Part shown: positions 1 to 37,165 of the stretch, piece by piece
Layout: the number at the start of each line of letters is the position of its first letter
How positions within the stretch are numbered: position 1 is the stretch's first letter
Source of the DNA: a virus
UHGV virus genome: UHGV-0093680
Length of the DNA stretch: 37,165 nucleotides
Reading direction: 5' to 3' (one strand)
Program-made: the position numbers and the translations under genes
The notes under the pieces: generated by a model
Database searches by the model: none
Told to the model about the DNA's origin: nothing
What the model saw: the letters and a program-made list of their open reading frames with translations, nothing else

Positions 1-87
1 TGGCGAGCGTTCCACTCCTGAAGTGTCAAGTACATCGCAAAGTCTCCGCAATTACTCGCAAGGGAACGAGTAGTGGTTGATTTTTCT

Positions 88-115
88 CCAACAAAAAAGG
101 AGCCGAAGCTCCTTT
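88..115 (-). terminator. Rho-independent terminator 3' of the antirepressor-like gene
   Basis: On the minus strand: hairpin AAAGGAGC-UUCG-GCUCCUUU followed by a U-rich run, directly after the CDS stop at 121-123. Confidence 0.6.
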
Positions 116-120
116 GATGA

Positions 121-744
121 TTAAAATTCGAATTGTCTCGCCCGAAGGCTTTTCAACATTGGTCTTGCCCGTTCGAAAACGGCGCTTGCCTGGTCAAGTC
201 GTGTCGCCTCCCTGAGCAGTACATCTCTGTTTTTCGTCACCGCATAGAAGGTTTCAAACGCAATGTCATACAGCTTACTCGCGTATGATGAGTTAAGTTC
301 CTTCATTATCGGGTACAGGCGTTTGCAGATGTCCTGTGCATTCTCCATCTGTACCTGCATGTAGCAGAGGAGGATGATTTCCTCGTCTGTGAATTGCTGC
401 GCTGGTTGCATGCTGCGAAGTTTCTTTTCGCACTCGATGAAGTATCGGCGTATCTGGCGGCCTTTTTCGTTGCGCTCGACCATCGCAGTTTCTTTGGCCG
501 TATCGAGGGTGAGGTGATAGTCTTTGCTACGGCGATCGCCTCCTCGACCTTTGATTTCCCGATTTGGGGAAACCAAAATATAGTCCTGATTTTCAACGAA
601 ACCATATTCAGCAATGCGTTCTGTAATCCACGATGCAAAGCGTTTACCTACCCCAAGAAAAGTATGTAAATCGCGAGCATTAACGAGAAGAGTGGTTTCG
701 TTGGCGATAGTGCCGTTGAATACGGGGATGAGTTGAATAGCCAT
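121..744 (-). CDS. AntA/AntB-family phage antirepressor-like protein
   Basis: ORF 121..780; N-terminal segment NARDLHTFLGVGKRFASWITERIAEYGFVENQDYIL matches my recollection of the AntA/AntB domain. Start placed at the in-frame ATG (MAIQLIPV) 9 nt after AGGAG. Confidence 0.7.
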   Translation of the reverse strand: MAIQLIPVFNGTIANETTLLVNARDLHTFLGVGKRFASWITERIAEYGFVENQDYILVSPNREIKGRGGDRRSKDYHLTLDTAKETAMVERNEKGRQIRRYFIECEKKLRSMQPAQQFTDEEIILLCYMQVQMENAQDICKRLYPIMKELNSSYASKLYDIAFETFYAVTKNRDVLLREATRLDQASAVFERARPMLKSLRARQFEF

Positions 745-1024
745 AATCATGACTCCTGACGTTTTAGTATTGACTGCCACCTTAGTGGGGTGGCGGGCTT
801 CAACTACCGCGTCAGACGGCGGAGCTTATTTCCCGAAAGGGTGTTCTATTAGGCTCTCTCGACCCGCCATAGATATGGCGATACCTGTAAACAGGCATAA
901 AAAAGCCGCAAAGCTATCGGGTGCGGTTGACCGCTGACGTTGTAGTGCGGTCAGTATGCGATAGCTCTGGCGGATTTGTCAAATCATGTAGCCTTTATCC
1001 TGCTGTAAGCCGCGCCATTCGGGA

Positions 1025-1046
1025 TTTTCCCCATATTTGGGGAAAA
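1025..1046. repeat. Perfect inverted repeat TTTTCCCC-ATATTT-GGGGAAAA in the antirepressor upstream region
   Basis: 8-bp arms with a 6-bp AT spacer, read directly; a shorter copy (TTTCCC-GATTTG-GGGAAA) lies at about 555-572 inside the antirepressor CDS. Confidence 0.5.
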
Positions 1047-1085
1047 CTATCTGCGAAGTATTCACCTTTGACGGCAAGTTGCAGG

Positions 1086-1571
1086 TTAGCCACGGTTAAC
1101 CTCCTGAGGCGGTTCTGGTAGCGGCATCCAATTGATTACATCGCATTCAGGGATGCTGATATCATCACCAAGCCACCCTTGACCTTCAGACCTGCATTGC
1201 ACGTAATACCCGTATTCTGTGTTCACTACGCACCACTGCGCGTCGTTCGGCATTCGCTCACTACAGCTTATCCAACCATCCGGAGTTACCGGCACTGGCT
1301 GGGCGGTGTAAAGCGGAACAACTCGCCCTCCCCATTGCTTAACACTACTCTCAGCGAACACTAAATGCTCAGTCCGATAATACCCAGGGGCATCAATATC
1401 TTTTCTTTCGCTATCCCACATGTAAACCACCGGCTCTGCTGTCAGCGATGCCAGAGCAATTCGTGCCAGTTCTTCCGCTTCTTCTGCTGGCAGTACAACG
1501 TTGCTACCAGGTCCGTATGTTTCGCGCCACTGCCTGATTGTCAGCAGTCGCTCTTTGGTAATAGTGGTCAT
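1086..1571 (-). CDS. DUF551-like phage protein
   Basis: ORF 1086..1652; C-terminal signature W-x-PLPEPP is typical of DUF551 proteins; start at MTTITKERLL preceded by AAAGGAGAG; start lies 1 nt from the upstream gene's stop. Confidence 0.65.
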   Translation of the reverse strand: MTTITKERLLTIRQWRETYGPGSNVVLPAEEAEELARIALASLTAEPVVYMWDSERKDIDAPGYYRTEHLVFAESSVKQWGGRVVPLYTAQPVPVTPDGWISCSERMPNDAQWCVVNTEYGYYVQCRSEGQGWLGDDISIPECDVINWMPLPEPPQEVNRG

Positions 1572-1572
1572 A

Positions 1573-2301
1573 TCACTCTCCTTTGATGCGAATGCCTGCG
1601 GCGCGTGGCACATTAACTTCCACGATGCGCACAGTTGGTTTGTACATCTCAATCGCTGTCAGCCAGTCAGCGCCAGTCATGCGCTTTTCTGCATCGCCAT
1701 TAGTCCACTTAACCGGTACACCAATAGCCTTCATCGCGATTTCTATTTCCCCGGCAATGGCGCTTTTTCCGCAACCAGTAAAACCAGATACAACGACAAG
1801 AACTTCGCCTTTGGCTGGTTTTATTTCCCGCGCTTCCAGTTCTGCTATGCGCTTCTCTGATGCTTCAAGTAACGCCTGCTTATCGCGTAGCGCTTCTTCC
1901 AGTTCAGCAACATGGCACTCACTATCAATAAGGTTGTTCTCTGCGGCTTCCAGCTCAACACGCAGCTTCCCTACCGTTAGCGCAATATCCTCGTTCTCTT
2001 GGTCGCGGCGTTTGATGTATTGCTGGTTTCTTTCCCGTTCATCCAACAATGCCAGCACGGTAACTGGATTGGCTGCGGCGATGAATTCAGCATTGGCCTG
2101 CTGTTCCATTTGGAAATCTTCATCGAAACCGCTTTCAGGATGCGCTCCTTCAATTCTGCAAATGGGAAGATATCCAACAACTTCACGATGAATTAGCGCA
2201 TCACCAGCATCAAATCTCTCCTCTCCATATTCTAGCGACCACACACCACACGTTGCTTTTTCTGCCTTAGCACGCAGTGCCTGGTAATTAATTTCGCTCA
2301 C
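1573..2301 (-). CDS. Ead/Ea22-like protein
   Basis: N-terminus MSEINYQALRAKAEKA and a central acidic coiled coil match my recollection of Ea22-like prophage proteins; GTG start 6 nt after AGGAGG. Confidence 0.7.
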   Translation of the reverse strand: MSEINYQALRAKAEKATCGVWSLEYGEERFDAGDALIHREVVGYLPICRIEGAHPESGFDEDFQMEQQANAEFIAAANPVTVLALLDERERNQQYIKRRDQENEDIALTVGKLRVELEAAENNLIDSECHVAELEEALRDKQALLEASEKRIAELEAREIKPAKGEVLVVVSGFTGCGKSAIAGEIEIAMKAIGVPVKWTNGDAEKRMTGADWLTAIEMYKPTVRIVEVNVPRAAGIRIKGE

Positions 2302-2542
2302 TGGCTGCCTCCTGCTTTTCTGCCTTCAACACCATGCGAGAACCATCATCCAGCTCCCACACTATCTCACCACCTTCAGCCATGACCAGTTGCCACACCA
2401 ATTGAGCAGCCTCATTGGTAACATCACGACCTGGATCATTGCCAACGCGCATACGTCCACCTTCAACATCGCGCATTTTTGCCAGCATGATAGTTTTTGA
2501 TAGCGGTGAAAAACCAAGCTGTAGTCGTGCTGAATTACTCAC
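2288..2542 (-). CDS. Hypothetical phage protein (84 aa)
   Basis: In-frame GTG start (VSNSARLQ) 6 nt after GGAGG within ORF 2288..2575; stop overlaps the Ea22-like start; GTGA overlap with the upstream gene. Confidence 0.5.
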   Translation of the reverse strand: MSNSARLQLGFSPLSKTIMLAKMRDVEGGRMRVGNDPGRDVTNEAAQLVWQLVMAEGGEIVWELDDGSRMVLKAEKQEAASERN

Positions 2543-3039
2543 TGGTTGCCTCCTTTGCGAAGCTGTTCCGCCCATTCTTCAAGGGATTTCTCCGCATATT
2601 CACCGGACAGGCCATCAATCGGGTACGGTTCATTAGCCAACTCTTCTTTCGCTGACAGAATCATGCGCGTAACGTCGAAAACTTCACGCAAAGACTTATT
2701 GATAAATCCGTGATTGAACGCAGCAGCAAGACGGCTGGCGGTATAGTTAATCCCCTCGTTGCGTGCTTCCGCACGAATTTCAGCCAGAAAAGCATCGGTG
2801 GCTGGGGTTTCCGTGAAGTTGTCCTCCCAACCGTAGTACTCCTGACGACAGAAGTTATTAAATTCCTTCTCCGACTGTTTAAGCGCCGCATTCTCCGCTG
2901 CCAGCGCCGCGCACTTGGCCTCCGCTTCAGCAAATTTACGCACCAGATATTCAGCGTTTGTTTCGTTAACCTTTAAATCACTTGGGATGCATTTACCTTT
3001 AAGAAATCCATCCATCTCAATTAGTGACATTTGTTTCAT
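2539..3039 (-). CDS. Hypothetical phage protein (166 aa)
   Basis: Long ORF in the same orientation and tightly packed in the early-left operon; no motif recognised. Confidence 0.55.
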
Positions 3040-3200
3040 TTCTTCCCACTCCGCAACATCGCATTCAGATATTTGTTTTGATTCACTGATGGAAAAGAAT
3101 TTCTCTTAAGCAATTCCTCTCTCGATGGCATTGGCTTTACGCGTTGGCGAATAATCATTTCTGCCGGAAGAATGCCGGGATTGTATGCAAGTCCTCTCAT
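3036..3200 (-). CDS. Hypothetical small protein (54 aa)
   Basis: ORF 3036..3233; start chosen at MRGLAYNPG, 6 nt after GAGGAA; ATGA overlap with the downstream gene. Confidence 0.4.
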
Positions 3201-3210
3201 GGTAAATTCC

Positions 3211-3507
3211 TCAGTCATTACTGATAGCGCCATAGCGTGAGCGGTAATTACGCAGGCGCGGGTCGATATATTCAGGGAATTTGTCTATTGTCGCTTTTCG
3301 CAACGGTCTCATTGCTGTTTCGTTTGTTCGGTCCTTCTCCTGTTTTAGCGCGAGTTGTATATCGCGTCGGTACATCCGTTCTGCTTTTGTTTCTGGTGTC
3401 AGAGCAAGAAACGCGTCGAAATTGTTTTTGATATTTTCCAGCACCTCCGCCTTGGAACTACCGGAGCAATTGCGCGGGTCATCCGCACCATACAGAGGCG
3501 CTGGCAT
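3211..3507 (-). CDS. Hypothetical phage protein (98 aa)
   Basis: ORF fitting operon packing; no motif recognised. Confidence 0.5.
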
Positions 3508-3530
3508 AATGGGAGCCTTATTTTCAATAA

Positions 3531-4118
3531 TCAGAAAGGAGGGTAATCGTTCTGGCTGTAACCATAATCATCTGCATGATTATGGCTTACGTTTTTAGAG
3601 CGATTGTATTTATCTTTGAGGCTGGCAACCATGTTGGCGATAGTTTCTGGTTGCTTGCCTTCCGCCTTTTCTTTAAGGGTTTGACCTGTTTGTGCAATAA
3701 ACGGGATGCGTATTTCCATCTGGTAGCTGTCTGCGCCAGTCTTTTTGTTTGTGGTTAATACTTTCTGGAGCACTAACCCGATTTTCTTTCCATGAAACTC
3801 AGGAGCAACAAATTTACTGGCGGAAACCATATGTTGCGTTAATTGTCCAATCCCGGCACACCCCATCATGGCGTGAACGACATTTGCGCCAAATTTGTTT
3901 TCCGTTCCGTCATTTTTCTGAACACAGACGCTAAGATATTGGATTTTACGTCCGTCGTCAGATTCGCCAGAAAACTCAATAAATTTGGCTCCTTTTTCTG
4001 ATTGCTTTAGTTCTGCTTCAGTAATGGTAATGATATGAGCACCAGTTTCGTTAATAAAACCACCTTGCCCTGCGGTCAGTGCTGCTTCTTCGTTATAAGT
4101 AAAAATCACGTTGCTCAT
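3531..4118 (-). CDS. Putative ssDNA-binding protein (SSB-like partner of the Sak4-type ATPase)
   Basis: ATGA overlap with the upstream ATPase gene; aromatic/acidic C-terminal tail (DDYGYSQNDYPPF) resembles an SSB-type tail; the DUF669/DUF2815 assignment is tentative. Confidence 0.5.
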   Translation of the reverse strand: MSNVIFTYNEEAALTAGQGGFINETGAHIITITEAELKQSEKGAKFIEFSGESDDGRKIQYLSVCVQKNDGTENKFGANVVHAMMGCAGIGQLTQHMVSASKFVAPEFHGKKIGLVLQKVLTTNKKTGADSYQMEIRIPFIAQTGQTLKEKAEGKQPETIANMVASLKDKYNRSKNVSHNHADDYGYSQNDYPPF

Positions 4119-4795
4119 GCGGCGTTTTCCTTAATTTGATGAACATTATTGATGCCGTAGTAATCACAAACAGTGGCATCGACGAAAGAGAGATCGTTAT
4201 CAATCTCATTAGAATCAAACATTCCCATTGGGGATTTTACAGTGTCTGCACCGTTGTTTTTCGTGGTGAAAAAGAACTGGTCATCGCGGGTAAGGGTGCG
4301 AAGAACTATAGTAAACATGCCTTCGACAGTGATTTTCTCGTCCAGCATTTTGCCGATAGTCTTCATTTTCACACGCCCCATAGGGGTTTCTTCGGTGTGT
4401 GCAAGAAAATAGACTCTCAGGTCATCAGGTGCATCCTGTGCAGCCTTAATCACCTCCCATGCGTGGCGGCCTATCTCAGTGAATTTATCAAACGATTTTT
4501 CTTCTGAGCGGCGCATAAACTCATTGCTCATCACATACTGGAAGTCATCAACAATAACGATTCTTTTCCCGTATTCGTGAGCACGCTTAATTACGGCAAC
4601 TATTACGTCCCATTTGTCAGTGGTAACTACGGTTCCTTTTTTTGCTCTGGCATCCCATGCCAGCCAGTCTTTTGATTTAAATGGAAGCGGCTTGCCTATT
4701 GGTTTTATAAGTATTGCTTCCTCTGGATTGATATTTCTCATGCTGGTTGATTTTCCGGTGCCAGATTCACCGAGTATTAATGTCGCAGTTCCCAT
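4115..4795 (-). CDS. Sak4-like RecA-fold ATPase (phage recombination protein)
   Basis: N-terminal Walker A LILGESGTGKST and Walker B-like IVIVDDFQ; about 226 aa, a RecA core only; sits where lambdoid recombination genes lie, between kil and the accessory genes. Confidence 0.7.
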   Translation of the reverse strand: MGTATLILGESGTGKSTSMRNINPEEAILIKPIGKPLPFKSKDWLAWDARAKKGTVVTTDKWDVIVAVIKRAHEYGKRIVIVDDFQYVMSNEFMRRSEEKSFDKFTEIGRHAWEVIKAAQDAPDDLRVYFLAHTEETPMGRVKMKTIGKMLDEKITVEGMFTIVLRTLTRDDQFFFTTKNNGADTVKSPMGMFDSNEIDNDLSFVDATVCDYYGINNVHQIKENAA

Positions 4796-4803
4796 AATTT
4801 GCC

Positions 4804-4992
4804 TCAGAATGGTAATTCGGATGGGGAGGAAAGAAACTCACGCTCATTCATGCGCTCTCTTTGTGCCTGCCATAAGCAAAGTTGTTTCTTTGATTTATCT
4901 CCCGCTTTACGCCAGTAACGAGCCTCAGCAATGTGATATTCTCTTTTTAATCGACTTAACTCTGGAGTTTTCGCCAGTTCTACCGGAATCAT
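4804..4992 (-). CDS. Hypothetical small protein (62 aa)
   Basis: ORF 4804..5004; start at MIPVELAK with GGAGG 5 nt upstream; ATGA overlap with the kil-like stop. Confidence 0.45.
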   Translation of the reverse strand: MIPVELAKTPELSRLKREYHIAEARYWRKAGDKSKKQLCLWQAQRERMNEREFLSSPSELPF

Positions 4993-5102
4993 TTTGACCT
5001 CCATTTTCTGTAGGCTTCGACGGCCTCACGAAACATCTTTTCATCGCCAATAAAAGCGGCGATAGTGAATTTAGTCTGGATAGCCATAAGTGTTTTATCC
5101 AT
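4989..5102 (-). CDS. kil: Kil-like host-killing protein
   Basis: In-frame ATG within ORF 4989..5228 gives MDKTLMAIQTKFTIAAFIGDEKMFREAVEAYRKWRSK, resembling my recollection of lambda Kil; lies directly downstream of cIII as in lambda; GGAG upstream. Confidence 0.6.
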   Translation of the reverse strand: MDKTLMAIQTKFTIAAFIGDEKMFREAVEAYRKWRSK

Positions 5103-5235
5103 TCTTTGGGACTCCTGGCTGATTAAGTATGTCGATAAGGCGTTTCCATCCGTCACGTAATTTACGGGTGATTCGTTCAAGTAAAGATTCGGAAGGGCAG
5201 CCAGCAACAGGCCACCCTGCAATGGCATATTGCAT
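5095..5235 (-). CDS. cIII: CIII (FtsH inhibitor, CII stabiliser)
   Basis: In-frame ATG within ORF 5095..5337 gives MQYAIAGWPVAGCPSESLLERITRKLRDGWKRLIDILNQPGVPKNG, essentially the lambda CIII sequence as I recall it (C-terminus shorter); AAGGAG 7 nt upstream. Confidence 0.85.
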   Translation of the reverse strand: MQYAIAGWPVAGCPSESLLERITRKLRDGWKRLIDILNQPGVPKNG

Positions 5236-5296
5236 GGTGTGCTCCTTATTTATACATAACGAAAAACGCCTCGAGTGAAGCGTTATTGGTATGCAT

Positions 5297-5322
5297 ATAA
5301 AAAGGCCCTCACACTGGAGGGC
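5297..5322 (-). terminator. Rho-independent terminator (tL1-like) between the 80-aa gene and cIII
   Basis: Minus-strand hairpin GCCCUC-loop-GAGGGC followed by UUUUUAU; position matches an N-antiterminated leftward terminator. Confidence 0.55.
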
Positions 5323-5384
5323 AAAGAAGATTTCCAATAATCAGAACAAGTCGGCTCCTGTTTAGTTACGAGCGACATTGCTCC

Positions 5385-5412
5385 GTGTATTCACTCGTTG
5401 GAATGAATACAC
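5385..5412. repeat. 9-bp perfect inverted repeat GTGTATTCA-N10-TGAATACAC
   Basis: Read directly in the intergenic region between the 80-aa gene and cIII; function unknown. Confidence 0.5.
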
Positions 5413-5450
5413 AGTGCAGTGTTTATTCTGTTGTTTGTTCCAAAGTGAAT

Positions 5451-5693
5451 TTAATCAGCAATAAAATCTTCTGGTAATTTATCAACCACTTGATGGCTTA
5501 TTATCAGCCATTTGCCATCCTTCGTTTCGTATGCATATTTTTGGTCTTTTATCATCATGTGTTCAGCTACTGCCTTAACTGCCTGTTCGGTTACATCTTC
5601 TTTCTTTCCCACCCACATTCCTTTTTCAGTGTTTAATGTTCCTTGAAAAATACGACCACTTAATGGGCTTGCGCCCATAGTTTTTACTCTCAT
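5451..5693 (-). CDS. Hypothetical protein (80 aa) at the ral/ea10 position
   Basis: ORF with GAGGG 7 nt upstream of ATG; immediately downstream of the N-like gene. Confidence 0.5.
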   Translation of the reverse strand: MRVKTMGASPLSGRIFQGTLNTEKGMWVGKKEDVTEQAVKAVAEHMMIKDQKYAYETKDGKWLIISHQVVDKLPEDFIAD

Positions 5694-5753
5694 GTATCAG
5701 CCCTCAAATAAGTGGTTTGCTGCCTAATTTCATTTTCTGGCGACCAACACAAG

Positions 5754-6137
5754 TCATCTCGCCGTCAGTTGTTTTGATTTCCGGTATCCTGCTGCGTAAA
5801 GAGCTACATCTGGAAGACATACACCAGTTTCTGGTTGCTTATGTCCAAACTCATTCGCGTACACAATGGCCGCTCTCTCCAGATTGCGTCTGTATTCTTT
5901 CTGTTGCCAGATCACGTCCTGTGCCATGAACTTAATTGGCTTAGCGTCTTCTATGCGCTCAGGCGTTTCGTGAGTACCTTTAGCCTGAATCTGCGCTCTG
6001 CTTAGAGTAGGGCGGTGTAATACTTCTGAACTTATTGCTTCTTCGCGGGCCAGCACGCCGTTAGCTAATGCCTTTGCCTTTAAACGCTCACGACGACGAG
6101 AACGTGAATTGCCTTTGAACTGAGTTCTGCGTGTCAT
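5754..6137 (-). CDS. N: N-type transcription antiterminator (P22 gp24-like arginine-rich motif)
   Basis: In-frame ATG within ORF 5754..6203 (MTRRTQFKGNSRSRRRERLKAKALANG), an arginine-rich N-terminus; AGGAGG 6 nt upstream; a boxB hairpin lies in its leader. Confidence 0.75.
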   Translation of the reverse strand: MTRRTQFKGNSRSRRRERLKAKALANGVLAREEAISSEVLHRPTLSRAQIQAKGTHETPERIEDAKPIKFMAQDVIWQQKEYRRNLERAAIVYANEFGHKQPETGVCLPDVALYAAGYRKSKQLTAR

Positions 6138-6266
6138 ATGGAACCTCCTGATGAACTTTGGCGGTGAATACAGCCGGGCGACTAACTCCGGTCGCGTAAT
6201 CATTGCAAAGCGCCTCCGCCGAGAAGGTTAGCTTCTGCATTCACCCCAAAGTTCACTTTGGTTATT

Positions 6267-6281
6267 GCGCTTTGTCAGCGC
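6267..6281 (-). promoter_or_regulatory. nutL boxB hairpin
   Basis: Minus-strand GCGCUGACAAAGCGC (5-bp stem, GACAA loop); the same 13-nt core recurs in nutR at 8776-8790 and matches the P22 boxB as I recall it. Confidence 0.75.
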
Positions 6282-6350
6282 CGTAGATTCATATTCGAAT
6301 CGTTGTATATTCACCGCCCTGGTGAGTAGTGCGTCCTGCTGATGACGATA

Positions 6351-6379
6351 ATAATGAACCAATAGTTCGACATTATCAA
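6351..6379 (-). promoter_or_regulatory. Candidate pL (leftward early promoter)
   Basis: Minus-strand TTGATA - 17 nt - CATTAT, about 65 nt upstream of boxB; operator half-sites not resolved. Confidence 0.3.
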
Positions 6380-6564
6380 GAACTATTGGTACGAATTTTG
6401 GTGATTTATTAACTCTACGAAGTATGATTCTGATATATAAGGAAATTTATTTTTGAAAATGTGGCTGATGAAGGTTATGCGGCAGGGATCAGAACTGCAT
6501 GGTTTAGCGAGTTACATCAATAAATACAATTGGTTATGTGTTTTTAGGTGGGGGAGCGAGAGGC

Positions 6565-6592
6565 AAATAAAACCCGGCACTGAGGCCGGGTG
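6565..6592 (-). terminator. Rho-independent terminator (tImm-like) after the cI-cassette operon
   Basis: Minus-strand hairpin CCCGGC-loop-GCCGGG followed by UUUUAUUU, starting a few nt after the 227-aa gene stop. Confidence 0.75.
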
Positions 6593-6596
6593 TGTA

Positions 6597-7280
6597 TTAG
6601 GGGGTTGAGACTCCAGAGAGCAATCCGTAGATTTTATATACAGCAAATGCTAATGCTGGCAAGCCAAGGGCCCATTTGATTATATCAAGCTTAACATCAC
6701 TAAGCTTACCTTCTAACTTTGCCTCTTGAACAGAAAGAGCTGCATCGATCTTTTTTGATTGGGAGTCAAGGGCACTCTCAATTCTACTCGATTGTATGTC
6801 CAGACGACTGTTGATTTGTTCGTGCTGAGTAACAACTAAATGCTTCATCTCCTTTATATCTGAAGCCATTAGTTCACGCCATTTGGCCATATCAGCCTGC
6901 ATTTTTGAGGCCACTGCATCCACTTCAGCTTTATTTGCCTTCAGAAGTGCCTGTATTTCGTTTCTGCTCAAATCGGACATTGCGGTTCCCTGTATAGGAG
7001 TTTCCTCGTACGGTGGGATAACATTAGATTGTCCTTTACAATCGGCAACCCCTCCTTTATCTACGATTGTAGCAGTTAGCTGGGAATTGGTCGCATCATC
7101 CACCATGTTTTTTGGTGAATAAGAGGAAATAGGCGTAGAAAACAGATTACCTTTTGCTGTTTCCATGAACATCATGAAATCGCGAGTATTAACGTTATTC
7201 AGGGAAACTTGCAGTGGTTTAACAATACTTGATGTTTTGTAAGTAATAGTTAAATCACCTACTTCTTCCGGTTGTTGCAT
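6597..7280 (-). CDS. Unknown tail-anchored coiled-coil membrane protein (227 aa), distal gene of the cI-proximal cassette
   Basis: Long ORF; central heptad-like region (…AEVDAVASKMQADMAKWRELMASDIKEMK…) and a C-terminal hydrophobic helix (WALGLPALAFAVYKIYGLL); start overlaps the upstream stop (TAATG). Confidence 0.7.
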   Translation of the reverse strand: MQQPEEVGDLTITYKTSSIVKPLQVSLNNVNTRDFMMFMETAKGNLFSTPISSYSPKNMVDDATNSQLTATIVDKGGVADCKGQSNVIPPYEETPIQGTAMSDLSRNEIQALLKANKAEVDAVASKMQADMAKWRELMASDIKEMKHLVVTQHEQINSRLDIQSSRIESALDSQSKKIDAALSVQEAKLEGKLSDVKLDIIKWALGLPALAFAVYKIYGLLSGVSTP

Positions 7281-7612
7281 TACGACTTCGCTCCATTAGA
7301 GTTTTGTGCCTCTAATTGTTCGAAAAGAAGAACTATATTCTCCTGAAGAGCCTTTAGTTGTGCCATTGGCATTATCACAGTGCATTGCTGATTGAGTTCA
7401 TTTACAGAGCCTATCTGCATATTCGCTCTACCTGGTTGATCTGGTATATCATTTTGGGATAGTACCGCAGGTATTGACTTGTTTGCGATAAAATGTATAC
7501 AAATGAGATTTTTTTCCGCTCCCGGTAGTGGAGCAAAACTAGCGAAGTCCGCATAGGTTTCAATATAATCCACAGATGGTTTAATTTTGACCGGTTCCAT
7601 AACGCCTCTCAT
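7280..7612 (-). CDS. Unknown protein (about 107-111 aa), proximal gene of the cI-proximal cassette
   Basis: ORF 7280..7615; first ATG at 7612, with an alternative ATG at 7600 preceded by GAGAGG; no motif recognised. Confidence 0.6.
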   Translation of the reverse strand: MRGVMEPVKIKPSVDYIETYADFASFAPLPGAEKNLICIHFIANKSIPAVLSQNDIPDQPGRANMQIGSVNELNQQCTVIMPMAQLKALQENIVLLFEQLEAQNSNGAKS

Positions 7613-7617
7613 CAAAT

Positions 7618-7646
7618 ATTGTAGGTTTTTTAATTCAATGTGTTAA
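7618..7646 (-). promoter_or_regulatory. Candidate sigma70 promoter for the two-gene cassette
   Basis: Minus-strand TTAACA - 17 nt - TACAAT in the AT-rich gap between the cI stop and the cassette. Confidence 0.35.
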
Positions 7647-7723
7647 ATGTTGGTGGTGTGTTATTTAAAGTTATTTTGACATCCTCCACGCCCTGAAGGA
7701 CGGGGCTTGTCGCGTACTTGAAG

Positions 7724-8431
7724 TCACAAACTTTTCAGCCACTCCCTTGCCTCGATGTCATCCAGATGGCGAGATTGCTTCAGAATACCAGCCACATACT
7801 CCACCTTTGCTACTTGATGATAAGGCAACGTTATTGGCCTATGGTCCTGGTTGATGCTTGTAAACTGGTATTCTCCGTCTCTGTCATAGCCAAGAACCTT
7901 AATCATGTTGTGTCCTTCAACGGTTCTGACAAACACCTCATCACCCGGGAATACTTTGGTGTTAGGCTCAATGAGTACATATTCTCCTGATTTTATTCTG
8001 GGCCACATGCTGTCTCCTTTCACACGAAGGCCAAAGGCATCTGGATCATCGCTATAAATTTTGAGCCACCCATCGCGCTCTTCGGTCATCTCGATGGCAC
8101 CATCAACACCAAGAATTGCCTCACCAACCACGCGCACTAACCCTTTTTTTAATTTGCCAACAAATGAAAGAGTATCTTCATCATTCGCTCCATTTAACGA
8201 AGTGCCGTGCTGAAGCCAAACAACATCAACGTTTAGAAATTTCGCAAGCGCATTCATTTTTTCCTGACGCGGTAAAGACTCAGCATTAAACCATTTGCTA
8301 ACGCCTTTGGACGAAAGAGAAAGGGCACGGGCTATAGCCATTCCCCTACCATGTTCATCAAGACCAGCTTCTTTACAGGCTTGCGCTAGCCGCTGGGCGA
8401 ATTCTTTGCGCACTTTTTCATTCTGAACCAT
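7724..8431 (-). CDS. cI: CI-type repressor (HTH plus S24 LexA-like peptidase domain)
   Basis: N-terminal HTH region, C-terminal GDSMWP…K autocleavage motif; divergent from cro across an operator region. Confidence 0.85.
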   Translation of the reverse strand: MVQNEKVRKEFAQRLAQACKEAGLDEHGRGMAIARALSLSSKGVSKWFNAESLPRQEKMNALAKFLNVDVVWLQHGTSLNGANDEDTLSFVGKLKKGLVRVVGEAILGVDGAIEMTEERDGWLKIYSDDPDAFGLRVKGDSMWPRIKSGEYVLIEPNTKVFPGDEVFVRTVEGHNMIKVLGYDRDGEYQFTSINQDHRPITLPYHQVAKVEYVAGILKQSRHLDDIEAREWLKSL

Positions 8432-8509
8432 GAGTACGATACTAAAGCACTTGCAAAAACTTTCAGTTCAATCATAATGCGTACTGAAAGTACGAAAAAG
8501 GATATCCCT
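8432..8509. promoter_or_regulatory. OR region with divergent pR and pRM
   Basis: Plus-strand TTGCAA - 16 nt - CATAAT upstream of cro; minus-strand TAGTAT about 7 nt before the cI ATG, implying a leaderless cI mRNA as in lambda; repeated GTAC/ACTTTCAGT-type motifs are likely operator half-sites. Confidence 0.5.
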
Positions 8510-8737
8510 ATGCAAAATCTTGATGAGCCGATTAAAGGTGTCGGCATCCCTGAAGTTGCGAAGGCTTGTGGAGTTAGCGAAAGAGCTGTCTATAAGTGGC
8601 TCAAAAACGGCTTCCTCCCTAAGACTGAGTTTTTTGGGAAAACGAAATACGCATCAAAAATCGAAGAGATTTCTGGTGGCAAATATCAAGCAAGCGAAAT
8701 GCTTGAAATAAGCAAAAAGAACCTTCTGGCTGCATAA
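8510..8737 (+). CDS. cro: Cro-like repressor
   Basis: In-frame ATG within ORF 8477..8737 (MQNLDEPIKGVGIPEVAKACGVSERAVYKWLKNG, an HTH); AAGGA 7 nt upstream; about 75 aa. Confidence 0.75.
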   Translation: MQNLDEPIKGVGIPEVAKACGVSERAVYKWLKNGFLPKTEFFGKTKYASKIEEISGGKYQASEMLEISKKNLLAA

Positions 8738-8775
8738 GTAACACCGCTATTTTCACAATGGACATTCGTCCTACG

Positions 8776-8790
8776 TCGCTGACAAAGCGA
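8776..8790 (+). promoter_or_regulatory. nutR boxB hairpin
   Basis: TCGCTGACAAAGCGA between cro and cII; same loop and stem core as nutL; a possible boxA (CGCTATTTT) lies about 22 nt upstream. Confidence 0.7.
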
Positions 8791-8875
8791 GTCCCAATAT
8801 ATCTGACCAACTAAGGCCATATGCGTTTCCACGCATACCTTTCAACTAACTATTCACTATTGGAAATCTTAAAAA

Positions 8876-9172
8876 ATGGAACAAACAAGTTACAGCAAAC
8901 TATCACAGCGCGACGTTGATCGCGCAGAAACAGATTTACTCATCAACCTGTCAACGCTTACCCAGCGCGGTCTGGCAAAGATGATTGGCTGTCATGAATC
9001 GAAGATAAGCAGAACGGACTGGAGATTTATTGCTTCGGTCTTGTGTGCTTTCGGAATGGCATCAGACATCAGTCCGATTAGCAGGGCTTTTAAGTATGCG
9101 CTTGATGAAATCACAAAGAAAAAATCCCCGGCTGCCACCGAGGATTTTAAGCAAATTGATATGCAATTCTGA
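8876..9172 (+). CDS. cII: CII-like transcriptional activator
   Basis: C-terminus [18 protein letters not shown] resembles lambda CII (…KKRPAATERSEQIQMEF) and a central HTH; position after cro and nutR. Confidence 0.8.
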
Positions 9173-9204
9173 GGGAATTACTGGATCAATCCACAGGAGT
9201 AATT

Positions 9205-9351
9205 ATGACAAAACAACTCAGTCCTTACCAGGACAAAATTCACAAACACATACTACGTGATCGCTTCCTGTCCAGCTTCAAGCAGCCTGGTCGATTCCGG
9301 GCTGAGTTGGAAAAAGTGAAGCTGATGCAGAAGGAGAAAGGTCATGAGTAA
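9205..9351 (+). CDS. Small ORF (48 aa) between cII and the O-like gene
   Basis: Not in the ORF track (under 60 aa); ATG 4 nt after AGGAG; overlaps the O start by 8 nt; a 48-codon ORF occupies this position in P22 as I recall. Confidence 0.4.
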
Positions 9352-10204
9352 TCTTGCAACCGTAACACATTTAAGGCCCTCACAACGGCCTGTGGAGCGT
9401 CGTGTGGCAGAAGTTGAAGATGGTTATACCCGTCTTGCAAATGCCCTGTATGAAGAGCTTATCGGCGCAGATTTAACAAAAAATCAGAGCAAGGTTGCCC
9501 ACGCCATATGCCGTAAAACATACGGATACGGTAAAAAGATGGATCGCATCTCTGATAGTCAGTTAGCTCAAATTACCAGGCTGCCAAGACAGAAGGTAAA
9601 CAAGGCCAAGAATGAGCTTATCGCGATGAAGGTAATCCTTCGCGAAGGCCAGCAAATCGGGCCTAACAAGAACATCGAGGAATGGCAAATCGAAGGGTGT
9701 CACTACTCTGGTGATAATGTCACTGCATTGGTGACAAAAAGTGTCACCAAAACGGTGACAGCGCTGTCACCAAAACAGGGACACACAAAAGAAACTATTA
9801 CAAAAGAAAAAAGAAATAATAAAAACACTATGTCCGAAAGTGTTCGGACGGAGTGTGAAAAATCATCTGACCGTCACGAAGAAACCGACAAGGCATTCGA
9901 GGAAATATTCTGGTGTGCAGGCATGCGGAAAGCCGGGAAAAAAAACGCAGCTTCGGCATTCAGAACACAGTTCAGGGAATGGCGTAAAACTACCAGGGGT
10001 ACGGCAAGCGAGTTTGCCACGATGCTGGCAGAAGACATCGCATGCAGGAATGGTAAGCAGTTCGGATTCGACAGGTTGTTACCATCGAGCTACTTGAACG
10101 GTCAGCGCTGGAACGACGAAAAGCCAGAAACCATTCAACCACAATCCAAACCATCATCCGCAATCACCGTATCGAAAACTGGCTACGTGTTTTTCGACAG
10201 GTGA
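9344..10204 (+). CDS. Replication initiator, lambda O-like
   Basis: N-terminal region ([56 protein letters not shown]…GPNKNIEEW) aligns by eye with lambda O; iterons lie inside the gene. Confidence 0.85.
9700..9830 (+). repeat. Replication origin: iterons plus AT-rich tract inside the O-like gene
   Basis: Repeated GGTGACA / TGTCACCAAAAC units around 9705-9785, followed by an A/T-rich stretch; same arrangement as the lambda ori. Confidence 0.7.
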
Positions 10205-10311
10205 ACCATGAAATCAAAAATCAAATCGCTACTGGTCGCTGGTTATAACCACGGCTGGTTAAGTATTTCGTTTGTCGATTTCTGGTTTAAAAATCTCAAT
10301 CTGAGGGAATC

Positions 10312-12192
10312 ATGAGGCCAAGTGAACTTAGCGACCTGCTTTGGGCGCAGGTTGACAGGGTGGCTCCGCACCTGTTGCCAAATGGCAAGAAAGAGGGGCA
10401 TGAGTGGGTTGCCGGTAACGTCAACGGTGACAAGGGAAACAGCCTTAAGGTCAACCTTAGCGGCAAGAAAAAATGGGCTGATTTCGCTGAGGGAGACGGC
10501 GGTGACATGCTTGATTTGTGGATGGCATGTCGTGGAATTAACCTGCATCAGGCTATGCAGGAAGCGAAAGCATTTCTCGGTATCAAGGATGACGATCACC
10601 ATTTCGATGCCAGACGTGAGAAGAAATTCTCCAGACCTGATCGCAAGAAAATCGCCCGCTACGTTACCAGAACAGAATCCCATCTTGAGTACCTGCAATC
10701 GCGTGGCATATCGCCAGAAATCGTAAAGCGCTACGAGGTTGTCAGCGGCAAGGTGTGGAATGGAGAGCGGGAACTGGATGCTCTGGTGATTCCGTACAAA
10801 CGCGATGGTGAGTTGTTGCAGGTCAAGCGAATCAGCACTGAGCGCCCGGACGGGAAGAAAGTCATTATGGCAGAAGGTGATTGCGAACCTTGCCTGTTCG
10901 GATGGCAGGCTCTGGACGCTGGCGTGAGGGCGGTTGTGCTTTGCGAAGGCGAAATTGATTGTATGAGCTATGCGCAATACGGCATCTCGGCGTTATCCGT
11001 GCCGTTTGGTGGCGGGAAAGGCGCTAAGCAACAGTGGATTGAGTTTGAGTATCACAACCTCGACAGGTTTGAGGAAATATTCATCTCGATGGACGTTGAT
11101 GATGTTGGTCGTGAAGCCGCAAGGGAAATCGCAAGCCGACTCGGTGAACATCGTTGCCGTCTTGTTACTCTGCCGTACAAAGACATCAACGAATGCCTGA
11201 TGAACGGTGTTACCGAGGATGAAATCTGGCAGTACATCGGCACGGCATCCTACTTCGATCCTGAAGAACTCTACAGCGCGCGAGAGTTTTACCAGGACAC
11301 TATCAACGCTTTCTACGGCAAGCAGCAGTATCTGTTTAATCCACCGTGGGAATCTCTGGCAGATAAATTCCAGTTCCGTGAGGCAGAGTTGACGCTGGTC
11401 AATGGGGTGAACGGTCACGGAAAAACGGAGGTTGTCGGGCATATGGCACTTGAGGCAATGCGTCAGGGTGTGAAGACGTGCATCGCGTCACTTGAGCTGA
11501 AGCCTGGTATTCTCCTTAAGCGCCTTACCCGTCAGGCGACGTGCTGCAAGATGCCGCCAGTGCTGGAAATTGACTCTGCATTTAAATTTTATGACGAAAG
11601 ACTTTGGGTGTTTGGCCTGACCGGAACGGCGAAAGCCGACAGGCTGATCGAAATATTCGACTACGCTCGCCGCCGATACGGGATCCAGTTATTCATCATC
11701 GACAGCCTGATGAAATGTGGCATAGGCGACGATGACTATAACGGGCAGAAGGCGTTTGTTGACTCGATTTGCGACTTCAAAAACAAAACAAACTCCCACG
11801 TCATTCTCGTTACTCACTCGCGAAAAGGAGACAGCGAAGAAAAACCAACCGGGAAAATGGACGTAAAAGGCTCTGGAGCGATAACAGACCTGACAGACAA
11901 CCTTTTTATCATCTGGCGTAACAAGGCTCGCGAGAGAGCGTTACAGAGAGTTCAAAGCGGTGAACAGATGTCAGAGAAGGACGAACAGCTACTGGTGTCT
12001 CCGGCATCTGTTTTGATGCTTGAAAAACAACGTAACGGCGAAGGTTGGGAAGGTGGTGTCCCGTTGTTCCTTGACGAGCAATCGCACCAGTTCCTGCAAC
12101 TTGAATCAGGATCGCCATATAGCTACATCGCCAATATGCCGAAATCGGAATATGACGAGGCGTGGCGACAGGAAAACGTGACGGAGTATTAA
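10312..12192 (+). CDS. Primase-helicase fusion (TOPRIM primase plus RecA-fold helicase)
   Basis: TOPRIM-like VVLCEGEIDCMSYAQYG, Walker A GVNGHGKT and Walker B-like IIDSLMK; 626 aa, directly downstream of the O-like gene. Confidence 0.8.
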   Translation: MRPSELSDLLWAQVDRVAPHLLPNGKKEGHEWVAGNVNGDKGNSLKVNLSGKKKWADFAEGDGGDMLDLWMACRGINLHQAMQEAKAFLGIKDDDHHFDARREKKFSRPDRKKIARYVTRTESHLEYLQSRGISPEIVKRYEVVSGKVWNGERELDALVIPYKRDGELLQVKRISTERPDGKKVIMAEGDCEPCLFGWQALDAGVRAVVLCEGEIDCMSYAQYGISALSVPFGGGKGAKQQWIEFEYHNLDRFEEIFISMDVDDVGREAAREIASRLGEHRCRLVTLPYKDINECLMNGVTEDEIWQYIGTASYFDPEELYSAREFYQDTINAFYGKQQYLFNPPWESLADKFQFREAELTLVNGVNGHGKTEVVGHMALEAMRQGVKTCIASLELKPGILLKRLTRQATCCKMPPVLEIDSAFKFYDERLWVFGLTGTAKADRLIEIFDYARRRYGIQLFIIDSLMKCGIGDDDYNGQKAFVDSICDFKNKTNSHVILVTHSRKGDSEEKPTGKMDVKGSGAITDLTDNLFIIWRNKARERALQRVQSGEQMSEKDEQLLVSPASVLMLEKQRNGEGWEGGVPLFLDEQSHQFLQLESGSPYSYIANMPKSEYDEAWRQENVTEY

Positions 12193-12274
12193 ATGGCCAT
12201 CTACATCACTGAGCTGATAGCAGGGTTATCGTTACTAATGGTTCTTACTGTATATATTATTAAGTATATTCTTT

Positions 12275-12886
12275 ATGCGAATAAAAAAACTAATTGATCA
12301 CGATGAGCTTCTGTCAACATTATCATATGACTCAGAAACAGGAATATTTAAATGGCTAAAAACAAATTCAGTAGTAAGAGTAAAAGGTAGTATTGCTGGA
12401 GGTGTTAGTGGTGGTTATATATGCATTAGCATAAATAATGTTTTGTATTATGCGCATAGACTTGCTTGGTTCTATGTATACAAAAAATGGCCTCCTAAGT
12501 TTATTGATCATGTAAATGGGAACAGACTTGACAATAGGATTTCAAATCTAAGACTGGCAACAGAGGAGCAGAATGCAAGAAACATTGTAGGGAATAGGTT
12601 AAACACATCCGGTGCGATTGGAGTGTCTTGGGATAAGACAACTGGCAGGTGGAAGTCTTATGTTGGTTATAAAAATAAGACAATATCGTTAGGGTATTTC
12701 GATAGCAAAGAAGATGCAGCATTCATAGCAGCACTAGCAAGAAAGAAACTATATGGAACTTATGCGAGTAAAGCACTTAATTGCGAGCATGAGCTTTTAT
12801 CTCAATTTAATAATGATGAGGATAAACTTGCGGAATATCTTAAGGAAAAATCTAAAAGGACTCGAAAGCGTGTTAAAAAAAGATAA
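12275..12886 (+). CDS. HNH endonuclease with AP2-type DNA-binding domain
   Basis: HNH motif IDHVNGNRLDNRISNLRLATEEQNARN followed by an AP2-like segment; sits in a visibly AT-rich island with no clear SD. Confidence 0.75.
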   Translation: MRIKKLIDHDELLSTLSYDSETGIFKWLKTNSVVRVKGSIAGGVSGGYICISINNVLYYAHRLAWFYVYKKWPPKFIDHVNGNRLDNRISNLRLATEEQNARNIVGNRLNTSGAIGVSWDKTTGRWKSYVGYKNKTISLGYFDSKEDAAFIAALARKKLYGTYASKALNCEHELLSQFNNDEDKLAEYLKEKSKRTRKRVKKR

Positions 12887-12920
12887 AGGCCTGCTGGTAA
12901 TCGTAGGCCTTTTGTTTGTA
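12884..12920 (+). terminator. Terminator-like palindromic hairpin after the HNH gene
   Basis: AAAGGCCT…AGGCCTTT stem followed by TTTGTTTGT; the long loop lowers confidence. Confidence 0.45.
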
Positions 12921-13041
12921 TGTAAGCAAAATCGATTTTAAGCCACATAAATAAGCCTGTGGCGACCTAATCATTGCTCAGGCATGTAATTAGGTGGCGA
13001 GATGCAAAAGTTAGTCAGAATGCGATTCAGGAGGTTTAAGG

Positions 13042-13488
13042 GTGAGGCAAATATACATGCTTCGCAACGAAGCAATCAGAAATAACGCCATAGACGCAAT
13101 ACTCTCACTTCCCATCGACGACAAGTCACCCCACGAAGTCCACGTTAAAGAATCCAAGCGTAGCAAAGCGCAGAATGACCGTATGTGGCCGATGCTGAAC
13201 GATGTTTCGCGTCAGGTGCTATGGCATGGTCAACGGCTGGCGCCGGAAGACTGGAAAGACCTGTTCACTGCCCTGTGGCTTAAGACCAAAAAACTGGAGC
13301 AACGAAGTGTGCCTGGTATCGACGGTGGCGTTGTCATGCTTGGCGTGCGTACCAGCAAAATGCGAAAGGCCAGCATGACTGAGCTTATCGAAATCATGTT
13401 TTGGTTCGGCTCAGAGCGCAACGTGCGGTGGAGTGATGACTCCCGGCGAGAGTATGAATGGTCACAACGAACAGGGAGGGAGGCATGA
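13042..13488 (+). CDS. ninB: NinB (Orf-family recombination protein)
   Basis: Similarity by recollection to lambda NinB (…DVSRQV.WHG…WSD…EW); GTG start 7 nt after AGGAGG (an ATG lies 5 codons downstream). Confidence 0.85.
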
Positions 13489-13667
13489 GGCGACAGCGAC
13501 GAAGTTTCACCGACATCATCTGCGAAAACTGCAAATACCTTCCAACGAAACGCTCCAGAAATAAACGCAAGCCAATCCCAAAAGAATCTGACGTAAAAAC
13601 CTTCAACTACACGGCTCACCTGTGGGATATCCGGTGGCTAAGACATCGTGCGAGGAAAACAAGGTGA
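13485..13667 (+). CDS. ninE: NinE
   Basis: [53 protein letters not shown]… is near-identical to lambda NinE as I recall it; ATGA overlap with ninB. Confidence 0.85.
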
Positions 13668-13834
13668 TTGACCAAAATCGAAGTTACGAACAAGAAAGCG
13701 TCGAGCGGGCTTTAACGTGCGCTAATTGCGGTCAGAAGCTGCATGTGCTGGAAGTTCACGTGTGTGAGCACTGCTGTGCAGAACTGATGAGCGATCCGAA
13801 TAGCTCGATGCACGAGGAAGAAGACGATGGCTAA
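13664..13834 (+). CDS. ninF: NinF
   Basis: [55 protein letters not shown] matches lambda NinF as I recall it; GTG start overlapping the ninE stop. Confidence 0.8.
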
Positions 13835-14438
13835 ACCAGCGCGAAGACGATGTAAAAACGATAAATGTCGGGAATGGTTTCATCCTGCATTCGCTAATCA
13901 GTGGTGGTGCTCTCCAGAGTGTGGAACCAAGATAGCACTCGAACGACGAAGTAAAGAACGCGAAAAAGCGGAAAAAGCAGCAGAGAAGAAACGACGACGA
14001 GAGGAGCAGAAACAGAAAGATAAACTTAAGATTCGAAAACTCGCCTTAAAGCCCCGCAGTTACTGGATTAAACAAGCCCAACAAGCCGTAAACGCCTTCA
14101 TCAGAGAAAGAGACCGCGACTTACCATGTATCTCGTGCGGAACGCTCACGTCTGCTCAGTGGGATGCCGGACATTACCGGACAACTGCTGCGGCACCTCA
14201 ACTCCGATTTGATGAACGCAATATTCACAAGCAATGCGTGGTGTGCAACCAGCACAAAAGCGGAAATCTCGTTCCGTATCGCGTCGAACTGATTAATCGC
14301 ATCGGGCAGGAAGCAGTAGACGAAATCGAATTAAACCATAACCGCCATCGCTGGACTGTCGAAGAGTGCAAGGCGATCAAGGCAGAGTACCAACAGAAAC
14401 TCAAAGACCTGCGAAATAGCAGAAGTGAGGCCGCATGA
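13827..14438 (+). CDS. ninG: NinG (Rap recombination endonuclease)
   Basis: 203 aa, Cys-rich, basic [12 protein letters not shown] tract; matches lambda NinG in size and sequence as recalled. Confidence 0.85.
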
Positions 14439-14641
14439 CGTTCTCAGTAAAAACCATTCCAGACATGCTCGTTGAAGCATACGGAAACCAGACAGAAGTA
14501 GCACGCAGACTGAAATGTAGTCGCGTTACGGTCAGAAAATACGTTGATGATAAAGACGGGAAAATGCACGCCATCGTCAACGACGTTCTCATGGTTCATC
14601 GCGGATGGAGTGAAAGAGATGCGCTATTACGAAAGAATTGA
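14435..14641 (+). CDS. ninH: NinH
   Basis: 68 aa ([37 protein letters not shown]…) with an HTH; matches lambda NinH as recalled; ATGA overlap with ninG. Confidence 0.85.
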
Positions 14642-15290
14642 TGGCAGCAAATACCGAAATATTTGGGTAGTTGGCGATCTGCACGGATGCTACACGAACC
14701 TGATGAAAAAACTGGAGACGATAGGATTCGACACCAAAAAAGACCTGCTTATCTCGGTTGGCGATTTGGTCGATCGCGGTACAGAGAACGTCGAATGCCT
14801 GGAATTAATCACATTCCCCTGGTTCAGAGCTGTACGTGGAAACCATGAGCAAATGATGATTGATGGCTTATCAGAGCGCGGAAACGTCAATCACTGGATG
14901 CTTAATGGCGGTGGCTGGTTCTTTAATCTCGATTACGACAAAGAAATTCTGGCTAAAGCTCTTGCCCATAAAGCAGATGAACTTCCGTTAATCATCGAAC
15001 TGGTGAGCAAAGATAAAAAATATGTCATCTGCCACGCCGATTATCCTTGTGACGAATACGAGTTTGGAAAGCCAGTTGATCATCAGCAGGTAATCTGGAA
15101 CCGAGAACGAATCAGCAACTCACAAGACGGGATCGTGAAAGAAATTAAAGGCGCGGACACGTTCATCTTTGGTCATACGCCAGCAGTGAAACCGCTCAAA
15201 TTTGCCAACCAGATGTATATCGATACCGGCGCAGTGTTCTGCGGAAAGCTCACATTGATTCAGGTACAGGGAGAAGGCGCGTGGGCATAA
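14619..15290 (+). CDS. ninI: Ser/Thr protein phosphatase (lambda NinI / PPase-like)
   Basis: In-frame ATG within ORF 14544..15290; metallophosphatase motifs GDLHG, GDLVDRG, GNHE; starts [25 protein letters not shown] as in the lambda phosphatase. Confidence 0.85.
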
Positions 15291-15769
15291 GAGAACTAAA
15301 CCTCACCAAAGAACAGCACGATTGGCTGAATGGCTGGCTTGAACTGTGGGGCGCATGGGTTTATTCAGGCCGCCTGGAAAAGCGCATGAGCAGCGTAATA
15401 GCGAAGTTCATGGAGAGCGTAGAGCCGGGAAGAGTTATGACAAGGCCAATGTGTAATGATGATGATGGAATGTTGATTTCTCAGGTCGTCGATTCCGTCA
15501 TGTGCATTGACAAGAAAGCCTTTGGCATCCTCCTCAGCTACTACGCTCATGGATCTTCCAAGCATGCCATTGCATCTTACTATCATCGTGCCGCAAGACC
15601 TCGCAAGATGTTATGCCGGGGCGGCGGGCGTATTCAAAAACCATCGCTCGCAACCTGTCGCCGGGAAGTTGACGAAATCCTCAATGCCTCGTTGTTTATG
15701 ATTTACCCGGTTCTGGATAGTGCGTTTAAAAACCGGAAACGTGTAGAGAAAATTAAACATGTAGCATAG
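15281..15769 (+). CDS. Q: Q-type late antiterminator (QuuD / phage-82-like family)
   Basis: Segment LELWGAWV…[21 protein letters not shown] resembles the DLP12 QuuD-type Q as I recall it; sits after the nin block and before the late promoter; GTG start after GGAGAAGG. Confidence 0.6.
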
Positions 15770-15775
15770 AATGTG

Positions 15776-15805
15776 TTGACATCATTGAGCAAATGAGCAA
15801 CACTA
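15776..15805 (+). promoter_or_regulatory. Candidate late promoter pR'
   Basis: TTGACA hexamer just after the Q stop, with a weak -10 about 17 nt downstream; a qut site is expected here but not resolved. Confidence 0.4.
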
Positions 15806-15825
15806 TTCGCATAAGCTGCCGTTAG

Positions 15826-15860
15826 TGACTCTTAAGTTGCAACGGTGGCTTTTTTTATTT
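15826..15860 (+). terminator. Candidate tR' terminator
   Basis: Imperfect 8-bp stem (CTGCCGTT…AACGGTGG) followed by TTTTTTTATTT, about 50 nt downstream of the candidate pR'. Confidence 0.5.
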
Positions 15861-15935
15861 GGGGCAGTCGTATAAAGGTCATTACGGAAGGCTGTTAACC
15901 TTCTTATCGTGGTTCGAGTCCACGCTGTCCCGCCA
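15861..15935 (+). tRNA. tRNA-like gene, anticodon GUU (Asn) by manual folding
   Basis: Acceptor stem GGGGCAG/CTGTCCC (one G-U pair), anticodon stem GAAGG/CCTTC with loop CTGTTAA, T-arm CGTGG-TTCGAGT-CCACG, discriminator G, encoded CCA; D-stem only 3 bp. Confidence 0.5.
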
Positions 15936-15940
15936 AATAT

Positions 15941-16016
15941 GCTGGTTTAGCTCCAATGGTAGAGCAGTCGCCTTGTAAGCGAATGGGTGGCGGTTCAAGT
16001 CCGTCAACCAGCACCA
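15941..16016 (+). tRNA. tRNA-like gene, anticodon UGU (Thr) by manual folding
   Basis: Acceptor stem GCTGGTT/AACCAGC, D-arm GCTC-CAATGGTA-GAGC, anticodon loop CTTGTAA, T-arm GGCGG-TTCAAGT-CCGTC, encoded CCA; one mismatch in the anticodon stem. Confidence 0.55.
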
Positions 16017-16059
16017 TAACTGAGCCGTAGCCACTGGCTATCCTGAATTCATCAGTGAT

Positions 16060-16092
16060 AGTTACGCTGCGGCCTTCTTTTTTCCCCTTCCC
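16060..16092 (+). terminator. Possible terminator between the tRNA locus and the holin gene
   Basis: GC-rich segment (CGCTGCGGCC) followed by TTCTTTTTTCC; the stem is not cleanly defined. Confidence 0.3.
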
Positions 16093-16134
16093 AATATAAG
16101 AACTACGCAATCCGTTACTGGCGGAGGCGTTGCT

Positions 16135-16350
16135 ATGAAATCAATGGACAAAATCTCAACTGGCATTGCCTACGGAACATCCGCTGGTAGTGCGGGATAC
16201 TGGTTTTTGCAGTGGTTGGATCAGGTCAGTCCATCACAGTGGGCTGCGATTGGTGTACTGGGGAGTCTGGTTCTGGGCTTCCTGACTTATCTGACAAATC
16301 TGTACTTCAAAATCAGAGAAGACAAGCGTAAGGCTGCACGGGGAGAGTAA
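16135..16350 (+). CDS. S: Class II pinholin, phage-21 S-type, with dual start motif
   Basis: [63 protein letters not shown]… is near-identical to S21 as recalled; 71 aa, two TM segments, Met1/Met4 dual starts; GGAGG upstream. Confidence 0.9.
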
Positions 16351-16354
16351 TTCA

Positions 16355-17161
16355 ATGACTCAAAACTATGAACTGATTGTGAAAGGGATCCGCAATTTTG
16401 AGAATAAAGTTACGGTAACTTTAGCGTTACGGGACAAAAAACGCTTTGACGGTGAAATTTTTGACCTGGACATCTCGCTGGACCGTGTTGAAGGTGCCGC
16501 GCTGGAGTTTTATGAGGCAGCAGCCAGAAGGAGCATCAGACAGGTCTTCCTGGATGTTGCTGCCGGGTTATGTGAAGGGGATGAGCAGTCGCCGGAAAAG
16601 CGCCCCGTAATTTTAGAGGCGCAGGATGTGTTGATAACCTGCAAAGGAAAGCTACCGGGAAGAATTACTGGTTCTCTGAAGATGCCGCCGTCAACACTGC
16701 GGTCAGAAAAAGAGGCGTCTTGTCTGCAGTCTGAGTACTCCATTACGGTTAAAAGTGCCGGAGAGGAAGGAAATAAACGTTATTTTATTGCGTCTGCACC
16801 TGATAAAGATCAGGAATGGGAGTGTAACCGGCCATCCTTTGTTGTATACGGAGATGGCGGGAAAATAACCATCTCAGAAAATGGGAAATTAACACCGCCA
16901 TCGCACCAGCATAGTGAGGCGCTCATTGAATTTGCCATTGATTACCTGAAGAACAATAAAAAGCAGGGGCTGATGAAGCGCATTGGTCATTGCATGGGAT
17001 ATCTGCAGATAGCTGCTGAGATTGAAGCGCTGGCCAGTGGTGCGGACAAGGATGCAGTTGTGCGGGAGGCTCTTCTTCGTGATTTTGATAATCCGCCCTT
17101 TAAAAAAGTGCCGGCTTACTGGTTTCATCCAGGACTGACTTATCTTAAAGGACGTATATAA
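16355..17161 (+). CDS. Unknown 268-aa protein inserted between holin and endolysin
   Basis: Starts 4 nt after the holin stop with GGGGAGAG upstream; predicted soluble; no motif recognised. Confidence 0.65.
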   Translation: MTQNYELIVKGIRNFENKVTVTLALRDKKRFDGEIFDLDISLDRVEGAALEFYEAAARRSIRQVFLDVAAGLCEGDEQSPEKRPVILEAQDVLITCKGKLPGRITGSLKMPPSTLRSEKEASCLQSEYSITVKSAGEEGNKRYFIASAPDKDQEWECNRPSFVVYGDGGKITISENGKLTPPSHQHSEALIEFAIDYLKNNKKQGLMKRIGHCMGYLQIAAEIEALASGADKDAVVREALLRDFDNPPFKKVPAYWFHPGLTYLKGRI

Positions 17162-17203
17162 GCTGGCTCGTTATCTGTTGCCGATAAATCCTGATAAATA
17201 TCC

Positions 17204-17737
17204 ATGAACACCAAAATCAAATACGGCCTGTCGGCTGCCGTTCTGGCGCTGATTGCCGCTGGTGCGCCTGCGCCTGACATTCTCGACCAGTTTCTGGATG
17301 AAAAGGAAGGTAACCACACTACGGCATACCGCGATGGTTCCGGCATCTGGACCATCTGTCGGGGTGCCACGATGGTGGATGGAAAACCCGTTTTTCCCGG
17401 TATGAAACTGTCGAAGGAAAAATGCGACCAGGTTAACGCTATTGAACGTGATAAGGCGCTGGCATGGGTGGATCGCAATATTAAAGTAACACTGACCGAA
17501 CCACAAAAAGCGGGTATCGCGTCATTTTGTCCCTATAACATTGGCCCCGGTAAGTGTTTCCCGTCGACGTTTTATAAGCGGCTGAATGCCGGTGATCGTA
17601 AGGGGGCATGCGAAGCGATTCGCTGGTGGATTAAGGATGGTGGGCGCGATTGCCGCATACGTTCAAATAACTGCTATGGGCAAGTTATTCGTCGTGACCA
17701 GGAAAACGCATTAGCCTGTTGGGGGATAGAGCAGTGA
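17204..17737 (+). CDS. R: SAR endolysin (T4-lysozyme-like fold)
   Basis: N-terminal signal-anchor-release segment [17 protein letters not shown] followed by the lysozyme catalytic region (E…D…T around [20 protein letters not shown]). Confidence 0.85.
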
Positions 17738-18171
17738 GCAGAGTCGCCGCGATTATTTATGCTCTGGTTATCTGCACCATCGTCTGCCTGTCATGGGCTG
17801 TTAATCATTACCGTGATAACGCCATCGCCTACAAAGACCAGCGCGATAAAGCCACATCTATCATCTCTGATATGCAGAAGCGTCAACGTGATGTAGCTGA
17901 ACTCGACGCCAGATACACAAAGGAGCTTGCTGATGCTAACGCGACTATCGAAAGTCTCCGTGCTGATGTTTCTGCTGGTCGTAAGCGCCTGCAAGTCGCC
18001 GCCACCTGTGCAAAGTCAACGACCGGAGCCAGCAGCATGGGCGATGGAGAAAGCCCAAGACTTACAGCAGATGCTGAACTCAATTATTACCGTCTCCGAA
18101 GTGGAATCGACAGGATAACCGCGCAGGTTAACTACCTGCAGGAATACATCAGGACGCAATGCCTGAAATAA
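17734..18171 (+). CDS. Rz: Rz i-spanin
   Basis: GTG start overlapping the endolysin stop (GTGA); N-terminal TM ([17 protein letters not shown]) and coiled coil; aligns by eye with lambda Rz (…[21 protein letters not shown]…). Confidence 0.85.
17927..18118 (+). CDS. Rz1: Rz1 o-spanin, embedded in Rz in the +1 frame
   Basis: Lipobox LLVVSAC followed by a Pro-rich periplasmic region ([16 protein letters not shown]); entirely nested within Rz. Confidence 0.8.
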
Positions 18172-18201
18172 TTTTTTGCAAATCACAAAGTCCATTTAAT
18201 G

Positions 18202-18228
18202 AGCCTCGCGATGCGGGGCTTTTTTTAC
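18202..18228 (+). terminator. Rho-independent terminator after the lysis cassette
   Basis: Hairpin AGCCTCGC-loop-GCGGGGCT followed by TTTTTTT, about 30 nt after the Rz stop. Confidence 0.75.
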
Positions 18229-18375
18229 ATCTGAATTTCACAGCGCATCTCACGCGCATATTACATCACCCGAGCCTTTCAGAAAGTTGAGCCTGAGAAC
18301 TGCCGTATATGGTGGCGACCATCTCGGGGCGGCTTTTCTGTGAGACAGGCTCACTTTCTAAAAGGTAAAGACGCT

Positions 18376-18864
18376 ATGAACCAATTAGAAGAAAAGCTTC
18401 AAAGAATGATTTCCTTATACAAGGAAGATAACTGCCAAAAAGTTCCTGAAAACATCGCAGAGTTAATGGAATTGGCAAGTGAATTTTCTGGCATGCTTAA
18501 GTCGTCAGGTGTTCGGTCAGCGTTCTTTGTTGAAATGCTGATGCACGGCGGACTTATGGCAACAATGAGACGTGTAATGGAAGACCAGAGAAAAGAACCT
18601 CCTCAGGTATACGTTTTGTCATCGAAGAAAACTGGGCTAACCAAAATTGGGTATTCATCCAACATTCCACAACGCATCAAATCGCTTGGCAACTCTGGAC
18701 CAGACTGCTTGAAGCTTGAGTGCCTGATCCCTGGTGGAAGAGAAACTGAAAACATGCTTCATCGCAAATTTGCCGCAAAGAGAAAGCACGGTGAATGGTT
18801 CGCCCTGTCCAAGGATGACATTGAGGGATTGAAATCTGTAGCGATTACTTCTGATGGCTATTAA
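18376..18864 (+). CDS. T5orf172 / GIY-YIG-like domain protein (putative nuclease)
   Basis: C-terminal motif block VYVLSS…LTKIGYSSNIPQRIKSLG…ETENMLHRKFAAKRKHGEWFAL fits the T5orf172 family as I recall it; ATG chosen inside ORF 18340..18864. Confidence 0.6.
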   Translation: MNQLEEKLQRMISLYKEDNCQKVPENIAELMELASEFSGMLKSSGVRSAFFVEMLMHGGLMATMRRVMEDQRKEPPQVYVLSSKKTGLTKIGYSSNIPQRIKSLGNSGPDCLKLECLIPGGRETENMLHRKFAAKRKHGEWFALSKDDIEGLKSVAITSDGY

Positions 18865-18899
18865 TGCTTGTTTAGAGCAATTTTCATAACAACTCTTCA

Positions 18900-18933
18900 T
18901 TACAAAGCCCATTTACGGGTGGGCTTGATAATG
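18900..18933. repeat. Hairpin element copy 1 (ACAAAGCCCA-loop-TGGGCTT-GATAATG)
   Basis: 7-bp stem followed by GATAATG; a second copy with the same stem and flank lies about 435 bp downstream. Confidence 0.5.
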
Positions 18934-19125
18934 AAACCGGAATTTATTCTGGGCCACCAGTTAACGGCAGTACCACGAAACAACCCAAGCCAGAAAGTGG
19001 GGAAATAACACTGGCAGCCACTGAAAGATGAACCTCCTGCCTTATGGCAAAAAAGATTCTTTGTGGTGGCGGACTGATGGAAAGACATCCGCTGAATCGA
19101 TAACGAACAAGTGGAAGATGTTGCG

Positions 19126-19296
19126 ATGGTTTCCGTAAACAAAGACCAGAAGGAAGGCGTTGAATATATCACTGGTGCTGATGGTGTGAAAAGGCCAATG
19201 GCTTATTACAAAGCGGCTGAAGAGAGGGCAAGAATGGAAAATCCCCCTAAATGCGGATCATTTTTCGACATACTGGACCTTCAATGGAAGTTGTGA
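19126..19296 (+). CDS. Hypothetical small protein (about 56 aa)
   Basis: ORF 19111..19296 with an in-frame ATG after GGAAG; followed by a terminator. Confidence 0.35.
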   Translation: MVSVNKDQKEGVEYITGADGVKRPMAYYKAAEERARMENPPKCGSFFDILDLQWKL

Positions 19297-19301
19297 ACAA
19301 C

Positions 19302-19330
19302 TAACAGGTCGCCCAGGCGGCCTTTTTTAT
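19302..19330 (+). terminator. Rho-independent terminator
   Basis: Hairpin AGGTCGC-CCAG-GCGGCCT followed by TTTTTTATT. Confidence 0.6.
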
Positions 19331-19335
19331 TGCTA

Positions 19336-19373
19336 TCACAAAAGCCATTCCTTACTGAGTGGCTTTGATAATG
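19336..19373. repeat. Hairpin element copy 2 (ACAAAAGCCA-loop-TGGCTTT-GATAATG)
   Basis: Same stem sequence and 3' GATAATG flank as copy 1, with a different loop. Confidence 0.5.
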
Positions 19374-19435
19374 GCTTATACCCTACACGGGATAACTTAA
19401 CTGATATCCCTTTTAACGGATAAACGGAGCCAACA

Positions 19436-19678
19436 ATGGCAGAGATTATTCCCATGACTGAAGAACAGAAATTCCAGTTAGAGATTTACAAACTGGTCAT
19501 GAACCAGAACGCAGCCGCAGAAGAAGCATTTCAATTCATTGGCACTGACGAACTGAAGCTTGAGCTATTCAAAATTCACTTCCAGTCAGGCGGCGCTAAT
19601 TCGGATATCACGACCCGCACTATCGAAGCGGTGCGTAAATCGAAGGAAGCGTTAGACCTGTTCACTACCGGAGCATAA
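19436..19678 (+). CDS. Hypothetical protein (80 aa) upstream of the small terminase
   Basis: ORF with GGAG upstream; stop 2 nt before the terS ATG. Confidence 0.5.
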   Translation: MAEIIPMTEEQKFQLEIYKLVMNQNAAAEEAFQFIGTDELKLELFKIHFQSGGANSDITTRTIEAVRKSKEALDLFTTGA

Positions 19679-19680
19679 AC

Positions 19681-20121
19681 ATGGCGCGCCCAACGAAGTA
19701 TCAAGAGGCGTATGCCGAACAGGCACGCAAACTGTGCTTGCTGGGCTGTACAGACGCCGAACTCGCGGACTTCTTTGAAGTTAGCGAGGCAACAATCAAC
19801 AATTGGAAATTGGAATATCCGGAGTTTTTAGAGTCCATAAAAAAGGGTAAGGCAGTCGCTGATGCAGAAGTTAGTGATCGTCTTTATCAACGCGCTATGG
19901 GCTTCGTGGCTCCAGACATCGATATTCGTGTTATTGAAAACAGAATTGTCGAAACTCCTCTTGAGAAGTATTACCCGCCTGATACAACAGCTGCCATCTT
20001 CTGGCTTAAGAACCGACAGAAGGATAAATGGCGCGACAAGGTTGATCACGAGCTAACAGGCAAAGACGGCGGCGCAATCCAGATTGAAACATCACCGATG
20101 AGCACTCTATTCGGAAAATGA
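19681..20121 (+). CDS. Terminase small subunit (Sf6 gp1-like C-terminus)
   Basis: C-terminal tail …ELTGKDGGAIQIETSPMSTLFGK matches the Sf6 small-terminase C-terminus as recalled; N-terminal HTH-like domain; ATGA overlap with terL. Confidence 0.75.
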   Translation: MARPTKYQEAYAEQARKLCLLGCTDAELADFFEVSEATINNWKLEYPEFLESIKKGKAVADAEVSDRLYQRAMGFVAPDIDIRVIENRIVETPLEKYYPPDTTAAIFWLKNRQKDKWRDKVDHELTGKDGGAIQIETSPMSTLFGK

Positions 20122-21533
20122 CCTCGATTAATCCTATCTTTGAACCGTTCATTGAGGCGCATCGCTACAAAGTCGCCAAAGGTGGTCGAGGTAGCGGTAA
20201 GTCATGGGCAATTGCGAGGCTGCTTGTTGAAGCGGCGCGTCGTCAGCCAGTGCGTATTCTCTGCGCTCGTGAACTGCAAAACAGTATCAGCGATTCGGTA
20301 ATCCGGCTGCTTGAAGACACCATAGAGCGTGAAGGGTATACGGCTGAGTTTGAAATTCAGCGTTCCATGATTCGTCATCTCGGAACAAATGCTGAATTCA
20401 TGTTCTATGGCATCAAAAACAACCCGACGAAGATTAAATCGCTCGAAGGCATTGATATCTGCTGGGTGGAAGAAGCGGAAGCGGTAACAAAGGAATCGTG
20501 GGATATCCTGATCCCAACCATCCGTAAGCCGTTCTCTGAAATATGGGTGAGCTTTAACCCGAAGAACATCCTCGACGATACCTATCAGCGATTCGTTGTA
20601 AATCCTCCCGATGATATTTGTCTGCTGACGGTGAACTACACCGACAATCCGCATTTTCCTGAAGTTCTCCGTCTGGAGATGGAAGAGTGTAAACGCAGAA
20701 ATCCGACACTGTATCGTCACATCTGGCTTGGTGAGCCAGTGAGCGCAAGTGATATGGCAATCATCAAACGTGAATGGCTTGAAGCCGCAACCGATGCGCA
20801 CAAGAAACTCGGATGGAAAGCGAAAGGCGCTGTTGTCTCTGCGCATGACCCATCAGATACAGGGCCAGATGCTAAAGGTTATGCATCGCGTCACGGTTCG
20901 GTAGTTAAGCGCATTGCCGAAGGTCTGCTGATGGACATCAACGAGGGTGCTGACTGGGCTACTTCGCTGGCGATTGAAGACGGCGCTGACCATTACCTGT
21001 GGGATGGTGATGGTGTTGGTGCCGGGCTACGCAGACAGACAACGGAAGCGTTCTCCGGCAAGAAAATCACCGCCACGATGTTCAAGGGCAGCGAATCGCC
21101 ATTCGATGAAGATGCACCGTATCAAGCCGGAGCATGGGCTGATGAAGTCGTACAGGGTGACAACGTTCGCACTATTGGCGATGTGTTCCGCAATAAGCGA
21201 GCGCAATTCTATTACGCGCTGGCTGACAGGCTGTATCTGACATATCGGGCGGTTGTTCACGGTGAGTATGCAGACCCCGACGACATGCTGAGTTTCGACA
21301 AAGAAGCGATAGGCGAGAAGATGCTGGAGAAGCTATTTGCAGAACTGACGCAGATTCAGCGCAAATTCAATAACAACGGGAAGCTGGAGCTTATGACTAA
21401 GGTCGAAATGAAGCAGAAGCTCGGTATTCCATCTCCTAACCTGGCTGATGCGCTGATGATGTGTATGCATTGCCCGGAGTCGGCTGCGCAACCCGACTAT
21501 TCCAGTTACTCAATTCCTTGTGGTGTAGGTTGA
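20118..21533 (+). CDS. Terminase large subunit (Sf6/P22 type)
   Basis: Walker A KGGRGSGKS near the N-terminus and Walker B ICWVEE; 471 aa; N-terminus MTSINPIFEPFIEAHRYKVAKGGRGSGKSWAIARLL resembles Sf6 gp2 as recalled. Confidence 0.9.
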   Translation: MTSINPIFEPFIEAHRYKVAKGGRGSGKSWAIARLLVEAARRQPVRILCARELQNSISDSVIRLLEDTIEREGYTAEFEIQRSMIRHLGTNAEFMFYGIKNNPTKIKSLEGIDICWVEEAEAVTKESWDILIPTIRKPFSEIWVSFNPKNILDDTYQRFVVNPPDDICLLTVNYTDNPHFPEVLRLEMEECKRRNPTLYRHIWLGEPVSASDMAIIKREWLEAATDAHKKLGWKAKGAVVSAHDPSDTGPDAKGYASRHGSVVKRIAEGLLMDINEGADWATSLAIEDGADHYLWDGDGVGAGLRRQTTEAFSGKKITATMFKGSESPFDEDAPYQAGAWADEVVQGDNVRTIGDVFRNKRAQFYYALADRLYLTYRAVVHGEYADPDDMLSFDKEAIGEKMLEKLFAELTQIQRKFNNNGKLELMTKVEMKQKLGIPSPNLADALMMCMHCPESAAQPDYSSYSIPCGVG

Positions 21534-21534
21534 T

Positions 21535-23733
21535 ATGGCTGAAAAAAAGATGACTGACTGGCATCGCAGGGTGCTGTGCAACTTTGATAATGCCTGGTCA
21601 GCAACGCAGGATATGCGTGAGCAGATTATTGAGGCTCAACGTTTCGTCCGGGTATCCGGCGCACAGTGGGAAGGCAGCACAAACGCTGGTTACTCATTTG
21701 ATGAAGGCAGGTTTGAGCATTACCCGCGCTTTGAACTGAATAAGATTTCCCGTGAATGTGATCGCATCATTGGCGAGTATCGACAGAATCGCATCAGCGT
21801 TAAATTCAGGCCGAAGGACGATAAGGCATCGGAAGCGTTAGCCGAAAAGATGAACGGAAAATTCCGCGCTGACTATCAGGAAACATCCGGTGGCGAAGCG
21901 TGTGATAACGCATTTGATGATGCTGTAACGGGCGGATTCGGTTGTTTCCGCATGTGTGCCGATTACGAAGATGAAATGGATCCGAGTAACGAGCAACGCC
22001 GTATAAGCCTTCTCCCGGTTTACGACCCAGCGACATGCGTCTTCTTCGATCAGGACAGCAAGCAATATGACCGCTCTGATGCTATGTGGGCTATGGAAAT
22101 GTTCTCCATGACGCCTAAAGCGTTCGAGGCTGAATACCCTGATTCCATCGCGGCAAGTCTTTCTCGTGATGACACTGGCACTCAATATGACTGGTCAACT
22201 CCTGATGCTATCTATGTTGGTCGCTACTACGAAGTTCGCATAGAGAAGGTGAAGCTCACAGCATGGCGTAACCCTGTTAGCGGAGAAACGGCAATCTATG
22301 ATGAAGAGCAAATCAAAGATATTGTCGACGAGCTGACCGATGGTGCATTCGAACTGATTGGTGAGCGGACAGTGAAGAAACGCCGAGTTTATTGCGGTCT
22401 TCTGTCTGGCGCTGAATGGCTGGAAGAACCGAAGCGTATTCCGGGCGAACATATTCCTCTCATCCCGGTATATGGGCGTCGTTCATTTGTTGATAATCAG
22501 GAGCGAATCGAAGGCCACGCAGCAAAAGCGATGGATGCACAGCGTCTTGAGAACCTGATGGTTTCCATGATTGCAGATAACGCTACTCAGGCTGGCGGTG
22601 ATGGCATTCCTGTAGTTGATGTTGACATGATTCCTGGTCCTCTTGCCACTCATTGGGCGGAGCGCAACAAAAAGCGCCCGGCGTTCCTGCCGATGGTCAG
22701 TCTGAAAAACAAAAACGGAGATATTACTGCGCAGGCTCAGGTCAGCAGTTATACACCTCCGACACAAATGCCTCCAGCTCTTGCCGGGCTATTGCAGTAC
22801 ACCGGAACGGCTATTCAGCAAATTACAGGTGCGTCGCAGTTTGAGAACATGCCGAGCAACGTCGCCACCGATACCGTTGATAGCATCTTTAACCGGATGG
22901 ACACGCAGTCCTATATCTACATGGACAACATGGCTAAATCCATGCGCCGCGCTGGCGTTGTGTGGCTTTCTATGGCGCGTGAGGTCTATGGCAGTGATAC
23001 GCCGATGCGTATCGTTAATGAGGACGGCAGCGATGACGTGGCGCTGATGACTGGTGAAGTGGTTGACCGTCAGACAGGGCAGGTTATCGCGCTTAATGAC
23101 CTTTCGCAGGGCAACTATGAAGTGACTGTCGATGTCGGTCAGTCGTTCGCTACTCGCCGTGATGCAACGGTTAAGTCGTTACTTTCCATGCTGGCACTTA
23201 TCCCACCAGGAACGCAGAAGCACGACCTTGTATCGTCGATGATTCTCGACAATATGGACGGCGAAGGGATGGACGACCTTAAAGAATACAACCGCAATCA
23301 GTTGCTTCTGTCTGGCGTTATCAAGCCGAGAACGCCTGAAGAACAGCAGATGGTTGAACAGGCGAAACAACAACAGGCCAGTCAGCCAGATCCGGCTATG
23401 GTTGCAGCGCAAGGTCAACTTCTTGCTGGTCAGGCTGAATTGCAGAAAGCGCAGAACGAACAGGCAGCTATTCAGGTTAAAGCATTCCAGGCACAGACGG
23501 ATGCTCAGGTTGCTGCGGCAAATGTTGTGAAAATCCTCGCATCTGCCGATAGCCAGCAGAAATCTGATATCCGCGAGGCTCTGAAACTGCTCGGACAGTT
23601 CCAGCAACAGCAAGGAGATAACGCCCGTGCTGATGCAGAGCTTGTCCTGAAAAGTCAGGCACAGGGCCATGCACAACGAATGGACATCAGCAGCATCCTG
23701 CAAAAATCAACCCAGCAACAACCACAGCAGTAA
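21535..23733 (+). CDS. Portal protein (P22 gp1-like)
   Basis: 732 aa; blocks …KRRVYCGLLSGAEWLEE…GEHIPLIPVYG… and the Gln-rich C-terminal barrel region align by eye with the P22 portal. Confidence 0.9.
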   Translation: MAEKKMTDWHRRVLCNFDNAWSATQDMREQIIEAQRFVRVSGAQWEGSTNAGYSFDEGRFEHYPRFELNKISRECDRIIGEYRQNRISVKFRPKDDKASEALAEKMNGKFRADYQETSGGEACDNAFDDAVTGGFGCFRMCADYEDEMDPSNEQRRISLLPVYDPATCVFFDQDSKQYDRSDAMWAMEMFSMTPKAFEAEYPDSIAASLSRDDTGTQYDWSTPDAIYVGRYYEVRIEKVKLTAWRNPVSGETAIYDEEQIKDIVDELTDGAFELIGERTVKKRRVYCGLLSGAEWLEEPKRIPGEHIPLIPVYGRRSFVDNQERIEGHAAKAMDAQRLENLMVSMIADNATQAGGDGIPVVDVDMIPGPLATHWAERNKKRPAFLPMVSLKNKNGDITAQAQVSSYTPPTQMPPALAGLLQYTGTAIQQITGASQFENMPSNVATDTVDSIFNRMDTQSYIYMDNMAKSMRRAGVVWLSMAREVYGSDTPMRIVNEDGSDDVALMTGEVVDRQTGQVIALNDLSQGNYEVTVDVGQSFATRRDATVKSLLSMLALIPPGTQKHDLVSSMILDNMDGEGMDDLKEYNRNQLLLSGVIKPRTPEEQQMVEQAKQQQASQPDPAMVAAQGQLLAGQAELQKAQNEQAAIQVKAFQAQTDAQVAAANVVKILASADSQQKSDIREALKLLGQFQQQQGDNARADAELVLKSQAQGHAQRMDISSILQKSTQQQPQQ

Positions 23734-23823
23734 TTAACCAATAACGTGCAATGGCTGTCTTTATGAGGCCTGGCACCCTATTGCCTTCCGATGGGCTGAA
23801 CATCGAGTAAACAGGGGTAACAA

Positions 23824-24720
23824 ATGGACCAGATGGCAGAAAACACACCAGAAGTTGAAATAGAAACCGATACATCAGAGCAGATTCCTGATGATGTCGA
23901 ACTGGCTGAAGAAGTCGAAACAGAAGATGGCAGTGAGTCCTCCGGCAATGATGCAGAGGAAGCTACTGAAACTGATGACGACGAATCAGAACAGGAATTC
24001 TACTTTGGTGACGAAAAGCTGGATTCGCCAACCAGCGAAGATGGCGCTGAGCATGGACTGGTAAAACACCTGCGCAAGACGATTAAAGAGAAAGACCGCG
24101 AGCTGAAAGAGCTGATGCGTCAGTCTCAGAAACCCGTCGAGCAGCAGCCGGTAATCACTCAACCACCGCGAATGCCAAAACTGGACGATGAGGACATCGG
24201 TTTTGATGAAGAAATCTACCAGCAACGCATGGCTAAGTGGGCAGAGGATAACGGCAAATACCAGGAGCAAGTACGAGAGCGGAAACGAGAGGAAGAGGCG
24301 CGTACCGCAACGCTTCAGCAGAAAGCAGCCAATTACATGCATAGAGTAAAAGCACTGAAAGTGGCTGGTTACCAGGATGCAGAGCAGGCTGTACGCGAAG
24401 ATGTTCCTGTTCACATTCAGGACATGATCCTTCTTGAGTCAGAGAAGCCGGAAATCGTTGTTCTGGCACTCGGTCGCAACGCTGAACTGCGCAAGCAACT
24501 GGCAGAAGCTACCAACCCCGTAGCAATTGGTCGTCTGCTGGAACGTATCGAATCGAAGGCCAGAATCATGCCAAAAGCAAAAACCACGGCAGCCACAACC
24601 CCGACAGTTAAGGGGAGCAACGGCGCAGTAATCAATAACCTCGACAAACTTCTCGAAAAAGCGCGCGACACCGGTGATTACACCGAATACCGGGCGGCGA
24701 AGAACAAAGCTAAAAAATAA
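23824..24720 (+). CDS. Scaffolding protein
   Basis: 298 aa, highly acidic N-terminus and charged helical C-terminus, lying between portal and coat as in P22-like phages. Confidence 0.65.
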   Translation: MDQMAENTPEVEIETDTSEQIPDDVELAEEVETEDGSESSGNDAEEATETDDDESEQEFYFGDEKLDSPTSEDGAEHGLVKHLRKTIKEKDRELKELMRQSQKPVEQQPVITQPPRMPKLDDEDIGFDEEIYQQRMAKWAEDNGKYQEQVRERKREEEARTATLQQKAANYMHRVKALKVAGYQDAEQAVREDVPVHIQDMILLESEKPEIVVLALGRNAELRKQLAEATNPVAIGRLLERIESKARIMPKAKTTAATTPTVKGSNGAVINNLDKLLEKARDTGDYTEYRAAKNKAKK

Positions 24721-24740
24721 TCCATCGGAGCTAAATACCT

Positions 24741-26000
24741 ATGTCTAACCAGTTAACAAAAGACCTCGAAATCCTCTTTGAGAGCGTCATTGATAGTTTT
24801 GAGGCGTCCAATGTCGTTTCCCGCGAGTGCAGCAAGTTCCGACCGGGCGACATTGAAATGCAGCGCGCTGGCGACGTTGTTTATCGCCCTCAGGGCTACC
24901 ACCTGAAAACCGTGAGCGGACTTGATCTGACTTCGGCCACTGCAAACTCACTCGTTCAGCGTCAGGTGCCTGCTCGCTTCCGCGAGCCAGAGAACGTCAT
25001 CTACGAACTGGACGCAAAAGAAATGCGCGATCCGTGGCACAAAGAGCAGGCTGGCAAGGCGGCGGGTCGCCAGTTGGCGGCGTGGGTTGATAACATGATC
25101 GTCGATGAGGTGGTCGCTCGCTCCACCAACGTGGTCACCATTAAATCGGCGTCCACCGGTAGCACTCTCGGCGAAGAACTCTGGAACGCATCGGCTGACG
25201 TTGATGCAATGATGCTGTCCATTGGTGTGCCTCAGGGTGGTCAGCGCAAGGCGTTCTACAACCCGTTCAACTACAAAGACCTGGCTAAGGAGCTTGGCTC
25301 TCGCGCATATGCGGTCGGTGCAACTCTGACAGCCTATGAGAAAGCTCAGATTCCACCTGTGGCATCCTTCGACAGTTTCCGCGTTGATTATGCTGGCGCA
25401 ATGAAGGCTGGTTCAGCTACCGCTGTAACTCTCGGCGGCGCAGTAAAACACAAAGTTACCGCGATGGATTCCAACGGCGCGCCTACCGATAACCGCCAGG
25501 GTGACATCACCGTATCCACTGCTGGCGTACTGGCTGTCGGCGATGCATTCACTATCGCAGGCGTTAACAGTGTCCACATGATCAAGAAGGTGGATACAGG
25601 TAAGCCGCAGGTATTCCGCGTCCTGGCAGTAAATGGCACTACCGTTACCATCAGCCCGAAAATTCTGCCACCAGACAACGCGGATAAGGCGTCTATTCCT
25701 TACCAGAACGTTACCGCCAATCCGGTGGCAAACGCGGCGATCACCATCCTCAACAAGAAGGCTGCGGCTTCCAACATCTTCTTCGCTGAGGGTTCTGTTG
25801 AGCTGATGTATGGCAAGTTGGCATTCCCTACCGGCCAGGGTCCGCAGGTTATGACCGCAACGACCGAGCAGGGTGCGACCATCATCATGGCTTACCAATT
25901 CGACGCTAAATCTGGCAAAACGTGGACTCGCTTCACCACGCTGGCTGGCGCAAGCGTACTGGTCCCGGAATTCACCGGCCTGGTATTGGCTAACCAGTAA
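24741..26000 (+). CDS. Major capsid (coat) protein
   Basis: 419 aa ORF directly after the scaffold gene and followed by a strong terminator; size and position match a P22/Sf6-type coat gene. Confidence 0.7.
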   Translation: MSNQLTKDLEILFESVIDSFEASNVVSRECSKFRPGDIEMQRAGDVVYRPQGYHLKTVSGLDLTSATANSLVQRQVPARFREPENVIYELDAKEMRDPWHKEQAGKAAGRQLAAWVDNMIVDEVVARSTNVVTIKSASTGSTLGEELWNASADVDAMMLSIGVPQGGQRKAFYNPFNYKDLAKELGSRAYAVGATLTAYEKAQIPPVASFDSFRVDYAGAMKAGSATAVTLGGAVKHKVTAMDSNGAPTDNRQGDITVSTAGVLAVGDAFTIAGVNSVHMIKKVDTGKPQVFRVLAVNGTTVTISPKILPPDNADKASIPYQNVTANPVANAAITILNKKAAASNIFFAEGSVELMYGKLAFPTGQGPQVMTATTEQGATIIMAYQFDAKSGKTWTRFTTLAGASVLVPEFTGLVLANQ

Positions 26001-26004
26001 TCCA

Positions 26005-26030
26005 AGGGGCTTCGGCCCCTCTTTTTTTTT
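26005..26030 (+). terminator. Rho-independent terminator after the coat gene
   Basis: Hairpin AGGGGC-UUCG-GCCCCU followed by CTTTTTTTTT. Confidence 0.85.
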
Positions 26031-26040
26031 GGAGATCGAA

Positions 26041-26229
26041 ATGTCTCAAATCATGCTTTATAAGCCGGGATCGATGATCACCTGCGGCCCCCACTCGCTG
26101 GATTACATCATCGTTGATGACGAAGAAGTTAAATCTCACCTGAAAAAAGGCTGGGTAAAAACTCCTGAAGAAACCGCAACGAAGCAAAAAGTGGCTAAGG
26201 CGGAAGAAGATGGCGAAAACGAAGGGTGA
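26041..26229 (+). CDS. Hypothetical small protein (62 aa)
   Basis: In-frame ATG within ORF 25873..26229 with GGAG upstream; overlaps the next gene by 20 nt. Confidence 0.4.
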   Translation: MSQIMLYKPGSMITCGPHSLDYIIVDDEEVKSHLKKGWVKTPEETATKQKVAKAEEDGENEG

Positions 26230-26671
26230 TCTCGTTCTAAAGGCTTTACGAAAAGCCGGGCTGTATTCCAATGCCACGTTGACAGATGCTGACCCTCAGG
26301 CAATTGAAGATGCCATTAATGACCTCGAAGACATGATGGCAGCATGGCAGGCTAAAGGTATCGAGCTTGGATATCAGTTTGCTGATACAGAAAACGGCAT
26401 CATGCCGTTACCTGACGATGATTCAGGTATCCCTGCATGGGCAAATGATGGCGTCGCTTTGAAACTCGCTGTGCAAGTGTGCATGGATAACGTCATTCAG
26501 CCGTCAGACGCTCTCCTTACCGCTGCTGACAGTGCATATCAAACAATCTGTATCGCTTTAACCAAAATACCACCACTTGAGCGGCGAAATGATATGCCTC
26601 GCGGGGCGGGGTTAAAAAGCGCGTTTACGTGGAATCGGTTTTACATCGAGAAAGATGATCCGAGTACGTGA
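26210..26671 (+). CDS. Head completion / portal-closure protein (P22 gp4-position)
   Basis: 153-aa ORF immediately upstream of the gp10 homologue; assignment by gene order only. Confidence 0.5.
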   Translation: MAKTKGDLVLKALRKAGLYSNATLTDADPQAIEDAINDLEDMMAAWQAKGIELGYQFADTENGIMPLPDDDSGIPAWANDGVALKLAVQVCMDNVIQPSDALLTAADSAYQTICIALTKIPPLERRNDMPRGAGLKSAFTWNRFYIEKDDPST

Positions 26672-26680
26672 GGTGAATAA

Positions 26681-28099
26681 ATGCCGATTCAGCAACTTCC
26701 GCTTATGAAAGGTGTCGGCAAAGACTTTCGAAACGCCGACTATATCGACTATCTGCCAGTGAATATGCTGGCTACGCCCAAAGAAATACTCAACAGCAGC
26801 GGATATCTTCGCTCATTCCCGGGCATTGCCAAACGTTCTGATGTGAACGGCGTATCGCGGGGCGTCGAGTACAACATGGCGCAGAATGCTGTTTATCGCG
26901 TATGTGGTGGTAAGCTGTACAAAGGAGAAAGTGAAGTCGGTGACGTCGCCGGAAGTGGTCGCGTATCAATGGCGCATGGTCGAACATCTCAGGCTGTAGG
27001 CGTTAATGGTCAACTGGTCGAGTATCGCTATGATGGTACGGTTAAAACCGTCTCAAACTGGCCTACAGACAGCGGATTCACGCAGTATGAGTTAGGCTCA
27101 GTCCGCGACATTACGCGATTACGTGGGCGTTATGCGTGGTCAAAAGACGGTACTGATTCATGGTTTATCACTGACCTTGAAGACGAATCTCATCCTGACC
27201 GCTACAGCGCACAATATCGCGCAGAATCGCAGCCTGACGGCATCATCGGCATCGGAACATGGCGAGACTTCATCGTATGCTTTGGTTCATCAACGATTGA
27301 ATATTTCTCCCTGACTGGCGCAACCACCGTTGGTGCCGCGTTGTATGTCGCACAGCCATCACTGATGGTGCAGAAAGGAATTGCCGGAACCTACTGCAAA
27401 ACGCCGTTTGCTGATTCGTATGCGTTCATCAGCAATCCGGCAACGGGTGCGCCGTCTGTGTACATCATCGGTTCCGGTCAGGTGTCACCAATCGCCAGCG
27501 CGAGCATTGAGAAAATCCTCCGCTCCTACACTGCTGATGAACTGGCTGATGGCGTGATGGAATCGTTGCGCTTTGATGCTCATGAGTTGCTGATTATCCA
27601 CCTTCCGCGCCACGTCCTAGTATATGACGCATCTTCAAGCGCTAATGGTCCGCAATGGTGTGTGCTGAAAACAGGCTTGTATGACGATGTGTACCGCGCT
27701 ATCGACTTCATTTACGAAGGCAATCAGATAACGTGCGGAGATAAGCTGGAATCGGTTATCGGCAAATTGCAGTTCGATATCAGCAGCCAGTATGGGCTAC
27801 AGCAAGAACACCTGTTGTTTACACCACTCTTCAAAGCTGAGAACGCCAGATGTTTTGATCTGGAAGTTGAATCATCGACTGGTGTCGCTCAGTACGCTGA
27901 CCGCCTGTTCCTCTCTGCAACCACTGACGGCATCAATTGGGGAAAAGAGCAGATGATTGAGCAGAATGAACCGTTCGTTTACGACAAACGCGTTTTGTGG
28001 AAGCGAGTAGGGCGCATCAGGAAAAATGTCGGCTTCAAATTGCGCGTTATCACGAAGTCACCTGTCACTCTGTCTGGCGCTCAGATAAGGATCGAGTAA
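26681..28099 (+). CDS. P22 gp10-like head completion / tail hub protein
   Basis: 472 aa, the same length as P22 gp10 as recalled, directly upstream of the tail-needle gene. Confidence 0.7.
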
Positions 28100-28800
28100 T
28101 GGCTGATTCGAATCTCAACACCCCTGTTATTGTGCAGGCGACGCGGCTCGATACATCAATCCTTCCACGCAATATATTCAGCCAGTCTTACCTGCTGTAT
28201 GTCATTAATCAGGGGGCTGATGTCGGCGCAATTGCCGGGAAGGCAAATCAGGCTGGTCAGGGCGCTTACGATGCTCAGGTGAAAAACGATGAACAGGACG
28301 TCGAACTGGCAGATCACGATTCAAGAATCACCGCAAACACAAAAGCGATAAATCTCCTTGAGGTCAGGTTAACAACCGCCGAAGTGAAGATAGTCGTACT
28401 GCGTAGCGATGTTGATTACTTGCTGGATGAGGTTATCGATATTCAGGCGCATCTGGTCACTGTTGACAAAAGACTGGATGGCGTAGAAAGCGATGTATCT
28501 GACATTAAGAGTGATTACGTATCGAAAACCGTAACCAAATTGCAGTCTCTTGCGTCACCGCTGGATGTAAAAACATCATATTCAGTTGATGGAATTCAGG
28601 TTGTTGGAGCAAGAAATACCGGATGGACTGCAGCCACAGGTACACCTCTTCTTGGCTCATTCAACGCTAACCAGTCATACACGGTCGGCACTACGTACAC
28701 ACAATCCGAAGTCGCAGCTCTCGCTACAGGTTTGCAGCAGGCGCGGCAGCGTATTCTGGCGCTTGAAACGGCACTTAGATTACATGGGCTGATTGACTGA
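28099..28800 (+). CDS. Tail needle protein (P22 gp26-like)
   Basis: In-frame ATG within ORF 27997..28800; [36 protein letters not shown]…[14 protein letters not shown]… resembles P22 gp26 as recalled; 233 aa; TAATG overlap with the gp10-like gene. Confidence 0.85.
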
Positions 28801-29255
28801 TGATTACATTCAAACCAACGCGAAACATCGACCTGATCGAAGCAGTAGGAAATCACCCTGACATTATTGCCGGGAGCAACAACGGTGATGGATACGACTA
28901 CAAGCCTGAATGCCGTTACTTTGAGGTTAACGTGCACGGTCAGTTTGGCGGCATTGTTTACTATCAGGAGATTCAGCCGCTTACATTCGATTGCCACGCC
29001 ATGTACCTGCCAGAGGTTCGCGGATTCAGCAAGGAAATCGGGCTGGCGTTCTGGCGATACATTCTGACTAACACCACCGTTCAGTGCGTCACATCGTTCG
29101 CTGCACGCAAATTCCGCCACGGGCAGATGTACTGCGCAATGATTGGCCTTAAGCGTGTCGGAACCATCAAGAAATACTTCAAGGGCGTGGATGACGTGAC
29201 GTTTTACAGCGCCACACGTGAAGAACTAATCGACTTCCTGAATCACGGGAGATAG
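28800..29255 (+). CDS. P22 gp14-position virion protein
   Basis: 151-aa ORF between the tail-needle and gp7-like genes; assignment by gene order. Confidence 0.5.
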   Translation: MITFKPTRNIDLIEAVGNHPDIIAGSNNGDGYDYKPECRYFEVNVHGQFGGIVYYQEIQPLTFDCHAMYLPEVRGFSKEIGLAFWRYILTNTTVQCVTSFAARKFRHGQMYCAMIGLKRVGTIKKYFKGVDDVTFYSATREELIDFLNHGR

Positions 29256-29257
29256 CC

Positions 29258-29947
29258 ATGTTATATGCATTTAAGCTGGGCAGAAAACTGCGCGGCGAGG
29301 AACCTTATTGCCCTGAAAAAGGCGGGAAAGGTGGCTCTGATAAAAGTGCAAAGTATGCCGCAGAAGCTCAGAAGTATGCCGCAGACCTGCAAAATCAGCA
29401 GTTCAATACCATCATGAACAACCTGAAGCCGTTTACTCCTCTGGCTGGGAAGTATGTCGGCAGCCTTGAGAACTTATCGTCTCTGGAAGGGCAAGGTCAG
29501 GCACTTAACCAGTATTACAACTCTCAGCAGTACAAAGATCTTGCTGGTCAGGCTCGCTATCAGAGTCTGGCGGCAGCGGAAGCAACAGGTGGATTGGGTT
29601 CCACCGCAACCAGTAATCAGTTAGCAACAATCGCACCAACGCTTGGTCAGCAATGGCTGTCTGGACAAATGAACAATTACAACAACCTGGCAAATATCGG
29701 TCTTGGCGCTCTTCAGGGGCAGGCAAACGCCGGGCAGACATATGCCAACAACATGAGCCAGATTTCACAGCAAAGCGCGGCTCTTGCAGCGGCAAACGCC
29801 AACCGACCGTCAGCATTGCGGCAGGGTGTTAGTGGTGCTGCATCCGGTGCGCTTTTGGGTGGTGGCATAGCCAGTGCTCTCGAGCTATCAACTCCGTGGG
29901 GTGCTGGTATCGGTGCTGGTCTTGGTCTGCTTGGCTCGTTGTTTTAA
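29258..29947 (+). CDS. Ejection protein (P22 gp7-like)
   Basis: 229 aa, Gln/Ala/Gly-rich with a Gly-rich hydrophobic C-terminus; size and position match P22 gp7. Confidence 0.65.
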   Translation: MLYAFKLGRKLRGEEPYCPEKGGKGGSDKSAKYAAEAQKYAADLQNQQFNTIMNNLKPFTPLAGKYVGSLENLSSLEGQGQALNQYYNSQQYKDLAGQARYQSLAAAEATGGLGSTATSNQLATIAPTLGQQWLSGQMNNYNNLANIGLGALQGQANAGQTYANNMSQISQQSAALAAANANRPSALRQGVSGAASGALLGGGIASALELSTPWGAGIGAGLGLLGSLF

Positions 29948-29957
29948 GGGGTAATCA

Positions 29958-31409
29958 ATGGCTACGTGGCAACAGGGTATTAATTCTGGTGGTTTTCTGG
30001 CTGGAATTGGTGCGCAAAATGAGAATGCGCCAAAGGCAAGCGACATTAACGCAACGCTTGGTCTGATTCGCGAAAACAATGAACTGGCTCGATCAGGTGC
30101 AAATAACGTTGGTCTGACCGCGTTACGTGGTCTGGCTGGAGTTGCTGATATTTATAAGCAGCAGCAACAGCAGGAGCGTAAAGCGGCATTCCAGAAAGGT
30201 TATGCGGATGCTTATGCGTCCGGCGACAGGGAGCAGATGCGTAATCTTATTACAGCATTCCCCGAAGAGTTTGAGGAAGTCCGTAAAGGCATGGGGTATG
30301 TCGATGACGCCCAGCGGAATGATTTTGGCAATCTGGCGCTCAAGGCTCAGGTAGCTTCGTCGCTTGGTCCGGGTGCATTTGGCAGGTTCATGATGGATAA
30401 CGAAAAGGAGATGCGTCGTTTAGGTATCCCTCCAGAAACTATTGCGGAAATGCAGGTTAATGACCCGCAGGGCTTCCAGCACTTCGCAGGTAATCTGGCA
30501 CTATTTTCTCTCGGTCATGAGAAGTATTTCGATATCAAAGATCAAATGGAAGGTCGGGATATTGAGCGTGGCAAGTTGGCAGAGACGATTCGCAGCAATA
30601 AAGCTGGGGAAGGTTTAAAGGCGCAAAGCATTGCTGTTAGCCGTGAAAACTCCCTGCGCACTGCTGGAGGTGCTGTTCCTGCATCTGTTAAAGAATATCA
30701 ATATTTCAACAGCCTGTCTCCAGAGCAACAAAAGACATATCTTCGTGTTCGAGGTCGTCCTGATGCTGGCGGGGAGAATGTTGTGCAACTGGCAGATGGC
30801 AGAACGGTAACGGTTGGTAGGAAGCTTCACGGCGCTGGTGCTAATGCGTTCTACGAAGGAATAGACAACGAGGGCAATATGATTCGCGTCCCCGCAAGTT
30901 CTATTGCTGCTCCGGCTACATCGGCAGCTAATGCACAGAATTACGAAATGAAGAAAGATCTTGATGCAATTTCTGGCGCATCAATTGACGATCTTGGCTT
31001 CATGACAGGTATTACAGGTTCTTCAGGTTCTTTTGCTCTTGGTGCAGATATTCGTAGCCGGGCATCTGGTGTTGAGGAGAGGAGGCTATACAACGCTGCA
31101 CAGCGAATCCAAGGAAAGATGCAGAATCAGGGCATTGCAGCAGCCAGAGATATGGGGGCATCTGGCATCAACACCGAAGCAGAGGCCAATAGGTATTTTC
31201 AGGGTATGCCAAAGCCTGATTTCTCAAGTCCTGAAGCGCTGCAACAATCAATGCGCGACATTCAGCAATATACCGACAATTACAACCAGCAATATAACGT
31301 TAATGTTGGTAATGGCGGGAAGAAATCATCAAGGCAACAGCCAGCTACTCAGCAATCAGTAGGAGGTAGCTACACGTCAAAATCAGGCATTCAATTTACG
31401 GTGGAATGA
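29958..31409 (+). CDS. Ejection protein (P22 gp20-like)
   Basis: 483 aa; size and position match P22 gp20 (about 471 aa). Confidence 0.6.
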
Positions 31410-33541
31410 TGAAAGTAACTGCAAACGGTAAGACATTTACCTTCCCTGATGGTACGAGCACGGAAGATATTGGCACCGCCATTGATGAGTATTTTGCTGG
31501 TCAGGCTGTTCAGCAACAAACAGTTAATCAGGCCAATAATGAACCAGCACGTGAAGAACCATCATTGATGCAACAAGCTGGCGATTGGCTCACAGGTGGT
31601 CAAAGTGCAGGACAAATTGCAGAGCAGGCTGGTCGTGGTCTGGTAAACATACCATTTGACGTATTGCAGGGTGGCGCAAGTCTGATTAATGCAATCAGCC
31701 AGGGGCTTGGTGGACCCAAGGTTTTGGATGATGTTTATCGTCCAGTAGACAGACCGACAGACCCCTACGCGCAAGCCGGTGAAACAATTGGTGGGTATCT
31801 CCTGCCAATTGGCACAGCGGCAAAAGCTGCTGGAGCGCCAGCAAAGCTCGCTGGAGATATCGGTTCCGCAGGAAACATGATTGCAGGTTCTCTTGCTGAT
31901 GCTGCAAATCAGGAGGGCGACTTTGCACAAAATGCTGCCATTAACGGTGGTATCAATATTGGTGCTCAGGGGATACTTTCTGGGGCTGGAAGGATCTTAA
32001 CCTCTAAATCACCTCAAGTTCTTGGTGGCGGGGCAATAAATTCCGCTGCTGATGTTTCGAAAATGGCAAAGTCTGGTACAGGAAGAGAGATTATTGCCAG
32101 ACAGTCAGCTAATGTGTCAGACGAAATAGCAAAAGCAGCAGATACTGCTGGAATAGATATCAACGCATTAACTCCTGGCATGAGATCAGGTAGTCGTGGT
32201 CTTGCTCAGGCGGAGGGGATTCTGGCGTCAAAGCCCGGAATTACACAGGATGCACACACCAAAGCATTCAGTGAAATAGAGTTGAAATTTAACTCAGCAT
32301 TGGATGAGTTTGGGGCTGAAGCAGGAACTGCATCAGAAAAAAGTGCAGCCATAAAACAAAGGGTTTTGGCAAGTATTGATAAAATGAAAAATTCAGAAAA
32401 GGCCGCATGGGATAGCGTCCGCTCCACGATGCCTGACGCAAAGGCCAGAATGTCAAACCTGAACGCTACAATTCAGGGTGATATTTTGGCTGGTATGCCG
32501 CTAACTCCTGAGATGAAACAATTTGCATCTGCTTATGCTAAAACTGGTAAAAAAGGAATCACGTTTGATGCCATGAAGGCATGGCGAAGTAAACTTGCTG
32601 ACGCAGAGCAGAAGTATATAAGGTCTGGTGAGGCAAATACGGCAAGGCGCATGGCGGAGCTTCGTGATGCAGCAACGGAAGATATGCGCATAATGGCTCA
32701 AAATGGCGGTTTTCTTGATGACTGGCAAAAAGCTAATGATCTGTCAAAAGCAAGATTTACAGCACAAGAACAGGCTGAAGCAGCGTTTGGTAGAGACCTT
32801 GCAACTGATCAGTTGGTAACTAATGGTTCTAAGGCGTTACAGGGTTCAGCAAAAAGTGGAACAGGTCAGTTCCATAAAATAATAAGCGCCCTACCTGAGC
32901 CGGAACGCGCGCCAGCAATTGCATCAATATTACAAGATGCAATGTCGCAAGGGGTACGCGGAGGTAAGTCTGAAGAGGCTGGAATTAAGCATATCGCGAC
33001 TATTCTTACCCCACAAAACGTGAAGGCAATTAGTCGATATTCTCCAGAACTTGGCAGGATTACAAGTTCATACGGAGAACTTGCACGAGCAGCAACAAAG
33101 CCACTTCGATATGTTGAACAGACAGGGCGATCTATGCCAGCCATTAGCACTCTTGAGAATGGCCTTCATCCAGTTTTAGAGAGCGCATTGTCTGGCGCTT
33201 TTAGAACTACTGGCACTATCGCAGGGTTATCTGGAGGAGGCGTTATTGGAGCAATAGCGGGTGGCGCTGCAGGTGGGGCAATTGATGCAATGGCAAAAGG
33301 AGCGATAGCGAAATTATCCGCAACTAGAAGCGGTCGTTACGCTATTGAAAAGGCTGTTCAAGAGGCAACAAAGGCAGTTAAGGTTGGGGCAAGTGATGGC
33401 GCATTAGCGGCGGCGGAACGCAGATTTATGGCAAATAAGGCCGCCGTAAAAGCAATACGCGAGGCACTAGGAAACGAAGAGTTCCAGCGTTTAGCAAGAG
33501 CTGGAATTGTGGCATCGCTAAGCGGAATGGCACAGGAGTAA
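31406..33541 (+). CDS. Ejection protein (P22 gp16-like)
   Basis: 711 aa, Ala/Gly-rich; last gene of the virion operon, as for P22 gp16 (which is shorter, about 609 aa). Confidence 0.55.
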
Positions 33542-33946
33542 TTAGTCATCCATGGATGGATTGAGCTTATCTCGTGTTGATGTGGCAATTTTCCCAACAT
33601 TTTTCAACCAAGATTTTAAGAAGGATATGTCGTCCTTAATATCATGAATATCCTCATTCTTTATACGATCAACCTTATCCTCTAAGCTCTCTATAGAACG
33701 CTCAATGCTAGACAGAGAGATTTTTAAGTCCCCTTGCTCACGTTCCAGTGAGGATTTGAGAGCACAATATTCGTTTTCTAGAATTCCTATTTTTTTTGTT
33801 AGAGAGTGCATTCGATACTCATACACCAAACCAGAAACGACTAATGCAGCCAACAGAAACCATTCAAGCACACCAACCTCCTTAGTTTTGCTCAGGATAC
33901 CAGATGATAATGTGTAGTTGGAGTAGCGCGGTTGTAATGCAAGCAT
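33542..33946 (-). CDS. Unknown single-pass membrane coiled-coil protein (134 aa) at the sieA-equivalent position
   Basis: Hydrophobic helix LEWFLLAALVVSGLVYEY followed by a heptad-rich region; AT-rich; stop codon back-to-back with the gp16-like stop; no SD at the first ATG. Confidence 0.5.
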   Translation of the reverse strand: MLALQPRYSNYTLSSGILSKTKEVGVLEWFLLAALVVSGLVYEYRMHSLTKKIGILENEYCALKSSLEREQGDLKISLSSIERSIESLEDKVDRIKNEDIHDIKDDISFLKSWLKNVGKIATSTRDKLNPSMDD

Positions 33947-34028
33947 TTTGTTTTGGTTTTATGCTTGCTTGTATGTGTGTACAGTGTATATAATGCAAGC
34001 ATACATCACAATAAAGGTGCTTGCATTA
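33934..34028. promoter_or_regulatory. Divergent promoter region with four ATGCAAGCAT / ATGCTTGCAT operator-like repeats
   Basis: Four copies in alternating orientation within about 95 bp, with a TATAAT hexamer at about 33989-33994 on the plus strand. Confidence 0.55.
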
Positions 34029-35020
34029 TGACTGAAAAGAAAAGTGGCGAAGGGAAAGCTAAGGGCGGTATCGCTCGCGCAAAGTCGCTGACTAAAGAGC
34101 AGCGTTCTGAAATAGCAAAGAAAGCAGCGGCTGCAAGATGGAAGGATAAACCATTAATTGCTACGCATAAGGGATCGTTCCAGCATGAATTCGGGATTGA
34201 TGTTGAGTGCTATGTGTTAAATGATGATAACAAAACTGCCGTTATTAGCCAGAGAGGCATGGGAGAAGCGATTGGTCTTGGCGAAGGTGGCAGCAGGTTG
34301 CCAAAGTTTATTCAGGGGAAAACTATTTCTCAGTATATCGGGCATGAATTAAGGGCAAAACTTGAAAATCCTCTTATTTTTCAATACAAACAGGCGGGCA
34401 CGAACACTCCAGCTAATCCTGTAATACATGGCTACGATGTAACAATATTAATTGATTTATGTCGAGCAATCTCTAATGCTAAAGCTGAAGGTAAGTTGCT
34501 TTCCAGTCAGGAAGGGATTGCTAAGCAAGCCAGAATCATTATTGATGCATCAGCCAAGGCGGGCATTCAGGGGCTTGTTTATGCTTTGGCAGGGTATGAC
34601 AGAACAAAAGAAGAGGTAATTCAAGCATATAAGCGATATGTTGCTGAAGAGGCTCGTGAGTATGAAAGAGAGTTCACCCCTGAACTTTATGAGCATTGGT
34701 ATCGTCTGTATGGTATAGACAAACCAGTTAGAGGGCGACCATGGGCGTTTAAATATCTTACGATAGATCACATTTATTACCCATTAGCCAGAAGTGAAGG
34801 AAAGGTATTTAATTTAGCAAAAACGTCAAAAGAAGAAAAAGGCAGCAAAAACGATAAAATACACCAGTTTTTATCAGAGGTTGGAGTTAAGGCTCTTAGA
34901 ACCCAAATAGGTAAGGTTACTGGTATTGCAATGGTTTCTGATACTCGAGAAGAGTATGAGAAATACATAGATGAAAAGGTTATTGGACAAAGAACCATAG
35001 ACTTAAAAGATAAAGAATAA
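34028..35020 (+). CDS. P63C-domain protein (330 aa)
   Basis: In-frame ATG within ORF 33953..35020; segment GSFQHEFGIDVECYVLNDDNKTAVISQRGMGEAIGL resembles the P63C domain as recalled; Lys-rich N-terminus. Confidence 0.55.
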   Translation: MTEKKSGEGKAKGGIARAKSLTKEQRSEIAKKAAAARWKDKPLIATHKGSFQHEFGIDVECYVLNDDNKTAVISQRGMGEAIGLGEGGSRLPKFIQGKTISQYIGHELRAKLENPLIFQYKQAGTNTPANPVIHGYDVTILIDLCRAISNAKAEGKLLSSQEGIAKQARIIIDASAKAGIQGLVYALAGYDRTKEEVIQAYKRYVAEEAREYEREFTPELYEHWYRLYGIDKPVRGRPWAFKYLTIDHIYYPLARSEGKVFNLAKTSKEEKGSKNDKIHQFLSEVGVKALRTQIGKVTGIAMVSDTREEYEKYIDEKVIGQRTIDLKDKE

Positions 35021-35026
35021 GAAAAT

Positions 35027-35050
35027 CCCACCGTCAGGTGGGTTTTTTAT
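35027..35050 (+). terminator. Rho-independent terminator after the P63C gene
   Basis: Hairpin CCCACC-GTCA-GGTGGG followed by TTTTTTAT. Confidence 0.8.
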
Positions 35051-35061
35051 AAGGAGTAATC

Positions 35062-35247
35062 ATGACCATAGAAGAACGTCTGAACAACATTGAGTTGAAT
35101 CAAACCCTGCTTGACCAGCGACTTTCAGATCTTGAGCTTAAAGATCTAGATGTGCAAATATCAGAAGCAGAAGCCAAGCTCTCCAGCTTAAACCACCGCA
35201 GGAAGCAAATCCGCGACAGAATTACTCGTGGACGCGGAGGCTGTTAA
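35062..35247 (+). CDS. Hypothetical small coiled-coil protein (61 aa)
   Basis: ATG 6 nt after AAGGAG; heptad-like sequence. Confidence 0.45.
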   Translation: MTIEERLNNIELNQTLLDQRLSDLELKDLDVQISEAEAKLSSLNHRRKQIRDRITRGRGGC

Positions 35248-35324
35248 GGTGTGATGGTAATCCTTGCTCACTAAATTTAAGGATGCGAATCTTTCCGGCC
35301 ATAGGAGTAATCATGATTTACCCA

Positions 35325-35861
35325 TCAAACAACCCACCAGTTTGCCTGATTGGATACCAGCCTTGCAGTTTTTATGGAATTAATTATGCCATGCTCAAGA
35401 GCCTTGTTAGCATCCAAAATGGTCGAGTCTGCTATCAGGGATGCCCACCTAATATGGGTTCCGATGTCGATATTGAACGTCTCAACGAAGCGATCAAGAT
35501 CGTTATCGAGGCATTTCCCGTACTCTCTCAATCTGGCATGGTCGGCGGCTGGGGAGGCAAAGCACCATAATAGAGGATGTAACAGGAATCTTGATAATGG
35601 GTTTGCGAAACGTTCTGAGCCAGCCAGGAAAACGATATTAGCTATGGATTCAACATTGCTTATGTTGTGAGTTCTAACGGTAACAGGGAGTGACTTAAGA
35701 AAGTTATACGCAGTAAAGCCAGCGGCAGTTTCCCCTCCCTGACTTGATATATGGATATTTAATTCAGTTGCGCCTTGAGATAATGCGGTGAGACAGTGGT
35801 TCTGAAGTTGCCCAACAGTGGCAGTGTTAACGGGGCATAAGAAATGAATTGTGTGCAGCAT
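35325..35861 (-). CDS. ClpP-like serine peptidase (178 aa)
   Basis: ClpP/S14-like topology: oxyanion-hole-like HISSQGGETAAG, candidate Ser in NVESIAN, His in LLHPLL, Asp in DNDLDRF; start overlaps the mnt-like stop. Confidence 0.55.
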   Translation of the reverse strand: MLHTIHFLCPVNTATVGQLQNHCLTALSQGATELNIHISSQGGETAAGFTAYNFLKSLPVTVRTHNISNVESIANIVFLAGSERFANPLSRFLLHPLLWCFASPAADHARLREYGKCLDNDLDRFVETFNIDIGTHIRWASLIADSTILDANKALEHGIINSIKTARLVSNQANWWVV

Positions 35862-36109
35862 TATTTTTCATCCTTACCATACATGGTCTTTAGCGTCTCA
35901 AGCAGCGCCTCTTTGAATTTGTCAGCTTCTTGCTGAGCAAATGACTCAACTGACTTTGGCGACCTATCTTCATCAATCGCGGCTTGCAAAATCATGACGA
36001 TCTCGGAGTTAACAGAGCGACCATTTTTTGATGCTCTGACAGCAAGAGCCTCGCGTAAAGATTCAGGGATTCTTACCGTAGTTGGAGAAATTGACACACC
36101 CTTTGCCAT
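35861..36109 (-). CDS. mnt: Mnt-like ribbon-helix-helix repressor
   Basis: In-frame ATG within ORF 35861..36151; RHH N-terminus …RIPESLREALAVRASKNGRSVNSEIVMILQAAI… resembles P22 Mnt as recalled. Confidence 0.65.
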   Translation of the reverse strand: MAKGVSISPTTVRIPESLREALAVRASKNGRSVNSEIVMILQAAIDEDRSPKSVESFAQQEADKFKEALLETLKTMYGKDEK

Positions 36110-36223
36110 ATCACACCTTTGGTATTCAATTTGATAGCAAAGTGTATGCAAAAAAATTTTGACTAGATATACTCACTTTGATATCTTTTGTATTCGAAAA
36201 GAGTTGTTTGTGTGGAGGGTAAC
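36110..36223. promoter_or_regulatory. Divergent Pmnt / Pant-like promoter-operator region
   Basis: Plus-strand TTGACT - 17 nt - TATCTT overlapping the inverted repeat AGATAT-N10-ATATCT, between the divergent mnt-like and arc-like genes. Confidence 0.45.
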
Positions 36224-36376
36224 ATGGAGAAAGAAATAAGTAAGATTTTGGTAAGGATGCCGCAGTCGTTAAAGGATGCTATAGGTAGCAGGGCAAAGGA
36301 AGAGTGCAGGTCGTTTAACTCAGAGGTTATCAAGCGCCTGATAGACAGCTTGAAGAGAGAGGGGGTAATGGTATGA
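36224..36376 (+). CDS. arc: Arc-like ribbon-helix-helix repressor
   Basis: In-frame ATG within ORF 36188..36376, 5 nt after GGAGGG; MEKEISKILVRMPQSLKDAIGSRAKEECRSFNSEVIKRLIDSLKREG resembles P22 Arc as recalled. Confidence 0.7.
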   Translation: MEKEISKILVRMPQSLKDAIGSRAKEECRSFNSEVIKRLIDSLKREGVMV

Positions 36377-36576
36377 GTAAAGAATGTTGTTTCTGCGGCA
36401 TTAGCGAATCAGACGCTGATCAAACATACATTTACTCTAAAGAAACAGGTCGGATGCTGTGTAGTGACTGCGTGTTGGACATCATAAGATACAAGCATCT
36501 TGGATGTTCTGCCAGCATTAGCAATATAGGTGAAGTATATGAAGGGAAAGATATAACTGATAGATCAGAAAGTTGA
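36373..36576 (+). CDS. Small Cys-rich (zinc-ribbon-like) protein (67 aa)
   Basis: CFCG…CSDC pattern; ATGA overlap with the arc-like stop. Confidence 0.45.
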
Positions 36577-36638
36577 AGCCCCAACTGCGGGAACAGTCAG
36601 GGCTTCGGTTGTCAGTAAATCCGTGGAGAAAAACCAAC

Positions 36639-37085
36639 ATGAATAGTATAGCAATTTTAGAAGCAGTGAACACCTCTTACGTACCATTCAACGGTCAGCA
36701 AATTATCACCGCCATGGCTGCCGGAGTTGCATATGTTGCGATGAAGCCAATCGTTGAAAACCTCGGAATGAGCTGGGGTACTCAGCAACAAAAACTTATG
36801 AAACAACTAGATAAGTTCAACTGTATTCATATGAATATGGTTGCTGCTGATGGAAAGCTTCGTAAGCTACTCTGCCTTCCTTTGAAGAAGTTAAATGGAT
36901 GGCTGTTCAGCATCAACCCCGAGAAAGTTCGTGCTGACATCCGCGATAAACTGATTCAGTACCAGGAAGAATGCTTTACTGTGCTGCATGACTACTGGAC
37001 AAAGGGAAAGGCAGAAAATGCACGTAAGAAAACATCTGTTGATGACAGGACTCCGCTTCGTGATGCTGTAAATATGCTGGTCTGA
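36639..37085 (+). CDS. Short antirepressor-like protein (N-terminal domain only)
   Basis: In-frame ATG within ORF 36573..37085 after GGAGA; about 148 aa; the assignment rests mainly on its position after arc, with only a weak recollection of P22 Ant N-terminal similarity. Confidence 0.5.
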
Positions 37086-37165
37086 ACCGCCCCGGGTTTC
37101 CTGGAGAGTATTTTATCTGTGAACTCAGGCTGCCAGATCATCGTTTCCGATGGAAGCATAATAAG

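Follow-up and report, generated by a model that had tools for sequence, protein, structure and literature searches.

Portable gene junctions and a probable c4-like antisense RNA upstream of antA in the distal early-left region of a P22-like lambdoid prophage

Gene content and phage type

The window, by which we mean the whole 37,165-nucleotide stretch of viral DNA that was analyzed (UHGV-0093680), carries seven minus-strand genes between positions 121 and 3507, all of them where the original prediction had placed them. Read along the minus strand, they encode a 98-aa protein (3211-3507), a DUF2737 protein (54 aa, 3036..3200), an EaE-like protein (166 aa, 2539..3039), a DUF7446 protein (84 aa, 2288..2542), an Ead/Ea22-like protein (242 aa, 1573..2301), a DUF551/EaA-like protein (161 aa, 1086..1571), and AntA (207 aa, 121..744). 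The genes had been described as packed by overlapping stop and start codons, which is true of four of the six junctions (ATGA, GTGA, and 14-nt overlaps, and a 1-nt gap), but not of the first two genes, which are separated by 10 nt, nor of AntA, which begins 341 nt beyond the DUF551 stop codon and is uncoupled from the other genes of the cluster.

The assignment to a lambdoid left arm was borne out, the cluster being located among the distal early-left accessory genes of a phage of the lambdoid/P22-like kind. A sar RNA and a cIII thermoregulator, together with phiv205-1 and CUS-3 as the closest relatives, mark the window as belonging to a P22-like phage. Both gene order and homologues agree with the abc2-ea region of P22 (abc2, orf56, eaE, eaD, eaA … xis), and in both cases tightly coupled minus-strand trains end at xis. 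Unlike P22, however, the window is without abc1, orf45, eaF, eaI, eaG, and eaC, and carries DUF7446 and AntA cassettes in place of the missing genes; its recombinase is Sak4/SSB rather than Erf, and its xis is of the lambda type. The position, from the recombination genes to xis, is also that of the exo-xis region of lambda and Stx phages (orf60a, orf63, orf61, orf73, ea22, ea8.5), which likewise encodes an Ead/Ea22-family coiled-coil protein, but none of orf60a, orf63, orf61, and orf73 is present in the window. Among phage records and complete E. coli genomes, none was found to hold at least 80% of bases 1-3600 at a single location.

Most of the proteins had been considered to lack an assignable function. 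In biochemical terms, this stands for the DUF2737, EaE-like, DUF7446, and DUF551 proteins, all members of large named families with P22 counterparts, but not for the 98-aa protein, which is Abc2 (anti-RecBCD protein 2; full-length match to Pfam PF11043, E=1.5e-35; phrog_656), an already structurally characterized RecBCD hijacker (PDB 8B1T/8B1U, E=3.7e-32), and not an unknown. It retains Pro68 (MRPLR) and is 61% identical to P22 Abc2, compared with 94% for the HK620 protein (PMC5928155). The mechanism of Abc2 has been described (PMC9836394), and here it would redirect RecBCD to serve the phage's own Sak4/SSB recombination. The abc2 gene completes an HK620-type Sak4-SSB-2-Abc2 module, a type supported by PMC5928155, in which it follows a Sak4-like gene (phrog_2872, 4115-4795) and an SSB-2-like gene (phrog_743, 3531-4118); the hkaM-sak4-ssb-abc2 region of HK620 has the three in equal order with stop/start overlaps, as in the window.

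The Orf56/DUF2737, EaE-like, DUF7446, Ead/Ea22-like, and EaA-like proteins are widespread in enterobacterial prophages. The DUF2737 protein aligns with positions 1-53 of the 53 in Pfam PF10930 (E=3.4e-32) and is 77% identical to P22 Orf56, whose gene likewise sits after abc2. The EaE-like protein (phrog_614; 45% identity to P22 EaE, E=2e-40) matched no Pfam family; it comprises an N module, a short coiled coil, a linker, a C core, and a ..QLRKGGNQ tail, has relatives in >7,974 clusters at 90% identity (787 at 50%), and is built of modules that occur independently of one another. The DUF7446 protein, which starts with GTG, matches Pfam PF24233 (E=6.4e-19), with 382 clusters in enterobacterial prophages; a second DUF7446 paralogue occupies the ral/ea10 position of other phages. 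The Ead/Ea22-like protein, also with a GTG start, matches Pfam PF13935 (E=1.5e-32) and consists of an N domain, a long coiled coil (about residues 79-158), over which it is 50% identical to P22 EaD, and a C-terminal domain of 80 aa containing the Walker-A-like motif GFTGCGKS. Across 465 clusters, this last domain shows 97-100% conservation, and it recurs in fusions with N modules of the Ea22, EaE, and EaA types; it had no match in the PDB and is unrelated to the solved C-terminal domain of lambda Ea22. Finally, the DUF551/EaA-like protein matches Pfam PF04448 (E=7.1e-12), and its N- and C-terminal parts match P22 EaA.

The EaE-, Ea22-, and EaA-like proteins form one combinatorial family of N module, coiled coil, and interchangeable C domain. 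Analogy with lambda Ea22 makes it likely that they are oligomeric modulators of the lysis-lysogeny decision, pro-lysogenic phenotypes having been published for the Ea22 family (PMC7093339). In the AF2 model of the Ead/Ea22-like protein, the helix at 79-158 has a pLDDT >90 and the C-terminal domain <50; as the models of the latter and of the EaE-like protein are of low confidence, nothing supports any specific function for either.

The region had also been thought to carry host-takeover and counter-defence factors. Host takeover is appropriate for Abc2, but nothing in our analysis supports a counter-defence role beyond Abc2. That the cluster is an island in which several of the DUF2737, EaE-like, DUF7446, Ea22-like, and DUF551 proteins inhibit host defence seems doubtful to us. 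Such an island would suit a location where lambdoid phages keep non-essential early genes, next to a factor directed at RecBCD, and the hypervariable, shuffled C domains of the Ea-type proteins are as expected in an arms race; the DUF7446 paralogue at ral/ea10 also points this way. However, these five proteins showed no homology to characterized anti-defence proteins in PDB sequence searches, and the PADLOC and NCBIfam searches for defence-related matches returned nothing, whilst the published Ea22 phenotypes concern lysogeny decision, and not defence (PMC7093339, PMC10834534).

Junctions between the cassette genes

Two GTG starts behind AGGAGG-N6 had been noted, and we find them at 2542 and 2301. 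It had been missed that these coupled starts are conserved mosaic joints. Both junctions are copies of one 17-mer, AGGAGGCA[A/G]CCAGTGAG, and are hence not independent; 0.01 copies would be expected in the window by chance. The first copy, AGGAGGCAACCAGTGAG (2538..2554, minus strand), combines the Shine-Dalgarno sequence, the EaE-like stop codon, and the DUF7446 GTG start, and the second, AGGAGGCAGCCAGTGAG (2297..2313, minus strand), holds the Shine-Dalgarno sequence and GTG start of the Ea22-like gene within the 3′ end of DUF7446, which is therefore flanked by both copies. In IMG/VR, the 17-mer was found at 130 sites, with 51 upstream C-termini and 57 downstream N-termini in 100 distinct pairs. 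Because it joins about 100 different gene pairs in phage contigs, we conclude that the 17-mer is a portable joint. In E. coli M15, DUF7446 is missing and one 17-mer directly links the EaE-like and Ea22-like genes.

A second portable junction, AAAGGAGAGTGATATGAC (1567..1584, minus strand), comprises a Shine-Dalgarno sequence, the Ea22-like stop codon, and the DUF551 ATG. It occurs in at least 120 IMG/VR contigs, and 100 non-redundant sites combine 62 upstream domains with 39 downstream N-termini in 81 pairs. Beyond DUF551, a 32-codon remnant ORF (995..1093, minus strand) overlaps the DUF551 stop by 8 nt and has a third GTG start behind AGGAGG, at 1093. Its first 13 codons only (MANLQLAVKGEYF) match a 94-aa gene located after eaA in BTP1 and other phages.

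We propose that the five cassette genes from DUF2737 to DUF551 would be translated by coupling via short conserved boundary sequences, each consisting of a Shine-Dalgarno sequence, an upstream stop codon, and a downstream start codon, and that these sequences would also be the joints at which phages swap cassettes. As exchange joints, they would explain both the two GTG/AGGAGG starts and the unique combination of genes. Conserved boundary sequences are presented as a model of lambdoid mosaicism in a passage of PMC3233612 that cites Susskind & Botstein 1978 and Clark et al. 2001. The conservation could reflect selection for translation initiation alone, and not recombination, given that AGGAGG, a 6-nt spacer, GTG, and an overlapping TGA are all that re-initiation needs and the 17-mer holds them all. 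We consider it quite unlikely, however, that this and the other junctions are conserved solely as good coupling signals. The spacer bases are identical in >100 contexts with unrelated flanks, as are the synonymous positions within the K-G-G-N-Q codons upstream, gain or loss of the DUF7446 cassette falls precisely between two 17-mer copies, and the second, unrelated junction shows the same behavior.

The antA cassette and its structured RNA

The original prediction also overlooked that antA forms an autonomous cassette of its own, apparently under RNA control. The antA gene (phrog_377) encodes an AntA/AntB N domain (PF08346, E=3.8e-27) followed by P22_AR_C (PF10548, E=2e-9), and its PGAP homologue is annotated "phage antirepressor Ant"; the antirepressor activity is predicted from this family annotation, and AntA would target a repressor. 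A GTG at 780 was rejected as the start in favor of the ATG at 744, as in the PGAP homologue.

Four elements, all on the minus strand, occupy the 341-nt gap between DUF551 and antA: a putative promoter, a leader, a hairpin resembling a terminator, and a structured RNA of 85 nt. The sigma-70-like promoter (TTGACA-18-CATACT, 953..982) has 10/12 matches in a consensus scan, and a promoter-like pair of differing sequence lies at the equivalent place in every specificity class of related loci (see below). It is followed by a leader hairpin (929..952) carrying box1 (CGTCAG, 934-939), which repeats the target box in sense orientation. Between leader and RNA, we read from the sequence a terminator-like hairpin with a U6 run (899..927), which is kept in all related loci and is a possible attenuator; given this hairpin between promoter and RNA, the RNA and antA could be mainly transcribed by antiterminated read-through from pL. 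The RNA itself (784..868), a putative c4-type antisense RNA on an sRNA-Xcc1 scaffold, has the antisense loop CUGACG (810-815). Between RNA and ribosome-binding site lies hairpin 3 (CCACC..GGUGG, 777..793), whose stem varies in sequence among classes with pairing retained. Box2 (CGTCAG, 756-761; feature 753..761) overlaps the antA Shine-Dalgarno sequence AGGAG (753-757), and an intrinsic terminator (96..115) after antA precedes xis, whose start lies at 35-1.

The 85-nt RNA scores 49.6 bits (E=5e-8) with the Rfam family sRNA-Xcc1 (RF02221), matching its consensus structure and sequence core but falling 3.4 bits below the gathering cut-off of 53 bits, which all ant-linked homologues reach (53-74.5 bits); a weak C4 match (15.5 bits) lies at the same place. 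The RNA loop is complementary to box2 at the antA ribosome-binding site and to box1 in the leader. In the window, this complementarity amounts to 6 nt exact and one G-U pair, shorter than in most other classes, and the cognate loop-box2 duplex (-14.3 kcal/mol) was the best of 12 targets tested.

Support for the pairing came from covariation of loop and boxes over at least 13 specificity classes. Twelve of the 13 have one antisense and exactly two sense copies of the box (leader and ribosome-binding site) at fixed positions; in the thirteenth, L169, the second sense copy lies farther upstream (-289), and an exact antisense copy is lacking. Cognate duplexes were more stable than non-cognate ones for both box2 (-16.7 vs -9.7 kcal/mol) and box1 (-25.6 vs -18.7 kcal/mol), and none of 100,000 permutations was as good. 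Seven of eight loop-box2 pairs are changed on both sides, whereas the 27 scaffold pairs are nearly invariant. At 87 sites over Proteobacteria, a complement of at least 7 nt occurs in 31% of cognate pairs vs 2.5% of cross controls. The genes downstream are consistently of antirepressor type (Bro-N, Rha, ORF6N, P22_AR, AntA) or SymE. Single phages carry tandem modules with different specificities, and one related locus, L194, has a true C4 RNA (61 bits) in the equivalent slot upstream of a homologous ant gene.

Proposed regulation of antA and related RNA systems

A small antisense RNA resembling c4 of phage P1 appears to keep antA silent. From the order of promoter, box1 leader, terminator-like hairpin, RNA, box2 on the Shine-Dalgarno sequence, antA, and terminator, we infer that the RNA, once processed, would pair through its loop with box2 and block antA translation, and that pairing with box1 probably modulates read-through.

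The immI region of P1/P7 comprises the c4 antisense RNA, icd, and ant (Citron & Schuster 1990), and c4 RNA governs ant by such pairing in these phages. There, as in the window, a structured RNA (RF01695, RF03163) lies upstream of an antirepressor gene on the same strand, its loop complements a box at the ribosome-binding site of the next gene, a second box lies upstream of the RNA, and specificity varies among phages. The window RNA differs in its scaffold (sRNA-Xcc1 rather than C4, by the scores above) and in having a single recognition loop where P1/P7 have a′ and b′. Unlike P1, the window has no icd-like ORF, which puts the box right on the Shine-Dalgarno sequence of ant; its Ant protein combines AntA with P22_AR_C, and the host element is a lambdoid/P22-like prophage. 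The antA cassette would follow the c4-ant logic of P1/P7 on a different RNA scaffold.

A switch acting in cis only, in which the complementarity forms a long-leader switch or attenuator hiding the ribosome-binding site, with no diffusible processed RNA and no immunity in trans, is in our view unlikely. RNA, boxes, and antA do share one strand and one promoter, and in loci of the L128 type, complementarity to the SD-ATG region is also seen in the RNA's 5′ flank, which suggests sequestration in cis. However, the scaffold topology in the window (long closing stem, ..CCACCC tail) is the same as that of P1 c4, which is an excised RNA that acts in trans, and tandem modules with orthogonal specificities are most easily understood with diffusible RNAs; action in cis and in trans could also coexist.

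sRNA-Xcc1 is described as an integron-encoded trans-acting sRNA of Xanthomonas (Rfam RF02221), and the literature (PMC2996969; Chen et al. 2011) regards it as a trans-acting sRNA associated with virulence. The gating of an adjacent downstream gene that we propose differs from this reading. Were the RNA to act in trans on host or plant-host genes, as proposed for Xanthomonas/Xylella, its adjacency to antA would be incidental, and sRNA-Xcc1 is indeed outside the C4 clan in Rfam. We regard this as very unlikely, since a host target would stay constant from phage to phage, yet the variable loop co-varies, across Proteobacteria, with two boxes of its own locus at fixed distances to the downstream start, and the kinds of downstream gene are consistent. 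The copy of sRNA-Xcc1 in a Xanthomonas symE cassette has the same loop/box1/box2 logic as the window.

Taken as a whole, the region is most probably (we would say about 80%) the promoter-distal part of a pL-type, early-left operon in a P22-like lambdoid prophage, reaching from the recombination module to xis, with cassette genes exchanged at joints and an RNA-gated antA. Its genes are unremarkable as a cluster; the interest lies in the proposed RNA switch.

The P22-type sar/ant pair that the window also holds (36571-37085) offers a second case of antirepressor control by antisense RNA. In P22 immI, however, sar is on the opposite strand, across the ant start, whereas the antA-associated RNA is encoded upstream on the strand of antA itself and would use a short loop for pairing. 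The DUF551-gap-antB arrangement of Stx phage P13374 is shared with the window.

The abc2-ea region

All seven minus-strand genes of the original prediction were found in 121-3507: abc2 (3211-3507), a DUF2737 gene (3036-3200), a gene for a 166-aa protein with no Pfam family (2539-3039), a DUF7446 gene (2288-2542), an Ead/Ea22-like gene (1573-2301), a DUF551 gene (1086-1571) and antA (121-744), whose product also carries a P22_AR_C domain. As predicted, two of the genes start with GTG, in both cases 6 nt downstream of AGGAGG. The tight packing that had been described holds from DUF2737 to DUF551, where neighboring genes overlap or lie 1 nt apart (an ATGA overlap for DUF2737/166-aa gene, a GTGA overlap for 166-aa gene/DUF7446, a 14-nt overlap for DUF7446/Ea22, and a 1-nt gap for Ea22/DUF551); abc2/DUF2737 has a 10-nt gap. 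It does not extend to antA, which lies 341 nt from the DUF551 stop; the earlier observation is therefore largely right, with AntA mis-described. We placed the start of antA at ATG 744, behind an AGGAG, as in the PGAP homologue, and on the same comparison rejected GTG 780.

The left end of the window begins within a lambda-type xis (MYLTLQEWNAR.., bases 35-1, minus strand). Elsewhere there are a cIII thermoregulator, two tRNA genes and a P22-type sar RNA, and the nearest relatives of the morphogenesis genes are those of the P22-like coliphages phiv205-1 and CUS-3. Based on xis, cIII, sar, and the morphogenesis genes, we concluded that 121-3507 belongs to a P22-like, lambdoid prophage and makes up the part of its early-left operon farthest from the promoter. 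The P22 homologues abc2, orf56, eaE, eaD, and eaA occur in the same order, upstream of xis (BLASTP E 2e-6 to 1e-41): Abc2 is 61% identical, DUF2737 corresponds to Orf56 (77% identity), the 166-aa protein to EaE (45%) and the Ea22-like protein to EaD (50% across the coiled coil), and DUF551 matches EaA at both ends. In contrast, DUF7446 and AntA are without a P22 counterpart at the corresponding place. A lambda-type exo-xis block was also considered and rejected; of its conserved genes (orf60a, orf63, orf61, orf73, and ea22), the window has the Ea22-family member only, and the other ORFs belong to Pfam or PHROG families different from those of orf60a, orf63, orf61, and orf73. The region is present in parts in 3,651 of 5,426 complete E. 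coli genomes, and in no complete E. coli genome and no phage record were at least 80% of bases 1-3600 found together at one place. Such scattered partial occurrence without any ≥80% carrier is the usual signature of mosaicism, and the genes of the cluster are known cassettes in a new combination of an ordinary kind. The two tRNA genes, tRNA-Asn(GTT) and tRNA-Thr(TGT), are adjacent and located in the late region of the prophage (15861-16016, plus strand).

By sequence, the 98-aa protein is Abc2, the anti-RecBCD protein 2 of P22. It matches Pfam PF11043 at 121.7 bits (cut-off 25), with residues 1-98 aligned to profile positions 1-97 of 97, is assigned to phrog_656, and matches the solved RecBCD-Abc2-PpiB complex (8B1T) with E=3.7e-32. 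Pro68, the PpiB substrate, is conserved, with R-P kept at positions 67-68. Upstream of abc2 are genes for a Sak4-like annealing protein and a non-canonical SSB, an arrangement described for HK620 (PMC5928155, PMC12315714). The window (1-37165) contains one Chi site (GCTGGTGG) versus 0.98 expected, that is, no enrichment; a single Chi in 37 kb fits a phage that has its own Rec module and Abc2 and does not rely on Chi-activated RecBCD.

The region had been proposed to carry host-takeover and counter-defence factors. One such gene is indeed present, but it is the already known abc2, and nothing supports anti-defence roles for the remaining proteins: PADLOC returned none of the seven, and NCBIfam, where the only matches were weak P-loop ones, showed no homology to defence or anti-defence components. 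The annotation is thus that of a P22-type abc2-ea region with a known mechanism for Abc2 only, and little else changes. What the analysis adds is twofold, namely GTG junctions that are portable boundary sequences, and antA as a putative c4-type, RNA-gated cassette on an sRNA-Xcc1 scaffold.

Portable gene junctions and shuffled Ea modules

Both GTG starts lie within copies of one 17-mer, AGGAGGCA[A/G]CCAGTGAG, which combines Shine-Dalgarno, stop, and start; the window has two copies (0.01 expected), at 2538-2554 and 2297-2313 on the minus strand, flanking DUF7446. In E. coli M15, the EaE-like gene is joined straight to the Ea22-like gene by a single 17-mer, so that DUF7446 acts like a cassette with a joint copy on either side. 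In IMG/VR, at least 120 contigs have the 17-mer; among the matches listed, 130 sites link 51 upstream C-termini to 57 downstream N-termini in 100 distinct pairs. The Ea22/DUF551 junction, AARGGAGAGTGATATGAC (1567-1584, minus strand), likewise comprises Shine-Dalgarno, stop, and start, and is just as portable: among the matches listed, 100 sites in phage contigs gave 81 pairs. In a published model of lambdoid mosaicism (PMC3233612, which cites Susskind & Botstein 1978 and, on HK620, Clark et al. 2001), short conserved boundaries act as foci of homologous exchange, and the portable GTG joints are therefore a good example of a known phenomenon, cassette shuffling. The window has a second DUF7446 paralogue of 80 aa (5451-5693, minus strand), which matches the Pfam family with E=3.2e-29 and shares 30% identity with the copy at 2288-2542. 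Its position, between cIII/kil and N, is that of ral, ea10, and gene 17 in P22 and lambda.

The Ea proteins are themselves modular. In the Ead/Ea22-like protein (113.5 bits against PF13935), a central coiled coil lies between an N-terminal region and a distinct C-terminal domain. Homologues of the 166-aa, EaE-like protein are conserved in an N module and vary in the middle; their C core is bracketed by two conserved peptides, the second being ..QLRKGGNQ. Each of these parts is found separately in other proteins. The Ea22-like protein ends in an 80-residue stretch (..GFTGCGKS..) that is 97-100% conserved across 465 protein clusters, and this C-terminal domain is fused to Ea22-, EaE-, and EaA-type N termini. 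Paralogy of the EaE-like and Ea22-like proteins within the window was rejected, as the two have no pairwise similarity; they are connected solely via modules shuffled in other phages. The Ea proteins form one combinatorial family. Lambda Ea22 is tetrameric and pro-lysogenic (PMC7093339, PMC10834534), and by analogy we infer that the Ea proteins may form oligomers that modulate phage development, their effector or target-binding domains being interchangeable.

Structure prediction did not refine this picture. AlphaFold2 gave a mean pLDDT of 68.5 for the Ea22-like protein, where the coiled coil alone was confident (helix 79-158, pLDDT >90) and the C-terminal domain fell below 50, and a pLDDT of 56.9 for the EaE-like protein. 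Both models were too poor for fold searches, and we offer no fold-based function for the Ea proteins because confidence was confined to the long coiled coil. For the Ea22-like, EaE-like, DUF551, and DUF7446 proteins, nothing significant was found in the PDB by sequence or by profile, the Ea22-like protein having no match either as a single sequence or as a profile, and literature on the DUF families and the EaA/EaD/EaE names yielded nothing about function. The C-terminal domain of the Ea22-like protein (1573-1830, minus strand; residues about 160-242, ~80 aa) contains the Walker-A-like GFTGCGKS and is a module different from the solved C-terminal domain of lambda Ea22. A P-loop NTPase identity for this domain is not supported, the sole NCBIfam matches being weak P-loop ones (E about 0.006) around that motif, and AlphaFold2 confidence being low; nor is there a covariation signal, since the domain is short and nearly invariant.

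A third AGGAGG-N6-GTG start, at 1093, opens a 32-codon ORF (995-1093, minus strand) that overlaps the DUF551 stop. The 94-aa gene found after eaA in BTP1 and other phages matches this ORF over its first 13 codons only. Because the match is limited to these codons, we consider the ORF to be probably a truncated stub left when the antA cassette inserted.

A structured RNA upstream of antA

AntA matches PF08346 at 95.1 bits (cut-off 27) and P22_AR_C at 37.9 bits; from its family annotation it is an AntA/AntB antirepressor with a putative repressor-inactivating role. The 341-nt gap between DUF551 and antA holds, in order on the minus strand, a promoter-like site (TTGACA-18-CATACT, 982-953), a leader hairpin (952-929), a terminator-like hairpin with U6 (927-899), a small hairpin (898-881), an 85-nt structured RNA (868-784), a further hairpin (793-777) and the antA Shine-Dalgarno (757-753). 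An intrinsic terminator follows antA (115-96, minus strand). No LexA box was seen upstream of antA on reading the sequence.

The structured RNA scores 49.6 bits (E=5e-8) against Rfam sRNA-Xcc1 (RF02221), under the gathering cut-off of 53. It nevertheless aligns full length with model positions 1-87, including the consensus closing stem and two hairpins, with compensatory pairs in the closing stem and hairpin 1, and a 96%-identical homologue reaches 53.0 bits. The C4 family (RF01695) gives a weak match of 15.5 bits at the same place, below its cut-off of 45. To extend the comparison, 80 phage loci encoding AntA homologues were fetched, which reduced to 30 distinct upstream regions, and 13 representatives were scanned with Rfam. 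Twelve of the 13 score 53-74.5 bits for sRNA-Xcc1, the eleven besides the 96% homologue at 61.8-74.5. The thirteenth (L194) has a true C4 RNA (61 bits) in the corresponding slot, with an a1b1 motif.

Hairpin 2 has the loop CUGACG (815-810), and its complement CGUCAG is present twice, once overlapping the Shine-Dalgarno at 761-756 (box2) and once in the leader hairpin at 939-934 (box1). The related loci contain 13 different loop sequences, each defining a class (CUUUGAAG in the class of L131). In 12 of the 13 classes the box sequence occurs exactly twice in the sense orientation, once at -15 to -18 and once at -188 to -209 relative to the ATG, and the antisense version exactly once, at -71 to -93. 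The promoter-like pair, leader hairpin, and terminator-like hairpin keep their positions in all classes and differ in sequence. The complementarity scan was restricted to the RNA body, as an unrestricted scan mixed in flank-flank pairings. Mean duplex energies were -16.7 kcal/mol for cognate versus -9.7 kcal/mol for non-cognate pairs at box2, and -25.6 versus -18.7 kcal/mol at box1; none of 100,000 permutations matched the cognate stability. The loop/box pairs are short and orthogonal.

We confined the formal count of paired changes to one well-aligned RNA subfamily because MAFFT alignment across subfamilies is not structure-aware. Within it, both sides have changed in seven of the eight loop-box2 pairs, and the 27 scaffold pairs hardly vary. 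The observed values were reached in none of 500 shuffles, and slid controls fell to 35-51% paired.

One RNA subfamily (IMG/VR loci L128, L129, L130, and L198) shows a further complementarity in the stretch from about -150 to -1 relative to the ant start: the flank 5′ of the RNA (UUUAUGUCC, UCAGAUA) is also complementary both to the SD-ATG region and to the 3′ flank. An additional cis fold may thus hide the ribosome-binding site in the unprocessed transcript.

A c4-type reading of sRNA-Xcc1

In the immI region of phages P1 and P7, the antisense RNA c4 lies upstream of ant, and its loops pair with two copies of a target, one at the ribosome-binding site and the other upstream; differences in these loops underlie the heteroimmunity of P1 and P7. 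The c4-ant system was reportedly described by Citron and Schuster in 1990. A summary of the immI c4 system is available (PMC12197685). Like c4, the window RNA (868-784) is on the same strand as, and upstream of, antA (744-121). As in P1/P7, its loop is complementary to the initiation region of the next gene and co-varies with it, and a second target copy lies upstream of the RNA (-188 to -209, 12 of 13 classes), as a1b1 does. Unlike P1, however, the scaffold is sRNA-Xcc1 rather than C4, one co-varying recognition loop was found instead of a′ and b′, there is no icd ORF between the RNA and the antirepressor gene, so that box2 sits directly on the antA Shine-Dalgarno, and the protein is of the AntA type. 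Since the loop/box layout follows the logic of P1/P7 immI, we propose that the RNA loop would block access to the ribosome-binding site of antA and, by pairing with box1, would tune read-through of the leader terminator.

When one genome per species was scanned with the conserved core of the RNA, matches came from Xanthomonas, Bartonella, Neisseria, Haemophilus, Azospirillum, Desulfovibrio, and others; this sRNA-Xcc1 core varies very little among several bacterial phyla. At 87 sites with a recognizable downstream ORF, a complement of at least 7 nt between loop and initiation region was present in 31%, versus 2.5% for cross-pairings, with 26 distinct boxes in all. The downstream genes sampled encode Bro-N, Rha, ORF6N, and P22_AR proteins and, in Xanthomonas arboricola, the SymE toxin.

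We weighed whether sRNA-Xcc1 is a second widespread c4-type gatekeeper scaffold, with loop and boxes silencing the adjacent gene and the classes acting as immunity specificities, and judge this somewhat better than an even bet (a probability of roughly 0.55). One hypervariable loop per copy and two boxes at its own locus, in the leader and at the ribosome-binding site, would keep the neighboring gene silent, be it an antirepressor (AntA, Bro-N, Rha, ORF6N, or P22_AR) or the SymE toxin, and orthogonal loop/box classes would let several such switches coexist in one cell or phage. If the RNA works in this way, many lambdoid, P22-like, and Stx prophages would have a P1-like, RNA-specified second layer of immunity, one that controls an antirepressor and hence prophage induction.

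Rfam treats sRNA-Xcc1 and C4 as separate families. The published accounts that we found describe sRNA-Xcc1 as a virulence-related, trans-acting sRNA, or merely note it upstream of a symE or ORF6N gene; a 2025 preprint (10.1101/2025.06.18.660453) says of sRNA-Xcc1 beside symE only that it is "suggesting a divergent regulatory mechanism", and a 2025 review gives c4 for P1 and P7 only. A link between sRNA-Xcc1 and c4 was not found in the literature searched, and may have been made elsewhere. Upstream of symE in X. arboricola (L360), box1, loop, and box2 are all present (CUUCGAG/CUCGAAG), which suggests that the sRNA-Xcc1 RNA is an antitoxin-like regulator of symE in integron cassettes. If true, the c4-type reading would supply a mechanism for sRNA-Xcc1 beside symE in the Xanthomonas integron cassettes.

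The window itself contains a P22-type sar antisense RNA (95.6 bits) that overlaps the start of a 170-aa ORF (36571-37085). This ORF has the P22_AR_N domain only, P22_AR_C being found instead on the left-end AntA. Given this P22-type sar/ant pair, the phage may have two different RNA-gated antirepressors, sar/ant and the antA cassette, which on the gatekeeper reading would be independent of each other. Tandem antirepressor cassettes are seen in two IMG/VR loci (L172:2140-3020 and L169:700-1250), each cassette having its own promoter, box1, RNA, and box2 of different specificity; the second gene of L172 encodes a Bro-N + P22_AR_C protein.

Follow-up and report, generated by a model that had tools for sequence, protein, structure and literature searches.

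The nut sites of the region described here are already known: they are annotated in phage 933W and have been dissected in the Stx1 phage H-19B. The general layout, pL-nutL-N in one direction and pR-cro-nutR-cII in the other, is shared with phage lambda, where boxA, together with NusB and S10, is required, the boxB loop is GAAAA or GAAGA, the arginine-rich motif of N is a different one and the spacer measures 8-9 nt. The lambda N leader also contains a long stem, and N bound at nutL represses the translation of its own mRNA. As for H-19B, its N protein and nutR-tR1 region were reportedly studied by Neely and Friedman in 1998 and 2000. Work on this phage from the Sen laboratory showed the binding of N to boxB and the NusA-dependent readthrough of terminators, using a nutR identical to the one found here and the same arginine-rich motif (PMC3526286). 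In that system nutR/tR1 is a Rho-dependent terminator, with a Rho-binding site that overlaps nut; the spacer and boxB, but not boxA, are protected by N together with NusA/NusG, and the spacer region is also protected by Rho (PMC3526286). The N mutations R3H, S11F, R15C/P and R18P led to the loss of antitermination at nutR/tR1 (PMC3526286).

The window analysed here, a 37,165-nucleotide stretch of viral DNA (UHGV-0093680), contains the 13-mer CGCTGACAAAGCG in exactly two copies, at 6268-6280 on the minus strand and at 8777-8789 on the plus strand (pattern search over the whole window). A sequence-only reading had regarded this core as a perfect stem-loop at both places, one in the N leader and the other between cro and cII. 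The positions and strands were right, and the locations are borne out by the gene coordinates: the start codon of N (6137) follows the nutL boxB at a distance of 130 nt, and the nutR boxB occupies the interval from the stop of cro (8737) to the start of cII (8876). However, the 13-nt core provides a 4-bp stem only, the full hairpin being in both cases 15 nt long, five base pairs enclosing a GACAA pentaloop (Table 1). RNA folding of both leaders, proposed in the same reading as a check, yields precisely these 5-bp/5-nt hairpins, with -7.1 kcal/mol (z = -3.2) at nutL and -5.6 kcal/mol (z = -3.8) at nutR, the latter appearing in each of the 15 suboptimal structures of lowest energy that were listed. 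The stem is closed by a fifth pair, G-C in nutL but U-A in nutR. The strand carrying boxB is the sense strand of the pL operon for nutL and of the pR operon for nutR, and both hairpins are found downstream of promoter-like pL and pR sites, with terminator-like sites farther downstream. We consider it very likely that they represent nutL and nutR in an N antitermination system of the H-19B/933W type.

Table 1. Features of the N/nut region and of the early operons in the window.
Feature	Position	Strand	Basis
Two intrinsic-terminator-like hairpins, pL operon, between N and cIII	5265..5322	-	Terminator scan
N antiterminator gene, 127 aa	5754..6137	-	Pfam PF25694 N_peptide
Arginine-rich motif codons, residues 9-26 (GNSRSRRRERLKAKALAN)	6060..6113	-	Contains H-19B 12-RSRRRER-18
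nutL boxB hairpin GCGCU-GACAA-AGCGC	6267..6281	-	Exact pattern match, fold, within 933W-annotated nutL
Whole nutL, 933W GenBank limits	6267..6333	-	Mapped by alignment; 66/67 identical to 933W
nutL spacer hairpin GAUUC-GAAUAU-GAAUC, then UACG linker	6282..6301	-	Predicted fold
pL promoter candidate TTGATA-17-CATTAT	6351..6379	-	Consensus scan
pR promoter candidate TTGCAA-16-CATAAT	8451..8478	+	Consensus scan; corresponds to 933W-annotated pR
nutR boxA-like element CGCUAUUUU, degenerate	8745..8753	+	Start of 933W nutR annotation
nutR spacer hairpin GGAC-AUUC-GUCC, then UACG linker	8760..8775	+	Fold; exact H-19B 'spacer' oligonucleotide match
nutR boxB hairpin UCGCU-GACAA-AGCGA	8776..8790	+	Exact pattern match, fold, end of 933W nutR annotation
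Post-nutR region up to cII, presumed Rho-dependent tR1 zone	8791..8875	+	H-19B oligonucleotide identity, fold
Intrinsic-terminator-like hairpin, pR operon, between replication and nin/Q genes	12885..12912	+	Terminator scan

The nut architecture is that of H-19B: boxA is degenerate, the spacer is long and forms a hairpin of its own, and a UACG linker leads to boxB. The segments 5' of boxB are AAUCUACG at nutL and GUCCUACG at nutR, so that the TC(C)TACG segment previously noticed ahead of each boxB is indeed present and comprises the 3' strand of the spacer stem together with the UACG linker. At nutR, where the spacer hairpin is kept in six phage types, the boxA-like element CGCUAUUUU is found 22 nt upstream of boxB and is covered by the H-19B oligonucleotide designated 'antisense to nutR boxA'. 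The equivalent position in relatives reads CGCUCUUUU or CCACUCUUUU, is nearly lost in S135 and is canonical in VT2-Sakai. At nutL, the relatives keep the stem of the spacer hairpin with a variable loop, and in VT2-Sakai and 75/02 the stem is swapped for a different helix, GUCGA/UCGAC. Folding also revealed a 5' hairpin in nutL (UCACC-AGGGC-GGUGA), and a search for a convincing boxA across this site found none.

Four H-19B oligonucleotides (boxA, spacer, boxB and flank) match positions 8733-8816 with no mismatches; the one named 'boxB' is exactly the nutR boxB of the window, and the one described as the region 'immediately after nutR boxB' is identical to 8791-8816. In this comparison, which comprised nutR and the arginine-rich motif, no difference in nutR could be detected, and the two-hairpin nutR architecture is shared as well. 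H-19B is an Stx1 phage, whereas the module of the window sits in a P22-like/CUS-3-like prophage. With respect to 933W (GenBank AF125520), the annotated nutR is identical in 46 of 46 positions and nutL in 66 of 67, N is 98.4% identical, and cI, cro and cII are of the same type. In contrast, the insert separating the two conserved halves of the N-leader stem, downstream of boxB, is not the same in 933W, the replication genes of that phage differ, and its stk kinase module, found between cI and N, is replaced in the window by two other reading frames.

The N protein matches the N_peptide family with 58.5 bits (cutoff 27.9) over residues 2-127 and shares 98-99% identity with the N proteins of 933W and the Stx1 phages. 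Its arginine-rich N-terminus, already perceived in the sequence-only reading, was confirmed by this Pfam match and by the presence of the H-19B motif 12-RSRRRER-18, which both proteins share. The protein contains R3, S11, R15 and R18, all of them residues whose mutation abolishes antitermination in H-19B. An alignment of eight N types showed that R14, R15 and the sequence ...YAAG.RK..TAR are invariant; the conserved C-terminal tail is LPDVALYAAGYRKSKQLTAR. The loci retrieved with N as the query were all at least 98% identical, and the diversity of N and nut considered below was drawn from phage records and from scans anchored on nutR. A search of PDB sequences with N yielded chance matches only (E >= 0.7), and the P22 N peptide entry was absent from them.

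The comparison with P22 nut sequences, also suggested in the sequence-only reading, showed that the nutL boxB, GCGCUGACAAAGCGC, is identical in all 15 positions to the P22 boxB-left RNA of PDB 1A4T, and hence the term "P22-type boxB" is correct; the GACAA pentaloop is common to P22 and the window. The arginine-rich motif also aligns with that of P22 N (gp24), GNAKTRRHERRRKLAI vs. GNSRSRRRERLKAKAL; a hydrophobic residue (I or L) occupies the equivalent position in each. The 19-residue P22 N peptide has 6 identities to the window N (counted by hand) and several conservative changes, and tblastn linked both proteins through the C-terminal tail only (C-terminal 22%). This tail is also the part of N that was matched in Lambda-named records. 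Judging from sequence, the window N would resemble P22 N in its expected mode of action, and it does not appear to be a close family member. A further difference is provided by the P22-like phage SE1Spa, in which a canonical boxA (CGCUCUUUA) is placed 10-15 nt upstream of boxB, without the conserved spacer hairpin-UACG unit; the window contains instead a structured spacer at both sites (22 nt at nutR), and its boxA is degenerate or absent. Thus, the proposal of a complete nut system of the P22 type stands as far as the nut system is concerned, the only P22-like elements being the loop of boxB and some of the arginine-rich motif, while the architecture as a whole is of the H-19B/933W type.

The hairpins are kept across related phages, which the sequence-only reading had made a prerequisite. 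Both boxBs were present in 78 of 84 loci having at least one boxB (mostly viral contigs carrying this N), and they were invariant in these 84 loci despite differing cro genes. When 13 nut sites from seven phage types were aligned, 95.4% of the cells of the boxB stem could pair, three of the five pairs showed compensatory changes, including G-U pairs, and the covariation score was reached by none of 500 shuffles; because the hairpins served as manual anchors for this alignment (with an N placeholder for 4-nt vs. 5-nt loops), it leans towards the structure. All 80 GACAA-nutR loci with an N gene had the ...RRRERLKAKALANG motif, and all 64 GAAA-nutR loci with an N gene had the short motif RRR(E/A)(R/H)RA.LQ, a perfect association over 144 loci that is inflated by shared ancestry and physical linkage. 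We tentatively propose, at somewhat less than even likelihood, that a single N lineage using the spacer-hairpin-UACG-boxB scaffold might comprise two specificity classes: one combining the GACAA pentaloop with the longer arginine-rich motif ...RRRERLKAKALANG, and the other a GAAA or GCAA tetraloop with RRR(E/A)(R/H)RA.LQ, about seven residues shorter. If so, co-resident Stx-type prophages would be insulated from one another as regards N, and the window N could perhaps cross-activate nut sites of the P22 type, since P22 boxB-left and the nutL boxB of the window are the same.

The pL and pR candidates are consensus matches, which were no denser than in shuffled sequence. The pL transcript would start near 6343 (AUCAGCAGGACGC), and most of the phages compared have the start motif AUCA(G/A)CAGGACGC in their N leaders. 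The region between nutR and cII contains a hairpin, UAUGCGU-UUCC-ACGCAUA, without a U-tract; a role for this hairpin and for the tR1 zone in this prophage is presumed. The terminator-like hairpins of both operons are candidate targets for N readthrough: the leftward pair is followed, just downstream, by the cIII thermoregulator (5190-5248), and Q is encoded at 15281-15769 (Pfam Phage_antitermQ). At gathering thresholds, Rfam placed no family over nut or boxB, its hits being limited to sar RNA, the cIII thermoregulator and two tRNAs.

A plausible sequence of events would be as follows. The RNAs made from pL and pR would fold into adjacent hairpins, the spacer hairpin and boxB, separated by the UACG linker. 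The boxB loop would be bound by the arginine-rich N-terminus of N, the spacer would recruit NusA, and N would contact the RNA polymerase through its conserved C-terminal tail, with the RNA looped out. The polymerase thus modified might withstand Rho at the tR1 zone overlapping nutR and pass downstream terminators, and such readthrough would lead to the expression of cIII and the recombination genes leftward, and of the replication genes, nin and Q rightward. In this scheme we infer the transcript starts, the terminators that N would overcome in this prophage and a weak dependence on boxA, NusB and S10.

Could the nutL hairpin serve another purpose? As in lambda, the nutL boxB might act mainly in the autoregulation of N translation, modulated by the long leader stem. 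Such a stem, also present in relatives, can be drawn between ~6235-6256 and ~6153-6175; it stops just 5' of the Shine-Dalgarno sequence, and its core is kept in six different N leaders, with three compensatory pairs. However, autoregulation at nutL would be an added function and not an alternative to antitermination, the pL operon does have terminator-like hairpins ahead of cIII, and nutL accompanied this N in all the loci sampled. We thus regard a mainly autoregulatory nutL as rather unlikely. Nor is it probable, and here our estimate is considerably lower, that the hairpins are relics of a defective or mosaic prophage in which N and nut no longer cooperate. The window is certainly mosaic, as it combines immunity genes and an N module of the 933W/H-19B type with a different replication module and with morphogenesis genes that are P22-like/CUS-3-like, but the N reading frame is intact and has a good Shine-Dalgarno sequence, neither nut site is mutated when compared with phages that function, among them 933W and the plaque-forming PhiR12 phages, and the type of arginine-rich motif matches that of boxB.

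One could also suppose that the inverted copies arose by chance, or that they work at the DNA level (as an operator or in recombination), with no connection to RNA. Nothing specific speaks for this view beyond the fact that the immunity region has a short inverted repeat on either side. A given 13-mer is expected about 0.001 times in 37 kb, the compensatory changes keep RNA pairing, G-U pairs included, and the repressor operators of the 933W record are located elsewhere and have other sequences. The covariation and the identity to a validated nut RNA effectively refute this possibility, to which we assign almost no probability.

The assignment of the two hairpins as nutL and nutR is, therefore, correct but ordinary, since the same sites are found in the 933W annotation and in the H-19B experiments. 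Biologically, their identification adds nothing new; its value lies in annotation, as the early-operon regulatory sites of a prophage that is a mosaic of P22-like genes and 933W immunity can be labelled confidently. Among 5426 complete E. coli genomes, 466 had a match to the nutL/pL segment, with a coverage of at least 80% in 182. Finally, when up to two mismatches were allowed, CGCTGACAAAGCG had five matches in the window, a number reached by none of 100 shuffles. Three of these carry two mismatches and lie at 15969, 18612 and 29640, all on the minus strand; at 18612 a full stem is impossible by inspection, and of the other two one lies antisense within a tRNA gene.

Exact matches to the 13-mer CGCTGACAAAGCG were found at two places in the 37-kb window, minus strand 6268-6280 and plus strand 8777-8789, and at no others; all further matches have two mismatches. 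When extended by one base at either end, the two copies become 15-nt hairpins, each with a GACAA loop on a 5-bp stem that is closed by G-C in the left copy and by U-A in the right one, a compensatory difference. The two matching hairpins claimed by the sequence-only reading were thus borne out by pattern matching and folding. The similar TC(C)TACG segment that it had placed before each is seen as AAUCUACG on the left and GUCCUACG on the right, and corresponds to the 3' arm of a spacer hairpin plus a linker. The surroundings are those of a lambdoid immunity region, with the hairpins positioned as had been described: the left one on the minus strand in the leader of N (the antiterminator gene), 130 nt upstream of its start codon, and the right one on the plus strand in the cro-cII interval. 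Since promoter-like sites were found at the expected pL and pR places, each hairpin lies on the sense strand of its own operon.

Features of the nut system and its surroundings in the window
Feature	Position	Strand	Remark
Candidate terminators	5322-5305 and 5284-5265	-	two U-tract hairpins, just before cIII thermoregulator
N, 127 aa	5754-6137	-	Pfam PF25694 "Transcriptional antitermination N peptide", 58.5 bits (cutoff 27.9)
Left boxB hairpin	6267-6281	-	GCGCU-GACAA-AGCGC, predicted fold -7.1 kcal/mol
nutL, mapped by alignment from 933W annotation	6267-6333	-	66/67 identical to 933W
pL promoter-like site	6379-6351	-	TTGATA-17-CATTAT
Strong terminator	6591-6572	-	cI-N interval
Reading frame, 227 aa	6597-7280	-	coiled-coil-like match, hydrophobic C-terminus
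Reading frame, 111 aa	7280-7615	-	cI-N interval
Promoter-like site	7646-7618	-	cI-N interval
cI	7724-8431	-	HTH and Peptidase_S24 domains
pR promoter-like site	8451-8478	+	TTGCAA-16-CATAAT
cro	8510-8737	+	immunity region gene
nutR, mapped by alignment from 933W annotation	8745-8790	+	46/46 identical to 933W
Right boxB hairpin	8776-8790	+	UCGCU-GACAA-AGCGA, predicted fold -5.6 kcal/mol
cII	8876-9172	+	Phage_CII match
Candidate terminator	12885-12912	+	between replication genes and ninG, a phosphatase, Q
Q antiterminator gene	15281-15769	+	pR operon

The observation was therefore confirmed and its interpretation as a nut system supported, although the feature itself is already known, being annotated in the Stx phage 933W and dissected in H-19B. 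With 933W, other Stx phages and PhiR12 phages the N-cI-cro-cII region shares 97-99% identity, and the 933W GenBank record (AF125520) lists "nutL; putative N-utilization leftward" and "nutR; putative N-utilization rightward"; the nutL/pL segment was matched in 466 of 5426 complete E. coli genomes. The H-19B nutR region is represented by four oligonucleotides in the supplement of PMC3526286, whose reverse complements align to window 8733-8816 with zero mismatches, so that the nutR of the window is the one studied experimentally. In H-19B nascent RNA, the spacer and boxB are protected by N with NusA/NusG and boxA is unprotected, while the Rho-dependent terminator tR1 has a Rho-binding site overlapping nut (PMC3526286). 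The arginine-rich motif of H-19B N is 12-RSRRRER-18, and antitermination is lost in the mutants R3H, S11F, R15C, R15P and R18P (PMC3526286). The arginine-rich N-terminus attributed to the N of the window was upheld by the Pfam match and by its start, MTRRTQFKGNSRSRRRERLKAKALANG, in which all residues hit by those mutations are present.

The sequence-only reading had called the system P22-type, and comparison with published P22 sites gave a divided answer. The P22 boxB-left RNA in the NMR complex 1A4T, GCGCUGACAAAGCGC (PMC11480772), is identical to the nutL boxB of the window. However, in SE1Spa, a P22-like phage, boxB follows a canonical boxA, CGCUCUUUA, at a distance of about 10-15 nt, while the elements of nutR in the window are, from 5' to 3', a boxA of degenerate sequence (CGCUAUUUU), a 22-nt spacer that contains the hairpin GGAC-AUUC-GUCC, the UACG linker and boxB; the corresponding hairpin in the nutL spacer is GAUUC-GAAUAU-GAAUC, and a search for a convincing boxA at nutL found none. 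In the proteins, the arginine-rich motifs can be aligned, GNSRSRRRERLKAKAL in the window with GNAKTRRHERRRKLAI in the P22-like N; identity to the 19-mer P22 N-peptide is limited to 6 of 19 residues (our own count), and tblastn joined the two N proteins through the C-terminal tail only. Consequently, "P22-type" is right for the boxB loop, but the degenerate boxA and structured spacer make the architecture that of H-19B/933W. The work of Neely and Friedman on H-19B, from 2000, reportedly describes independence from NusB, S10 and boxA. Directly 3' of the nutR boxB, GUCC (8791-8794, plus strand) is a second copy of the spacer hairpin's 3' arm, so that GGAC (within 8760-8794, plus strand) could pair with either copy (-9.2 vs -11.4 kcal/mol); some relatives carry GGGC together with GCCC. 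The title of that H-19B paper mentions 'alternative NUT RNA structures', to which this alternative pairing may be related.

Conservation of the hairpins in related phages, on which the sequence-only reading had staked its claim, was evident: both boxBs are present in 78 of the 84 loci that carry one or more (a set made up of viral contigs whose N is at least 98% identical to this one, together with reference phage records and the window), and the boxBs are invariant although the cro 3' ends are of several types. Small variants among close loci fall in the nutL spacer hairpin loop or in boxA, or keep the pairing, as in GGGC/GUCC, which retains a G-U pair. More distant N relatives share the nut layout with other sequences.

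BoxB hairpins in more distant relatives of the N lineage
Phage	nutL boxB	nutR boxB
Oslo	non-canonical	UCGCU-GACAA-GGCGA
S135	AGGCU-GAAA-AGCCU	UCGCU-GAAA-AGCGA
SI5	CGGCU-GAAA-AGCCG	UCGCU-GAAA-AGCGA
VT2-Sakai	UGGCU-GAAA-AGCCA	UCGCU-GAAA-AGCGA
75/02	UGGCU-GCAA-AGCCA	UCGCU-GAAA-AGCGA
HK620-type (HK630; ECP1 identical)	UCCCGC-CGAAAU-GCGGGA	UCCCGC-CGAAAU-GCGGGA

Across 13 sites from seven phage types, 95.4% of boxB stem cells are paired, three of the five stem pairs show changes on both sides, and the outermost position is occupied by U-A, C-G, G-C or A-U. The covariation score was 0.49 against 0.12 in shuffles (reached by 0 of 500), in an alignment anchored by hand on the hairpins and hence biased towards structure; sliding the partner by one column lowered pairing to 35-45%. 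In Salmonella phage Oslo, whose N is 88% identical to that of the window and whose nutR boxB is normal, the nutL boxB (about 4854-4872, plus strand) reads GCUC-CGUCAAC-GAGC, in which a C-C mismatch closes a GUCAA loop, giving a shape like that of P22 nutR.

The boxB loop type follows the type of the N arginine-rich motif in loci sampled by nutR alone. With a GACAA nutR (120 viral contigs, 116 newly analysed), the RRRERLKAKALANG-class motif is present in 80/80 contigs containing an N gene, and with a GAAA nutR (120 contigs), a shorter RRR(E/A)(R/H)RA.LQ motif together with a GAAA or GCAA nutL is present in 64/64; common ancestry and linkage inflate these counts. A GACAA nutL lies at most 260 nt from N in 75 of the 80 GACAA contigs; of the other five, the one inspected has a longer leader with its nutL boxB further upstream. 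The motifs differ in length by roughly 7 residues (codons 6060-6113, minus strand, in the window), and the cro 3' regions are of at least six kinds in the GACAA class and fall into 28 clusters, many of them singletons, in the GAAA class. Even so inflated, the split is what a matched N/boxB pair predicts. This N lineage, with its spacer-hairpin-UACG-boxB scaffold, thus shows a clean GACAA versus GAAA-loop split tracking an indel in the arginine-rich motif, which is the sole, mildly new point here; any functional meaning of the split is putative.

In the proposed mechanism, RNA from pL and pR would form the spacer hairpin and boxB; N would bind the boxB loop with its arginine-rich motif and contact RNA polymerase with its conserved C-terminal tail, LPDVALYAAGYRKSKQLTAR, and NusA would bind the spacer. 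So modified, the polymerase would withstand Rho in the tR1 zone, which overlaps nutR, and pass terminators further downstream. The binding and protection steps have been demonstrated on the identical H-19B nutR (PMC3526286), and we infer the transcript start sites and the choice of candidate terminators. The lambda cIII thermoregulator (Rfam RF01804, 88.5 bits) lies in the pL operon at 5190-5248 (minus strand), just past the two terminator-like hairpins.

The N leader also has a predicted long-range stem 3' of boxB (about 6235-6256 with about 6153-6175, minus strand; GAACUUUGGGGUGAAUGCAG... with ...CUGUAUUCACCGCCAAAGUUC), ending just 5' of the Shine-Dalgarno sequence. Six different N leaders share its core, CUUUGG...CCAAAG, and flanks, three of the pairs being compensatory, and the insert between the halves varies between window/PhiR12, 933W and other contigs. 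The processed stem of the lambda N leader is similar, and by analogy the element may act in processing or in the control of translation.

The window as a whole has a mosaic make-up, with 933W/H-19B-type immunity joined to a different cI-N interval, another replication module and P22-like/CUS-3-like late genes. In the cI-N interval (6572-7646, minus strand), two reading frames take the place of the 933W stk kinase module; PhiR12 phages have there a single 341-aa gene annotated as 'T2SS GspM containing protein'. The interval may be a cassette of cargo genes that the lysogen expresses. Unlike the 933W O/P type, the replication segment (9344-12912, plus strand) encodes an O-like protein (Phage_rep_O), a 626-aa Toprim and DnaB-like primase-helicase and an HNH-AP2 endonuclease, followed by a terminator-like hairpin. 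The sar antisense RNA (36571-36638, minus strand; Rfam RF00262, 95.6 bits), a mark of the P22-type immI region, and the P22-like late genes (19681-35020), 92-96% identical to phiv205-1 and CUS-3, indicate that 933W-type immunity is combined with P22-like morphogenesis. Two tRNA genes (15861-16013, plus strand) lie directly 3' of Q, as in Stx-type phages.

Follow-up and report, generated by a model that had tools for sequence, protein, structure and literature searches.

A two-gene cassette behind the cI repressor of a lambdoid prophage as a candidate phage-exclusion system

RexAB, Stk and BstA were all found earlier in the interval that separates cI from N in lambdoid prophages. In the window, by which we mean the whole 37,165-nucleotide stretch of the virus genome UHGV-0093680 that was analyzed, two minus-strand genes lie downstream of cI, and the question that they raise is what role they play in the lysogen. 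An earlier reading made from the letters of the DNA (here called the sequence-only reading) described them as a coupled pair, and this was verified: both open reading frames are present, and the stop codon of the small gene overlaps the start codon of the large gene in TAATG (T7282-G7278). GGAG was found 9 nt 5' of the large-gene ATG. The cassette of two translationally coupled genes is placed between cI and the immunity-operon terminator, with the N gene (PF25694; 5754..6203, minus strand) flanking it. The features of the region are the following.

7724..8431, minus strand: cI repressor (HTH and S24 peptidase; Pfam PF00717 at 4e-16, and PF01381), first gene of the operon
6591..7718, minus strand: exchanged cassette, 1128 bp (blastn against 933W: homology ends at 6590 and restarts at 7719)
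7618..7646, minus strand: promoter-like TTAACA-17-TACAAT, candidate internal promoter (10/12 matches, top site in the region)
7605..7610, minus strand: Shine-Dalgarno GAGAGG for the small gene, 4 nt 5' of ATG 7600 (from sequence)
7280..7600, minus strand: partner gene, class A, 106 aa from ATG 7600
6597..7280, minus strand: gene for the putative CCDC90/DUF1640-like tail-anchored coiled-coil protein, 227 aa
6562..6591, minus strand: intrinsic immunity-operon terminator, equivalent to 933W tM and lambda tIMM (terminator scan)

The small protein had been given a length of 107-111 aa. Its gene is real, but the likely length is 106 aa, with the start at ATG 7600 matching the RefSeq call; read from a TTG codon, the gene would span 7280..7615 (minus strand). 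The leader of the small gene, ATTTGRTGAGAGG, is kept in Yersinia loci. Plus-strand open reading frames within the region (6883-7122 and others) and a 44-aa open reading frame across the terminator (6512-6646) were taken as spurious.

Comparison with 933W located the cassette precisely. Using BLASTP, we found that the window cI is identical to the 933W cI (234/234 residues, 100%). Behind this repressor, the cassette takes the exact place of the 2133-bp 933W block L0084-L0083-stk-L0081, between the cI stop and tM. The replaced block holds the abortive-infection kinase Stk, and stk was reported to be co-transcribed with cI and to abort HK97 infection (PMC3564112). In HK542, which has a lambda-like cI, pRM and pL, a related cassette sits between cI and pL, at lambda's rexAB position. 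The genes rexAB, stk and hex are exclusion genes cotranscribed from pRM, and the 434 Hex additionally lowers prophage induction (PMC3564112), while the cI-N interval has been described as a mosaic hotspot with rexAB and bstA (PMC8585504). The equivalence of this slot to that of rexAB or bstA, proposed from the sequence, proved stronger than claimed, with an exact swap for the stk block behind an identical cI and a replacement of rexAB in HK542.

Of 5426 complete E. coli genomes, 40 carry the cassette. Nucleotide-identical copies are present in different prophage backbones and also behind a chimeric cI; at locus L019, recombination within cI exchanged the DNA-binding domain but left the S24 C-terminal domain with the cassette. 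By these comparisons, the cassette appears to have been mobile recently and to be accessory to lambdoid prophages.

The cassette had been proposed to carry its own promoter. The TTAACA-17-TACAAT site exists, but a promoter scan of the region returned 5 sites, and shuffled sequences gave 5.0 on average, so that the site is not statistically distinctive. Folding of the spacer RNA that separates cI from the cassette gave no attenuator or terminator and no significant structure (z -0.09), and an Rfam scan of 5000-9500 gave no RNA element within the cassette. In the Klebsiella homologue, only 45 nt separate the cassette from cI. Since the internal promoter lacks statistical support and the Klebsiella gap is so short, co-transcription from the repressor promoter is the safer view. 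Most likely, the lysogen expresses the cassette as the last part of the repressor operon (pRM/pM, cI, partner, CCDC90-like protein, tM), with a possible contribution of the internal promoter.

The operon ends at a hairpin, ACCCGGC-CTCAGT-GCCGGGT, followed by UUUUAUUU (fold -13.4 kcal/mol, z -2.2), whose equivalent carries the annotation tM in 933W. Of the 11 displayed loci, 9 have the ACCCGGC/GCCGGGT stem 3' of the large gene, HK542, Yersinia and Serratia among them; Klebsiella loci L009 and L010 have a different GC-rich hairpin and T-run at the same position. The strong terminator of the sequence-only reading is therefore real, but it is the shared immunity-operon terminator (tM) and not a private element of the cassette. 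It is also the left recombination boundary of the cassette.

We then examined 33 loci, with E. coli, Klebsiella, Yersinia, Serratia, a Providencia IncC plasmid, IMG/VR and unassigned metagenomic contigs as their sources. In 33/33, an S24 repressor is followed on the same strand by the partner and then by the CCDC90-like protein. The loci differ in repressor alleles, replication modules and N genes, and their repressors come from several families; in the loci examined, the gene pair occurs in prophage immunity regions only and never in chromosomal housekeeping contexts. Such linkage could mean that the pair controls lysogeny or induction by modulating the repressor circuit, perhaps by holding back the RecA-stimulated cleavage of cI or by tying induction to the state of the envelope. 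The association with S24 repressors at all 33 loci, very divergent members included, is consistent with this explanation, as are the retention of the S24 domain with the cassette at L019 and the precedent of Hex, likewise cotranscribed from pRM, which reduces induction (PMC3564112). However, the exclusion genes rexAB, stk and bstA are equally linked to cI, simply through use of its promoter. The S24 domains stay similar where the partner classes change, the repressors come from several families, and it is not obvious how a tail-anchored coiled coil would reach cI or RecA. A role in lysogeny control is on this evidence unlikely. The location beside cI is, by the same token, circumstantial evidence for an exclusion role, because cI-downstream genes can have other roles, as the effect of 434 Hex on induction illustrates.

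The large protein was compared with profile and structure libraries. It matched PHROG 14825 at 8e-129, and RefSeq names it and its relatives 'CCDC90 family protein' or 'DUF1640 domain-containing protein'. Against PF07798 (DUF1640/CCDC90-like) it scored 28.1 bits (E 2e-6, residues 106-214), below the gathering threshold of 33.5. All relatives compared (26/26) also matched PF07798 below threshold, the best with E 6.9e-7, about 30 bits; the bit score was printed for the window protein only, and the relatives were judged from E. The matches of the 26 family members span profile positions 63-167, and positions 1-62, the head of the profile, were unaligned with the large protein. The protein thus appears to be a distant, sub-threshold DUF1640/CCDC90-like relative. 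That neither protein could be matched to a known family, as had been stated, holds for the small protein in curated libraries but not for the large one, with its PHROG 14825 assignment and sub-threshold PF07798 similarity. The parts of the large protein are as follows.

7143..7280, minus strand: N-terminal head, aa 1-46, beta-beta-alpha (AF2 pLDDT 81-86 at residues 11-40)
6873..6980, minus strand: near-invariant motif MSDLSRNEIQALLKANKAEVDAVASKMQADMAKWRE (aa 101-136), start of the stalk (invariant alignment columns)
6618..6686, minus strand: C-terminal hydrophobic helix DIIKWALGLPALAFAVYKIYGLL, aa 199-221 (maximum KD19 1.49)

In the AF2 model, two strands (beta7-14 and beta23-31) and a helix (32-46) are followed by a disordered segment (48-98) and a single helix (103-221). 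This helix agrees with the central coiled coil and single C-terminal hydrophobic helix of the sequence-only reading, but the latter is only moderately hydrophobic: the hydrophobic maximum lies at 196-222, with a 19-residue Kyte-Doolittle maximum that is moderate and two lysines within. Only 6 residues follow the C-terminal helix, which indicates a tail-anchor topology. Since I200, I201, W203, L205, G206, P208, A209, L210, F212, K216 and Y218 are invariant in 26 sequences, the helix appears to be conserved far beyond the needs of a passive anchor. The stalk of DUF1640 proteins begins with a beta-layer motif, [aliphatic]-A-T-K-[polar]-[DE] (PMC4786415). By inspection, K-A-N-K-A-E (residues 114-119) agrees with this motif at 3 of 6 positions (A, K and E), with N for T, and in the large-protein family K117 and E119 never vary and N116 hardly does; the ANKAE of the large protein may thus be said to resemble the DUF1640 beta-layer motif.

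The family profile of the large protein gave nothing at E <=1 among PDB sequences; apolipoprotein A-IV, at E 1.1 in this search, was taken as helical-repeat noise. Every Foldseek match of the model in the PDB had E >2, and in BFVD it matched two uncharacterised phage proteins with a TM-score of ~0.58, which was uninformative.

The head, in contrast to the stalk, is variable and differs between cassette classes. Head identity is 32-50% within class A and 20-36% against the divergent L010, and short or different heads go with class B and class C partners. Between the closer class A members, identity is 78-91% in the stalk and hydrophobic helix, 43-62% in the partner, 32-50% in the head and 13-26% in the linker. 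The region of the MSDLSRNEIQALLKANKAEVDAVASKMQADMAKWRE motif is the part shared with the HK542 protein.

With a pI of 4.75, the small protein is acidic, and it has no hydrophobic segment of membrane-helix length in its 106 aa. Its predicted fold is beta3-alpha (beta19-24, beta32-51, beta59-78, helix 79-101), with what may be a weak resemblance to the COMM domain of COMMD proteins. The protein had no match in Pfam, PHROGs, NCBIfam or PADLOC, and its family is a tiny orphan family with 18 representatives among 1.84 billion proteins. The partners fall into at least three classes, of about 100 aa (A), about 143 aa (B) and about 118 aa with a zinc ribbon (C), class C being distinguished by inspection and by its lack of a match to the class A or class B profile. 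Direct comparison of class A with class B partners, including hhalign, gave no similarity, nor did BLASTP of the small protein against the 144-aa partner of HK542. An origin of the partner by internal duplication was rejected after hhalign of the small partner against the large-protein head gave no similarity.

Across the family, the stalk and hydrophobic helix are kept while the head and partner are swapped among at least three unrelated classes. The layout of a putative cytosolic partner and a membrane protein fits this family-wide pattern of a constant stalk and helix with an exchangeable head and partner, and such modularity is typical of sensor-effector systems. It could also belong to an addiction module akin to toxin-antitoxin systems, in which a holin-like membrane toxin, checked by the small acidic protein, would stabilize the prophage and exclusion would be secondary. 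A small gene placed before a large one with a 1-nt stop/start overlap, the pI of the small protein, the strong conservation of the hydrophobic helix and the co-variation of the partner with the head of the membrane protein are all compatible with such a module. However, neither a fold nor a motif of a DNA-binding antitoxin is present in the small protein, Pfam, PHROGs, NCBIfam and PADLOC gave no similarity to known families of this kind, and the membrane helix is only moderately hydrophobic. We regard an addiction module as improbable; mechanistically, it overlaps with abortive infection and does not exclude it.

The few homologues and the absence of the small protein from curated family libraries might suggest chance open reading frames or decaying, functionless remnants. 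Against diverged relatives, pS was 0.75-0.87 (saturated), with pN of 0.06-0.13 in the C-terminal half of the large protein and 0.23-0.30 in the small protein. The excess of pS over pN effectively refutes chance or decay for both genes, and the retention of the coupled pair across five genera and the confident folded regions in the AF2 models of both proteins argue against it as well; we assign it almost no probability. By these rates, both genes are under purifying selection.

A search of PADLOC-DB v2.0.0 (2023) gave no defence model that matched either protein or the other partner classes, as the sequence-only reading had anticipated in finding no known defence family. The PADLOC matches all had E 4.6e-5 or worse and were non-significant, of the kind that coiled coils give by chance. 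With Pfam and PADLOC, the class B, class C and divergent A' partners and the distant relatives of the large protein likewise gave only weak, non-significant matches, and neither protein has a nuclease, NTPase, kinase or other catalytic motif. No paper on the cassette family was found in the literature searched, which covered DUF1640/CCDC90 in connection with phages, HK542/HK244, hotspots of the immunity region and exclusion proteins with a tail anchor, and no bacterial or phage function of DUF1640/CCDC90 was described there. Lysis genes (XhlA, holin or spanin-like) were considered and dropped because the cassette lies in the immunity operon, remote from the lysis genes, and its product would face the cytoplasm.

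The lack of a defence-family match in PADLOC is also what would be expected of a host-fitness gene. On that explanation, the large protein would be a membrane-tethered scaffold or stress protein that alters the envelope or ribosome physiology of the lysogen, in the manner of ElaB, YqjD and YgaM, the tail-anchored coiled-coil proteins of E. coli, or of the mitochondrial MCUR1/CCDC90B, which have a scaffold role. Its cytoplasmic coiled coil with a C-terminal anchor and the PF07798 similarity, consistent though sub-threshold in 26/26 members, would fit. Yet the pair is confined to prophage immunity regions and is never in chromosomal housekeeping contexts, it exchanges with Abi cassettes, and the fast turnover of head and partner classes suggests an arms race and not a housekeeping interaction. 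We consider a host-fitness role quite unlikely.

The most likely role of the cassette is heterotypic phage exclusion or abortive infection, and we put the probability that it is a lysogen-expressed two-component phage-exclusion system at roughly one half. The superinfection-immunity or abortive-infection model of the sequence-only reading thus gains from the position and the modularity, but PADLOC and the literature give it no backing. In the mechanism that we propose, the 227-aa protein would be anchored in the inner membrane via its C-terminal helix, with nearly all of its mass in the cytoplasm. Its stalk, on the model of DUF1640/CCDC90 proteins, would be a parallel and probably trimeric coiled coil, to which the small variable head would be joined by a disordered tether. 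Specificity would come from the 106-aa beta3-alpha partner, which would bind the head. A cue from an infecting phage would change the state of the complex, and the unusually conserved membrane helices might then impair the membrane in the manner of Rex, or else block the entry of the genome or an early step at the membrane. The structure of the two genes, the purifying selection on them, the exact swap for the stk block, the constant linkage to cI, the exchange of heads and partners and the predicted layout of domains are shown by the data. We infer the expression from pRM, the partner-head interaction, the oligomeric state, the anti-phage activity and the membrane mechanism, and it is by inference only that the partner would be the sensor and the large protein the effector.

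More tentatively, the cassette may found an unrecognised modular family of repressor-linked prophage defence, in which a DUF1640/CCDC90-like membrane effector is combined with interchangeable cytosolic partners (the beta3-alpha, 143-aa and zinc-ribbon classes) that set which phages are sensed; we think this possible but rather doubtful. As a fourth, unrelated occupant of the cI-N interval, the cassette would be a strong candidate for a new membrane-acting anti-phage mechanism. Clinical E. coli, Klebsiella, Yersinia, Serratia and Providencia carry the family, with modular partner proteins, and if its role in defence is true, it would help to predict the host range of phage therapy in lysogens. 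It would also give bacterial DUF1640/CCDC90-like proteins, relatives of the mitochondrial MCUR1/CCDC90B, their first function. Since the cassette travels with 933W immunity, it would add to the understanding of Stx-type immunity regions. If the role is not defence, the absolute linkage to S24 repressors would indicate a further layer of lysogeny control.

Among known systems, BstA of Salmonella phage BTP1 shares with the cassette the slot downstream of cI, in a repressor synteny described as 'strikingly conserved', and BstA is expressed in the lysogen (PMC8585504). However, BstA is a single soluble protein at phage replication sites and has no sequence similarity to the cassette proteins (Pfam, PADLOC). 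The prophage-expressed gp30/gp31 of mycobacteriophage Butters form a two-component defence of interacting cytoplasmic and membrane proteins (PMC7542560), but are unrelated to the cassette in sequence, host and genome position and serve as an analogy only. With the stk block of 933W, the cassette shares the identical insertion point, a 100% identical cI and the tM terminator, whereas the gene content is wholly distinct: the cassette has no kinase domain (Pfam), measures 1128 against 2133 bp, and by blastn has no nucleotide homology to the stk block. Eukaryotic members of the DUF1640/CCDC90-like proteins (PF07798; mitochondrial MCUR1 and CCDC90B) are mitochondrial scaffold factors. The large protein resembles them in its layout of a head, a coiled-coil stalk and a C-terminal membrane helix and perhaps, by inspection at 3/6 positions, in having ANKAE at the position of the beta-layer motif (PMC4786415), but the cassette family stays below the Pfam gathering threshold, its head is unmatched and profile search gave no solved structure. 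Like RexA/RexB of lambda, the cassette consists of two genes directly after cI in the pRM operon, ends at the immunity terminator and would pair a cytoplasmic protein with a membrane protein. RexA has ~279 aa and RexB, a polytopic membrane protein, ~144 aa, against 106 and 227 aa in the cassette, whose large protein combines a long coiled coil with a single C-terminal helix and whose proteins have no homology to either (PADLOC, Pfam, NCBIfam). In the pair of HK542/HK244 (HK542_035, 144 aa, and a 206-aa protein), for which the annotation gives no more than hypothetical proteins, the upstream partner is of the unrelated class B (about 143 aa) and the HK542 large protein carries a periplasmic extension past the hydrophobic helix. 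The 206-aa protein is nevertheless homologous to the large protein of the cassette (30% identity over the conserved motif and stalk, pairwise E 1e-11), and the two pairs have in common the coupled two-gene layout, the position after cI and the terminator.

The window cI was 100% identical to the cI of phage 933W. A blastn comparison of the window with 933W showed homology from N to base 6590, in the terminator, and again from 7719, five bases beyond the cI stop. Between these breakpoints 933W carries 2133 bp with L0084, L0083, stk and L0081, and the window carries a 1128-bp two-gene cassette. Because the homology breaks exactly at 6590 and 7719 with different gene content between, this is, judged from the alignment, a clean cassette exchange within an otherwise identical immunity region. 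The features of the region are as follows:

7724-8431, minus strand: cI (ORF list)
7646-7618, minus strand: promoter-like TTAACA-17-TACAAT (promoter scan)
7615 (TTG start, 111 aa) or 7600 (ATG start, 106 aa), minus strand: small gene (ORF list, sequence)
6597-7280, minus strand: large gene, 227 aa (ORF list, sequence)
6591-6562, minus strand: GC-rich hairpin with U-run, terminator (terminator scan)
5754-6203, minus strand: N (ORF list)

Outside the immunity region the window is P22/CUS-3-like, and the 933W-type immunity module therefore lies in a different virion background. Taken over its full length (1-37165) the window is mosaic, with 90-98% identity to Stx phage 933W across the region of N, tM, cI, cro and cII, and P22/CUS-3-like podovirus morphogenesis DNA in 12200-37165. 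No similarity related to stx itself was seen in the parts of the window examined. At 5190-5248 on the minus strand, in the cIII leader region, there is a strong match to the lambda cIII thermoregulator RNA element (Rfam RF01804; 88.5 bits, gathering score 50). The N ORF encodes 149 aa from its first ATG; the 127-aa N of 933W begins 22 codons further downstream, at MTRRTQ, and this shorter version is probably correct. Between tM and N, a promoter-like TTGATA-17-CATTAT (6351-6379, minus strand) occupies the position expected for pL, beside a segment (6400-6590) that shares 96% identity with 933W and with numerous other Stx phages. The 626-aa ORF at 10312-12192 (plus strand), downstream of a 286-aa ORF (9344-10204), looks by its sequence like a fused primase/helicase-type replication protein, not a lambda-type O/P.

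We then analyzed the structure of the cassette. The two minus-strand genes are coupled as the sequence-only reading had described, the small-gene stop (7282-7280) sharing a base with the large-gene ATG (7280-7278) in TAATG; a GGAG precedes this ATG by 9 nt. The small protein had been put at about 107-111 aa. Since GAGAGG (7610-7605) precedes the ATG at 7600 and RefSeq annotates an identical small gene elsewhere as 321 nt, the product is most likely 106 aa, and 111 aa would apply if TTG 7615 were used. The proposed promoter of the cassette is present and is the top match of the region, but the scan gave 5 sites against 5.0 in shuffled sequence, leaving it only a candidate. The terminator, described earlier as a strong boundary of the cassette, has a real hairpin (-13.4 kcal/mol, z -2.2) but is shared with 933W, where it is annotated as tM, "terminator for pM transcript". 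RNA folding found no significant structure in the cI-cassette spacer, and the cassette had no Rfam match.

Against diverged homologues, pS was 0.75-0.87, with synonymous sites saturated, and pN ranged over 0.06-0.13 in the C-terminal half of the large protein; the small protein gave 0.23-0.30. By this substitution pattern both ORFs are real genes under purifying selection. A spurious-ORF reading was excluded by pN far under the saturated pS.

The cassette was carried by 40 of 5426 complete E. coli genomes and by no sequenced phage of the INPHARED set. An E. coli prophage next to sbcB, with another N gene and sieB nearby, held a nucleotide-identical copy, and five IMG/VR contigs carried copies that were identical or differed by 1-2 bases. 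The cassette is shown to be a mobile, translationally coupled gene pair.

Loci for comparison were gathered from exact-protein look-ups, an IMG/VR scan, a phage record and a plasmid record, and their ORFs were scored with HMMs built from our own family alignments. The same-strand order of S24-type repressor, partner (the small protein) and CCDC90-like protein (the large one) was found in 33/33 loci, which include near-identical copies and represent fewer independent lineages, about a dozen distinct cassette variants in at least five genera. The loci came from E. coli, Klebsiella, Yersinia, Serratia, a Providencia IncC plasmid prophage region and several metagenomic contigs without assignment, and they vary in repressor allele, replication module and N gene. 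In each of the 11 displayed loci the large gene is followed by an intrinsic terminator, which has the same ACCCGGC/GCCGGGT stem in nine. In all the loci compared, the cassette occupies the interval from the repressor gene to the immunity terminator. The Providencia locus lies at 193299-201502 of the 240-kb P. stuartii IncC conjugative plasmid NZ_OY979118.1, in a lambdoid prophage-like immunity and replication region with a repressor, a 100-aa partner and a 222-aa CCDC90-like protein.

This absolute linkage to S24 repressors favors a rival reading, a Hex-like role in induction control. So does one of the five IMG/VR contigs (L019), in which a chimeric cI (1853-2557) precedes the identical cassette: its linker and S24 domain, from about residue 88, are nearly identical to 933W cI and its DNA-binding domain differs. 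This points to recombination inside cI, with the S24 domain kept with the cassette.

The partners fell into at least three classes:

Class A: 94-111 aa; the window's class, divergent members included
Class B: about 143 aa; HK542, Serratia and others, 35-39% mutual identity
Class C: about 118 aa; CxxC...CxxC

Classes A and B showed no relation by BLASTP or hhalign, and class C was separated by eye and because it matched neither the class A nor the class B profile. The N-terminal region of the large protein varies with the partner class, while the stalk and hydrophobic helix stay. Among the closer class A members, identity was 78-91% in the stalk and hydrophobic helix, 43-62% in the partner, 32-50% in the head and 13-26% in the linker; a divergent Klebsiella pair (L010) lies under these ranges. 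The alignments show a conserved coiled-coil module, predicted to be membrane-anchored, with a fast-evolving, swappable head and partner.

In some class B cassettes a further small ORF separates cI from the partner gene (L012:3294-3506, L013:2947-3159, L011:3415-3513), in one case encoding a 70-aa protein that matches DUF2116, "probable treble clef", below threshold (E 4e-4), and in Serratia a 32-aa YoaK-like peptide. Class C partners (L028:~2480-2835, L031:~2480-2844) have two CxxC pairs, a putative zinc ribbon, match no Pfam or PADLOC family and pair with short-headed CCDC90-like proteins of 168-172 aa.

The small protein had been described as lacking any recognizable motif, and Pfam, PHROGs, NCBIfam and PADLOC were all blank. 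Only about 13 full-length clusters were found among 5.8 billion proteins; an exhaustive profile search covering 1.84 billion representatives gave 18, all of them stand-alone: full-length members of 85-116 aa and a few short fragments. The large protein, which the sequence-only reading could not match to a family, matched PHROG 14825 (function not assigned there) at 8e-129 and PF07798 (CCDC90-like, formerly DUF1640) at 28.1 bits over residues 106-214, under the threshold of 33.5. All 26 relatives likewise hit PF07798 under that threshold, and the RefSeq names of some are "CCDC90 family" or "DUF1640 domain-containing". The AF2 model (pLDDT 72 overall) has these parts:

Residues 7-14 and 23-31 (beta) and 32-46 (helix): head, pLDDT 81-86 over residues 11-40
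Residues 48-98: disordered segment
Residues 103-221: single uninterrupted helix

Neither a profile search against PDB sequences nor Foldseek of the model against PDB yielded a match. The family alignment contains the near-invariant MSDLNRNEIQALLKANKAEVDAVASxMQADMAKWRE, and one subgroup has an 11-residue indel within the stalk. The DUF1640 stalk begins with a beta-layer motif (PMC4786415), which ANKAE seems to resemble, agreeing by inspection at 3/6 positions (A, K, E) with N replacing T. The C-terminal helix, DIIKWALGLPALAFxVYKIYG, is strikingly conserved. The earlier description of a coiled coil with a single C-terminal hydrophobic helix agrees with the long helix and a tail-anchor layout, but hydrophobicity is only moderate (KD19 1.49). 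Since six residues follow this helix, the layout implies a predicted tail-anchored, N-in protein with nearly all its mass cytoplasmic. The CCDC90-like and ElaB-like architecture favors another rival, that of a host-fitness scaffold or stress protein; a third is a toxin-antitoxin-like addiction module.

We give about an even chance to the reading of the cassette as a two-component exclusion or abortive-infection system. Lysogen expression from the repressor promoter may be expected because the lambda cI-rexA-rexB-tIMM and 933W pM-cI-stk-tM operons are analogous, and co-transcription with cI is favored because the Klebsiella cI-to-partner gap is only 45 nt. We infer that the partner binds the large-protein head, that the stalk oligomerizes and that the cassette has an anti-phage role. 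The partner would provide recognition and the conserved membrane helices the effect, either by permeabilizing the membrane, as Rex does, or by disturbing genome entry or some early step at the membrane. As almost all of the large protein is cytoplasmic, we favor a trigger sensed inside the cell over a periplasmic block. Comparison across loci gave unusually clean evidence, and testing the hypothesis would be cheap, but another candidate system from a prophage hotspot is by now no surprise on its own.

The cI-N interval is a mosaic hotspot with bstA among its occupants (PMC8585504). The stk gene of 933W is cotranscribed with cI and aborts HK97 infection, and lambda rexAB and 434 hex are further pRM-cotranscribed exclusion genes (PMC3564112). 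The cassette occupies this slot, as the sequence-only reading proposed: it replaces the 933W stk block, and in HK542, with lambda-like cI, pRM and pL, a class B cassette sits exactly at the rexAB position. The cassette is shown in this way to trade places with modules of established abortive-infection activity. The PADLOC check (database version dated 2023) gave no defense-system match, and no function was found in the literature for the family or the HK542/HK244 homologues. The cassette sits like RexAB, Stk and BstA in the repressor-proximal slot, but every homology test against them was negative, in line with the earlier failure to match RexA, RexB or BstA. To the DUF1640/CCDC90-like family the large protein shows distant kinship in stalk and anchor only; its head differs, and it falls under the Pfam threshold for membership. 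The cassette is a previously uncharacterized occupant family of a well-known repressor-proximal accessory slot.

Follow-up and report, generated by a model that had tools for sequence, protein, structure and literature searches.

A phage-21-type tRNA-Asn and tRNA-Thr cassette in the late leader of a P22-like phage, and its probable role as a supply of nuclease-resistant tRNAs

Are the two tRNA-like sequences found between the late terminator and the holin gene of a temperate phage genuine tRNA genes and, if so, what does the phage gain from them? The question is raised by the virus genome UHGV-0093680, whose 37,165 nucleotides were analysed as a whole (hereafter, the window) and which reads as a P22-like mosaic, with a sar RNA and genes for the portal, gp10 and an ejection protein. 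Current interest in such genes stems from the work of 2025-26 on tRNA-cleaving defence nucleases. The interval considered here, 15776-16135, has the -35 hexamer of the late promoter pR' at one end and the ATG of the holin gene at the other, when aligned with the annotated record of phage 21. It holds a phage-21-type late-leader tRNA cassette that probably supplies resistant tRNAs in the late phase of infection.

Two tRNA genes behind the late terminator

The earlier note on this DNA, made from the letters alone, had proposed two tRNA genes with encoded CCA ends and the anticodons GUU (Asn) and UGU (Thr). ARAGORN calls exactly two tRNA genes in the 37-kb window, with these same anticodons and with CCA at both 3' ends. 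The Rfam model RF00005, an independent caller, gives 58.1 bits (E 3e-10) to tRNA-Asn and 61.9 bits (E 3e-11) to tRNA-Thr, about 30 bits above its gathering score of 29 bits. Both sequences have the cloverleaf, the 7-nt anticodon loop, the GUUCRA T-loop and the score of canonical elongator tRNAs, a class for which U33, a purine at 37, G18G19 and U8/A14 are also considered. The two irregularities that had been noticed by hand folding are equally real: U13·U22 in the D-stem of tRNA-Asn and G27·A43 at the top of the anticodon stem of tRNA-Thr, each of which carries a non-canonical mark in the Rfam alignment. Orthologues of both tRNAs are called by tRNAscan-SE in SfI and phage 21, and 98% identical copies are annotated in RefSeq as tRNA-Asn and tRNA-Thr.

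In E. coli, AsnRS recognises G34-U35-U36 together with G73, and ThrRS recognises G1-C72, C2-G71, G35 and U36. All of these elements are present on inspection: tRNA-Asn has the anticodon loop CUGUUAA and the discriminator G73, the G that precedes CCA, and tRNA-Thr has G1-C72, C2-G71 and A73. The host AsnRS and ThrRS would be expected to charge the two phage tRNAs, and phage Thr(UGU) tRNAs restore the decoding of ACA in vivo.

Table 1. Features of the late leader and its surroundings in the window
Feature	Position	Strand	Basis
Q21-type late antiterminator gene	15281-15769	+	PHROG 943 'anti-termination protein Q-like', E = 1.8e-89
Late promoter pR'	15776-15811	+	Ungapped alignment to curated phage 21 record OL657228
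pR' -35, TTGACA	15776-15781	+	
Q-binding element (QBE), ATTGAGCAAATGAGCA	15784-15799	+	
pR' -10	15799-15804	+	
Predicted transcription start	15811	+	Transferred from OL657228
Intrinsic terminator tR' (late leader)	15813-15860	+	Phage 21 annotation (PMID 1704887, via OL657228) and folding
tRNA-Asn, anticodon GUU, 75 nt	15861-15935	+	ARAGORN, Rfam RF00005
Inter-tRNA spacer, AATAT, 5 nt	15936-15940	+	
tRNA-Thr, anticodon UGU, 76 nt	15941-16016	+	ARAGORN, Rfam RF00005
Extended hairpin (16024-16073), then CUUCUUUUUU	16024-16083	+	Conserved
S21-type class II (pin)holin gene; late-operon protein genes begin here	16135-16350	+	PHROG holin families, E = 6e-35

The surroundings of the pair are summarized in Table 1. 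The Q region shares about 96% DNA identity with phage 21, and between the -35 hexamer and the transcription start no base of the promoter differs from phage 21. The tR' hairpin folds at -20.2 kcal/mol (z = -6.1; 0 of 200 shuffles as good) and is directly followed by UUUUUUUAUUU (U7AUUU), a U-tract which abuts the first base of tRNA-Asn; a T-tract stands immediately 5' of tRNA-Asn in some 103 of 113 related loci. A consensus scan for terminators over 15000-16800 found none, and tR' escaped it because its loop region exceeds the 8-nt limit of the scan.

On the other side of the pair, the 118-nt spacer with its 3' hairpin (-39.3 kcal/mol, z = -3.8) seems to close the cassette, either as a terminator-like element or as an element for 3' processing or stability. 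Nearly all Asn-Thr loci have the hairpin, which is about 89% conserved, and in phage L a terminator is annotated 3' of the tRNAs. As a general feature, however, a conserved second terminator was rejected, since the U-run after the hairpin is kept in 23 of 96 loci. The holin gene matches S21-71/S21-68 of phage 21, and RefSeq genomes annotate it as 'class II holin family protein'; after it comes a DUF1327 ORF. The pair sits, as had been proposed, between the late terminator and the pinholin gene, with no toxin gene following.

Relatives and conservation of the cassette

The Asn-Thr pair is an already known phage cassette, and its annotation is in itself routine: it has long been reported in phage 21, Sf6, SfI and ST64T/L, and standard pipelines already call these tRNA genes in many phage genomes. 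The locus shows what characterizes the phage-21-type late-leader cassette, namely the U-tract junction, the 5-nt spacer, the 3' hairpin and the slot between Q and holin. Phage 21 (OL657228) shares with it the promoter, QBE, terminator, gene order, 3' hairpin and S21 pinholin, with 96% identity over 838 nt, and lacks the DUF1327 ORF 3' of the holin gene. The tRNAs of the two phages differ by three substitutions in total. In tRNA-Asn, one nucleotide (U4 to G) distinguishes the window from phage 21 and HK446, so that the U4·U69 mismatch seen in most relatives becomes a G4·U69 wobble; in tRNA-Thr, the only difference from the same two phages is a compensatory T-stem pair (A49-U65 to G49-C65), and the anticodon arm is identical in all three. 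The spacer, AATAT here and AACAT in phage 21, is of equal length with one change, and both variants recur in related loci (n = 46 each). HK446 carries a pair identical to that of phage 21 behind a lambda-type tR', with the junction at the U-tract.

In P22-like phages of the Sf6/SfI/BTP1/CUS-3 type, the Asn-Thr tRNAs also come after a Q21-like gene, and the Sf6-group cassette, annotated 'similar to phage 21', matches that of the window over the whole stretch that begins with the terminator stem and ends with the 3' hairpin. Sf6 differs in having another QBE/promoter sequence, a holin of the lambda-S type and no U-run after the hairpin, while P22 is without tRNA genes (phage L paper). The earlier note had also compared the slot with that of Stx-converting phages, a comparison which holds for the position but not for the tRNAs. 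In 933W, the order is Q-pR'-terminators-ileZ/argN/argO-stxAB-...-S-R, which places tRNA genes in the same slot before the lysis genes. However, these are Ile-AUA and Arg tRNAs with a putative promoter of their own (pT) and toxin genes after them, and the module has no sequence relationship to the Asn-Thr pair. With its other anticodons and no toxin ORF, the locus does not belong to the tRNA-toxin modules of Stx phages.

Of 5,426 complete E. coli genomes, 1,037 (about a fifth) contain a match to the cassette region, and the pair is annotated at 97-98% identity in phage 21, Sf6, SfI and BTP1. One IMG/VR contig (L123) has the same tRNA haplotype as the window. Among complete E. coli genomes, no near-identical full-length prophage was found, the best match to 12166-37165 of the window reaching 83% coverage at 97.5% identity.

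Such a widespread pair could still be a relic, made of decaying pseudogenes or of neutral passengers that travel with the Q-terminator module. The stem mismatches (U13·U22 and, in most relatives, U4·U69 in tRNA-Asn; G27·A43 in tRNA-Thr) would fit this idea, and phage L/ST64T shows that the slot is subject to decay: its second position is taken by a tRNA-like sequence whose anticodon loop has 4 nt and which ARAGORN does not accept. Against it stand not only the scores given above but also the compensatory base changes observed in both cloverleaves across 120 viral contigs. In each tRNA, six pairs have changed on both sides and the covariation score was reached by 0 of 500 shuffles; paired cells amount to 94.8% (Thr) and 90.2% (Asn), versus 22-53% with the partners slid, and all four helices are upheld in both. 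The mismatches themselves are kept across diverged variants, G27·A43 of tRNA-Thr in 21 of 22. Furthermore, the tRNAs are 96-98% conserved and the terminator and hairpin 89-91%, compared with 70% for Q and 42% for the holin, which leaves a tR'-Asn-Thr-hairpin block of 89-98% conservation between variable flanking genes. Finally, published in vivo experiments, in which the orthologous tRNA-Thr decoded ACA and cells were rescued, already largely refute the relic reading for Thr. For the pair, we regard that reading as scarcely credible; both are almost certainly genuine, selectively maintained tRNA genes.

Codon supply or resistance to tRNA-cleaving nucleases

The simplest benefit of two such genes would be to raise the supply of decoders (ACA, AAC) for the late proteins, with no defence role. 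ACA represents 23.7% of the Thr codons in the window (12.0 per 1000), versus 12.4% (6.3 per 1000) in K-12, for which a 50-kb region with genes called in the same way served as reference. In the coat gene (24741-26000), 17 Asn codons are AAC and 3 are AAU, the phage L paper reports AAC for 24 of 25 coat Asn codons, the SfI paper argued likewise from an ACA bias, and tRNA genes at the head of the late operon would be well placed to meet a demand for late proteins. Even though ACA is 1.9-fold enriched, the comparison with codon usage that the earlier note had proposed lends weak support to this explanation once the codons are counted by gene class. The share of ACA is the same among early genes (22.0%) as among late ones (25.5%), and there is an excess of ACU as well, which fits the lower G+C of the phage (47.3% in the window) better than tuning to a tRNA. 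For Asn there is no bias, AAC making up 51% of its codons overall against 55% in the host, and the SfI authors found none either. Codon supply also leaves unexplained why the conserved oddity lies in the anticodon stems and not in the anticodons, and why cells are rescued by the phage allele and not by extra host thrU. We consider it a rather unlikely account of the cassette, whereas an ACA top-up would be a secondary benefit that excludes no other.

The explanation that we favour, replacement of host tRNAs destroyed by nucleases, builds on published work on tRNA-Thr. In host tRNA-ThrU, P2-OLD cuts where CNG motifs are paired; tRNA-Thr21 from phage 21 protects cells from the nuclease, and the unmodified transcript resists cleavage (PMC12445682). 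This resistance requires both the change of the CNG motif (C28U/G42A) and a shorter stem, and mapping with tRNA-Thr6 placed the main determinant in the anticodon arm (PMC12445682). The Thr(UGU) tRNA of HK446, which has the sequence of phage 21 tRNA-Thr, brings the plating of OLD-sensitive phages near wild type (bioRxiv 10.64898/2026.07.10.737580), and extra host thrU, unlike the phage allele, gives no rescue from OLD (PMC12445682; bioRxiv 10.64898/2026.07.10.737580). The phage 21/HK446 tRNA-Thr resists OLD because it is devoid of paired CNG motifs and the 27·43 mismatch shortens its stem. In the window, the anticodon arm reads GUCGC/CUUGUAA/GCGAA, with UCG/CGA where the host has the paired CNG motifs CUG/CAG at positions 28-30 and 40-42. 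Judged by sequence, this odd stem, with G27·A43 and U28-A42, is the published determinant of OLD resistance. By analogy, the resistance would carry over to the window allele, whose T-stem difference lies outside the mapped arm.

The same bioRxiv study also reports that a lone viral Thr tRNA failed to rescue lambda or delta-recB cells, and that OLD evasion by HK446, described there as having a single tRNA, maps to the protein Oad2 and not to the tRNA; its authors are doubtful that the HK446 tRNA acts against OLD (bioRxiv 10.64898/2026.07.10.737580). In a search of the window, the first 36 residues of Oad2 alone match, in ORF 2539-3039, and the OLD trigger gp33 has no match. The phage encodes the anti-RecBCD protein Abc2, a member of the function class that provokes OLD-type sensors.

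The published resistance work concerns the Thr gene only. P2 OLD and PARIS AriB both accept host tRNA-Asn(GUU) as a secondary substrate, and AriB cuts Lys(UUU), Thr(UGU) and Asn(GUU) between positions 40 and 41 (PMC12409363). At this site (motif U36-A-A-U39-C40↓N41, the arrow marking the cut), both phage tRNAs carry substitutions: tRNA-Thr reads UAAGC↓G versus UAAUC↓A in the host, and tRNA-Asn reads UAACC↓U versus UAAUC↓C in host asnT. The phage tRNA-Asn is altered at positions 28, 39, 41 and 42, with AAG/CUU in place of the CGG/CCG of asnT, and its anticodon stem has the full 5 bp. The validated resistant tRNAs of T5 are also without U39, as can be seen by comparing T5 Thr (UAAGCA) and window Thr (UAAGCG). 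The loss of U39 and of the CNG motif may nonetheless reflect drift, as these positions tolerate any Watson-Crick pair. Nuclease replacement appears fairly likely to be a main selective role of tRNA-Thr; for tRNA-Asn it is a plausible candidate, held with less than even confidence.

The T5/T4-type arrays that neutralise PARIS AriB, retron-Eco7 PtuAB and P2 OLD follow the same principle of replacing host tRNAs by resistant ones whose stems are substituted where the nuclease cuts. However, T5 has about 24 tRNAs, including Lys(UUU), under early promoters of their own, whereas the window phage has two tRNAs in the late-operon leader of a temperate phage; no variant of this latter array contains tRNA-Lys(UUU). 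This tRNA is the main target of AriB, and a resistant copy is required for rescue (PMC12409363). Therefore, the pair cannot alone defeat the characterised PARIS. Since both host counterparts are cut by both enzymes, and both phage copies are changed at cleavage positions, we tentatively suggest that the pair could be a dedicated two-component counter-measure of temperate lambdoid/P22-like phages against Toprim tRNases. Its opponents could be OLD, PARIS AriB and their relatives on P2-like prophages and P4-like satellites.

Proposed expression in the late phase and in the lysogen

In lambdoid phages, pR' is constitutive. RNA polymerase would start there, at about 15811, and without Q it would halt at tR', one base 5' of tRNA-Asn. 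Upon the action of Q at the QBE, read-through would take the polymerase across tRNA-Asn, the spacer, tRNA-Thr and the hairpin into the lysis and virion genes. RNase P would then cut the 5' ends and exonucleases would trim the 3' ends to the encoded CCA. That the tRNAs are co-transcribed with the late operon is very probable. The outcome would be a late-phase supply of AAC/AAU and ACA decoders that are poorly cut by the anticodon-arm Toprim nucleases of rivals. The resistant tRNA-Thr would replace the destroyed host tRNA-ThrU, as seen for the phage 21/HK446 orthologue, and a similar role for tRNA-Asn is suggested by the remodelling of the phage copy of a host tRNA that is itself a substrate of OLD and AriB.

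This rescue may come too late, because manipulation of RecBCD sets off OLD at an early stage, whereas the cassette belongs to a late transcript, and because the Q gene itself contains an ACA codon. A leaky tR' behind the constitutive promoter might provide basal resistant tRNAs in lysogens and in early infection, before Q.

Expression in the prophage state could also be the very purpose of the genes, benefiting the host or the temperate lifestyle, perhaps by making up for damage to a tRNA gene at the integration site or by aiding the translation of AT-rich acquired genes. A lysogen-side role was suggested by the authors for the HK446 tRNA (bioRxiv 10.64898/2026.07.10.737580). In the window, two terminator-like elements bracket the cassette, so a leaky tR' could yield tRNAs without holin. 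However, the U-run that follows the second element is not general among the loci, as described above, and tRNA-Asn begins one base after a strong terminator, so low basal expression is expected. The idea of a damaged integration site is also at odds with the presence of the cassette in phages with differing integration modules. For phage 21 the integration site is icd, a gene that encodes no tRNA. The site of SfI and HK446 is thrW, whose tRNA is a CGU and not a UGU species; a tRNA-Asn attachment site is involved in none of these three phages; and the thrW target stays intact through a replacement sequence carried by attP, as stated for P22/L in the phage L paper. A paper on helper-embedded satellites was set aside, as the tRNA genes there are chromosomal attachment sites with no bearing on the cassette. 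A literature search for expression of the native cassette in lysogens (BTP1 transcriptomics and similar) found none. Altogether, a lysogen-side role as the reason for the cassette seems improbable to us, and resistant-tRNA supply in the late phase remains the preferred reading.

Read as such a supply, the cassette would be the most widespread natural case of a nuclease-resistant tRNA on temperate phages, and its distribution may help to predict prophage induction and superinfection in hosts with P2-like elements.

Two tRNA genes behind the late terminator

Exactly two tRNA genes were called by ARAGORN in the whole window, with the anticodons GUU (Asn) and UGU (Thr) that the earlier note had read. 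Both are independently matched by the Rfam tRNA covariance model (tRNA-Asn, 58.1 bits, E = 3e-10; tRNA-Thr, 61.9 bits, E = 3e-11; gathering score 29) and both encode their CCA end, so that the observation stands as written. The irregularities noticed by eye in the Asn D-arm and the Thr anticodon stem correspond to the non-canonical marks of Rfam: the mismatch U13·U22, and G27·A43 at the opening of the Thr stem, in an arm reading GUCGC/CUUGUAA/GCGAA. All of what we take to be the identity elements of E. coli AsnRS and ThrRS are found in the two sequences.

Between 15500 and 16337, the window is 96% identical to phage 21, whose curated record annotates the gene of the late antiterminator Q, the late promoter pR' (-35, Q-binding element, -10, and start), the late leader terminator tR', tRNA-Asn, tRNA-Thr, and the S21 pinholin. 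These features, carried over by ungapped alignment, place the pair between late terminator and holin gene, as the note had proposed. The tR' fold (-20.2 kcal/mol, z = -6.1) ends in a U7AUUU tract that stops one base ahead of G1 of tRNA-Asn. From this anatomy, pR' transcripts would end at tR' unless the polymerase is Q-modified, and in read-through transcripts both tRNAs would lead the late mRNA, to be freed by RNase P and by trimming of the 3' ends as far as the encoded CCA. A literature search for expression of the native cassette gave no data.

Features of the window
Feature	Position	Strand	Basis or remark
166-aa ORF	2539-3039	-	mosaic EaE-like gene
Abc2-type anti-RecBCD gene	3211-3507	-	PHROG 656, E = 5e-45; 61% identical to HK446 Abc2
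lambda cIII thermoregulator element	5190-5248	-	88.5 bits
227-aa ORF	6597-7280	-	
111-aa ORF	7280-7615	-	
HNH_3 + AP2-domain ORF	12275-12886	+	replication/nin region
Q-like antiterminator ORF	15281-15769		upstream of tRNAs
-35 TTGACA	15776-15781		transferred from phage 21
Q-binding element	15784-15799		transferred from phage 21
Transcription start	15811		transferred from phage 21
tR' terminator	15813-15860		transferred from phage 21
tRNA-Asn(GTT)	15861-15935	+	ARAGORN, Rfam
tRNA-Thr(TGT)	15941-16016	+	ARAGORN, Rfam
Holin ATG	16135		transferred from phage 21
Holin	16135-16350		
268-aa ORF	16355-17161	+	between pinholin and endolysin
SAR-type endolysin	17204-17737		
T5orf172/MUG113-domain ORF	18340-18864	+	after lysis cassette
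P22-type sar antisense RNA	36571-36638	-	95.6 bits

The slot is that of the tRNA genes of 933W (Q-pR'-terminators-ileZ/argN/argO-stx2AB-...-S-R), so the comparison with Stx phages holds for the position but not for the tRNAs, which are unrelated. As already remarked, no toxin gene follows, unlike stx2AB in 933W; the holin is next.

The whole window is a P22-like/lambdoid mosaic with P22-type portal, gp10, and ejection protein genes, further illustrated by the sar RNA and the cIII element. Its similarity to phage 21 stops where the holin gene stops, and phage 21 has no gene in place of the 268-aa ORF, whose N-terminal part falls in Pfam DUF1327 (E = 4e-41) and whose C-terminal half matches PHROG 1085, both of unknown function. 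The HNH_3 + AP2 and T5orf172/MUG113 ORFs look like homing-endonuclease-type or other mobile insertions. The 227- and 111-aa ORFs, flanked by the N-like antiterminator gene on one side and ORF 7724-8431 on the other, sit where lambdoid prophages often hold exclusion or defence genes; they gave no informative family (PHROG 14825, unknown function; no Pfam above curated cut-off). No near-identical prophage was found among complete E. coli genomes.

A known and conserved cassette

The cassette is already known and widely distributed, the copy in the window being a minor allelic variant whose haplotype also occurs in one IMG/VR locus (L123). Annotated copies of the pair exist in phage 21, Sf6 (labelled 'similar to phage 21'), SfI, BTP1, SPN9CC, and others; that of SfI was identified with tRNAscan-SE (PMC3636060), and that of phage 21 is covered by its genome announcement (PMC9119081). 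In phages L/ST64T, 46 bp separate the putative start of late transcription from the beginning of the tRNAs; P22 is without tRNA genes (PMC8022706). The region was matched in 1,037 of 5,426 complete E. coli genomes, and the matches listed carry the RefSeq labels tRNA-Thr and tRNA-Asn.

An exact search with the diagnostic Asn D-arm gave at least 120 IMG/VR loci; among the matches listed, ARAGORN called Asn-Thr arrays in 97, and variants adding Phe(GAA), Arg(UCU), or Gly(UCC). Over 85 unique Asn-Thr loci among these matches, the cassette is far more conserved than its flanks: tR' 91%, tRNA-Asn 98% (18 nt of the gene being fixed by the search pattern), tRNA-Thr 96%, and the 3' hairpin 89%, against 70% for the Q 3' end, 67% for the promoter, and 42% for the holin. 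HK446, described in the 2026 preprint as encoding one tRNA (bioRxiv 10.64898/2026.07.10.737580), carries the complete pair, identical to that of phage 21 when compared here, directly 3' of tR' in a lambda-type pR'/6S/tR' leader (L132 2098-2253; NC_019714 35097-35252; ARAGORN). Since the junction is again TTTTTTATTT/GGG, and in about 103 of 113 loci among the matches listed tRNA-Asn has a T-tract immediately 5' of it, the unit passing from phage to phage consists of terminator end, Asn, Thr, and hairpin.

The cloverleaf was tested by pair counting on unique variants among the matches listed. Paired cells reached 94.8% in Thr and 90.2% in Asn (22-47% and 33-53% with partners slid), and each tRNA had six pairs changed on both sides, its covariation score being reached by 0/500 shuffles. 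The differences between window and phage 21 are of the same kind: A49-U65 to G49-C65 in Thr, and U4 to G in Asn, which makes a wobble pair of U4·U69. Among the same matches, U13·U22 is kept in 18/18 Asn variants, U4·U69 in 16/18, and G27·A43 in 21/22 Thr variants.

Other arrays occur in relatives. Klebsiella phage ST16-OXA48phi5.2 (L004 494-813) and Flyfo siphovirus Tbat2_3 (L005 501-738) carry the expanded arrays Asn-Phe(GAA)-Thr and Asn-Phe(GAA)-Thr-Arg(UCU), with compensatory changes in the acceptor stems of Asn and Thr and in the anticodon stem of Asn. In the tRNA-Thr slot, phage L cII-101 (L003 581-652; MW013503 37918-37989) has a 72-nt tRNA-like sequence, published in phage L/ST64T as 'tRNA-Leu(TAA)', which scores 42.1 bits with Rfam with only 4 nt aligned as anticodon loop, is not called by ARAGORN, and represents either a gene in decay or a tRNA-like RNA that does not decode. 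A single IMG/VR contig (L116, Asn-Thr-Gly) holds a chimeric tRNA-Thr, phage allele from the 5' end through the D-arm to position 26 and identical to host thrU thereafter, directly followed by a glyT-like tRNA-Gly(UCC), which suggests recombination with the host thrU-tyrU-glyT-thrT operon. Asn-Gly(UCC) arrays occur in at least seven further loci; Gly(UCC) is among the targets of OLD, the P2 Toprim tRNase (bioRxiv 10.64898/2026.07.10.737580).

Possible roles: codon supply and resistance to Toprim tRNases

Codon supply is a weak explanation for the pair. The codon comparison suggested earlier does find ACA enriched 1.9-fold (23.7% of Thr codons, against 12.4% in a 50-kb K-12 region called the same way), but early genes (22.0%) share this equally with late genes (25.5%), and ACU is enriched too, in a genome of 47.3% G+C; AAC makes up 51% of Asn codons against 55% in the host, its strong bias being confined to the coat gene (17/20). 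In SfI, an ACA bias was seen with none for Asn (PMC3636060).

Resistance has been shown for the orthologous tRNA-Thr. According to Govande et al. 2025 (PMC12445682), OLD is the effector of P2-lambda interference, and its lethal action is cleavage of host tRNA-ThrU(UGU) in the anticodon stem, where CNG motifs are paired. Cells are rescued by phage Thr(UGU) tRNAs, explicitly including 'tRNA-Thr21' of phage 21, whose unmodified transcript is cleavage-resistant; for resistance, a CNG must be altered (C28U/G42A) and the stem must also be shorter (PMC12445682). In independent work, HK446 Thr(UGU) restores the plating of OLD-sensitive phages to near wild type, which host thrU does not (bioRxiv 10.64898/2026.07.10.737580). 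The anticodon arm in the window is identical to this tested phage 21/HK446 sequence (28-30/40-42 UCG/CGA vs host CUG/CAG, plus G27·A43), so what the note called a non-canonical stem is the very feature to which resistance was mapped.

Host tRNA-Asn(GUU) is cut by OLD more slowly than ThrU. [quoted passage not shown] Host asnT has UAAUC/C at 36-41 and a paired CNG, CGG/CCG, at 28-30/40-42; the window Asn has UAACC/U and AAG/CUU, and the window Thr UAAGC/G. The Thr (UAAGCA), Asn (UAAGUU), and Lys (UAAACC) tRNAs of T5 are all without U39, like those of the window. On these sequences, the window Asn may be a resistant allele.

The main AriB target, Lys(UUU), is absent from the pair. The defence model has a difficulty of timing: OLD is provoked early, and the phage has the Abc2-type anti-RecBCD gene, but the cassette is placed after tR', and an ACA codon occurs in the Q gene itself. 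[quoted passage not shown] In the window, the first 36 residues of the 166-aa ORF are 92% identical to HK446 gp27 (Oad2, published as an inhibitor of OLD), and the remainder is unrelated; all Thr codons of the Abc2 gene (5/5) are ACA, the codon of the tRNA that OLD destroys; and a search of the window for homologues of gp33, which triggers OLD, gave none. Tentatively, and with somewhat less than even confidence, Asn and Thr together may be a pair dedicated to countering Toprim tRNases, expressed at a basal level by read-through of tR'.

Follow-up and report, generated by a model that had tools for sequence, protein, structure and literature searches.

A long-form YdfR-family (DUF1327) gene between an S21-type holin and an RrrQ-type lysozyme in a P22-like phage: a regular cassette component and a possible late adaptor of host RNase E

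The analyzed window, a 37,165-nucleotide stretch representing the virus genome UHGV-0093680, is as a whole a P22-like temperate phage or prophage (with P22 portal and coat, sar RNA and a cIII thermoregulator), whose nearest deposited relatives are phages of the Sf6, HK106 and HF4s type. Its lysis cassette lies on the + strand downstream of the gene for the late-gene antiterminator Q (15281–15769, +; Pfam Phage_antitermQ, E 7.5e-25), a position that places the cassette in a Q-dependent late operon; two tRNA genes on the same strand, tRNA-Asn (15861–15935) and tRNA-Thr (15941–16016), both identified by ARAGORN and as Rfam tRNA, separate Q from the holin. The holin itself (16135–16350, +) is a 71-aa protein of the S21-type class II (pinholin type), assigned by Pfam PF04971 (Phage_holin_2_1, "Bacteriophage P21 holin S", E 1.4e-35) and as a PHROG holin, and its sequence contains the M1/M4 dual-start motif MKSM, the known source of the S21 antiholin (S21-71/S21-68). 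A Shine-Dalgarno-like GGGGAGAG (with GGAG) is embedded in the holin 3' end (16340–16347, +), followed by the holin stop TAA (16348–16350), a 4-base gap TTCA and, at position 16355, the ATG of the gene under study, a 268-codon open reading frame on the + strand (16355–17161, stop included). The first-pass annotation had given this frame a span (16351–17165) that brackets its actual borders, and had proposed late expression coupled to that of the holin, with which the location of the gene agrees: no terminator-like site was found from the holin to the end of the Rz gene, and + strand terminator-like hairpins occur only at or just past the Rz end (18149 and 18201, the latter spanning 18201–18221). 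A promoter-like site on the + strand within the cassette upstream of the 268-aa frame was likewise not found.

Downstream of the gene, a 42-nt leader (17162–17203, +), ending ATAAATCCTGATAAATATCC ATG, introduces an RrrQ-type lysozyme of 177 aa (17204–17737, +; Pfam PF00959, E 3.5e-24) with an N-terminal hydrophobic, SAR-like segment (Kyte-Doolittle(19) maximum of 1.74 at residue 9). The leader is conserved across loci: L002 has exactly this sequence, L093 departs from it at 2 of 48 positions, and its end is also present in the short-form loci L015 and L017. The Rz spanin gene, with an uncertain start codon (17719–18171, +; Pfam Phage_lysis, E 3.4e-36; phrog_13, Rz-like spanin), contains an embedded +1-frame candidate for Rz1 with a lipobox-like LVVSAC (17927–18118, +, from the list of open reading frames). 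Beyond Rz, the window also encodes a T5orf172/MUG113 protein, with a weak match to the PADLOC family PDC-S57.

The first-pass annotation had described the 268-aa product as an unrelated protein with no recognizable motif, a description that did not hold up against family searches. The Pfam DUF1327/YdfR family (PF07041) matches residues 1–99 with 139.5 bits against a gathering cut-off of 25 (E 4.3e-41, profile positions 1–87 of 93), and the 296-position profile phrog_1085 is matched over its full length (E 8.3e-148, 492.6 bits), the match being split in two by an internal deletion in the window gene. In a BLASTP comparison with the K-12 protein YdfR, 60 of 74 residues of the N-terminal domain are identical (81%) and 71 of 74 are positive (E 2e-44). 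Public collections contain 268-aa proteins 97% and 93% identical to the window protein, as well as several hundred to a thousand member sequences for each of the 268-, 296- and 329–333-aa forms, with the 268-aa form alone represented by clusters of 584, 141 and 40 member sequences (P0005, P0002 and P0001, respectively). Based on these matches, we assign the gene with near certainty to the YdfR family as a long-form accessory gene; the gene, the family name and the cassette position are all present in public annotation, so that the gene is already known in kind. Other resources added little: a literature search under the DUF1327 or YdfR family name returned nothing relevant, an NCBIfam scan with the whole protein and with its C-terminal part gave no match, and the PADLOC-DB 2.0 defense models contained no family at E <= 0.1 for either the whole protein or residues 101–268. 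A note in the database record of Stx2-converting phage 86 that describes its counterpart, gp05, as "homologous to COG0188 topoisomerase" received no support from any search and was set aside.

Family alignments combined with AlphaFold2 (AF2) modeling divide the protein into three parts. The N-domain (aa 1–75; 16355–16579, +), corresponding to DUF1327, is modeled as three strands and a helix (E5-14, E18-27, E33-43, H50-76) and occurs in the family in two allelic types that are separated by a dS of ~1.4. It is followed by a linker (aa 76–153; 16580–16813, +), which is probably flexible, as suggested by pLDDT values below 50 over residues 67–155 in the AF2 model of the full protein. The C-domain (aa 154–268; 16814–17158, +), located outside the Pfam coverage, is predicted to form a three-strand meander with four helices and, when modeled alone, reaches a pLDDT of 87.2 and a pTM of 0.80; its invariant residues include H186, G211, L217, Q218, A220, A221, P248, K250, W256, P259, G260, Y263 and L264. 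The first-pass annotation's placement of a soluble-protein gene between an S21-type holin and a lysozyme was borne out by the map and by hydropathy, with a maximum Kyte-Doolittle(19) value of 0.85 in the 268-aa protein (overall pI ~6.5) vs. 1.7 for the holin and the lysozyme N-terminus; the same hydropathy analysis yielded no transmembrane or amphipathic membrane segment. Structure comparison was less informative, since Foldseek searches of the PDB and BFVD with the full AF2 model returned nothing at E <= 0.001, the weak matches being small curved-sheet or NTF2-like fragments on the N-domain, and a profile search of PDB sequences produced only coiled-coil noise (e.g., haemagglutinin HA2). None of the searches of Pfam, PADLOC, PDB or BFVD revealed a relative of the C-domain. 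The two-domain long form, with an unannotated orphan C-domain that models as confidently foldable, is newly described here.

Strong family matches, hundreds of database homologues and dN/dS values of 0.16–0.40 in the folded domains establish that the reading frame is more than a chance one. Pairwise dN/dS amounts to 0.30 for the N-domain, 0.16–0.40 for the C-domain and 0.3–0.86 for the linker; both folded domains are thus under purifying selection, and selection on the linker is more relaxed. These values bear directly on the possibility that the gene is a decaying remnant or a fusion artefact without function, an interpretation encouraged by RefSeq, where the near-identical genes of SCU-116 and of an O104:H4-lineage strain are entered as partial pseudogenes ("YdfR family protein, incomplete, missing C-terminus"), as well as by the internal 207-nt deletion in the 268-aa form and by the many loci at which only truncated forms are found. 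However, each of the two labeled loci encodes an intact protein of 268 residues, the deletion keeps the reading frame, the resulting form is common (see the cluster sizes above), and the confidently modeled C-domain is conserved down to ~32% identity, including proteins from Salmonella. The intact frames, together with dN/dS well below 1 in both folded domains, largely refute this interpretation, which we regard as very improbable. The RefSeq labels are an annotation artefact, and the intact long form is systematically under-annotated; the notion that the long form is usually pseudogenized was rejected once translation had yielded intact frames.

The internal deletion itself can be traced to a longer relative. 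Compared with the 333-aa form, which occupies an identical slot and precedes a near-identical 42-nt leader, the 268-aa form is missing in frame 207 nt (69 codons) of a helical middle segment that we read as coiled-coil-like. By blastn, nt 1–359 of the window gene correspond to nt 1–359 of the P0032 gene and nt 349–807 to nt 556–1002, and the 11-nt direct repeat TCAGAAAAAGA, two copies of which are present in the P0032 gene, is retained in a single copy at the junction in the window gene (16703–16713, +; encoding SEK). The 268-aa form is a derivative of the 333-aa form that arose by in-frame loss between the two TCAGAAAAAGA copies, and the gap is also seen in the protein alignment.

Indels are very frequent in the gene's 3' part: proteins of 104, 114, 116, 174, 183, 243 and 268 aa were encountered in the survey of cassettes described below, all with the first ~75 codons kept, and lengths of 287, 296 and 325–333 aa were also seen in the family. 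Modules are exchanged and rearranged as well. The L087 protein combines the N-domain of the window type with the C-domain of the phage 86 type, and in O157-type Stx prophages both modules are separate neighboring genes in the opposite order (holin, a 213-aa protein comprising the middle segment and the C-domain, a 75-aa DUF1327 frame, a reverse-strand frame and the lysozyme). This split and permuted arrangement in Stx prophages is newly described here, along with the repeat-mediated in-frame deletion origin of the 268-aa form, the RefSeq under-annotation noted above and the strict association with one lysozyme type detailed below.

Distant relatives are few, and they broaden the genomic context of the family. 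An exhaustive HMMER search with the C-terminal part against 1.84 billion representative proteins found only 22, among them relatives with 36–45% identity over the matched region that keep a DUF1327-like N-domain, the middle segment and the C-domain; across relatives of 30–45% identity, this architecture is maintained. A profile scan of genome contigs with the family alignment confirmed only 3 loci, all in Escherichia/Shigella, and scans of viral contigs found nothing with P0137 and one partial relative with P0128. Two of the 22 relatives are Salmonella enterica proteins; in the Salmonella prophages the long-form gene comes after Q, which is accompanied by a HicAB pair on the reverse strand, and before a holin gene of a different family (PF16080), with a lysozyme gene and Rz further on. 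In the IMG/VR contig L012, too, a DUF1327-like gene is located ahead of lysis genes that are unrelated. Taken together, these contexts indicate that the conserved feature is a promoter-proximal position in the late operon next to lysis genes, and not a position after an S21 holin.

The mosaic organization of the family raises the question of whether the gene could be a moron-type cargo engaged in phage-phage or phage-host conflict (defense, anti-defense or superinfection exclusion), with a constant N-terminal docking domain and exchangeable C-terminal effectors. Highly variable and mosaic C-terminal parts (the lengths listed above and the L087 hybrid) would fit such a role, as would accessory genes in the vicinity, which include a Tad2-like gene after Rz in L093, the T5orf172/MUG113 gene after Rz in the window and the HicAB pair beside the Salmonella homologues. 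Nevertheless, many of the "variants" are simple truncations and not alternative domains, neither the protein nor its C-terminal part has a PADLOC match, and the gene shows no + strand promoter-like site of its own upstream within the cassette. Moreover, ydfR is essentially unexpressed in the K-12 lysogen under standard growth (PMC13232886), which makes a prophage-expressed defense role unlikely. Overall, we consider a function as conflict cargo quite unlikely.

A survey of lysis cassettes addressed the central proposal of the first-pass annotation, namely that a pinholin and its SAR endolysin are normally adjacent and that an extra gene has been wedged between them. For this survey, IMG/VR loci were ranked by the similarity of their holin and, separately, of their lysozyme to that of the window, and the top 80 of each ranking were scored. 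The DUF1327 gene is present in 47 of 47 holin-anchored and 79 of 79 lysozyme-anchored cassettes with an RrrQ-type lysozyme, counts that are not independent, the surveyed loci being close relatives and the two sets overlapping. In every RrrQ-type locus surveyed the gene starts 4 nt past the holin, and the K-12 prophage Qin has the same junction and layout. Cassettes of the R21 type are organized differently: next to the S21-type holin they encode the canonical phage-21 endolysin (MPPSLRKAVAAAIGGG..., 165 aa), the start of which overlaps the holin stop (TAATG), and none of the 28 contains DUF1327. The assumed adjacency is therefore true for the R21 type only, and the idea of an unusual insertion had to be abandoned. 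The DUF1327 gene is the rule for RrrQ-type cassettes, in which it is a normal companion of the lysozyme, and it tracks the endolysin type, not the holin. A reading of the loci with an "empty slot" as the same cassette without the insert was rejected, since their junctions reveal a different endolysin type, R21.

The family is common in E. coli well beyond the surveyed loci. N-domain DNA was detected in 4,247 of 5,426 complete E. coli genomes (~78%) and C-domain DNA in 777; a tblastn search of 50,697 deposited phage records with the N-domain identified 101 carriers, all of them E. coli lambdoid or Stx phages, and the C-domain is present in 5 of these 50,697 records, all Stx2 phages. DUF1327/YdfR is thus a component of most complete E. 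coli genomes and of every sampled RrrQ-type cassette, with Stx-converting phages included. Most family members are without the C-domain (it is found in 7 of the 79 lysozyme-anchored loci), and whatever the C-domain adds is therefore dispensable.

The complete linkage to one lysozyme type in E. coli could equally point to a lysis-related role, in which the protein would be a dedicated accessory of RrrQ-type lysis, a cytoplasmic partner restraining or timing the pinholin or the membrane-tethered lysozyme in the manner of P1 LydB. Apart from the co-occurrence with the RrrQ-type lysozyme and the absence from R21-type cassettes, this explanation can draw on the conservation of both the +4 nt holin junction and the lysozyme leader, on the indels that never take the first ~75 codons, on the precedent of P1 lydB (by annotation, a soluble antiholin gene right after the holin gene) and on an earlier cell-envelope-integrity screen in which K-12 ydfR was a match (as cited in PMC13232886). 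Several points stand against it. The linkage may reflect mere physical adjacency among closely related sampled loci; the match in the envelope screen could be due to a polar effect on rrrQ; an hhalign comparison with LydB gave a probability of 0.1% (E 0.58); the protein has no transmembrane or amphipathic membrane segment; and overexpression of K-12 ydfR caused no growth phenotype (PMC13232886). In addition, the Salmonella homologues are encoded upstream of a different holin family and beside a different lysozyme, and the relative in L012 precedes unrelated lysis genes. The antiholin or lysis-timing role put forward in the first-pass annotation thus has no positive support, and we consider a dedicated lysis accessory unlikely. 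The first-pass annotation had also contrasted its reading with that of a conserved, characterized lysis accessory gene, of which the conservation was found here and the characterization was not.

A different lead is provided by the K-12 literature. A two-hybrid screen isolated a fragment comprising residues 1–72 of K-12 YdfR, for which an interaction was seen with constructs of both RNase E and RNase G; the full-length protein was positive with Rne 1–597, and Strep-YdfR co-elutes Rne 1–598 (PMC13232886). DNase-resistant nucleic acid co-purifies with YdfR, although the authors left a contaminant source of the RNA possible, and overproduction of the protein altered few transcripts and left growth unimpaired (PMC13232886). 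These RNase E data were obtained with the short K-12 protein, by overexpression and in two-hybrid assays (PMC13232886); its 72-residue interacting part corresponds to the N-domain of the window protein, to which it is 81% identical.

Projected onto the long form, these reports suggest the following scenario. The gene would be transcribed as part of the Q-dependent late operon, with its translation following directly on that of the holin, giving a soluble cytoplasmic product in which a flexible tether joins two folded domains. The N-domain, through its homology to K-12 YdfR, would attach to host RNase E at the catalytic half and might also bind RNA, and the C-domain might supply a second binding or effector activity, with the linker presenting it to a second partner. 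In the late phase the protein would then serve the membrane-bound RNA-decay machinery as an adaptor or modulator, e.g., by changing how stable late or host transcripts are, and would have no action on the holin or on lysis timing. The identity, architecture, position, conservation and selection of the gene come from the present analysis, and the RNase E contact and RNA co-purification from reports on K-12 YdfR; the role of the C-domain and the consequence for RNA decay we infer. As an explanation of what the protein does, an RNase E adaptor mechanism is a tentative proposal, possible yet rather doubtful. In the explanation that we prefer, the YdfR family supplies the Qin/RrrQ-type cassette of E. 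coli lambdoid prophages with a regular, non-essential accessory gene, the window is a P22-like phage with such a gene, and the product would be a late RNase E adaptor; viewed as a whole, this explanation is in our estimate evenly balanced between being right and being wrong.

A generalization of the adaptor proposal is more speculative still: long-form YdfR proteins might constitute a temperate-phage class of late RNase E adaptors, in which a DUF1327 docking domain tethers an orphan-fold effector to the membrane-bound machinery of RNA decay and RNA turnover is reprogrammed in the final minutes before lysis. A variant of this generalization would see in long-form YdfR an obligatory partner of the RrrQ-type lysozyme. 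Should the late RNase E adaptor be real, the unexplained gene found most widely in the lysis cassettes of E. coli prophages would be a modulator of RNA decay and not a lysis gene. Current views of phage lysis are not overturned by the findings on YdfR, and the presence of ydfR in this slot will not surprise a specialist; rather, the descriptive results obtained here, together with the 2026 report of an RNase E interaction (PMC13232886), make the role of the gene more directly testable.

Lysis regulators are one group of named systems with which the window can be compared. In P1, as in the window, a holin gene (lydA) is followed by a gene for a soluble protein (LydB) in a late-expressed lysis locus, but LydB has no detectable homology to the window protein. 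Membrane antiholins such as S21-71, lambda S107 and T4 RI have a transmembrane or periplasmic segment, of which the 268-aa protein, with its Kyte-Doolittle(19) maximum of 0.85, has none.

Phage and host proteins that act on RNase E form a second group. T4 Srd is the product of an early gene of a virulent phage, and YdfR that of a late gene of temperate phages. The RNase E region bound by Srd and by the host protein RapZ is the one reported for YdfR, namely the N-terminal catalytic half (PMC13232886), a likeness that is functional only. As an adaptor, RapZ has two parts, one that binds RNA and one that contacts RNase E (PMC7430671). In contrast, the target of phiKZ Dip is the C-terminal scaffold of RNase E and not its catalytic half, according to PMC4980113; a profile search of the PDB, which includes Dip according to the same paper, revealed no similarity to it. 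No sequence relationship between the window protein and Srd, Dip or RapZ was detected.

The closest counterparts are those of the YdfR family itself. K-12 YdfR (b1555, P76160; DUF1327) is its founder, and RefSeq assigns window-type proteins to the YdfR family. The K-12 Qin cassette, like that of the window, consists of a class II holin (essQ), a 4-nt gap, ydfR and an RrrQ-type lysozyme (rrrQ). Unlike the window protein, K-12 YdfR has only 103 aa (the N-domain and a short tail), and the stop of its gene overlaps the rrrQ start, whereas the window protein has an extra ~80-residue linker and a 115-residue conserved C-domain and its gene is followed by the 42-nt leader. The long form itself is matched by gp05 of Stx2-converting phage 86 (YP_794052, "YdfR family protein"), which has the same length of 268 aa, the same architecture and the same slot directly after the holin; overall identity is 81%, and from residue 76 on the two proteins hardly differ. 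In gp05 the N-domain is of the other allelic type (MKKKYEL..., dS ~1.4 vs. the window). An extra reverse-strand frame, gp06, precedes the lysozyme in phage 86 and has no equivalent in the window, and the two carriers differ in kind, phage 86 being a Stx phage and the window a P22-like phage.

Two distinct types of endolysin partner S21-type holins in the IMG/VR loci carrying the holin or lysozyme most similar to that of the window (L013-L092 and L097-L175, overlapping sets; holin-to-lysozyme interval of the window, 16135-17737), and the presence of DUF1327 follows this division. The R21-type endolysin starts within the holin stop (TAATG overlap), with DUF1327 in 0 of 28 such loci; the RrrQ-type lysozyme is separated from the holin by a DUF1327 gene in 47/47 and 79/79 loci. 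This pairing may reflect either functional coupling or plain linkage of the two genes.

The window protein (a long-form YdfR of 268 aa) has split and divergent relatives. In Stx-type prophages (L005-L008:3782-5847), its two modules are encoded by separate genes in a permuted order: the holin is followed at about +4 nt by a 213-aa protein combining the middle segment with the C-domain, then by a 75-aa DUF1327 ORF, a reverse-strand 95-aa ORF and the lysozyme; in one of these (L007), stx genes lie upstream. Salmonella-type prophages (L176:2627-4301 and L178:2280-4445) carry divergent long-form homologues (266 and 314 aa) positioned between Q and a PF16080 holin and adjoining a reverse-strand HicA/HicB toxin-antitoxin pair, with a DUF4406 protein directly upstream in L178. 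An IMG/VR contig (L012:3501-4684, UViG_2913107626) encodes a 196-aa protein joining a DUF1327-like N-domain to a different coiled-coil C-part; the 91-aa ORF after it (4409-4684), just upstream of the holin, shows by eye a pattern of strands followed by ...SLDAYEQAAIEQY... and looks like a candidate second DUF1327-like paralogue.

The long form is incompletely captured by existing annotation. Intact 268-codon ORFs are present in two RefSeq E. coli loci (L001:2755-3561, NZ_CP051719.1; L002:2663-3469, NZ_CP023531.1), where RefSeq/PGAP labels just the first 336 nt, as a pseudogene ("YdfR family protein, incomplete, missing C-terminus"), and in a spread sample drawn from the 777 E. coli genomes carrying the C-domain, its DNA often lies without any annotated feature. 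The record of phage 86 gp05 (L003:2378-3184, NC_008464.1) carries a note of homology to COG0188 (type IIA topoisomerase, A subunit); such kinship was supported by none of the searches made in this analysis, and the statement appears to be a mistake left over from older annotation.

Within Rz, a +1-frame ORF (17927-18118, + strand) with a lipobox-like LVVSAC and then a proline-rich stretch is a candidate for the expected Rz1 o-spanin. Directly 3' of Rz, a 174-aa ORF (18340-18864, + strand) with a T5orf172/MUG113 (GIY-YIG-like) domain, weakly matching the candidate PADLOC system PDC-S57 (E 8e-6), may have an accessory or conflict role; the equivalent place in L093, a locus with a near-identical lysozyme leader, holds a Tad2-like (anti-Thoeris family) gene.

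The late-operon leader of the window, between Q and the holin, contains tRNA-Asn(GTT) and tRNA-Thr(TGT) genes (15861-16016), the equivalent place in related E. coli prophages being occupied by tRNA-Ile/Arg/Arg (L001). Finally, Rfam matches above gathering score to the sar antisense RNA (36571-36638, - strand), an element of the P22 immI region, and to the lambda cIII thermoregulator element (5190-5248, - strand) confirm the window as a P22-like/lambdoid mosaic.

Follow-up and report, generated by a model that had tools for sequence, protein, structure and literature searches.

From its sequence, the DNA that carries the locus, a window of 37,165 nucleotides (UHGV virus genome UHGV-0093680), is that of a lambdoid, P22-like temperate phage. 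The gene order begins with replication O, primase-helicase, an HNH_3+AP2 gene, NinG, phosphatase, the Q antiterminator, tRNA-Asn, and tRNA-Thr, and continues with a P21-type holin, a DUF1327 protein, lysozyme, Rz and Rz1, the T5orf172 gene under study, DUF2560, the small and large terminase, the P22 portal, and the P22 coat (Table 1). The HNH_3+AP2 gene (12275-12886, + strand) is of the "IPA-HNH" homing-endonuclease type and lies in the nin region between primase-helicase and NinG; the same nuclease type is also found behind a rha-type leader elsewhere (L229 and L104). Between holin and lysozyme, a 268-aa ORF (16355-17161, + strand) carries the DUF1327 domain at its N-terminus, and its composite PHROG matches, in which the N- and C-terminal halves fall into different families, suggest a fused or mosaic gene. 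A 63-aa ORF (17927-18118, + strand), which lies inside Rz in another frame and contains the lipobox-like motif LVVSAC, is probably the o-spanin Rz1; the phi80 and Sf101 records annotate an equivalent.

Table 1. Features of the T5orf172 locus and its surroundings, in window coordinates
Feature	Position	Strand	Remarks
Q antiterminator gene	15281-15769		Upstream of the T5orf172 gene
tRNA-Asn(GTT) and tRNA-Thr(TGT)	15861-16016	+	Between the Q gene and the holin gene, late leader region
Intrinsic terminator after Rz	18201-18228	+	GAGCCTCGC-GAT-GCGGGGCTT, then T run; 5' edge of the module
Structured 5' leader, non-coding	18229-18375	+	147 nt; small hairpin GCGC/GCGC at 18243-18257
Helix P1	18269-18328	+	CCCGAG (18269-18274) with CUCGGG (18323-18328); 3' strand near the apex of the long hairpin
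Long imperfect hairpin	18275-18365	+	Pairs the Shine-Dalgarno sequence AAAGG (18361-18365)
CDS, T5orf172/MUG113 protein	18376-18864	+	489 nt, 162 aa, 18.3 kDa, pI 8.7
N-terminal domain, residues 1-72	18376-18591	+	Three-helix bundle (helices 3-20, 23-43, 49-71), acidic, pI 5.3
C-terminal T5orf172/MUG113 domain	18592-18861	+	Alpha/beta GIY-YIG fold, residues 77-155
Conserved codons, C-terminal domain	Tyr79 18610-18612; Lys90-Ile-Gly 18643-18651; Arg100 18673-18675; Glu125 18748-18750; His129 18760-18762	+	
3' end of the cassette	18865-18949	+	Stem-loop AAGCCCA/TGGGCTT at 18905-18926, without a U run after it
Conserved right flank	18950-19089	+	About 96-99% identical in HK106, HK620, Sf101, DLP12-like prophages, and others

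The stem of the terminator after Rz (18201-18221) consists of nine base pairs, six of them G-C, and is followed by a T7 run, in agreement with the strong terminator that the initial annotation had placed downstream of Rz; the + strand position of the gene ahead of DUF2560 and the terminases, that is, ahead of the packaging genes, was likewise described correctly. The terminator is counted as part of the module because each leader copy is preceded by a terminator hairpin that varies in sequence and is constant in form. The gene coordinates of the initial annotation, 18229-18864, needed correction, since the stated start is off by 147 nt from that of the real coding sequence. The reading frame first opens at GTG 18340, and the actual start is ATG 18376, which is also the RefSeq start of HK106 gp64 and of WP_016245257 (489 nt). 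Homology to phages with other genes in this slot stops 4-5 nt past ATG 18376, and the frame between the GTG and the ATG is broken by indels in related leaders (L005, L008, and L012). Starts at 18229 or at GTG 18340 were ruled out because the frame opens only at 18340 and these indels break it; on the strength of the RefSeq start, the end of homology past the ATG, and the indels, the interval from 18229 to 18375 is non-coding. On the downstream side, the stem-loop of the cassette lacks a U run, and the next terminator-like hairpin (19306-19323) lies past another small ORF. This 61-aa ORF (19111-19296; PHROG 5425) is situated in a segment (19090-19343) that is particular to the studied phage, inserted between the conserved right flank and the DUF2560 gene and missing from the relatives HK620, Sf101, HK106, and DLP12-like prophages; a promoter-like site on the minus strand (19190-19163) lies within the same segment.

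The assignment of the product as a T5orf172/GIY-YIG-like predicted nuclease, already made in the initial annotation, agrees with the Pfam profile matches, the GIY-YIG fold, and the residues Tyr79, Arg100, and Glu125. Of the profiles proposed there as a check, MUG113 (PF13455; E 6e-15, 56 bits against a cut-off of 22.3) and T5orf172 (PF10544; E 2.8e-10, 41 bits against a cut-off of 20) were matched, and canonical GIY-YIG (PF01541) stayed below its cut-off (12.5 against 22.6 bits); the protein belongs to the GIY-YIG superfamily by fold only. The outcome named in the initial annotation as refuting the assignment, a lack of profile matches, thus did not occur. No NCBIfam model matches it, sequence searches of the PDB returned no match, and PHROG 4284, to which it belongs, has no assigned function. 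PADLOC gives a weak match to the candidate system PDC-S57 (E 7e-6), which covers the shared T5orf172 domain only. The AlphaFold2 model (pLDDT 87) comprises two domains, an N-terminal helical bundle in which neither a Pfam domain nor a recognisable DNA-binding module was found, and the C-terminal T5orf172/MUG113 domain. In fold comparisons, SLX1-family nucleases are the best structural matches, and T4 EndoII is also among the matches. Residues Y79, K90, I91, G92, R100, E125, H129, W141, and F142 are invariant in 62 diverse homologues. Y79 and R100 align with Y6 and R27 of I-TevI, K90 replaces the second tyrosine (Tyr17 of I-TevI), and E125 aligns with the catalytic E180 of ICP1 Odn (hhalign probability 92%). 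Odn with the E180A substitution showed no cleavage in vitro and lost its activity against PLE in vivo (PMC8263062). Because Y79, R100, and E125 are conserved and align with the I-TevI residues and the catalytic glutamate of Odn, the active site looks intact, and nuclease activity is predicted. For the C-terminal domain, 38,349 representatives came out of an exhaustive profile search, and only about a dozen of them share the two-domain build; in one homologue, P0030, the Rha DNA-binding domain is fused to the helical and T5orf172 unit. The 162-aa protein is an ordinary, already annotated, uncharacterised member of the T5orf172 family.

The leader is 78-100% identical ahead of Rha, KilA-N, and T5orf172 genes. 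Its long hairpin (MFE -50.5 kcal/mol, z -3.35 on the + strand) is built from the stems CCUUU:AAAGG, AGAAAGU:ACUUUCU, GAGCCUG:CAGGCUC, AGAA:UUCU, and GCCGU:GCGGC, with the apical element AUGGU-GGCG-ACCAU. Compensatory changes were seen by eye, prior to any model, in L137 and L141, the leaders of distant T5orf172 homologues (49% and 76% identity) which occupy the same position after the lysis genes and before the terminase and whose leaders have diverged. In diverged leaders, CCUUU:AAAGG becomes CCUUA:UAAGG, and AGAAAGU:ACUUUCU becomes AGAAAAC:GUUUUCU or GUAGUGU:ACACCAC. With the hairpin as its basis, covariance model R1 detected 25 copies on the + strand in Enterobacterales genomes and one weak match on the minus strand. 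In the resulting alignment (A4), 92.8% of cells are paired and both sides change in 24 of 37 pairs, counts that are biased towards the structure by the fitting of the alignment to the covariance model; none of 500 shuffles reached these values, and slid controls dropped to 38-51% paired. RNAalifold gave the same long stem. A search of Rfam 15 over 15700-19800 yielded no leader family at E<=1, the only matches being the two tRNAs and one chance match. The reading of a GCCG/CGGC stem with a U run as a conserved attenuator was rejected, because the U run pairs with AGAA and covaries with it (AGAC:GUCU and AGGA:UCCU) and is missing in L141.

The second element of the leader, helix P1, was left out of the model used for the leader alignment. 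It forms five to seven Watson-Crick pairs in all 25 leaders (six or seven in 24, five in one) from at least seven different sequences (CCCGAG, CGAGAG, CCAAGA(G), CGCAGA, CUCAGAA, CACAGAA, and CAAGAG), and the mean of its own pairings is 6.2 bp as against 4.0 bp for cross-pairings. P1 and the long hairpin are probably mutually exclusive because P1 has its 5' strand directly at the foot of the hairpin and its 3' strand close to the apex, some 28 bp away. P1 is not consistently present in the MFE folds of truncated transcripts, and we infer the two-state model of the leader from covariation and helix geometry only. A pairing of the P1 3' strand with CCUGAGA, which MFE predicts for truncated RNAs, was discarded because it is lost in covarying variants. 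The reverse complement of the leader (18222-18380, minus strand) reaches -60.7 kcal/mol (z -5.6) and is thereby more stable than the + strand at -50.5 kcal/mol, and an antisense transcript or a role at the DNA level may be considered; against a minus-strand RNA, the covariance model matches essentially the + strand only, and single-side changes yield G:U pairs on the + strand. With regard to IHF, the leader contains only a one-mismatch match to the consensus, over the start codon, and none above chance, and 35 matches were observed in the whole window as against 42 expected by chance.

In many enterobacterial phages, the terminator and leader precede interchangeable cargo, namely Rha, KilA-N, ANT, HNH homing-type nucleases, and T5orf172. 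Breakpoint mapping showed that the left flank (18202-18380) is kept in HK620 and Sf101, whose slot carries KilA-N or Rha, and the right flank is kept at about 97% identity in all of these phages, whatever the preceding cargo, and might thus act as a homology arm on the downstream side; the right-hand boundary of exchange falls at 18888-18955 and varies with the phage compared. The right flank contains no convincing ORF, small hypothetical genes being annotated on either strand in some records, and in the epsilon34 record the homologous stretch is a remnant of ST64T orf118. The leader stands ahead of phi80 rha (87% identity to phi80), of epsilon34 gp68, which represents a second T5orf172 subtype, of Rha genes of Stx-type, Enterobacter, Hafnia, Pantoea, and Klebsiella phages, and, in a record deposited under the name of an Actinobacillus phage, of a KilA-N gene. 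The leader motif, scanned against IMG/VR, gave 120 loci, with Rha+ORF11CD3 as cargo in 73, KilA-N types in about 20, T5orf172 in 15, and a long Rha form, ANT, HNH_3, and one unknown protein as further cargo; the genome matches add HNH_3+AP2, HNH_3+zf-His_Me_endon, and KilA-N+P63C. The domains of the slot cargo are those of the Bro-N shuffling network (PMC10111431, PMC8096241) together with two homing-endonuclease families. Among the Bro-network DNA-binding domains, none (Rha, KilA-N, Bro-N, or ANT) was found in the T5orf172 protein, which matched T5orf172/MUG113 only, and the link of the T5orf172 domain to this network is through fusions such as the Rha+T5orf172 protein P0030 (PMC8096241). These, T5orf172 and HNH-AP2, have been described as the two homing-endonuclease families at recombination boundaries near terminase genes (PMC10448857), and genes of both families occur behind the leader.

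In two loci, leader-cargo units stand in tandem, with leaders about 1 kb apart and a cargo of their own for each. In the Pantoea genome L150 (leaders at 3492-3651 and 4821-4979), both cargoes are KilA-N genes of different types, and in L232 (4853-5000 and 5712-5873) the two cargoes are, in order, an HNH endonuclease and a long Rha; the unit can therefore duplicate in tandem. In Klebsiella phage ST15-VIM1phi2.1 (L014, 1176-1887), the terminator, leader, and Rha gene follow a DUF3383 gene and a hypothetical gene and not the lysis genes, and thus the module moves as a whole between late-operon positions. In the Klebsiella variicola prophage L141 (4001-5187), the 76%-identical T5orf172 homologue has a GTG start, and its stop overlaps the start of a gene for a 232-aa Endonuclease_NS (non-specific DNA/RNA endonuclease), an arrangement that suggests a two-nuclease operon.

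The same T5orf172 gene is present in HK106 (HK97-like), DLP12-like prophages, and phage Chlobot, in all of them after Rz and on the late strand. It occurs in 80 of 5426 complete E. coli genomes, and parts of its flanks occur in 1762. The coding sequence is 99.2-100% identical in ten backgrounds, as against 90-98% for Rz and 87-100% for the leader, and in HK106 a 99.8%-identical coding sequence follows a leader of type B. Because the coding sequence is nearly identical while Rz and the leader differ, this pattern indicates that the coding sequence itself has spread recently, with junctions at the leader and the right flank. Sporadic presence at a conserved locus and a gene more conserved than its flanks are a hallmark of homing endonucleases that is seen here. 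Another hallmark, a sequence-specific DNA-binding module attached to the nuclease, was not found in residues 1-72 by Pfam.

No sigma-70-like promoter was detected on the + strand between 17500 and 19800, and no -35/-10 elements are conserved among 78 aligned leaders; hexamers picked by eye between the terminator and the ATG as a candidate promoter were dropped, as they are not conserved in the leaders. In lambda, the Q-modified polymerase reads through terminators. The T5orf172 gene is co-oriented with the late genes in all cases, and because no promoter lies between the terminator and the gene, it is most likely expressed from the Q-antiterminated late transcript. PMC4936722, which cites Henthorn & Friedman 1995, describes rha in this slot as a late-operon gene. 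The most economical reading is that only terminator-resistant late polymerase transcribes the gene and that the leader then gates its translation; on this reading, the terminator insulates the gene in the lysogen and does not make it an independent transcription unit. The independence that the initial annotation ascribed to the gene accordingly holds in the evolutionary sense, as a cassette swapped between phages, and fails in the sense of expression, given the lack of a promoter, the Q gene upstream, and the description of phi80 rha, behind the same leader, as a late-operon gene.

A reading that we rate at about an even chance takes the locus as one lambdoid late-operon module, composed of the Rz terminator, a leader of about 147 nt with a structured RNA of about 120 nt, and a swappable T5orf172 nuclease with a homing-like or competition role. 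Transcription would be solely by Q-antiterminated late polymerase reading through the terminator, leaving the gene silent in the lysogen. The leader may then gate translation: P1 would form first on the nascent RNA with the ribosome site open, and the more stable long hairpin would subsequently shut that site. The protein, probably an oligomer through its helical N-domain, would cut or nick DNA via a metal bound to Glu125, and as a selfish, homing-like or competition nuclease it could cut related phage genomes that carry another cassette at the locus, whereupon the nuclease gene would be copied into them during repair that spans the conserved leader and right flank. A homing-like or competition nuclease is favoured because the active site looks intact, the coding sequence appears to have spread, and HNH homing-type genes occupy the slot. 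Against the homing-like role, the acidic, helical N-domain offers no sequence-specific DNA-binding module, and Zn-finger domains are carried by 87% of T5orf172 homing endonucleases (PMC10448857); in addition, the occupants of the slot are mostly DNA-binding proteins rather than nucleases, and ordinary homologous recombination at the conserved flanks could give the exchange with no need of a nuclease. A wider form of the proposal, which is tentative and considerably less probable, holds that the leader RNA of about 120 nt is an undescribed two-state riboregulator, widespread in Enterobacterales phages, that gates a hot-swappable late "conflict" cassette including rha, and that the T5orf172 and HNH proteins there are homing endonucleases replacing rival cassettes via homology arms in the leader and the right flank.

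The rivals to the module with a homing-like nuclease differ in what the protein would do. It could be a functional analogue of Rha or KilA-N, that is, a late DNA-binding or regulatory factor of the Bro-N network whose T5orf172 domain serves mainly for DNA binding and which might, for instance, disturb replication or repressors in the host, in satellites, or in other prophages. The slot and leader shared with phi80 rha, KilA-N, and ANT genes and the Rha-T5orf172 fusion P0030 speak for such a factor, as does the co-occurrence of T5orf172 with Bro-N and KilA-N, the domain having first been predicted as DNA-binding (PMC8096241); we nevertheless consider it unlikely in view of the invariance of the nuclease-site Tyr, Arg, and Glu in the 62 homologues, the catalytic role of the aligned glutamate in Odn (PMC8263062), and the HNH nucleases that share the slot. 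An autonomous moron, transcribed in the lysogen from a promoter of its own and encoding a nuclease for defence or superinfection exclusion, would fit the upstream terminator, the location of the gene, which is typical of morons, and the weak PDC-S57 match. It is improbable, since that match is confined to the T5orf172 domain common to both, the long hairpin sequesters the ribosome site, the gene runs in the direction of the late genes in every case, and neither a + strand promoter-like site nor conserved -35/-10 elements in the 78 leaders were found. We attach the same low probability to a structure-specific (Slx1-like) or packaging nuclease, which would trim DNA that is branched or concatemeric ahead of headful packaging and for which SLX1-family enzymes as best structural matches, the late position adjoining the terminase, the HK106 copy preceding the HNH gp74 gene, and the Klebsiella prophage copy overlapping the Endonuclease_NS gene can be adduced. 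Temperate lambdoid and P22-like phages are not known to degrade host DNA. This speaks against late degradation of host DNA, as by the small GIY-YIG enzyme T4 EndoII, and so does the sporadic presence of the gene (80/5426 genomes); a small GIY-YIG-fold protein without a DNA-binding domain, with T4 EndoII among its fold matches, is what this explanation would call for, and it is nonetheless very improbable.

What is most interesting in the interval is the conserved leader RNA with its swappable cassette; the protein alone adds little, and its domain assignment is correct but already in public annotation. The late-operon slot is modular and common to P22-like, HK97-like, phi80-like, DLP12-like, and Stx phages, and the leader provides a concrete RNA structure for the long-known, unexplained tight control of rha. 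HK106, HK620, and Sf101, with their different cargo, constitute a genetically tractable E. coli system that bears on whether the exchange of cassettes between temperate phages is driven by T5orf172 nucleases that lack a DNA-binding domain.

Among known proteins, HK106 gp64 (YP_007151734) and WP_016245257 represent the same gene (99.8-100% nucleotide identity), and epsilon34 gp68 is the second T5orf172 subtype behind the same leader; all three are uncharacterised and carry no annotation beyond "GIY-YIG nuclease family protein". Compared with the canonical GIY-YIG enzymes I-TevI, the UvrC N-domain, and SLX1, the 162-aa protein does not match PF01541, has Lys90 in place of the second tyrosine (YIG), and possesses an extra conserved H-G-E-W-F strand. 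In the MS2 maturation gene and hok mRNA, the ribosome-binding site is sequestered by leaders that pass through a transient open state. The present leader resembles them in that a long-range hairpin pairs the Shine-Dalgarno sequence and an upstream pairing, which would form earlier in transcription, is probably incompatible with the hairpin, whereas there is no sequence relationship. With rha of phi80 and P22, the T5orf172 gene shares the position after the lysis genes, the terminator and leader (87% to phi80), and, according to PMC4936722, membership of the late operon. In contrast, the proteins are unrelated, Rha consisting of a Phage_pRha DNA-binding domain and ORF11CD3, and the IHF regulation reported for rha has no counterpart above chance in the IHF consensus matches of the T5orf172 leader.

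The T5orf172 homing endonucleases of ICP1-like, T5-like, and other phages are similar in the nuclease domain, in their location at exchange boundaries, often near the terminase, and in their sporadic presence (PMC10448857). HNH-AP2 genes are found at the same kind of site in those phages (PMC10448857) and behind the leader, and one is present at 12275-12886. On the other hand, 87% of those enzymes have CapR, DUF723, or DUF4397 Zn-finger repeats, of which there are none here, and their phages are lytic, unlike the temperate lambdoid late operon considered in this study (PMC10448857). The one biochemically tested T5orf172 nuclease is Odn (Gp88) of Vibrio phage ICP1 (PMC8263062). Its N-domain is RepA_N-like, binds DNA, and targets the PLE replication origin, unlike the acidic three-helix bundle of the present protein. 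Both proteins carry a C-terminal T5orf172 domain in which the usual His/Tyr of helix 1 is missing, and Y79, K-I-G, R100, and E125 of the 162-aa protein fall on Y, K-V-G, R, and E180 of Odn.

Follow-up and report, generated by a model that had tools for sequence, protein, structure and literature searches.

Two hairpins lying between the lysis and packaging genes of a temperate phage are members of a widespread family of sense-strand stem-loops present in temperate phages and prophages of Enterobacterales, and this family marks the 3′ ends of accessory cassettes located between the lysis and packaging genes. Judging from sequence and predicted fold, these elements are probably RNase III processing and stability signals of the T7 type, which would double as short-homology joints of the phage mosaic. 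The window analysed here is the whole 37,165-nt stretch of the virus genome UHGV-0093680, for which a duplicated hairpin followed by GATAATG had been noticed from the sequence alone. This observation was partly confirmed and is essentially right, with the corrections that are given below.

Two bipartite hairpins in the late region of a P22-like phage

The window is the genome of a P22-like (Lederbergvirus; HK620/CUS-3-like) temperate phage, in which an Rfam search finds sar RNA, the lambda cIII thermoregulator and two tRNAs; the top DNA matches of the region around the hairpins are P22-like, HK97-like and Stx phages. Both hairpins sit where the original prediction had placed them, after the lysis genes (lysozyme and Rz) and ahead of the packaging genes (small and large terminase), as detailed in Table 1. 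Between the stop codon of the upstream accessory gene and hairpin 1 there are 31 nt, and in other phages unrelated genes take the slot of this accessory gene ahead of the same hairpin. The sequence between the two copies had been described as one small ORF; it consists instead of a conserved block of about 150 nt followed by a window-specific insert, with its own 56-aa ORF and terminator. Downstream of hairpin 2, the conserved leader holds a small second hairpin with a U run (19389-19414) and is also kept where it is joined to other genes. The DUF2560 gene that follows is the first conserved gene past the variable region, and the small terminase gene comes next, at 19681.

Table 1. Features of the late region around the two hairpins (positions in the window)
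Feature	Position	Strand	Basis or remark
Lysozyme gene	17204-17737		late operon, lysis
Rz gene	17719-18171		late operon, lysis
Terminator after Rz	18201-18221		terminator scan
Upstream accessory gene, 174 aa, T5orf172/MUG113 domain	18340..18864	+	ORF list; PF13455, PF10544, phrog_4284
Hairpin 1 (allele A)	18896..18935	+	sequence, fold, covariance model R1
Hairpin 1 lower stem	18896-18902 / 18929-18935		
Hairpin 1 internal loop	CA 18903-18904 / GA 18927-18928		
Hairpin 1 upper stem	18905-18913 / 18918-18926		
Hairpin 1 loop UACG	18914-18917		
Conserved block between hairpins, ~150 nt	18936..19089	+	alignment; nearly invariant among relatives
Small ORF starting in conserved block	19028-19138	+	first 21 codons conserved
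Inserted cassette (window-specific)	about 19090..19331	+	alignment; missing from HK620, Kapi1, CUS-3, HK106
56-aa ORF of inserted cassette	19126-19296	+	phrog_5425 (PHROG match)
Intrinsic terminator of inserted cassette	19306-19330		terminator scan
Hairpin 2 (allele B)	19332..19375	+	sequence, fold, covariance model R1
Hairpin 2 lower stem	19332-19338 / 19369-19375		
Hairpin 2 internal loop	CA 19339-19340 / GA 19367-19368		
Hairpin 2 upper stem	19341-19350 / 19357-19366		
Hairpin 2 loop	19351-19356		
Conserved leader 3′ of hairpin 2	19376..19435	+	alignment; includes ribosome-binding site of DUF2560 gene
DUF2560 gene (hkbM / P22 orf80 homologue)	19436..19678	+	PF10834, E = 1e-43; HK620, CUS-3, Sf6 annotation
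Small terminase gene	19681-20121		packaging
Large terminase gene	20118-21533		packaging

Both elements are bipartite hairpins of 40-44 nt built on a common plan, with a lower stem of 5-7 bp (CATTA/TAATG), a 2x2 CA/GA internal loop and an upper stem of 9-10 bp, where the sequence of the terminal loop is variable and the CA/GA internal loop is invariant. Hairpin 1 reads UUCAUUA-CA-AAGCCCAUU-UACG-GGUGGGCUU-GA-UAAUGAA, and hairpin 2 reads GCUAUCA-CA-AAAGCCAUUC-CUUACU-GAGUGGCUUU-GA-UAAUGGC; the partner of TAATG is the upstream CATTA in the former and TATCA, with one C-A mismatch, in the latter. Two strong hairpins are indeed present, with fold energies of -19.3 kcal/mol (z = -4.8 against dinucleotide shuffles) for hairpin 1 and -18.6 kcal/mol (z = -4.9) for hairpin 2. 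Their spacing, announced as about 435 bp, is 436 nt when measured between their first positions and 440 nt when measured between the two GATAATG. The 7-bp stems, which had been taken for the same sequence, are related but not identical (AAGCCCA/TGGGCTT vs AAAGCCA/TGGCTTT), their cores being offset by one base on both arms; the complete upper stems are also related and not identical. GATAATG is found in both copies (18927-18933 and 19367-19373), not as a 3′ flank but as one side of the internal loop plus the lower stem.

In the 37 kb of the window, a covariance model of the element (model R1) detects two copies and no more, hairpin 2 with 59.4 bits and hairpin 1 with 55.1 bits, followed by the antisense strands of both hairpins at about 16 bits and by everything else at 11.7 bits or less; the model was built from these same sequences, and it is the wider family that provides the independent evidence. 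The stem sequence is not repeated at random positions either.

As originally noted, no U run follows either hairpin. The sequences found 3′ of the two copies, AAACCGG and GCTTATACC, lack this hallmark of intrinsic terminators, and the terminator scan skips both hairpins, yet detects the one at 19306-19330. That the element terminates or attenuates transcription by unmodified RNA polymerase, as suggested by the label ‘terminator’ in the record of phage Ayreon and by the presence of a G+C-containing hairpin within an operon, is thus highly improbable; such a role would moreover be redundant in several cassettes, which have a canonical terminator immediately upstream of the hairpin. Some other identities were also discarded. 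By inspection, GATAATG gave no consistent match to a -35/-10 element, an IHF site, a DnaA box or a dif-like site, and its ATG is not the start of a conserved peptide, as the ORFs that begin there differ between copies. The prophage Pas sRNAs are encoded elsewhere, beside the Q gene and ahead of the holin and lysozyme genes.

A sense-strand stem-loop family after accessory genes

The element is conserved in related genomes, a point on which the original prediction had been made to depend. In an alignment with HK620, Kapi1, CUS-3 and HK106, hairpin 1 is conserved behind differing upstream genes, and the site of hairpin 2 is occupied in these four phages by a third allele, C (GUUAUUG-CA-GAGGCCAUUC-AAU-GAGUGGUCUC-GA-CAAUGGC), which differs from the allele of the window by several A-U to G-C double changes and keeps the CA/GA loop. 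When 120 IMG/VR loci were retrieved with the conserved downstream leader as an anchor, a hairpin of allele A, B or C was found directly ahead of the leader in all of them (120/120).

The pairing itself is maintained in three sets of copies. Among 31 distinct lambdoid copies, 96.8% of the cells are paired and 9 of the 17 pairs have changed on both sides, compared with 31-49% of paired cells in slid controls. A scan of IMG/VR where only the base of the element was fixed (CATTACAG...GATAATG) gave 127 matches, 75 of which are hairpins, and over 50 different upper stems are represented among these; 66 further distinct copies aligned to the model show 95.1% of paired cells and changes on both sides at 13 of the 17 pairs. 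Finally, a bacterial scan of one genome per species, with 6+6 stem positions left free, recovered 79 loci, all but one labelled as Enterobacterales (Serratia, Yersinia, Pectobacterium, Erwinia, Pantoea, Klebsiella and Citrobacter, among others), which places the element in prophages of dozens of genera of this order. The free stem positions are paired in 95.2% of the cases, against 60.4 ± 3.6% after shuffling, and include 21 G-U cells and 2 A-C cells. Such an excess of G-U over A-C indicates that it is the sense strand of the late genes that folds, and the preservation of pairing through many compensatory changes points to a conserved structure on the strand shown.

These data also bear on the third role originally offered for the element, that of a binding site. 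An inverted repeat with conserved outer half-sites (CATTA...TAATG) could in principle be a palindromic DNA operator for a dimeric protein, a reading to which we give the slightest chance of all: the conserved asymmetric CA/GA loop and the U-G pair would mismatch the half-sites of a duplex operator, the inner arms covary freely with G-U cells outnumbering A-C cells as described, and a promoter scan detected no promoter-like site at or beside either copy of the hairpin.

The family is abundant. Allele A occurs in 147 phage records and in 1364 of the 5426 complete E. coli genomes (about a quarter), and the other alleles are found in 31, 45 and 22 phage records, which include phi80, Pectobacterium ZF40, ST64B, cdtI and Klebsiella prophages. 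With model R1, each of 100 loci was found to hold one or two copies, and the whole genomes of CUS-3 and P22 a single copy each, that of P22 at 40309-40349, where nothing is annotated. No family member was detected in the late region of lambda (44500-48502), and no copy in the K-12 prophages DLP12 and Qin. As far as we could find, the element is absent from Rfam and apparently had not been annotated before: at gathering thresholds Rfam gave no match on the hairpins, a permissive search of 18200-19800 gave chance-level matches only (E >= 0.67), none of them over the hairpins, and the annotated phage records retrieved carry no feature on the element other than the ‘terminator’ of Ayreon. The annotated boundary sequences (‘bsq’) of CUS-3 and Sf6 are located elsewhere, none of them over the element. 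In the literature on P22-like and lambdoid phages (phage L, epsilon34 and citations on boundary sequences) we found no description of it, and an earlier one may still exist.

The copies are almost all located between lysis and packaging genes. In every annotated genome examined, the element lies downstream of the lysis genes, after an accessory gene and in the orientation of the late genes, a pattern shared by P22-like, HK97-like, Stx, phi80, ZF40 and ST64B phages. The genes that precede it are diverse and include hkbL, rha, KilA-N, T5orf172, a Mom-like gene and DUF2560 homologues. In most of the 92 distinct upstream contexts, the hairpin begins 0-4 nt past a stop codon or a few bases past the U run of a terminator; in one variant, it occurs after an HNH-like ORF and upstream of a holin gene.

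Likeness to RNase III processing sites

With CAUUC-loop-GAGUG at the apex of a 10-bp stem that itself stands on an internal loop, the element brings to mind the R1.1 site of phage T7, and the resemblance was therefore tested in both directions. Model R1, built from the lambdoid hairpins alone and run unfiltered on the whole T7 genome, has its best matches at 5861-5884, 3105-3141, 36830-36853 and 1441-1465, which we take, from the T7 site coordinates, to be the hairpins of the sites R1.1, R1, R18.5 and R0.5. The match at 5861-5884 (AAGGUCAUUC GCAA GAGUGGCCUU) lies between genes 1 and 1.1. Altogether, these hairpins make up 6 of the 9 matches when antisense ones are counted, and none of the T7 terminators was matched in this whole-genome run. 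The T7 coordinates are those reportedly given by Dunn and Studier 1983, the T7 GenBank records examined listing no RNase III sites; at each of these early cleavage coordinates there is a hairpin of 9-10 bp, with UAU↓GAU or similar directly 3′ of it, and the R1.1 so located agrees with published details of this site, namely the GCAA loop and the U:G and C:G pairs of the middle box (PMC1540722). An independent check is given by phage T3, whose record annotates its RNase III sites: the top match of model R1 in T3 (18.7 bits, E = 0.0055) falls within the annotated ‘RNase III recognition site R1.3’, and further matches fall within the annotated R0.5 and R1.1. In the reverse direction, a model made from 7 T7 sites (R2) has hairpin 2 as its top match in the window and hairpin 1 in fifth place, with the antisense strand of hairpin 2 (18.5 bits) scoring above its sense strand (17.0 bits). 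The E-values of these reciprocal T7/T3 matches, from 0.005 to 4, are marginal. At the level of sequence, the arms of hairpin 2 (AAAGCCAUUC/GAGUGGCUUU) and those of T7 R1.1 (AAGGUCAUUC/GAGUGGCCUU) are identical at 8/10 and 9/10 positions, and hairpin 1 resembles the T7 site R1, CAGGUCAUC UGCG GGUGGCCUG AAU↓AGG.

The determinants of E. coli RNase III allow a closer comparison. The distal box is made of a U-A and then a U-G pair next to the loop (Pertzev and Nicholson 2006, PMC1540722); at the corresponding positions of our family, U-A is found in 60 of 66 copies and U-G in 46 of 66. Hairpin 2 has at its top a C-G closing pair, then U-A and then U-G, and the top of hairpin 1 (allele A) matches T7 R1 instead (C/U-G, U-G, A-U). 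Middle and proximal boxes are also determinants of the enzyme, the latter consisting of G-C, A-U/U-A, A-U and A-U/U-A pairs beside the scissile bond (PMC1540722). In the register of R1.1, hairpin 2 shows in its proximal box A-U, A-U and A-U pairs and then an A.G mismatch, so positions 2 and 3 are canonical and position 1 is not, the window copies having A-U where G-C is optimal. At position 2, 24 of the 66 family copies carry C-G, a pair that inhibited binding in a minimal R1.1 substrate (PMC1540722). The enzyme requires a minimum helix of 11 bp between loop and cut (PMC1540722), and its sites span about two helical turns overall. The element offers in total some 17-19 stacked positions (9-10 bp of upper stem, the 2x2 loop and 5-7 bp of lower stem), a length towards the bottom of the range for RNase III. 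The invariant CA/GA internal loop lies at the distance expected for RNase III sites and is smaller than the loops of T7. Internal loops are known to confine cleavage to one strand, leaving a 3′ hairpin as protection from 3′-5′ exonucleases (PMC1540722). With a 2x2 loop in place of the larger asymmetric one of T7, RNase III might cut both strands and destabilise the upstream message, as happens at lambda sib. The invariant CAUUA-CA/GA-UAAUG base is unexplained by the known determinants of RNase III, and may reflect another factor or a constraint at the DNA level.

We propose a model in which both hairpins, as copies of a conserved stem-loop in the late, Q-antiterminated transcript, would serve as a processing signal for the host RNase III, of the type found in the early region of T7 and T3. 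The sense RNA folds into the CAUUA/UAAUG lower stem, the CA/GA 2x2 loop and a 10-bp upper stem, where the U-A and U-G pairs below the loop-closing pair correspond to the distal box of RNase III. When the element is placed in the register of T7 R1.1 and R1, the predicted cut falls on the 3′ strand at GAU↓AAUG, just past 18929 in hairpin 1 and 19369 in hairpin 2. The message of the upstream accessory gene would then end in a protective 3′ hairpin, which presumably stabilises it, and would be uncoupled from the downstream message, in such a way that each accessory cassette would be insulated from its neighbours. Among the three readings originally offered for the element, RNA processing or stability is the best supported one, through the covariation on the sense strand and the T7/T3-like distal box and architecture.

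A simpler reading would keep the stability role and dispense with RNase III: the element would be a generic barrier, similar to REP sequences, that blocks PNPase and RNase II after cuts made elsewhere. It is a stable hairpin with no U run located directly past stop codons within an operon, and in this position it resembles REP elements and other intercistronic stabilisers. A thermodynamic barrier, however, needs neither an invariant base nor an internal loop, nor a fixed 10-bp upper stem, nor U-A/U-G pairs, and would not be expected to resemble specifically the RNase III sites of T7 and T3 over the T7 terminators, which model R1 leaves unmatched. We consider this explanation unlikely.

Mosaic boundaries and comparison with known systems

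The other origin suggested for the duplicated element, as a recombination scar of module exchange, is supported as a secondary property, since near-identical hairpins occur with unrelated sequences on either side and the limits of homology match the hairpin ends. In otherwise unrelated arrangements, homology starts and stops at these ends. The 126 distinct flank-hairpin-flank triples combine 22 classes of upstream flanks and 7 classes of downstream flanks, which reassort, and 737 pairs combine hairpins of at least 90% identity with upstream flanks that are unrelated. One identical nucleotide of the conserved block, after GGAAAGACATC, is the insertion point of at least five unrelated cassettes; every insert ends in an allele-B hairpin, and the arrangement free of insert carries allele C. 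Roughly half of the loci possess only one hairpin, with allele A fused to the leader, as expected if the two copies present in the window recombined across their shared TTGATAATG. One phage shows a breakpoint inside the element. An RNA signal of 35-45 bp that is kept while its flanks are free to vary would offer a short homology where phage recombinases may join or delete modules. Such a joint would explain both why the element sits exactly at mosaic boundaries and why many relatives carry a single fused hairpin in place of the two present in the window.

A stronger version of this idea would make of the element a dedicated cassette-exchange site at the DNA level, whose folded sense strand or duplex would act as an attC-like crossover point, with a secondary role for the RNA. 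As in attC sites, the base is conserved and the middle is variable yet paired, homology stops exactly at the hairpin ends, several unrelated cassettes (at least five) enter at the same nucleotide and close with an allele-B hairpin, and the strand bias would also suit a single-stranded DNA substrate. No recombinase, however, is consistently linked to the element, whose carriers range from P22-like phages to phi80, ZF40 and Stx with differing sets of genes, and the junctions are already explained by short-homology recombination of the Erf/Red type. Moreover, a DNA site leaves unexplained the conserved U-A/U-G pairs and the likeness to the T7/T3 RNase III sites, and the base does not fit the R-box consensus of attC. 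The probability of this alternative is small. An integron attC proper was discarded: its R″/R′ boxes (RYYYAAC / GTTRRRY) are lacking, the base GCATTAC.../...GATAATGC having no GTTRRRY, and the annotated records examined show no integron integrase close to any of the copies.

It is conceivable, and similarly doubtful, that both functions are integrated, the hairpins being the joints of a cassette system in which ORF-plus-hairpin units would pass between temperate Enterobacterales phages by hairpin-targeted recombination, with RNase III-type processing insulating the new arrivals. Targeting could in that case occur via the conserved base or through the folded single strand. Were such a system to exist, the junction between lysis and packaging genes would be a plug-and-play expression site, a phage analogue of the integron or of the PeSL shuffling of T4.

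To come back to the RNase III signal with short-homology joints that we favour, it would have several consequences. If RNase III cuts at the element, the late mRNAs of P22-like, HK97-like, Stx, phi80-like and many other temperate phages would be processed after their accessory genes; as far as we could find, processing of late mRNA at such defined points is apparently undescribed for these phages. The model would account for the clustering of mosaic joints at the hairpins, and would give a simple rule to locate accessory (moron or anti-defence) cassettes. The hairpins could also be natural insulator parts, in the manner of the T7 RNase III sites that are already used in synthetic biology (PMC3643576). 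Given that the element is common, absent from Rfam and labelled only in Ayreon, a curated family would improve annotation.

Several known systems share some of these features. The sib (tI) element of lambda, known for the retroregulation of int, is a hairpin located downstream of this gene in an antiterminated phage transcript, as our element is downstream of its accessory gene, and is a target of the host RNase III; in sib, both strands are cut and the upstream message is destabilised. The boundary sequences of lambdoid phages, reportedly described by Clark and colleagues in 2001 as short conserved sequences at module junctions, with a proposed role in homologous exchange, are alike in their size, conservation and location, whereas no conserved secondary structure enters into their definition. 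Integron attC sites and REP elements are, like the hairpins described here, imperfect palindromes that follow ORFs, where structure is conserved over sequence, the base is conserved and the function is strand-specific, and REP elements also stabilise upstream mRNA; unlike them, our element has no attC R-box and no linked integrase or RAYT gene, and occurs in 1-3 copies per genome confined to one region.

The PeSL cassettes of T4-type phages, in which a strong early promoter is joined to a functional terminator (Arbiol et al. 2010, PMC2839356), offer a parallel for the mosaic, as short conserved stem-loop motifs surround non-essential ORFs of hyperplastic regions, where modules are lost or exchanged when adjacent copies recombine (PMC2839356). 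Neither copy in the window has a promoter or a U run, and thus neither is a PeSL; in contrast to these motifs, the element looks like an RNase III site.

The RNase III sites of T7 and T3 (R0.3, R0.5, R1, R1.1, R1.3, R4.7 and R18.5) are also among the closest known systems. These belong to early mRNA, whereas the element of the window is part of a late operon in a temperate phage, transcribed by the host polymerase under Q antitermination and placed at mosaic boundaries, and its cleavage is predicted. The internal loop of the T7 sites is about 4x5-6 instead of 2x2 (CA/GA), and the conserved CAUUA/UAAUG lower stem is particular to the phage hairpins described here. The shared features are an upper stem of 9-10 bp above an internal loop and a lower stem, U-A/U-G pairs beside the loop-closing pair, and, within a polycistronic message, a start at the stop codon of the preceding gene or just past it, with no U run.

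A conserved block with a fixed junction

The block of about 150 nt between the two hairpins (18936-19089) is almost invariant in P22-like and HK97-like phages. At least five unrelated accessory cassettes are joined to it at one identical junction nucleotide, 3′ of GGAAAGACATC. The small ORF that arises within this block keeps 21 conserved codons (MNLLPYGKKDSLWWRTDGKTS), and its C-terminus varies according to the sequence that lies downstream.

The surroundings of the second hairpin

An intrinsic terminator inside the late operon immediately precedes the second hairpin, and the same order of terminator and then hairpin was found again with several unrelated cassettes. With this recurring order, transcription of the hairpin would fall mainly to polymerase in its antiterminated form. 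On the 3′ side of the hairpin, the conserved leader carries a second small hairpin followed by a U run, and this leader is also kept in phages that have a different gene in place of DUF2560 behind it (Ayreon, Ss-VASD). The P22 leader is broken by an insertion immediately 3′ of TTATACC.

Coordinates of the RNA and coding features discussed
Feature	Record	Position	Strand	Details
Small ORF	window	19028-19138		within/from block 18936-19089
Intrinsic terminator	window	19306-19330		inside late operon, immediately 5′ of hairpin 2
Second small hairpin and U run	window	19389-19414		conserved leader, 3′ of hairpin 2; GGGATA...TATCCCTTTT
P22 hairpin copy	L130 (P22, BK000583)	40309-40349		
Divergent family member	L066	8751-8790	-	CCCATTACAGGATGCATTTATGAGTGCATCCATTAATGGT; internal loop CA/AT
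Cut-off hairpin copy	L128 (Salmonella phage FSL SP-016)	2499-2535		truncated within 3′ arm, at the bar in …TGGGCTTG|TTGAC…
sar RNA	window	36571-36638	-	Rfam
Lambda cIII thermoregulator	window	5190-5248	-	Rfam
Two tRNA genes	window	15861-16013	+	Rfam; downstream of late promoter region

Divergent, broken and probably mislabelled copies

The divergent member of the family lies 3′ of an HNH-like 173-aa ORF and 5′ of a holin gene, and therefore these hairpins are not strictly limited to the post-lysis region. The FSL SP-016 copy is cut short within its 3′ arm, a recombination breakpoint inside the element.

Existing annotations also touch the family. In phage Ayreon (MF807953), the hairpin itself (1801-1846) is labelled “terminator”, though it lacks a U run, and a canonical terminator stands immediately 5′ of it. 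The annotated P22 “orf25” (40329-40406) is probably not a real gene, since its start falls within the 3′ arm of the P22 hairpin. The only match outside Enterobacterales in the species-genome scan came from a record titled Sphingomonas sp. NPDC019816 (L329), a likely case of contamination or mislabelling, judging from the enterobacterial look of both hairpin and flank.

Other RNA features

The sar RNA, the cIII thermoregulator and the tRNA genes are ordinary for a P22-like phage.
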